Origin: an uncultured virus (IMG/VR IMGVR_UViG_3300025131_000022)
Lineage: Duplodnaviria; Heunggongvirae; Uroviricota; Caudoviricetes
Length of the DNA: 20,000 nucleotides
Direction: 5' to 3' (one strand)
IMG/VR virus record: IMGVR_UViG_3300025131_000022
The notes below the pieces were generated by a model. That model was given only the letters and a program-made list of their open reading frames with translations. It was not told where the DNA came from and did not search any database. Within the stretch, counting starts at the first letter, position 1. Each line of letters starts with the position of its first letter. Positions 1 to 20,000 of this stretch are shown here, piece by piece. The translations under genes were made by a program, and so were the position numbers.

Positions 1-1463
1 GCGGTATTTTCACCAATTGGGGAAAACCCATATAATTCATTTAATAATTGTTTTTTTGGTTCAGTATTATCTGCCCCACTTACGGCTCCATGTGTTGGGT
101 CTATATGAAAATCTCCTTCATATGGTTTGCCGTCTAATGTTAGATATTGTGTCCCGTCACTATATAGTCCACATTGAATACCTTTAAATTTATTAGTTAT
201 TTTAGTTTTCTTTCTAGGACAAATTAAAATATTTTTTATATATCCGTCACCATCATAGGAAAACTTTACATCATTAAATTCATCTAATTTACTTCTTTCA
301 ACCCATTGTGTTATGCTTCCATATGTTCTAGGTAACCTTGCTCCCCTACCTTTATGGTATGTCGGGTAAGTCTCGATATTACCTATCTGTTGATTTTTTA
401 ATTTTTCAGTAAATGCTATTATTTGTTCTTTACTAGTAAATTTAAGGGAAATACATTTATTTGCACTGGATACTATTTCATTATCTCTTATTTCATTTAT
501 CCAACCTAACGGATATAATGCTTTACCATTTTTTAATACCTTTTTAGTGGCTTTTATTTTACCATCTTCTATTTCTCTAGATATATTATATGGTATTTCT
601 ATTAAATTGTGTTTAGTTAAATTTATATCTTCTAAATTAACATTCAAATTTTGTGGATTTTTTATTGCATAAACGTTACTACCTATTAAAGTTAAAGAGC
701 ACGCATCTACATTTTGTGGTTTTAACACTTTTTTGTAATCATATAATACTTTTCTTGAAGCTAAATCACTATTATTTAATGAGAGATATGTTGTATCTAA
801 CGTTATCTTTGGTGTTGTATTAATAATTTGTTTTGGTGGTAATATAGTGGTGGTATTTCCTTCTATAATTATTATATTTTCCTTGTTTAATTTAAATCCT
901 AACGACTGAACATATTGGCCTTCAGATTGTATATGAATATCCATATCGAAAGATATACCTAAAGATACTTGTTTAGTTAAATTTGCTCCAGGAAATATCA
1001 TTTGTAGAGCATGATTTTTGCTCAATACCATATTGGTAAATGGTTTAATTGCTCCTACACCTCTACTAGTAGCTTTATGGGTTTTAATAGAAAAGTAGTT
1101 TGGGTGAGATAAAAAAGCTCCAAATCCCCCACCAACAACACTTTCAAACCCAAATACACCTTTACTATTCTTAAAAACCTCAAGAATTATATCTGATTCT
1201 CTCCACCCAAATATATTTAAATATGATTCTATCTTTAGTCCTTTTGAATCGAACCTTAAAAACATTCTATCACTAGTGCCTTCACTCACCAAACATATTG
1301 CTTCTACTAATATATCCGTATCAAAAGTAATAGTCATACATTTATCCTTATTGTATGTTTTACTTCTTGTATTATCTGCGGTATTAGAAATAAAAAATAA
1401 AAATTTTATCTTATCTCCCAATATTCTGAAGTCTATATTTGTATTATAAGTTTTATTTGTCAT
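1..1463 (-). CDS. Hypothetical phage protein, 3'-truncated by the window edge (>487 aa); absent from the supplied ORF track
   Basis: Manual translation from ATG at 1463 (MTNKTYNTNIDFRILGDKIKFLFF...) is open for 487 codons to position 1 (...LLNELYGFSPIGENT). It starts 9 nt after the TAA of the upstream 1058-aa gene. It contains LYSDGTQYLTLDGKPYEGDFHIDPTHGAVSG. Confidence 0.9.
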   Translation of the reverse strand, partial: MTNKTYNTNIDFRILGDKIKFLFFISNTADNTRSKTYNKDKCMTITFDTDILVEAICLVSEGTSDRMFLRFDSKGLKIESYLNIFGWRESDIILEVFKNSKGVFGFESVVGGGFGAFLSHPNYFSIKTHKATSRGVGAIKPFTNMVLSKNHALQMIFPGANLTKQVSLGISFDMDIHIQSEGQYVQSLGFKLNKENIIIIEGNTTTILPPKQIINTTPKITLDTTYLSLNNSDLASRKVLYDYKKVLKPQNVDACSLTLIGSNVYAIKNPQNLNVNLEDINLTKHNLIEIPYNISREIEDGKIKATKKVLKNGKALYPLGWINEIRDNEIVSSANKCISLKFTSKEQIIAFTEKLKNQQIGNIETYPTYHKGRGARLPRTYGSITQWVERSKLDEFNDVKFSYDGDGYIKNILICPRKKTKITNKFKGIQCGLYSDGTQYLTLDGKPYEGDFHIDPTHGAVSGADNTEPKKQLLNELYGFSPIGENT

Positions 1464-1472
1464 TTTAACTTT

Positions 1473-4400
1473 TTAATATCCCATCCCACCTGTTGGTGCT
1501 GACACTACAGGTGCCGCTGAGGTAGGTGCTGGGGTTCCACCACGAATTACTATATTTGTACCAGTTTCACCGTTATCGTCACCTAAATTATAATTTTTTA
1601 ACCATTTTAAATCTCTTATATTTAATTCTTTAAGGCCATCAACACACAAAAGATTATGTGTACTACCTTTTTTAACATGTATAGATTTGGCTGTAAATTC
1701 TTTTTTATTACTATAAAATTTATCCGCTAATATATTAGTTTCTTTACCTAATAATGCACTTCCAAAAATACTTCCTTTATTATTAATATTATAAGAATTT
1801 GCATAACTCGATAATGGTATAGTTTGATTCTCATTATTTAATAAATTATTATAATAGGGAGTGTTTGGTTGTGGAGGTGTGGGCATTCCCATCATTCTTG
1901 CAGAATTACTAAATAATGGGATTGGGTATCCTGTAAATGCACTACTAGAAACCGATAGGGTGCTAGTTAACACGCTTTGTAAACTGGTTCCTGTTACACT
2001 AAAACATCTATAAACAAACTTATCTCTATGGAATACTGAATTTTGTACTTTCATACCACTCGTCCATAGAGTAGTAGCTGGTATCATTTGTTCTACTATT
2101 TTTACCCAATAATCCCCTAAGGATTGTACATAATCAATCATTTTATTATAAGTGTATTGATTATTTTCACCACAATTTGTATGTAAATAATCTAAATATA
2201 TTTGTTGTAGTGTAGGGTATCCTCCTGTTTTTCCATCATTAATGGTCATCCTATTTTTTGCGTCAATAAAAACTTTCCAAAAATGTTCTTTAAATGTTTT
2301 AAAATCTATAGTTTTTGCATTAAATTGTGGGTTGGTGGAATCCCATTGTCCTCCCACATGTGGATATGGTAATGGTAATGACCCCCCGCTAAAAAAACAA
2401 TCTGATTGAGCTGACTGTTTCCAAATATCATAAGTAATTCCTTGACCTATATTTAAATTTAAGTCTATATTTTTAACGTTTAATACTAATTTCTCATTAT
2501 CTGTTTGATAGTATGCGTCTCTGTTATTAAAAGAATAATCTCTATACTGGGTTCCCTGTTTAAGGACCCAAGATTTTTTATCATCTATCATTCTCGTTAA
2601 TCCAAACCCAAAAGACATGTGTGGGAATCTTCTAAACCTATCTAAATATGGACATTTCAATAAATTAGAATATTGTCCCATAGTCCAAAAACCACCCCAA
2701 GTAAATTCACTAAATTTATTTATTACATTAGGTGTACATCCTGTAAGAGTAGATGCACTTAAGTCTATAGAGATATCAGATTTATGTTCTGCAGTTCTTT
2801 CAAACCAACCAGCTCCTCTTTGGAAAAAGTAATTGTTAGTTACTCTAGGGACAGTAGGATATCCTGCTGCGTCAATAGGGTAATCTATACGAGTAAATGG
2901 ATTTTGTGTGGTCCCAGTAGAAATATAAAATTGTGCAAAAGGTATACTATAGTTTAAAGTACTCGTAGTATAAGACCCCCCAGATATTAATTCCCATTGT
3001 TGATTAAACTTAGTTTGTACTGGTACATAGGAAGGTATACGGCCCTTAACTGCCCACTCAAATTTAAACCCTGGACTCATCTTAATTCTTGCATCTGCTA
3101 AAACTACATATTCATTAAATTCTACCAACGCTTCCGGAGCACCTAAAAGACCTAATAAAAATTCTATAGATTTTCTTGTTCCTTTAGACTTAAATAGATA
3201 AGCAGTATTAAGTAATATTCTTCTATATAATTCAATATCCAATTCTGTTGGTGTTGCTGAAACACTAGTTCCTGAATATTGTGGTGTATTTACCCCTAAT
3301 ACACTATCTAAAAATGATGTATTGTTTAGAGTACTAGGGGTGGACCACCCCAAAGTCTGTGCAAAATTCTTAATTAATTCATTAGGGATATTATTTTTTC
3401 CATCATAACTAACATTTGTCATGTATGCAATCCCTTCTACAAATGTTTTAATGTCATCAAAACTTCTACCATAAATTTGTAGAGTTTTTTCAATTTTTTG
3501 GTCTGTTCCGTCAAACTCCTTTAGTACTGGTGCTGTTAAAAAGCGAGATACCAAATTAGTTTTTTCCATATCTATCTCATCACCTAAATCCGCTAAAGCA
3601 GTTAAATATGTTAAATAAGTGTCACTACTTATATCAATATTTACATTATCTTCTAATGGCCATGTTTTAATTATTTTATCATAATATTTAACACCACTAG
3701 TACTTTCTTTAATTACTTTAAATGTGGATGTATAAATAGGAGAAATATCTCTATTAACTAAAAAAGATTCTATACTTTTAAATCTTTTAAATTCTTCTTC
3801 CGTTTGTTGTTGGGTTGGTTTGATATAAAAACGGTCTGTTGTGGTTGTGACTACTGTACCACCTGTTGTAGATACATTAAAAGGATTTCCTTTAACTATA
3901 ATTTCCAAGTAATCATTATTAACTGTTTGTGGTTTAACATTCATTAATTTATACTCTGTTTCTCCTACTGTCCCACTAAAACTTAATGTATATTTTTTAA
4001 ATTCTTTAGTTAAATTTCTTAATTTAGCTACTGTTCCTTCTGCTATCTTTATGATAGTATCTGCTGATACTCCATAGGTTTCAAAATTATTTAATATCTG
4101 GTCTTGACTAATATGTTCATTTAATTGATTTCCATTCGTTGTAAATTCTATACTAAATGGATTAGATATTATATTAACATTAGTTTTAAAAGTAGTTTCT
4201 TTAGTAGCTAAATTATATAATATATCATAAGCAGTAGTATTGCCAGAAACATTATTAATATTTACACCATCAACAAATAATGCTGCTGGAAAAAAATTAA
4301 CGACATTTTGAGTTGCTACAGATAAACGTTTTTTAAGGGAACCGTATAAAACAAAGGTTGAGATGTCACTTATATCATTATTAACAAAAACTTCTAAATT

Positions 4401-4649
4401 ATTACTAGATAGTTTACGAGCTAAATTAAGGTTATCTATATTTAAAGATTCTAATGTTATAGGGGTAGAAAAACTACCTATATTGTATTGTAATGTAGAA
4501 GTTATATTATAAGATGACTTGGGTAGATTTATAAAATTACCTAAAGTCATCTGCTGGGACCCCATAAATTGATTTCCTACTAGGAAATCACTAAAGGTAT
4601 CTCCTCCGTGATTAGGGGCCGGTGGATATCTAAATCGATTGCTAGCCAT
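1473..4649 (-). CDS. Putative baseplate wedge protein (P2 gpI / T4 gp7-like), 1058 aa
   Basis: Long ORF with IPNELIKNFAQTLGW followed by YLFKSKGTRKSIEFLLGLLGAPEALVEFNEY. This resembles the P-x-x-L-x-x-LA...KGT-x-x-S/A-I...V-x-E pattern of gpI/gp7-type wedge proteins. A late VEQMIPAT segment may correspond to the C-terminal PA motif of the family. The CDS call is firm; the function is from motif recognition only. Confidence 0.6.
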   Translation of the reverse strand: MASNRFRYPPAPNHGGDTFSDFLVGNQFMGSQQMTLGNFINLPKSSYNITSTLQYNIGSFSTPITLESLNIDNLNLARKLSSNNLEVFVNNDISDISTFVLYGSLKKRLSVATQNVVNFFPAALFVDGVNINNVSGNTTAYDILYNLATKETTFKTNVNIISNPFSIEFTTNGNQLNEHISQDQILNNFETYGVSADTIIKIAEGTVAKLRNLTKEFKKYTLSFSGTVGETEYKLMNVKPQTVNNDYLEIIVKGNPFNVSTTGGTVVTTTTDRFYIKPTQQQTEEEFKRFKSIESFLVNRDISPIYTSTFKVIKESTSGVKYYDKIIKTWPLEDNVNIDISSDTYLTYLTALADLGDEIDMEKTNLVSRFLTAPVLKEFDGTDQKIEKTLQIYGRSFDDIKTFVEGIAYMTNVSYDGKNNIPNELIKNFAQTLGWSTPSTLNNTSFLDSVLGVNTPQYSGTSVSATPTELDIELYRRILLNTAYLFKSKGTRKSIEFLLGLLGAPEALVEFNEYVVLADARIKMSPGFKFEWAVKGRIPSYVPVQTKFNQQWELISGGSYTTSTLNYSIPFAQFYISTGTTQNPFTRIDYPIDAAGYPTVPRVTNNYFFQRGAGWFERTAEHKSDISIDLSASTLTGCTPNVINKFSEFTWGGFWTMGQYSNLLKCPYLDRFRRFPHMSFGFGLTRMIDDKKSWVLKQGTQYRDYSFNNRDAYYQTDNEKLVLNVKNIDLNLNIGQGITYDIWKQSAQSDCFFSGGSLPLPYPHVGGQWDSTNPQFNAKTIDFKTFKEHFWKVFIDAKNRMTINDGKTGGYPTLQQIYLDYLHTNCGENNQYTYNKMIDYVQSLGDYWVKIVEQMIPATTLWTSGMKVQNSVFHRDKFVYRCFSVTGTSLQSVLTSTLSVSSSAFTGYPIPLFSNSARMMGMPTPPQPNTPYYNNLLNNENQTIPLSSYANSYNINNKGSIFGSALLGKETNILADKFYSNKKEFTAKSIHVKKGSTHNLLCVDGLKELNIRDLKWLKNYNLGDDNGETGTNIVIRGGTPAPTSAAPVVSAPTGGMGY

Positions 4650-4654
4650 AATTA

Positions 4655-5575
4655 TTAAAAGTTAGTTATTGTACTAAACAGTTGACTAAAATCAATATTG
4701 TTCCCTCTATTTTGTTTAATTTCAAATAATTGTCCGTTAAATTGGTCTCTAACCTCATATAGGTCGTATTGCATGTATATGTTGTTTGCTCCTGATAAAT
4801 CATATAGAGTATAGATTCCACTATCGATAGATTTTGCTTGATTTCCATAAAGTGCTATAGCAAGTGTTTCGAAATCGTGGTCTGCCATTTCTATATCCAA
4901 TACTATAGGATTAAAGTAAGTGTTAGTAATTATGACTGATTGTCCGGGTTGTCCTATAAATGGTATTGCATTAGGATTGTTAGATGGTGCACTAGTAGGT
5001 GTTAGTGTACAATAAACTAAATTTGTTTTTGAATTTGTATAAACATACCTAGGAGAAGTTTGATTTGGGTTTGTGTTATTTTGTTCTACCGTAACACAAT
5101 AAAAATTGGAAGTAACTATTCTATAAAAATTATTTATTTTTGCTCCGTTGTCAGCATCTAAATATTCTATTCTATACCCCACTAAATCCATAGGCGAAAA
5201 CCTATTTCTAAACTGTATCGGTATAGAATTTAAATCAAAGACTAACCCTTTAACATTAGGTAATGAGGACAAAATACCACAATCTAAAATTACGGTTCTA
5301 ATTTCTACTGGTCTTATATAGACAGTATAAATTCCTTTATTTGCGAAAACTGCTGCTGGTAATTTAAAGTCATATAATCCACCTAAAATCTCACCTGTAG
5401 GCCCTCCTGTAGGAGCGCCGTTGTGAAGTATGGGTGTCAAAACAGTCGATGAATTTATTTCAAATACTGTAGGTGTTGAACTAGCGTCTCTATCTGCTTG
5501 TTGGTGTACTAAAATTTGTACGTCTTCGACTTTTACATCAGCTGGTCTTTTAATTCCGTATGCTCCTAATGCCAT
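4655..5575 (-). CDS. Conserved hypothetical phage protein, probably virion structural, 306 aa
   Basis: Clean ORF 3 nt after the previous stop and 5 nt before the next start. It ends in tandem TAA TAA. The sequence is globular and beta-rich (MALGAYGIKRPADV...). Function is inferred from context only. Confidence 0.8.
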   Translation of the reverse strand: MALGAYGIKRPADVKVEDVQILVHQQADRDASSTPTVFEINSSTVLTPILHNGAPTGGPTGEILGGLYDFKLPAAVFANKGIYTVYIRPVEIRTVILDCGILSSLPNVKGLVFDLNSIPIQFRNRFSPMDLVGYRIEYLDADNGAKINNFYRIVTSNFYCVTVEQNNTNPNQTSPRYVYTNSKTNLVYCTLTPTSAPSNNPNAIPFIGQPGQSVIITNTYFNPIVLDIEMADHDFETLAIALYGNQAKSIDSGIYTLYDLSGANNIYMQYDLYEVRDQFNGQLFEIKQNRGNNIDFSQLFSTITNF

Positions 5576-5578
5576 AAT

Positions 5579-5800
5579 TTATGGTTGTTTTTCTATTTTA
5601 TAGTAACCGTATCCGTGTAATTCCAATTCTCCAGTACTATTTATTTGTCCCATTCGTTGGGCTTTTTCAAAAGCTGTTACTTTGCCTCTTTCAATAAATA
5701 TATTTGACCTAGTTTCTGGTCTTTGACAAACGTTCATTAAAACCTCTAATTTAGTTAAAGGTAATATACATCCCGTCACTTTTACTTCATGTAATGCCAT
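5579..5800 (-). CDS. Small protein, 73 aa; likely the detached C-terminal domain of the upstream giant-protein family
   Basis: ATG follows the only sizeable AT-rich intergenic gap, and the stop is 3 nt before the next ATG. PLTKLEVLMNV...SNIFIERGK...ELHGYGYYKI is a normal-complexity protein sequence. Confidence 0.8.
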   Translation of the reverse strand: MALHEVKVTGCILPLTKLEVLMNVCQRPETRSNIFIERGKVTAFEKAQRMGQINSTGELELHGYGYYKIEKQP

Positions 5801-5808
5801 TCTTCATT

Positions 5809-5823
5809 TTATAATAAATATCA
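5809..5823 (-). promoter_or_regulatory. Candidate phage promoter-like motif (GATATTTATTATAAA) upstream of the 73-aa ORF
   Basis: ATATTTAT at 5814-5821 (minus strand), 13 nt upstream of the ATG, in the only non-coding gap (5801-5872). Single instance in very AT-rich DNA, so weak. Confidence 0.3.
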
Positions 5824-5872
5824 TAACACTTATTTCTATATTATATGTGGTGAATAAAATATTTTTTTCTTT

Positions 5873-6037
5873 TTACCAACATAAAGTTTCTGTAGTGTTA
5901 GGTGGACATACACATGGTATTGTACTTTCACTTAGTTGAATCTGGGCTCCTGTACTATTATCTACACAACATTTTAAACACTTAGTAGGTCTTTCTCCAC
6001 CCATAACACAGTCACATTTTATCCATGACCAAACCCA
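5873..6037 (-). pseudogene. Frameshifted C-terminal remnant of the giant Cys-rich protein (54 codons); alternatively a 43-aa ORF from ATG 6004
   Basis: The -1 frame relative to the 2953-aa ORF reads WVWSWIKCDCVMGGERPTKCLKCCVDNSTGAQIQLSESTIPCVCPPNTTETLCW*. This mirrors the preceding GWSWSVAQCKC and CEQCC...QKLASNANPCDC units. Confidence 0.75.
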
Positions 6038-9000
6038 TCATCATTTATCATAATAGGTGGTATACACTTACATTGGGCTACACTCCATGACCATCCTTGT
6101 TGACATTGTTGTGGTTGACAACAATTAGCCCATGGTGATGGATTCCATAAAAATCCAAGCCAATGTTCACAGTCACAAGGATTTGCATTTGATGCTAATT
6201 TTTGATATAAGTACGAACCATCTTGCTTCAAGTATTCACAACATTGTTCACATGGAGCTACAGGTCCTGGGCACTGAGCAGCTAAACAAGTTGCTTTGTC
6301 AGGGTGTGGACCAATACCATCTTGTATACAATTCCATATACTCCAGAAGGGGTTTGTTAGTAAACATGACCACTTTTCTGGAACTGGTGGATTCCCACAC
6401 GGTACCTGACTACTACTGGTACAACTTACCCAACCATAGTCCCATACAGTTGCACCGTATGGACCAGGATTTCCTGGATGTAAAGTCCAATGTTGATTAC
6501 CATAGAATTCCCAGGTTGCCCCAGTCATATATATACCACAGCTTGCTGTTTGGCCATTAGGGTCTTGTATCCATAGTCCTGGGGTGTCATCCCCATTAGC
6601 AACTGGTGTTGGTCTTTTTACACAACAATAACAACAGAAATCATTAGGGTCTGTTACACACCAACCCTCAGAAAAATGTTGTGTAATCAATGGGAATTGT
6701 ACCCAATTTAATGGTAAAGGCGCATTCCATACTGTTGACATATGAATATCACAATTATTACAATCTACTGGTTGAGGGGGTCCGCATGGTTGATTATCTA
6801 CATTAATACCACAAGGTTCCCACGACCCATTATTACCAAGATTAACTCCTATATTTAAAGATGGATTTCCATAGTGTGAATCACAACCAACTGCGTCTGG
6901 TACACACTCACAAATTGGATTACCTACCCAATGATATCCTGGTGAACAGCTTATATTTTGAATACAAGGTTCCGGGTCAAGGGATTTATTAATCCCCCAA
7001 CCTTTATTCTTGGATATTTTATCTTTTCCACCGCTATTTATAATATGATAGATATTTGGTTTACATTTACAAATTGGGTATGGATGCCATGTTTCTCCTA
7101 CTGGGCACTTTTTTGGTGGTGTCCATCTTGTACATGGATTTATATTAGTTGTTTCAACACAACAATAACAACATTTATCTAGTGGGTCGGTTACACAATC
7201 ATTTATATCATAAAATCCATATAAAGAATTCCATATTCCTTCAAAATCTATTGGTCCTGTTAATGAACTAGCTAATGTAACTGCACAATCCTCACACCCT
7301 TGCACACATGCAGCTAGACATGCTAACCATGCACCAGGTCCTTGGTATTGTGCTGATGAACTACTATTAAGTACACATACACACGTTCCAGGACAATTAG
7401 TACAATCATAACCAACATCGGGTACACTAACACAATGTATATCACACGGCCACCATATATTATTATTAAGTTGTAAAGTTTGTAGTAGAGCTTGTGTCGG
7501 ATTAGCGGGAGATACGCTACCATTGGACCCATCCGCATATAACCCATTAATATGATTATGAAATATTTGACTTGGTGAAAACTGAGTTAGTGGGCTGCCG
7601 GCAGGGAACATACCATCATGCGTTAATACATAACAACAATGGTCATATGGGTCTTCAACCATATCAAATAAACCGTAACCAGTATTTGTCCATATACCCA
7701 TATCAGTACCATATGTAGGTATCATAATATATGTGGTTGGGGTATACGTACCGCTATGAGGTGATGAAGTGACGTTGAGGGTTGCTCCTAAACACTCTAT
7801 CTTACACCTATCTGCTATAGTCAAGTCACACCGGCAGACGCCTGCAGGTGCGGCTGGTATATTATTTTGACAATCCCCTTGAGATGCATACCATCCGAAA
7901 GGAGCTGGGATACATAGACAGCTATTGTTAGCCTGCAACTTACAGTCCCATCTAGTTAATCCTGTATAACAGCATGTATTTACTTGTGTTAAACAATCAT
8001 GAAGGGATTGGTGGGTACCAGTAGCAGTGAGGACACAACTACAAGGACCATTACAATGTGTTACACATTCATATAAAGAAGTGCTTCCTGTATAACAACA
8101 ATTCTGAGCTACAGCTGTGTGACACTCATCTAATGTACTGTATTGCCCATATGGGTCAACTATACAAAGACAATCTTTACTACAACACCATCTATCAGGT
8201 AAGGTAGTGGCTGAACAGCACGTAAATGGGTCATTTTCACAATTATATAATGCATTTAATCCTTGATATGTTCCCATTCCTGCCCCTACTTGTACACAAT
8301 CACATTGAATATATGGTGGTGTACTTATTGTGGTTTGTTCACAATCATATTCTGGATATACTACTTCACAACAATTAGCTGCGTTATAACATTCTGTTTG
8401 TGAAGTAAATCCATCTTTATAATCTGGTACAAATACACAATCACAAAAACCTGTTTGGCATGTCCAAGAACCACAACAAGGTAAATTAGTTAAAGTTACT
8501 TGACAATCACCCTGATTATTAAAAGCGCCTGTTGGACCAGATATAGATTGGCAAATACATGGGTCTTGTGTACAACTACATGGGTCTAGACCAACGTATA
8601 TACATTTATCCCAAGATGAAGGTATACTACCATAGGAGGACCATAATGCGTCACATATTTCTGGATAAGTATTAGCTAAGCTTACTACAGAGCCATTACT
8701 ATCTGTTAGATTGACTGATATTAAATCATTAATCATACTATTCCATGAATTATAAGGCCCACTTGTTAGCCCTAAATTTAGGTATATAGTACTATTTATC
8801 GTTATTGGTGAACCGAATACAGCAAGAGGAAGCCCATTATGTAGACATGGATTAGGATTTGGGGGCATTAAACCTCCATAAGGAAATTTAAGGGTTAATA
8901 TATCTACACTTTGTAAATTAGGAGACCCACCTGGATTAGATATCATATTTAATACATCATAAGACCCTGTTAATGTTAATGCTGGATTAATAATTGTATA

Positions 9001-12000
9001 AGGACCTCCGTAAGTATTGTGAGAACAATCATCATATTGAGTTCCTGGAATACAGTCCCAAGTTGTCACTGCAACACCTGGTGGACAACTTAGGTCACAT
9101 GGCATCCATACTAAATTACCACTACCGCCACCTGGCCATACAGCTACGCTATTATTAAAATCATTAACATAAGCTTGGTAATAAAGGTATGGTGAAGTAC
9201 TCCAATTTAGTGGGTTACCTACTGGTAGACCTGCTGTATCCCAAACACATACATAACAACATTCTGGTCCGTCGATGGAGTCATACGATGAAACCAAATC
9301 TCCTACTGCATATGATTGACCCATAACCCACAGTAAAGCCCCTTGAGATAGTGGAGTTACTGCTTGTGATGTTGTTATCCAGGTTATTCCATCTGTAGAT
9401 GTCAAAAAGGATATAGGACTAGCATTATAACAATCATAACATCCACAACATGTCCCAGCGTCAGCTAATAAAGTAAGACTTGTTAGATATGTATGACAAT
9501 CTGCCATATTAGTAAATGGATAAGGGGCGGCACAAGTTACGGGGGCATTTACAAACGTACAATTACATGCCCCTAATGGTGGTGTACAATCTCCACATAC
9601 AAAATTACATTCACTTGTACATCCTGCTTGGTTGGTACCGTAAAAAGCAGCACATCCATTTCCATCAGTTGTCATGGGATTGGACCCTGCTACATAAGCA
9701 CCAACGTATGATAAACACCCATCAACTGCATGACAACAATATTCTGTTTGGGGTGCTTGACACGGATATTGTCCTGAATTACTTTGTTGACATAGATAAG
9801 GGGATAGTTGGCTTGGTCCAAAATTGCAAATATTACCAGTGGTTCCACTACAGTACTGAGACCCCCAAAAGCATGAGAGCATTGCTGGGTCACCACATAA
9901 ATCACAAAAACCTGTACCTGGAGGTGCACAATCACAACAAAATCTACACATTTGTTCACATGCAGCTTGTGTAGGGAATCCTTGTCCAGTTGGGTTGTTA
10001 CCTAAAACTACTGCATTATGATAATTGTTTGCTGGGTCTGAAGGTCCACCCGCACCTTGTCCTATAGCCATAGTCTGGTATGAGGTTCCTTGACCTACAA
10101 AAAATGAACTTTGTTGGCATGGTTGTGCCCCTATAGTATTATATATACCAGCGTCTGCACCTGCCCAATCACACCACCATTCATCAGGTGCTTGACTACA
10201 CTCACAATTAGTATTTGCAGCTTCACATAATGCCGCATTAGGATAGGTGGTAACTGCGATAGAATTCGGTACAAATTGGCATACTTGTGCTCCGAGTGTA
10301 TTACATTCCCACGTACAGTATGCTTGGCATTGTGACAATGTCATAGTGCCCAGAGGGTTTGGATAACATCCATAACCACCAATACATGGATTTCCATTTA
10401 CTGACGGGCAATTACAGGTTCCGTCACAAGAGTACATATAAGTTGTTCCTGTACAACAATCAACTAATCCTGTTGATAGTTGAAATTGGCAATCTACCAA
10501 AGAAGGGTAAGGCCAATTATAAGAACCAAACGCTAAAAATACGGAACCTGGTGGTACTGGTGGGTATGTATATGGAAATGGTGAATATCCCATCCAAAAT
10601 ATCCCAAAGTTACCTGTACCAGGTGAATATATATCATTTAAATAATCCTGTAATACCACACAACTTGATACTTCTGAAGGTTCATTTCCTGCTGGTGGTC
10701 CTGGGTCTGCACAATAACAATCTGCATTACATTGGTCATTATTTACCCCAACTAAAGGTGTTCCACAAGTAGAGGCTGTATAACAATTATTTTGAGTTTG
10801 CCATATGGATATGTTTGTCAGAGGTGGAGGTGCATAAATACAAGTAGACGGAAAACAACCATTAACAGTACATTCATAAGTTTGTGCACTAGTTGCCCCT
10901 GTACCACAAGGACCACAAGGTTCACCAACAAGAGAACCATTATAAGGTGTCGCTGGGTCAATAGCTGGTAATCTTTCACAACTTACCCAACAATTTGGTG
11001 TTCCATCTGGATAATCTCCATCATCTGGTGCACTTATATCACAATCATACCAAAAACCTGGTTCTCCTGGTAAATAAGGTGATGTAGGACATGTACATAC
11101 CCAACAACACTCAGGTGTATTACCATCACTATAACTTACAGTGTCATATAAAGCATAATTTCCAGCTGAATACCAAGGACCGTTCCAATTTAAAACCCAC
11201 CCTAATCCATTAGCTAGTACGTAATCATCACAAGCACATACACATGTGTCTTCTTGCGGTGCACAACATGTAACACCAGTCGCTACTCCATTTGGGTCTA
11301 GTGGTGCAGTTGGGTCAGGGCATAAATCATTTACACAATCTACCATATCACAATACTCTGTAACATTTGGCCAGTCATTGAAACAACCCCAAAGTCCAGT
11401 CATACCACCAAAAGAGTCTATATAATTTGGGCTGCAACAAGTTACCATAGCATAATTAGGTGGTCCTGCATCATAATTATCTATTGAAGGATTTATTGTA
11501 TAATGACAAGGGTATACTCCTCCGGTACCTTGTTGATTTGCGGCTGTATACCCTGAATTAAAAAAGATTGGGTCCTCTTCACATTGTGCATTACAACATT
11601 CCGGTCCCATAGCTCTACAACATTCAAGAAAATCTGTATAACCAGTAGGTGGTGATTGATTATTAGGCATCGCACCTTGTATCGTCATAACTCCTATACT
11701 AGGGAAGTACGTACAACCTTGAAAACTTGTTCCAGATGCAGGACCACCATCATGAACATAACAGTCCCAGCCTGCATCACATGTGCAGGCAGACGCGCAT
11801 GCGGTAGGCCCATACCATGTGGCGGGCATTCCAACTGGTATTGGAATTCCAGTAGTACCATCGTTTGGTGGCCAGTATGGACAACCTGGTATTCCATTAG
11901 GGTCATAAGGGAATGAGTTAATAGGGGTAGACTTCCATTGGAAGCATCCTCCCCCTACCTGAGCGGAACCGGTACCTGGTGTACAATCACAGAACCAGCA

Positions 12001-14880
12001 CTCTGTAGCACAACTACAAGTATTATTACATGGAAATTCTCCACTAGGACCTGAGATACCATTACCACATCCATTTGTATAACAAGGCCAACATGGGTCA
12101 CATACTGGGTCACACTCCCAACCACAAGGATATGCTGGTGTACTTCCAGCCCATCCTTGTGGGTTAGCTAGGTCACAATCAAGTTTGGTTGGCCACGTAA
12201 ATCCTGCTGCAATAACTTGGTGACATCCGTATTCACAATCCCAGTCCCATCCCGTATAATCACAACATCCTGTATAAACAGGATATGATGCTGTAGGAGG
12301 AATTGATGTTCCACCATTACAATCAGATAGGTCGTATGTTGGTGTAAAAAATAATTCATAATTAAATGCTATATAATCTACAAATGTTGGAAATGGTGCG
12401 GGATTTATAGGTAATGCAGCAATTATTGGTTGTATTAGACTGGCATAGTCATACAATACACCACCTGCCATTATGTCTAATTGACATGACACGAACCCAC
12501 AACAATTATTAGAACTTTGTGGGGTTGAGGTTGTACACGAATAAGCTGGTGGGTTGCACCATTCTTCACAATCCATCTGAGCATTGGGGCCTTGGAATAC
12601 TGGTCCTTGAGTTGGGTCTAAAGCACTAGGATGATTATAGTCTGGATGAGCAGACGTAATTCCTGAACATCCCTGACAAGTATATTGGTCTGAACATATG
12701 TATCTATCTTCACAACAGTCTCCAGCATAAAAATCTTGCATACAATCACCATAAGAAGAATATCCTAGTGAAGTACAAGGTCCTGTAATTGTAGAACCTG
12801 TTCCTGGAACTAATTGACATGCGACCGTAGATGAAGTTAAAGCAGATACATCCGGACATATCCAACTTGAACATCCTATATAATCCCAATATGTAGAATT
12901 TGTAAATCCACTTGGCGGTGGATGAACTCCGTCTGATAAAGCTCTATAACAATTACCAAATTGTCCTACAGTAAATTCTCCTTCAAAATAATTGTTTCCA
13001 TTAACATATGCTCCTGCGGGTCCTGGTGGGCCTGATATAGGATATGCATTCCAAGTATTTGTTGGGTCATGGCATGGGATATGAGTATAGTCTGGACATG
13101 TTTCACACTCAGGTGTGCAAGCTTCCCAAATATGTTCTGCAGGTTGACCGTTAAACCACCAGACTCCTTGAAACATATCAGTCGGTCTTATACCCGCCCA
13201 TAGGTCAATTAGTGTTGGTGTTGCTGCCGTTTGTGTTACATCTTGGACTGCCATATAACAACAACAGTCACCCCATGAACTATCAAATACAATATCTCCT
13301 TTTACATAATTTACATTATCTTTCCATTCACCTTGTTGTGTATTAAAAGCAATACTCTCTGGTAAAAATGTAATTCTATCTATATATTCATCTTTAGTTT
13401 CACAATAAGTACAATCACCTATTTCACATTTAACACAATCAAATGCACCAAATGCAAAGGCATCTAAACCACAACTAGTAGCTTCATATAAGGTAACCCC
13501 ATTACTAAAATCATAAAAAGTTATAGGTGTGTTAGTACCAATCGAAATAGTGTAAGCGGTATAGGTTGGTGAGTCTACTGTTATTCGGCCCATAACCCCA
13601 CCTTCTATTAAATTAGTTATTGGGTTTAATACATCTCCCATAAGGGGTACATCTATATTAATTTGATACCCAGGTGGTAAAGTACCAGTTGATGCAGTAG
13701 TATAAGTTTGGAATGCTCCTAATAGACTTTGAGTGTTTCCTGTAACATCAAAGCAATTAGTATTACTTCCTCCCGCGAATATAGGGGACATCCCACTATA
13801 TTGTAATATATTTGTTCCAGAATCTAATGGTGAAAATGGATATGCACCAAAATAAGAATTTACCCCTACTGGTCCATTTGGTCCAATTACCGGTGAAATT
13901 GGGGATGGCATTGCTCCCGGAGTTGCAACCAATTCACTATAAGATAAAAATGGTATAGTGATTATATGTGAAACAGCTGTAGGCCCCCAAGGACTTTCGT
14001 GTGTAATAGTAATTTTTCTTCTACCTACTCCAGAATATGTATGTGGTGTAGGATTGGTTAGATTTGGGAATTGTAGAGTTTCACAACAAGGGTCACCAAA
14101 AGAATTAATACATGGGGGTACAGGACAATTACAATTACATTCTCCCCAATCTATAGTATATGGTGAATCTTGGAAGGATTTATAGTACCCAAAATCAGTA
14201 GAATTCCATACTTGTATTTTAGTTCCAGGTATTGTAGATGTAATTGCTGTAACAATAAAGTTAGAAAAAATATCTTTTTGTCCTATATTACCATCCCAAA
14301 TATCATAATGCCCTATATCATTAAAATCTTGGTCTAAAAATATTGGTATTTGATTTAAAGTGTCCCCCAAAGGACTTTGACAGTAACATGGAATTATTTG
14401 AGTGGTTAAATTTGCATTGGTTTGTGTGTTTAAAGGGTATGAAAGACTAGAATTAGTCATATGAAATATACTTATCATATCATTATAACTTTCCCCGGTA
14501 AAAGTTTGAACTCCGGATTGAAATAAATTTAATCCATTAAATATAATATATGGATGAGATTCTATATCTAAACAAAATGGCGATGGCCCTGGATTACCTG
14601 GATTACCTATCGGTGGTTGAGGTGCGAACAGTGGCATCGTTGTTGTGTCATTTAAAATTACACATGGATTAGATATGGAACATGCTGTTAATTCTGTAGG
14701 AAAAGTATTCATGTTTCCCTGAACAGCATTAATAACTTGACTAAATGTAGAGTTATTCATAGTTAAACCGGAACAGTTTGGGCTAGTATTAATAGGCCAA
14801 AAATCGGTGCCTCCTGTACAGGGTACAGTCCAGTATATACTTGGATTGGTTCTCTTTATTCTATATTTATATACTTCCAT
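6019..14880 (-). CDS. Giant Cys/Gly/Pro-rich modular protein, 2953 aa; putative virion fibre/adhesin with a PKD-like domain and carbohydrate-binding-like repeats
   Basis: Uninterrupted 8.86-kb ORF starting 3 nt after the previous stop, with no signal peptide. The N-terminal ~470 aa is relatively Cys-poor and has YTIDWGE...HTYSGVGRRKITIT. The remainder is made of degenerate Cys-rich repeats. Confidence 0.85.
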   Translation of the reverse strand: MEVYKYRIKRTNPSIYWTVPCTGGTDFWPINTSPNCSGLTMNNSTFSQVINAVQGNMNTFPTELTACSISNPCVILNDTTTMPLFAPQPPIGNPGNPGPSPFCLDIESHPYIIFNGLNLFQSGVQTFTGESYNDMISIFHMTNSSLSYPLNTQTNANLTTQIIPCYCQSPLGDTLNQIPIFLDQDFNDIGHYDIWDGNIGQKDIFSNFIVTAITSTIPGTKIQVWNSTDFGYYKSFQDSPYTIDWGECNCNCPVPPCINSFGDPCCETLQFPNLTNPTPHTYSGVGRRKITITHESPWGPTAVSHIITIPFLSYSELVATPGAMPSPISPVIGPNGPVGVNSYFGAYPFSPLDSGTNILQYSGMSPIFAGGSNTNCFDVTGNTQSLLGAFQTYTTASTGTLPPGYQINIDVPLMGDVLNPITNLIEGGVMGRITVDSPTYTAYTISIGTNTPITFYDFSNGVTLYEATSCGLDAFAFGAFDCVKCEIGDCTYCETKDEYIDRITFLPESIAFNTQQGEWKDNVNYVKGDIVFDSSWGDCCCYMAVQDVTQTAATPTLIDLWAGIRPTDMFQGVWWFNGQPAEHIWEACTPECETCPDYTHIPCHDPTNTWNAYPISGPPGPAGAYVNGNNYFEGEFTVGQFGNCYRALSDGVHPPPSGFTNSTYWDYIGCSSWICPDVSALTSSTVACQLVPGTGSTITGPCTSLGYSSYGDCMQDFYAGDCCEDRYICSDQYTCQGCSGITSAHPDYNHPSALDPTQGPVFQGPNAQMDCEEWCNPPAYSCTTSTPQSSNNCCGFVSCQLDIMAGGVLYDYASLIQPIIAALPINPAPFPTFVDYIAFNYELFFTPTYDLSDCNGGTSIPPTASYPVYTGCCDYTGWDWDCEYGCHQVIAAGFTWPTKLDCDLANPQGWAGSTPAYPCGWECDPVCDPCWPCYTNGCGNGISGPSGEFPCNNTCSCATECWFCDCTPGTGSAQVGGGCFQWKSTPINSFPYDPNGIPGCPYWPPNDGTTGIPIPVGMPATWYGPTACASACTCDAGWDCYVHDGGPASGTSFQGCTYFPSIGVMTIQGAMPNNQSPPTGYTDFLECCRAMGPECCNAQCEEDPIFFNSGYTAANQQGTGGVYPCHYTINPSIDNYDAGPPNYAMVTCCSPNYIDSFGGMTGLWGCFNDWPNVTEYCDMVDCVNDLCPDPTAPLDPNGVATGVTCCAPQEDTCVCACDDYVLANGLGWVLNWNGPWYSAGNYALYDTVSYSDGNTPECCWVCTCPTSPYLPGEPGFWYDCDISAPDDGDYPDGTPNCWVSCERLPAIDPATPYNGSLVGEPCGPCGTGATSAQTYECTVNGCFPSTCIYAPPPLTNISIWQTQNNCYTASTCGTPLVGVNNDQCNADCYCADPGPPAGNEPSEVSSCVVLQDYLNDIYSPGTGNFGIFWMGYSPFPYTYPPVPPGSVFLAFGSYNWPYPSLVDCQFQLSTGLVDCCTGTTYMYSCDGTCNCPSVNGNPCIGGYGCYPNPLGTMTLSQCQAYCTWECNTLGAQVCQFVPNSIAVTTYPNAALCEAANTNCECSQAPDEWWCDWAGADAGIYNTIGAQPCQQSSFFVGQGTSYQTMAIGQGAGGPSDPANNYHNAVVLGNNPTGQGFPTQAACEQMCRFCCDCAPPGTGFCDLCGDPAMLSCFWGSQYCSGTTGNICNFGPSQLSPYLCQQSNSGQYPCQAPQTEYCCHAVDGCLSYVGAYVAGSNPMTTDGNGCAAFYGTNQAGCTSECNFVCGDCTPPLGACNCTFVNAPVTCAAPYPFTNMADCHTYLTSLTLLADAGTCCGCYDCYNASPISFLTSTDGITWITTSQAVTPLSQGALLWVMGQSYAVGDLVSSYDSIDGPECCYVCVWDTAGLPVGNPLNWSTSPYLYYQAYVNDFNNSVAVWPGGGSGNLVWMPCDLSCPPGVAVTTWDCIPGTQYDDCSHNTYGGPYTIINPALTLTGSYDVLNMISNPGGSPNLQSVDILTLKFPYGGLMPPNPNPCLHNGLPLAVFGSPITINSTIYLNLGLTSGPYNSWNSMINDLISVNLTDSNGSVVSLANTYPEICDALWSSYGSIPSSWDKCIYVGLDPCSCTQDPCICQSISGPTGAFNNQGDCQVTLTNLPCCGSWTCQTGFCDCVFVPDYKDGFTSQTECYNAANCCEVVYPEYDCEQTTISTPPYIQCDCVQVGAGMGTYQGLNALYNCENDPFTCCSATTLPDRWCCSKDCLCIVDPYGQYSTLDECHTAVAQNCCYTGSTSLYECVTHCNGPCSCVLTATGTHQSLHDCLTQVNTCCYTGLTRWDCKLQANNSCLCIPAPFGWYASQGDCQNNIPAAPAGVCRCDLTIADRCKIECLGATLNVTSSPHSGTYTPTTYIMIPTYGTDMGIWTNTGYGLFDMVEDPYDHCCYVLTHDGMFPAGSPLTQFSPSQIFHNHINGLYADGSNGSVSPANPTQALLQTLQLNNNIWWPCDIHCVSVPDVGYDCTNCPGTCVCVLNSSSSAQYQGPGAWLACLAACVQGCEDCAVTLASSLTGPIDFEGIWNSLYGFYDINDCVTDPLDKCCYCCVETTNINPCTRWTPPKKCPVGETWHPYPICKCKPNIYHIINSGGKDKISKNKGWGINKSLDPEPCIQNISCSPGYHWVGNPICECVPDAVGCDSHYGNPSLNIGVNLGNNGSWEPCGINVDNQPCGPPQPVDCNNCDIHMSTVWNAPLPLNWVQFPLITQHFSEGWCVTDPNDFCCYCCVKRPTPVANGDDTPGLWIQDPNGQTASCGIYMTGATWEFYGNQHWTLHPGNPGPYGATVWDYGWVSCTSSSQVPCGNPPVPEKWSCLLTNPFWSIWNCIQDGIGPHPDKATCLAAQCPGPVAPCEQCCEYLKQDGSYLYQKLASNANPCDCEHWLGFLWNPSPWANCCQPQQCQQGWSWSVAQCKCIPPIMINDDGFGHG
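6421..13332 (-). repeat. Seven dispersed copies of a W-x4-6-Y-x2-(G/Y/F/N)D-x-V...CC(Y/W)...W-x-x-C module (CBM5/12 / ChtBD3-like)
   Basis: Approximate copies: 13117-13332 (WKDNVNYVKGDIV..CCCY..WEAC), 12871-13017 (divergent), 10978-11187 (WYSAGNYALYDTV..CCW..WVSC), 9094-9336 (WVMGQSYAVGDLV..CCY..WMPC), 7441-7701 (..CCY..WWPC), 6808-7246 (..CCY..WEPC), 6421-6710 (..CCY..WVSC). Confidence 0.7.
7861..8562 (-). repeat. Tandem array of about six degenerate ~35-50 aa Cys-rich units, (W/Y)-x-C...C-x-C...G-x-(Y/F/H)-x4-7-C...CC
   Basis: Examples: SWTCQTGFCDCVFVPDYKDGFTSQTECYNAANCC; RWCCSKDCLCIVDPYGQYSTLDECHTAVAQNCC; LYECVTHCNGPCSCVLTATGTHQSLHDCLTQVNTCC; RWDCKLQANNSCLCIPAPFGWYASQGDC. A near-identical 15-mer (tcctgtataacagca / tcctgtataacaaca) occurs at 7960 and 8086, 126 nt apart. 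Confidence 0.85.
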
Positions 14881-14883
14881 ATA

Positions 14884-15831
14884 TTAAGGATTTACGTATT
14901 CATAAAATCTTATTGGTTGACCATTGGGTACAAATCCACTTAGTCCACCAGGAAACCCAGTTCCTGCTACACTACCATTTAGAGGCCCTAGTGGTACAGT
15001 ATTTTCATCAAACGTAGTTACTACATATCTATATTTGGGGATAATATTTGCCACATTTCCAGTATCTATAAGTAATTCTACTTTATAATAAAACCATTTT
15101 GGGTAGTTAAGTATTTCACCATTTGTTATTTGTTGTAATGAAGGCAACTCATTTATCATAGGCATTACTTTACCAGTTTTAGCATTATAAAATTGGCATG
15201 ACATATAAAAAGTATCTATCGGTGTTAATTCTCTATCTTTTAACCATTGTATATAATAATTTTCGTTTTTACCTTTTAATGGCACTAAAACTGCACGTGG
15301 TATATATATTTCATAAGAAGGATTTGGTATATCATTTGCTATTTGTGACCAATATTCTACAGGGTCATCGGTCCAGGGGTCTATAGGTACTTCTGTTTTA
15401 AGACAATTATTTAAAGGCATAATATTAGTAAACATAATTTTTTGTTCCTTTCTCCATGGAGAATCATAAAAATCAAATTTAAAAAAACTTCTAGTAAATG
15501 CTTTTTTAGGTTTTGCTAAGTCCTTATCTGTAAACCCTACTAAATTGAAGCTAGGAAATTGTGGATAAGAAGAAGTTGCTGTATCCCAAAAATTAAATTC
15601 ATAAGATATAGAATTGCTCCCCCCACTAAGTCCAGCTGTCGCGGCTATATTTTTATATGCATACCTAGTAGTTTCATAATCTTGTATAACATTTATATTA
15701 TCTTGTAATTCAACTTCTTCCCAAGTTCTAATTAATTGTTCACGACCCGTCTCATCAAAAGTTTGACCTATAGGTATAGTGACTTTTTTGTCGCTTGGGG
15801 AAACTTTTATATTAAATCTATTGGCAGCCAT
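14884..15831 (-). CDS. Conserved hypothetical phage protein, probably structural, 315 aa
   Basis: Clean ORF whose start overlaps the end of the 600-aa gene by 14 nt. It has an aromatic-rich motif FTRSFFKFDFYDSP and ends FYEYVNP. Confidence 0.8.
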   Translation of the reverse strand: MAANRFNIKVSPSDKKVTIPIGQTFDETGREQLIRTWEEVELQDNINVIQDYETTRYAYKNIAATAGLSGGSNSISYEFNFWDTATSSYPQFPSFNLVGFTDKDLAKPKKAFTRSFFKFDFYDSPWRKEQKIMFTNIMPLNNCLKTEVPIDPWTDDPVEYWSQIANDIPNPSYEIYIPRAVLVPLKGKNENYYIQWLKDRELTPIDTFYMSCQFYNAKTGKVMPMINELPSLQQITNGEILNYPKWFYYKVELLIDTGNVANIIPKYRYVVTTFDENTVPLGPLNGSVAGTGFPGGLSGFVPNGQPIRFYEYVNP

Positions 15832-17620
15832 CTGTATATTCTGATAATATTGTTACACTTGCCGAAGTAAGTGGTATTAATGCTGGTCCTACAGCTTCTA
15901 TTTTAAATTCCAAATTAAAATAAGGATAGTGAGCGTCATTTAAATAAGGATAACTTACGCCATTAGTATCATCTTCATAAAATTCTATTGGCAAAATTTC
16001 TCTCCATCTAAATGTGGTCTCTGATAAAGAATAAACAGCATACTGTGGGGATGTAAACAGACTATCATTATAACTTATATAATTAGAGAATTTTTTTATA
16101 GATATTCTATGATGAGGTTGGTATTTAAAAATTGATTCTACAAAGTCATATGGTGTACCTCCTGACTTATACATTGTATTTCTATTGAATTGTAGGGAAT
16201 GTCCTATATCTGAAATTCTACGTTCTTTTAACTCAAAAGGATTATACTCTACAAAAGCCCCTCTTAAGGTATGTCCCGTTGCTGGTAATGGGTCTACACC
16301 CAAATTACCATTTTGTGTTAAATTAACTGGGTGTACTGAGTTATCTACAAAAGGGTCAACAACGCCATTTTTCCTAAAATTCCAACCCCATCCATACCCC
16401 GCTGGGCTGAAATTACCACCTACATCCCAATCCCATATCAAATTTTTATTTGTAGTTAAAATAGTTAAATATAAATCCGATATAGGCCTATTTAAATTAT
16501 CGTAGTACATATCTACATTTATATTGCCATTAGTATTCCATAAATAAGAATTGTATTCCTGATACCGAACTGTTTTTAATTCAGCGTCATGTGTTCTTCT
16601 AGGTTGAAATACCCTACCTTTTTCATCAAATATACCTCTTTCAAATCCTGTTCTATCTAATGTATACTGATTTGGGTGGGTTATTAAGGTATGAATATGT
16701 GTATAGTACTCTGACCTCGTTTCTGCTAAATTATCTAAATTTATTATTCTTTTTAATGTGCCTACTGGATTTGTGGGTATAGAGGTTACGTCCAATCCTG
16801 TTGTTTGGATGTTTATTATAAATTTTTCTGAATTTGCTAATCCATTTCCTAAAGAAGATACCGTAAATGTATTTTGTGGTGGTGCTGGTGTAGTTGTTCC
16901 CATTATGACGGGTGAGAAAGTGGACACTATAGGAACATCAATTACAAGATTGGCAGGCGGAATAGCAACAGCAGTAGATTGCATCTCTATATGTTCTCCC
17001 GGTATTAATCCATGTTCGACGGGGGTGATTATTTGTAAAACTTCATGTCCATTAACAGTTGTTACTAGTGGTTGGAATGGGATTCCATCTCCTGCCACAA
17101 ATTGTATTCCGGATGGGGTGGCATAATCAGTATAGTATTCCATGGTTTGTCCTGAATCCTGACCTGATATATAAGAAATATACTGCATCCATGTATCCTG
17201 GTATGCTAACAACGGTTCAAAAAACGGAGTGGTACTTATTCCATATCTTCTTTCCGGTATAAATGAAAAAATTTCTGCTGGTGGTAATCCAAGACATGTT
17301 GCTGGTGGTACCCCACTTACTATTGGGCACCCTACCCAGTCTGGTAAAAAATACATTGATTTCATAAAAGAATTATCTGCAGTTTCTCCTGTTATAATAT
17401 TATTAAATAAAACATCTATTTTTCCGTATGGTCTATATATAGTACAATATTCACGTTCAAAAGCAAATTGTTCCCTTAAATCTAATACTAGATTTCTATC
17501 TCCTTGTATTAAATTTCTTCTAGTCGCGGATAATAAAGGTTGCATTACCATCTCCTTATTAGCTGAGCCCGCAAATCTAGCTTCACCTCTTACTATTCTT
17601 GTATTTTTTTCGTTACTCAT
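15818..17620 (-). CDS. Conserved hypothetical phage protein, probably structural, 600 aa
   Basis: Start is coupled to the previous stop by a TAATG overlap at 17618-17622. IITPVEHGLIPGEHIEM matches the T-x-x-x-HGL-x-x-G-x-x-I beta-barrel motif common in phage tail/baseplate proteins. Confidence 0.8.
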   Translation of the reverse strand: MSNEKNTRIVRGEARFAGSANKEMVMQPLLSATRRNLIQGDRNLVLDLREQFAFEREYCTIYRPYGKIDVLFNNIITGETADNSFMKSMYFLPDWVGCPIVSGVPPATCLGLPPAEIFSFIPERRYGISTTPFFEPLLAYQDTWMQYISYISGQDSGQTMEYYTDYATPSGIQFVAGDGIPFQPLVTTVNGHEVLQIITPVEHGLIPGEHIEMQSTAVAIPPANLVIDVPIVSTFSPVIMGTTTPAPPQNTFTVSSLGNGLANSEKFIINIQTTGLDVTSIPTNPVGTLKRIINLDNLAETRSEYYTHIHTLITHPNQYTLDRTGFERGIFDEKGRVFQPRRTHDAELKTVRYQEYNSYLWNTNGNINVDMYYDNLNRPISDLYLTILTTNKNLIWDWDVGGNFSPAGYGWGWNFRKNGVVDPFVDNSVHPVNLTQNGNLGVDPLPATGHTLRGAFVEYNPFELKERRISDIGHSLQFNRNTMYKSGGTPYDFVESIFKYQPHHRISIKKFSNYISYNDSLFTSPQYAVYSLSETTFRWREILPIEFYEDDTNGVSYPYLNDAHYPYFNLEFKIEAVGPALIPLTSASVTILSEYTDGCQ

Positions 17621-20000
17621 TATATAACTGTATCTGCTAATTCTTCATCCACATATTTTCTAAGAAATATATTATAAGATGTTTCTCCTGGTCTTAAACC
17701 AAAATAATAAAATAATGGTTGAGAGAAATTTATTGGGTCCGTACTATCAGGTGTTAATACAGGATAATTACCTGGATGTAGATATGGTCCGTTATCAAAT
17801 GATGACCAAGCCCAAGGTTGTCCAAACATATTATTTTGATACAGTCCATCATATATATATGGAGGTGCACTAGGTACTCCGAAGATATTACACTGAACAT
17901 TACTTGCCATTGGTGGAATTGTTGTTCCCATTATTACTGCAGCTGACCACTTAAATTTATAACATCCTCTGGTCCCCATCCAATCATTATAATGACCTCC
18001 CATACCACCGTTTCCTGATGAAGGAGAAAACCTCCAAGGATAGAATGGTACCGACTGAGTAGATTGTGATAAATCTAATGTAAGACAATTTATTAAATTC
18101 TGACCATCCATTATAGTTTGTGTTTGACCGGTAAATAAATGAGGTTCCCATATAATATTATGTTGGTGCCCATTATTTCCTAAATCAGGAACATTGAGTG
18201 CATATTGCACATAAGTTCCCGCTGTAAAATTAGGTTCTGGATATTCTAATCCTCCTGTTGCACCAGTGGAAACAACGGGTAAACTGAATCCATCATATAC
18301 CCCATTTGTTATTGAACACTCACATCCCGTATTACGCATATTAGCTTCATAACCAAATACCCCTAACATACAATTTTGCATTATTGCTTGTGCTACATCA
18401 CCACCAATTTCGTGTTCCGGTCTAGGGAAGAAGGTAGACATTGTTGCTTTAGGGAACATCATCTTAAGATTGTATATATCTGAAACCAAATTAGTAATAT
18501 CCTGGAATGTGGTGCTTCCAATTTGGTCAGTTACTGAACAATCCGTAGAAAACTGTGGGTCTAAACATATTTGTTGTATACATTGATTTCTCGAGCCCAT
18601 ATCCACCATCGTAGTTGGGAATAAAATATGTCTATACATATCACCGTCTGCATGGTGACTTCCACTACTTCCGGCAAAAGGCTTCCACCAAGGATTATAT
18701 ACTCCATCTGTATCGCCGATAAAATTACCGTTCGCTAGATTAGGTCCCGTAATCAGAAATGGTGTAGACCTATAATAAAAAGTATGTTCCGTTGGGTGTA
18801 AATAAGTTAATTTTTTACACCATCTTGAGTCAGTTACGTATGTTCCCTCTGGATACTGTGATGATGTCTCATCAAATTGTAATTTAGCCTTAAATTGGAA
18901 CATGTATAAGAATCCGTTTACCCAGTTATTCTCCCAAAAATAATTCATAATCCCATTACATAAACCTACTGCTATTTTTTCTCTTCTTGTCCATTCTACT
19001 AATACCGTTAAATTCATATTATTAGTTAAGCATTGAATTCCATTCATACAAAAGATTTTAACATAACAGCCACCACCCGCTATACCATCATTTACAGAGG
19101 TTGATTGTGGATTTATTCCCACATCTGAATTAAAACCATAATGGTCGGGGCAACATACTCTTACATCATCACTCTCACCACAACAATCATGTTCGTACTT
19201 ACCTCCCATACTATTAGTTTGAGCCTGACCAGGAGGACATTGTGGGATACCACATGGTGACCCTCCTCCACCTGTCTGTGTTATTGCGGGATTATTAGGG
19301 TTAGGGTCGGGACATGGCCATTTAGTAACTAGATATGCAAAGGAATCTTCCCAATACGTTGGTGGGTTAGTGTTAGGTTCAATTGTTCCAATATTTGTTC
19401 TACACATACACTTTTCACATTCAGGATATTTTGTTTGTCTCAACTTAAATAATATAAATCCGAGTCTAATACCAAACATTTGACAGTCTGCACCACATTT
19501 AAATCCTTCTAAACTAATTTCACCACACATAGTAGGTGGTGCAGCTCCAGAGCCTAGAAGAGTTGACATACGGAATAGTGTGTAACCCCAAATCGTTATA
19601 TGTATACAATAAATAAGACACCATAAAAGACACAGGAGCCATATTATAAACATTACAATATATAAAATAAGAACTAAGAAAATAAACATCAGAGATAGCA
19701 TGACGGTAATCATCATATAAATCATGCCTAAAAAATCTATTAAAAACATCCATAAGAAAGTAATAAGATTAGGACTTCTAACCGCACTATTAATTGGGAA
19801 AAACATTGCTGTCGTAGAACATTGTTCATCCGCTGATGGTAATATTTCTTTTACCCCAATAAATTGTCTTCTACCACCATGTTTAATATGGTCATGAAAT
19901 TGTGAAAAAGTATAAACCCTATTAAAGGTCATATCATAGAATACGTCTTTTGCTGCCGGAATCATATTTTTTTGTGCCCATGGATGATAATCACTATAGT
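17620..20000 (-). CDS. Large hypothetical phage protein, 5'-truncated (>781 aa), with a long hydrophobic segment and Cys-rich inserts
   Basis: The frame stays open upstream of the track's ATG at 19965 (..YSDYHPWAQKN-MIPAAK..) to the window edge, so the true start is probably outside the window. A ~65-aa hydrophobic stretch lies at 19573-19767. The protein ends YFGLRPGETSYNIFLRKYV... Confidence 0.85.
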   Translation of the reverse strand, partial: YSDYHPWAQKNMIPAAKDVFYDMTFNRVYTFSQFHDHIKHGGRRQFIGVKEILPSADEQCSTTAMFFPINSAVRSPNLITFLWMFLIDFLGMIYMMITVMLSLMFIFLVLILYIVMFIIWLLCLLWCLIYCIHITIWGYTLFRMSTLLGSGAAPPTMCGEISLEGFKCGADCQMFGIRLGFILFKLRQTKYPECEKCMCRTNIGTIEPNTNPPTYWEDSFAYLVTKWPCPDPNPNNPAITQTGGGGSPCGIPQCPPGQAQTNSMGGKYEHDCCGESDDVRVCCPDHYGFNSDVGINPQSTSVNDGIAGGGCYVKIFCMNGIQCLTNNMNLTVLVEWTRREKIAVGLCNGIMNYFWENNWVNGFLYMFQFKAKLQFDETSSQYPEGTYVTDSRWCKKLTYLHPTEHTFYYRSTPFLITGPNLANGNFIGDTDGVYNPWWKPFAGSSGSHHADGDMYRHILFPTTMVDMGSRNQCIQQICLDPQFSTDCSVTDQIGSTTFQDITNLVSDIYNLKMMFPKATMSTFFPRPEHEIGGDVAQAIMQNCMLGVFGYEANMRNTGCECSITNGVYDGFSLPVVSTGATGGLEYPEPNFTAGTYVQYALNVPDLGNNGHQHNIIWEPHLFTGQTQTIMDGQNLINCLTLDLSQSTQSVPFYPWRFSPSSGNGGMGGHYNDWMGTRGCYKFKWSAAVIMGTTIPPMASNVQCNIFGVPSAPPYIYDGLYQNNMFGQPWAWSSFDNGPYLHPGNYPVLTPDSTDPINFSQPLFYYFGLRPGETSYNIFLRKYVDEELADTVI

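What the first reader, a model, noticed from the sequence alone, without database searches (positions are those of the whole stretch)
5579..14880. Probable gene fission: an ancestral short protein split by the giant Cys-rich insertion, with its C-terminus now a separate 73-aa gene
Seen: the N-terminal region ends ...YTAYTISIG...ITFYDFSNGVTLYEATSCGL, then ~7.5 kb of repeats follow, then a separate ORF PLTKLEVLMNV...SNIFIERGK...GYGYYKI with its own intergenic gap. From unverified recollection, related uncultured large-phage proteins at this syntenic position run directly from a YTAYTI...Y-D..G-T...S-G segment into ITK-E-L..V...S-VFIERGK...YGYGFF in one polypeptide of a few hundred aa. Inference: a hypervariable cargo was added at that junction and the conserved C-terminal piece is now supplied in trans, leaving the extension with a free end.
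Basis: inference. Interest (0 to 1): 0.8.

Follow-up and report, generated by a model that had tools for sequence, protein, structure and literature searches.

The report
Phage baseplate gene split in two
In this uncultured marine giant phage, a tail-baseplate protein that is a single chain of about 360 residues in hundreds of related phages has gained about 2,500 cysteine-rich residues at one internal junction, and its conserved last 60 residues are now a separate 73-residue gene.

Summary
The 2953-aa ORF (6019-14880, minus strand) and the 73-aa ORF (5579-5800) match adjacent, non-overlapping parts of the same single-chain proteins: giant residues 176-487 match their residues ~54-325, and the 73-aa ORF matches their last ~60 residues (33 of 73 longer homologues). 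That single gene sits at the same slot, between the same flanking genes, in 80 of 80 related viral loci and in 79 of 80 loci of a more distant outgroup. The fused form is therefore ancestral.

Relatives show intermediate stages. Some unsplit proteins carry inserts of 17-724 aa at exactly this junction. Others are two-gene forms in which both halves carry cargo, from 635|906 to 1253|748 aa. On both trees the window clade sits inside or beside an all-split clade, and parsimony needs at least two fissions.

The 73-aa gene is kept in 25 of 25 loci under purifying selection (median dN/dS 0.20). The locus lies just downstream of gp25-like and Baseplate_J genes of a myovirus of about 300 kb. Whether the piece works in trans is inferred, not shown.

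Three corrections. The 7.4-kb extension is not repeats. Only its distal third is variable. The giant ORF's last module is frameshifted out of frame.

The parts
14884..15831 (-). Upstream syntenic flank gene (315 aa, 'up315')
   Evidence: Homologue directly upstream of the fused or split gene in 80 of 80 short-form loci and in L117-L120 and L201-L218. No Pfam or PHROG family.
6019..14880 (-). Giant ORF, 2953 aa, 251 Cys: the A half (N-domain plus cargo)
   Evidence: Collinear homologues of 2440-2991 aa in 24 related loci.
14356..14880 (-). Residues 1-175: conserved N-terminal strand (MEVYKYRIKR...) followed by a lineage-specific Cys-bearing expansion absent from short forms
   Evidence: Alignment A6. 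No BLAST match of residues 1-177 to the short-form loci.
13420..14355 (-). Residues 176-487: N-domain homologous to residues ~54-325 of the single-chain proteins. Includes a PKD-like Ig domain (core about residues 241-311, window 13948-14160).
   Evidence: BLASTP on 33 subjects; tblastn on 80 of 80 loci. PKD-like fold in the short-form model: Z 8.0 to 4l9d_A, rmsd 2.7, 79 aligned. Pfam PKD hits are below cut-off.
13465..13524 (-). Residues 453-472 (ITFYDF...SCGL): last block of the N-domain. The insertion junction lies just after it.
   Evidence: Alignment A6. In short forms 5-10 residues separate this block from the C-domain. HMM junction gap is 0 in most of the 89 two-domain proteins.
13201..13464 (-). 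Residues 473-560: first inserted module (W..Y..GD.V...CC.Y, CBM5/12-like), shared by all expanded lineages
   Evidence: The giant aligns through residues ~501-563 with 12 of 12 A halves of split relatives. Pfam CBM_5_12 only E 0.1, 13 bits against a cut-off of 26.2.
6022..13200 (-). Residues 561-2953: Cys-rich extension specific to the window clade. Proximal part conserved, distal third variable.
   Evidence: Identity to eight relatives falls from 72-80% in the first 800 residues (the two closest) to 20-56% across all eight after residue 2000. 117 of 140 Cys in residues 473-2000 are conserved in at least 7 of 8 relatives, against 32 of 96 in residues 2001-2953. GC3 is 0.19-0.20, like the flanks.
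5873..6037 (-). Out-of-frame tail: 54 codons plus stop in the -1 frame, encoding one more Cys module (..WSWIKCDCV..KCLKCC..PCVCP..)
   Evidence: matches the in-frame C-terminal tails of the giants of L016 (E 1e-7), L005 (3e-4) and L002 (7e-4). Identical in L001 and in contigs of four runs from four studies.
5801..5872 (-). AT-rich spacer between the giant gene's former end and the 73-aa gene
   Evidence: Comparable to the 50-70-nt spacers in 12 of 24 relatives. No promoter or terminator signal above chance.
5579..5800 (-). 73-aa ORF: the B half. Residues 14-72 (window 5585-5761) are the detached C-terminal domain; residues 1-13 are a short leader with a conserved Cys.
   Evidence: 37 invariant columns in 13 orthologues; median dN/dS 0.20.
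4655..5575 (-). Downstream flank gene (306 aa, 'dn306'), the most conserved gene of the block; starts 3 nt after the 73-aa stop
   Evidence: 55-60% identical to short-form loci and 46-53% to the outgroup. Alignment A3. No known family or solved relative.
1473..4649 (-). Downstream flank gene (1058 aa, 'dn1058')
   Evidence: Syntenic in 69 of 80 and 75 of 80 loci. 2989-3015 aa in L118 and L119.

Best explanation
The giant ORF and the 73-aa ORF are the two products of a gene fission. The ancestral gene encoded one protein of about 300-400 aa in the baseplate-periphery block of a jumbo myovirus lineage. It had an N-terminal strand, a PKD-like Ig domain, a second beta-rich domain ending in YTAYTI..YYDY.DGT...SSG, a linker of 5-10 residues, and a 60-residue C-terminal domain (ITK.E.L...FIERGK...YGYGFF). 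The linker is an insertion hot spot. In the window's lineage it took up a CBM5/12-like module and then grew to about 2,480 Cys-rich residues, and the reading frame was cut. The giant keeps the N-domain and all the cargo, so the cargo has a free C-terminal end. The C-domain with a 13-residue leader is made from its own ATG, 3 nt upstream of the next, most conserved baseplate gene. Shown here: the homology, the synteny, the polarity (fused is ancestral), the intermediates, and purifying selection on the small gene. Inferred: that both pieces are virion components, that the C-domain is an essential anchoring or completing element of the baseplate rather than a mere tether (about 0.55), and that the giant is a long disulfide-stabilised adhesion or host-recognition appendage whose distal third carries the specificity.
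For: (1) Adjacent, non-overlapping hits on the same subjects. 33 of 73 longer homologues match giant residues 176-~487 and then the 73-aa ORF at their extreme C-terminus. HMMs built from short forms find both domains in 89 of 211 proteins, with a junction gap of 0 in most.

(2) Synteny. The single-chain gene lies between up315 and dn306 in 80 of 80 loci (79 of 80 for the C-domain). The outgroup family has a fused C-domain in 79 of 80 loci and dn306 in 78 of 80.

(3) Polarity. On the dn306 tree rooted on that outgroup, the window clade (16 rows, support 100/99) lies in clade A (100/97), whose other 10 members are all two-gene forms. The short forms group elsewhere. The gene's own N+C tree agrees: all-split clade of 19 rows at 100, and unsplit P0094 as sister of split L118/L119 at 99.

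(4) Intermediates. Unsplit proteins carry junction inserts of 17, 37, 128, 182 and 724 aa. Two-gene forms are 635|906, 777|546, 873|476, 932|576, 986|225, ~1030|~1000 and 1253|748 aa.

(5) The C-domain ends within 12 residues of the C-terminus in 208 of 209 proteins. There are 314 cluster representatives at E<=1e-3.

(6) The 73-aa gene is present in 25 of 25 loci. It has 37 invariant columns among 13 orthologues. Median dN/dS is 0.20, range 0.03-0.37, over 53 pairs.

(7) The giant has no C-domain of its own (the single 'only N' row).

(8) Baseplate context. gp25-like (PF04965) and Baseplate_J (PF04865) genes lie immediately upstream of the block, and a sheath (PF04984) and a terminase (PF03237) are on the same contigs, in 3 of 4 records.
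Against: There is no evidence that either product is made or is in the virion; no RNA run holds the stretch. No structural evidence shows that the C-domain contacts the N-domain. In the AF2 model of the fused form the C-domain has pLDDT of only 50-71 and pTM is 0.38. The function of the whole family is unknown: no Pfam, PHROG, PDB or Atlas name beyond a PKD-like domain. The order of events inside the split clade is unresolved. A single old fission with later loss of cargo from the B half and separate fissions fit equally well. The two trees disagree on whether the window clade is nested in or sister to the other split forms. All expanded lineages share the first inserted module, while on the dn306 tree L118/L120 group with the short forms. 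That requires either secondary loss of the insert in the short clade or exchange of the module. Many of the 120 'C-domain only' proteins may be gene fragments from short contigs.
Confidence: 0.8

Rival explanations
1. The C-terminal domain is an assembly or folding module, in the manner of a tail-fibre chaperone, rather than a structural anchor. The 73-aa gene would then be a free-standing assembly factor encoded just after the fibre gene. This agrees with the fission but changes what the piece does.
For: The module is small, highly conserved and always at the extreme C-terminus, downstream of variable sequence. It sits directly after a giant fibre-like gene. AF2 does not pack it confidently onto the N-domain.
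Against: No Pfam or PHROG similarity to any chaperone or Peptidase_S74-type family. In the ancestral short forms there is no fibre to fold, yet the domain is there and conserved. In B halves it carries its own 150-1,000-aa cargo, which fits an anchor better.
Confidence: 0.2
2. Fusion rather than fission: the small gene and the N-domain gene were originally separate and fused in the other lineages.
For: Standalone forms exist, and 120 of 211 collected proteins show only the C-domain.
Against: The outgroup family is fused in 79 of 80 loci. The standalone 73-aa form is confined to one derived clade (16 rows, 100/99) on the rooted dn306 tree. The other 'only C' proteins of 221-1081 aa are B halves that carry cargo.
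Confidence: 0.04
3. The two ORFs are still expressed as one chain by readthrough, frameshifting or splicing, so there is no real fission.
For: A frameshifted continuation lies right after the giant's stop, so recoding comes to mind.
Against: The out-of-frame tail ends in its own stop, 72 nt before the 73-aa ATG. 11 of 24 relatives carry an unrelated 190-213-aa gene between the halves. The small gene has a conserved ATG and leader in 13 of 13 aligned orthologues. No intein or Hint family was found in either ORF, and there is no canonical slippery heptamer at the shift (read from the sequence).
Confidence: 0.02
4. The 73-aa ORF is a decaying remnant left after the gene was truncated.
For: It is short, has no family name, and the neighbouring giant gene shows a real frameshift.
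Against: Median dN/dS is 0.20 over 53 pairs, with dS up to about 1.6. It is intact in 25 of 25 loci. 37 columns are invariant. Its stop lies 3 nt before the next gene's start, as in fused forms.
Confidence: 0.03

Closest known systems
Single-chain proteins of ~310-400 aa at the same slot of related uncultured jumbo myovirus contigs (e.g. P0049, P0064; UniProt A0A6J5L9U6, 'PKD domain-containing protein', uncultured Caudovirales phage)
   Same: N-domain (26-34% identity), C-terminal 60-residue domain (41-57%), and position between up315 and dn306.
   Different: They are one polypeptide with no Cys-rich cargo (0-1.6% Cys). The window has 2,481 residues inserted at the linker and two ORFs.
Two-gene A|B forms in sister lineages (L117, L201-L205, L211, L215-L218; L118-L120)
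   Same: Same slot. N-domain plus the first CBM-like module on gene A, C-domain at the end of gene B, and short AT-rich spacers from -4 to 37 nt.
   Different: There the B half carries 150-1,000 aa of its own Cys-rich cargo and A is only 635-1253 aa. In the window B is reduced to the bare domain and A has grown to 2953 aa. The cargo sequences are unrelated beyond the first module.
'Genes in pieces' of T4-like phages, such as nrdA of Aeromonas phage Aeh1 split by the homing endonuclease gene mobE (recalled; PMC2988022 seen only as a search listing and the start of its abstract)
   Same: A phage gene cut into two ORFs whose products are expected to reassemble. An unrelated gene lies between the halves in some genomes.
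   Different: No homing endonuclease is present. The intervening ~200-aa gene has no HNH, GIY-YIG or LAGLIDADG hit and is missing from 13 of 24 relatives. The gene is structural, not enzymatic. The split goes with growth of cargo at a linker.
Tail fibre plus small downstream chaperone (T4 gp37/gp38, P2 H/G) and C-terminal intramolecular chaperone domains of fibres and tailspikes (recalled; not from any call)
   Same: A small conserved element encoded at or after the end of a very long, variable appendage gene.
   Different: No sequence similarity to those families. The element derives from the C-terminus of a short non-fibrous baseplate protein.

Membership tests
Uncharacterised PKD-containing baseplate-block protein family (short single-chain forms, alignments A2 and A5) | N-domain homologous over ~270-310 residues | tested here: met
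   BLASTP E 1e-5 to 3e-22 on 33 subjects; tblastn on 80 of 80 loci.
Uncharacterised PKD-containing baseplate-block protein family (short single-chain forms, alignments A2 and A5) | 60-residue FIERGK...YGYGFF domain at the extreme C-terminus of the same chain | tested here: not met
   The domain is present but on a separate 73-aa ORF. The giant has no copy of it.
Uncharacterised PKD-containing baseplate-block protein family (short single-chain forms, alignments A2 and A5) | Position between up315 and dn306, downstream of the gp25-like and Baseplate_J genes | tested here: met
PKD domain (PF00801 / PF18911) | Pfam score above the gathering cut-off | tested here: not met
   Short forms score 16.8-20.1 bits against cut-offs of 23.5-27. 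The giant itself gave no hit at E<=0.01.
PKD domain (PF00801 / PF18911) | PKD/Ig-like beta-sandwich fold | tested here: met
   On the short-form model only: 4l9d_A PKD1 of PrtV, Z 8.0, rmsd 2.7, 79 aligned; Foldseek TMt 0.73. The giant's copy has a 16-residue Cys insertion in the DWG loop and was not modelled.
CBM5/12 carbohydrate-binding module (PF02839) | Pfam score above the gathering cut-off for the W..Y..GD.V motifs | tested here: not met
   1 of 6 motif segments scored E 0.1 and 13.1 bits against a cut-off of 26.2, matching model positions 1-14 only. The other 5 gave nothing. The resemblance is a lead only.
Genes-in-pieces made by homing-endonuclease insertion | A homing endonuclease gene between the two halves | tested here: not met
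   The window has no gene between the halves. The relatives' 190-213-aa gene has no endonuclease family hit and is present in only 11 of 24 loci.
Split intein / trans-splicing | Intein (Hint) halves at the ends of the two ORFs | tested here: not met
   0 Pfam families in the giant and in the 73-aa ORF at E<=0.01.
Tail-fibre assembly chaperone or intramolecular chaperone domain | Sequence membership of a known chaperone family | tested here: not met
   No Pfam or PHROG hit for the 73-aa ORF or for the C-domain-bearing proteins. Chaperone-like function is not thereby excluded.
Contractile-tail baseplate module | Linked gp25-like, Baseplate_J and sheath genes on the same contig | tested here: met
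   3 of 4 related records; the 50-kb fragment closest to the window had none of the three. In G005 the Baseplate_J match ends 13 nt from locus L083, which opens with the up781 homologue.

The most novel reading that the evidence does not exclude
This family is a general cargo-display scaffold of jumbo-phage baseplates. Its N- and C-domains would form a natural two-piece docking unit that still assembles when the chain between them is cut. The linker, the N-terminus and internal loops accept unrelated cargo: a Reprolysin-like metallopeptidase, a Fib_succ_major domain, and Cys-rich fibres of 17 to about 2,500 residues. The gene has been cut at different places at least twice. One ancestral gene then yields one or two independently anchored appendages per baseplate site, and cutting the loop is what lets a both-ends-tethered insert become a free-ended fibre. 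If so, the 60-residue C-domain and its partner surface would be a compact, evolvable protein-docking pair.
Probability: 0.3. Interest if true: 0.75.

Novelty: new variant of a known kind. Interest (0 to 1): 0.6.

Why it matters
Gene fission is usually inferred from two end states. Here the whole series survives in related genomes: a short fused gene, small and large inserts at one linker, two-gene forms with cargo on both halves, and a bare 73-residue remnant beside a 2953-residue giant. That makes the route by which a phage builds a very large appendage from an ordinary baseplate protein directly traceable. It also shows that a 60-residue domain stays under selection after it has lost everything it was attached to. 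This points to an essential, still unknown contact in the baseplate of an abundant, uncultured group of marine and freshwater jumbo phages. For annotation, tiny orphan ORFs beside giant structural genes can be detached domains rather than noise.

Tried and rejected
- **Co-folding.** Complex prediction on giant residues 176-491 (alignment A7) with the 73-aa protein (A8) gave no verdict: score 0.01 against a mark of 0.32, with the partner's fold uncertain. This counts neither for nor against binding.
- **First AF2 model.** AF2 of the short form with 21 sequences gave pLDDT 52 and was not used.
- **Fold searches.** Fold searches of the better model found only PKD/Ig/FN3 matches for residues 79-172. 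The domain at residues 220-300 and the C-domain were effectively not tested, because one domain fills the lists.
- **PDB profile searches.** Profiles of dn306, up315 and the short form against PDB sequences gave nothing below E 0.05.
- **Family scans.** Pfam and PHROGs on the eight window proteins gave 0 families.
- **Cultured phages.** tblastn of dn306 and the 73-aa ORF against GenBank phages gave no match.
- **ESM Atlas.** The Atlas returned only unnamed viral clusters, with scores up to 0.84.
- **Whole genome.** None is held for this window.
- **RNA.** No RNA holder was listed among the 21 runs.
- **Promoters and terminators.** The scan of 5400-6200 gave nothing above shuffles.
- **Foreign origin of the cargo from its higher GC.** Rejected. 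GC3 is 0.19-0.20 against 0.15-0.24 in the flanks, so the excess lies in codon positions 1 and 2 and comes from amino-acid make-up.
- **Homing endonuclease as the cause of the split.** Rejected.
- **Programmed frameshift at the giant's end.** Considered, but there is no canonical slippery site, so a fixed 1-nt frameshift is more likely.
- **Literature.** 'gene fission' + 'tail fiber' + 'phage' gave 0 papers. 'jumbo phage' / 'cysteine-rich' / 'baseplate' gave 211 papers with at least two of the terms; in none of the 15 listed does 'cysteine-rich' occur. 'split gene' / 'baseplate' / 'bacteriophage' / 'two polypeptides' gave 15 papers, none on this family judging from the 8 titles listed and their abstract starts.

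Full report
**Observation**

All large ORFs of the window lie on the minus strand. The giant ORF (6019-14880) encodes 2953 residues with 251 Cys. The 73-aa ORF (5579-5800) follows it and ends 3 nt before the next gene, dn306, at 4655-5575. None of the eight window proteins matches a Pfam or PHROG family at E<=0.01. Neither dn306 nor the 73-aa ORF has a tblastn match in 50,697 GenBank phage records.

A scan of IMG/VR with the 73-aa protein returned 25 loci at 65-100% identity.
- In all nine loci that I read in full, a 73-77-aa standalone gene follows a giant gene of 2440-2991 aa.
- In the 24 loci where the giant is in view, the spacer is 50-70 nt in 12. In 11 it holds an extra 190-213-aa gene. 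In one it is 607 nt without an ORF.

A profile of 13 small-gene orthologues (A1) was searched against longer proteins only. It found 73 proteins of 156-1081 aa, every one with the domain at its extreme C-terminus. Thirty-three of them (156-399 aa) also match the giant: its residues 176-178 up to 310-508 align to their residues ~20-90 up to ~140-378 (one, the 156-aa fragment P0059, matches only giant residues 372-486). The 73-aa match follows directly.

The exhaustive search of 1.84 billion representatives gave 314 proteins at E<=1e-3. With HMMs of the two domains:
- 89 of 211 collected proteins have both domains.
- 120 have only the C-domain.
- One, the giant, has only the N-domain.
- The C-domain ends within 12 residues of the C-terminus in 208 of 209 proteins.

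**Synteny and context**

An alignment of 21 short forms (A2) matched more than 573 stretches of viral contigs. In the best 80 loci, tblastn with the window's proteins found:

| Window protein | Loci with a match (of 80) |
|---|---|
| up315 | 80 |
| N-domain | 80 |
| C-domain | 79 |
| up600 | 78 |
| up781 | 76 |
| dn306 | 76 |
| dn1058 | 69 |

The matches are always in the window's gene order. Several misses are loci cut by contig ends.

A more distant family of ~290-aa proteins (A9) has an N-part my HMM does not recognise but the same C-domain. It occupies the same slot in 79 of 80 further loci, with dn306 at 46-53% identity.

Three of four related records carry these genes:
- a terminase (PF03237);
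- a sheath match (PF04984) inside an ORF of 1124-1145 aa;
- a gp25-like gene (PF04965);
- a 616-621-aa Baseplate_J gene (PF04865).

The gp25-like and Baseplate_J genes lie immediately upstream of the block. CheckV completeness figures of 16% for 50 kb, 48% for 156 kb and 68% for 203 kb imply genomes near 300 kb. The locus is therefore the peripheral part of the baseplate operon of an uncultured jumbo myovirus group.

**Intermediates**

At the linker between ...SSG(L/F)T.D.. and ..ITK.E.L.. the HMM-corrected gap is 0 in most two-domain proteins. It is 5-37 residues in several, 128 in P0142, 182 in P0131 and 724 in P0094, all still single chains. P0094 is collinear with gene A (residues 1-344) and with the end of gene B (residues 876-1126) of the split loci L118 and L119.

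Two-gene forms occupy the slot in L117-L120 and in ten further contigs (13 loci, two of which repeat a contig and one of which is partial). Their sizes are 635|906, 638|941, 777|546, 873|476, 932|576, 986|225, 1018-1049|936-1078 and 1253|748 aa. Spacers run from -4 to 37 nt. The giant aligns with 12 of 12 A halves through its residues ~501-563, that is, the N-domain plus the first W..Y..GD.V...CC.Y module. It aligns with 0 of 12 B halves.

**Polarity and number of events**

A careful ML tree of dn306 (73 rows, rooted on 20 outgroup rows) gives two clades.
- Clade A (support 100/97) holds ten two-gene loci and the window clade (16 rows, 100/99).
- Clade B (100/96) holds L118/L120 as sister of the 25 short forms.

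A quick tree of the gene's own N+C domains (57 rows, 359 columns, midpoint root) gives:
- one all-split clade of 19 rows (100), with the window clade (9 rows, 99) as sister to ten two-gene forms (95);
- unsplit P0094 as sister to L118/L119 (99);
- the five unsplit proteins with junction inserts at five separate places.

Fused-short is therefore ancestral. Insertion at the linker is recurrent. Parsimony needs at least two fissions, although one fission followed by a re-fusion is not excluded. The window's bare 73-aa B half is a derived extreme within a lineage that was probably already split. The leader of the 73-aa protein keeps the Cys before (I/L)-x-P-L-T-K and the Cys in NVC that B halves and P0094 also have.

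**The small gene is functional**

It is intact in 25 of 25 loci. It has 37 invariant columns among 13 orthologues. Its NG86 dN/dS has a median of 0.20 and a range of 0.03-0.37 over 53 of 55 pairs. Selection has persisted after all attached cargo was lost. That argues that the domain has an essential role of its own. This is an inference.

**The cargo**

- The extension is not repetitive at the DNA or BLAST level.
- It holds five CBM5/12-like motifs and four C.C..G.Y..C..CC beads at residues 2101-2304. Pfam supports CBM_5_12 only at E 0.1.
- It is almost free of Lys and Arg (0-4% over most of its length, up to about 7% in one distal bin).
- The eight giants compared are collinear. Identity to the two closest relatives is 68-80% over the first 800 residues and 34-56% after residue 2000. 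Alignment coverage collapses in the last 350 residues for some relatives.
- 117 of 140 Cys in residues 473-2000 are conserved in at least 7 of 8 relatives, against 32 of 96 in residues 2001-2953.
- GC3 equals that of the flanks, so the cargo is old in this genome.

**Structure**

AF2 with 108 sequences gave pLDDT 71.3 and pTM 0.38. Three regions stand out:
- a PKD-like domain at residues 79-172 (Z 8.0 to 4l9d_A);
- a confident second domain at residues 220-300;
- a weakly predicted C-domain.

No solved structure resembles the whole protein. The best BFVD hit is a family member named only 'PKD domain-containing protein'.

**Earlier notes of this scan**

Other agents reached the same reading for sister genomes: e1-5836387 on the fission, and e1-5980000 and others on the giant. 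These notes are not independent evidence. I re-derived the fission here from my own calls. Their proposal that the hosts are marine Flavobacteriales was not tested here.

**Verdict**

The fission is real and well documented. The mechanism by which the pieces work together is inferred. No published description turned up in the three literature searches that addressed this question.

Noticed in passing
window 5873-6043 (minus strand): The giant ORF ends five codons after an apparent 1-nt frameshift. The -1 frame runs on for 54 codons (6037-5876, stop 5875-5873) and encodes one more Cys module, homologous to the in-frame C-terminal tails of relatives' giants (L016 E 1e-7). The same sequence is in L001 (99.99% identical over 9897 nt) and in contigs of four runs from four studies, so it is not a single-assembly error.
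   Followed up: partly
L002-L008, L012-L014, L021, about 9330-9990: A 190-213-aa gene sits between the giant and the 73-aa gene in 11 of 24 relatives and is absent from the window. It has a G-S-x(14)-D-I-D-I stretch that recalls minimal nucleotidyltransferases (pattern recalled from memory). It has no Pfam or PHROG hit at E<=0.01.
   Followed up: partly
window 5835 and 6003: Contigs from runs X3, X4 and X7 leave the window's sequence at 5835 and 6003, and one X3 contig joins 5835 to 6003. Co-occurring strains therefore differ in what lies between the two halves, possibly the ~200-aa gene.
   Followed up: no
P0093 (940 aa) and P0202 (522 aa): Other members of the family carry different cargo. 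P0093 has a Reprolysin-like M12 metallopeptidase (PF13688, E 2e-17) in a 640-residue N-terminal extension. P0202 has a Fib_succ_major domain (PF09603, E 6e-23) inside the N-domain.
   Followed up: partly
L118:13643-22609, L119:13747-22791: The homologue of the window's 1058-aa downstream gene is 2989-3015 aa in these loci, a second giant gene in the same block.
   Followed up: no
window 17620-19998; L033-L112 about 260-5500: The window's 781-aa upstream gene corresponds to an ORF of about 1650-1800 aa in short-form phages and 1118-1170 aa in two-gene relatives, so that gene also varies greatly in size.
   Followed up: no
window about 14080-14140 (giant residues ~247-265): The PKD-like domain carries a 16-residue Cys-rich insertion (CNCNCPVPPCINSFGDPCC) in the loop after DWG. 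It is seen only in the window and its closest relative L005 among the 14 sequences aligned.
   Followed up: no
window 5579-5581 / 5575: The 73-aa gene's stop is 3 nt from the ATG of dn306. The same tight spacing holds for the fused gene in short-form loci, which hints at coupled expression of the C-domain and dn306.
   Followed up: no
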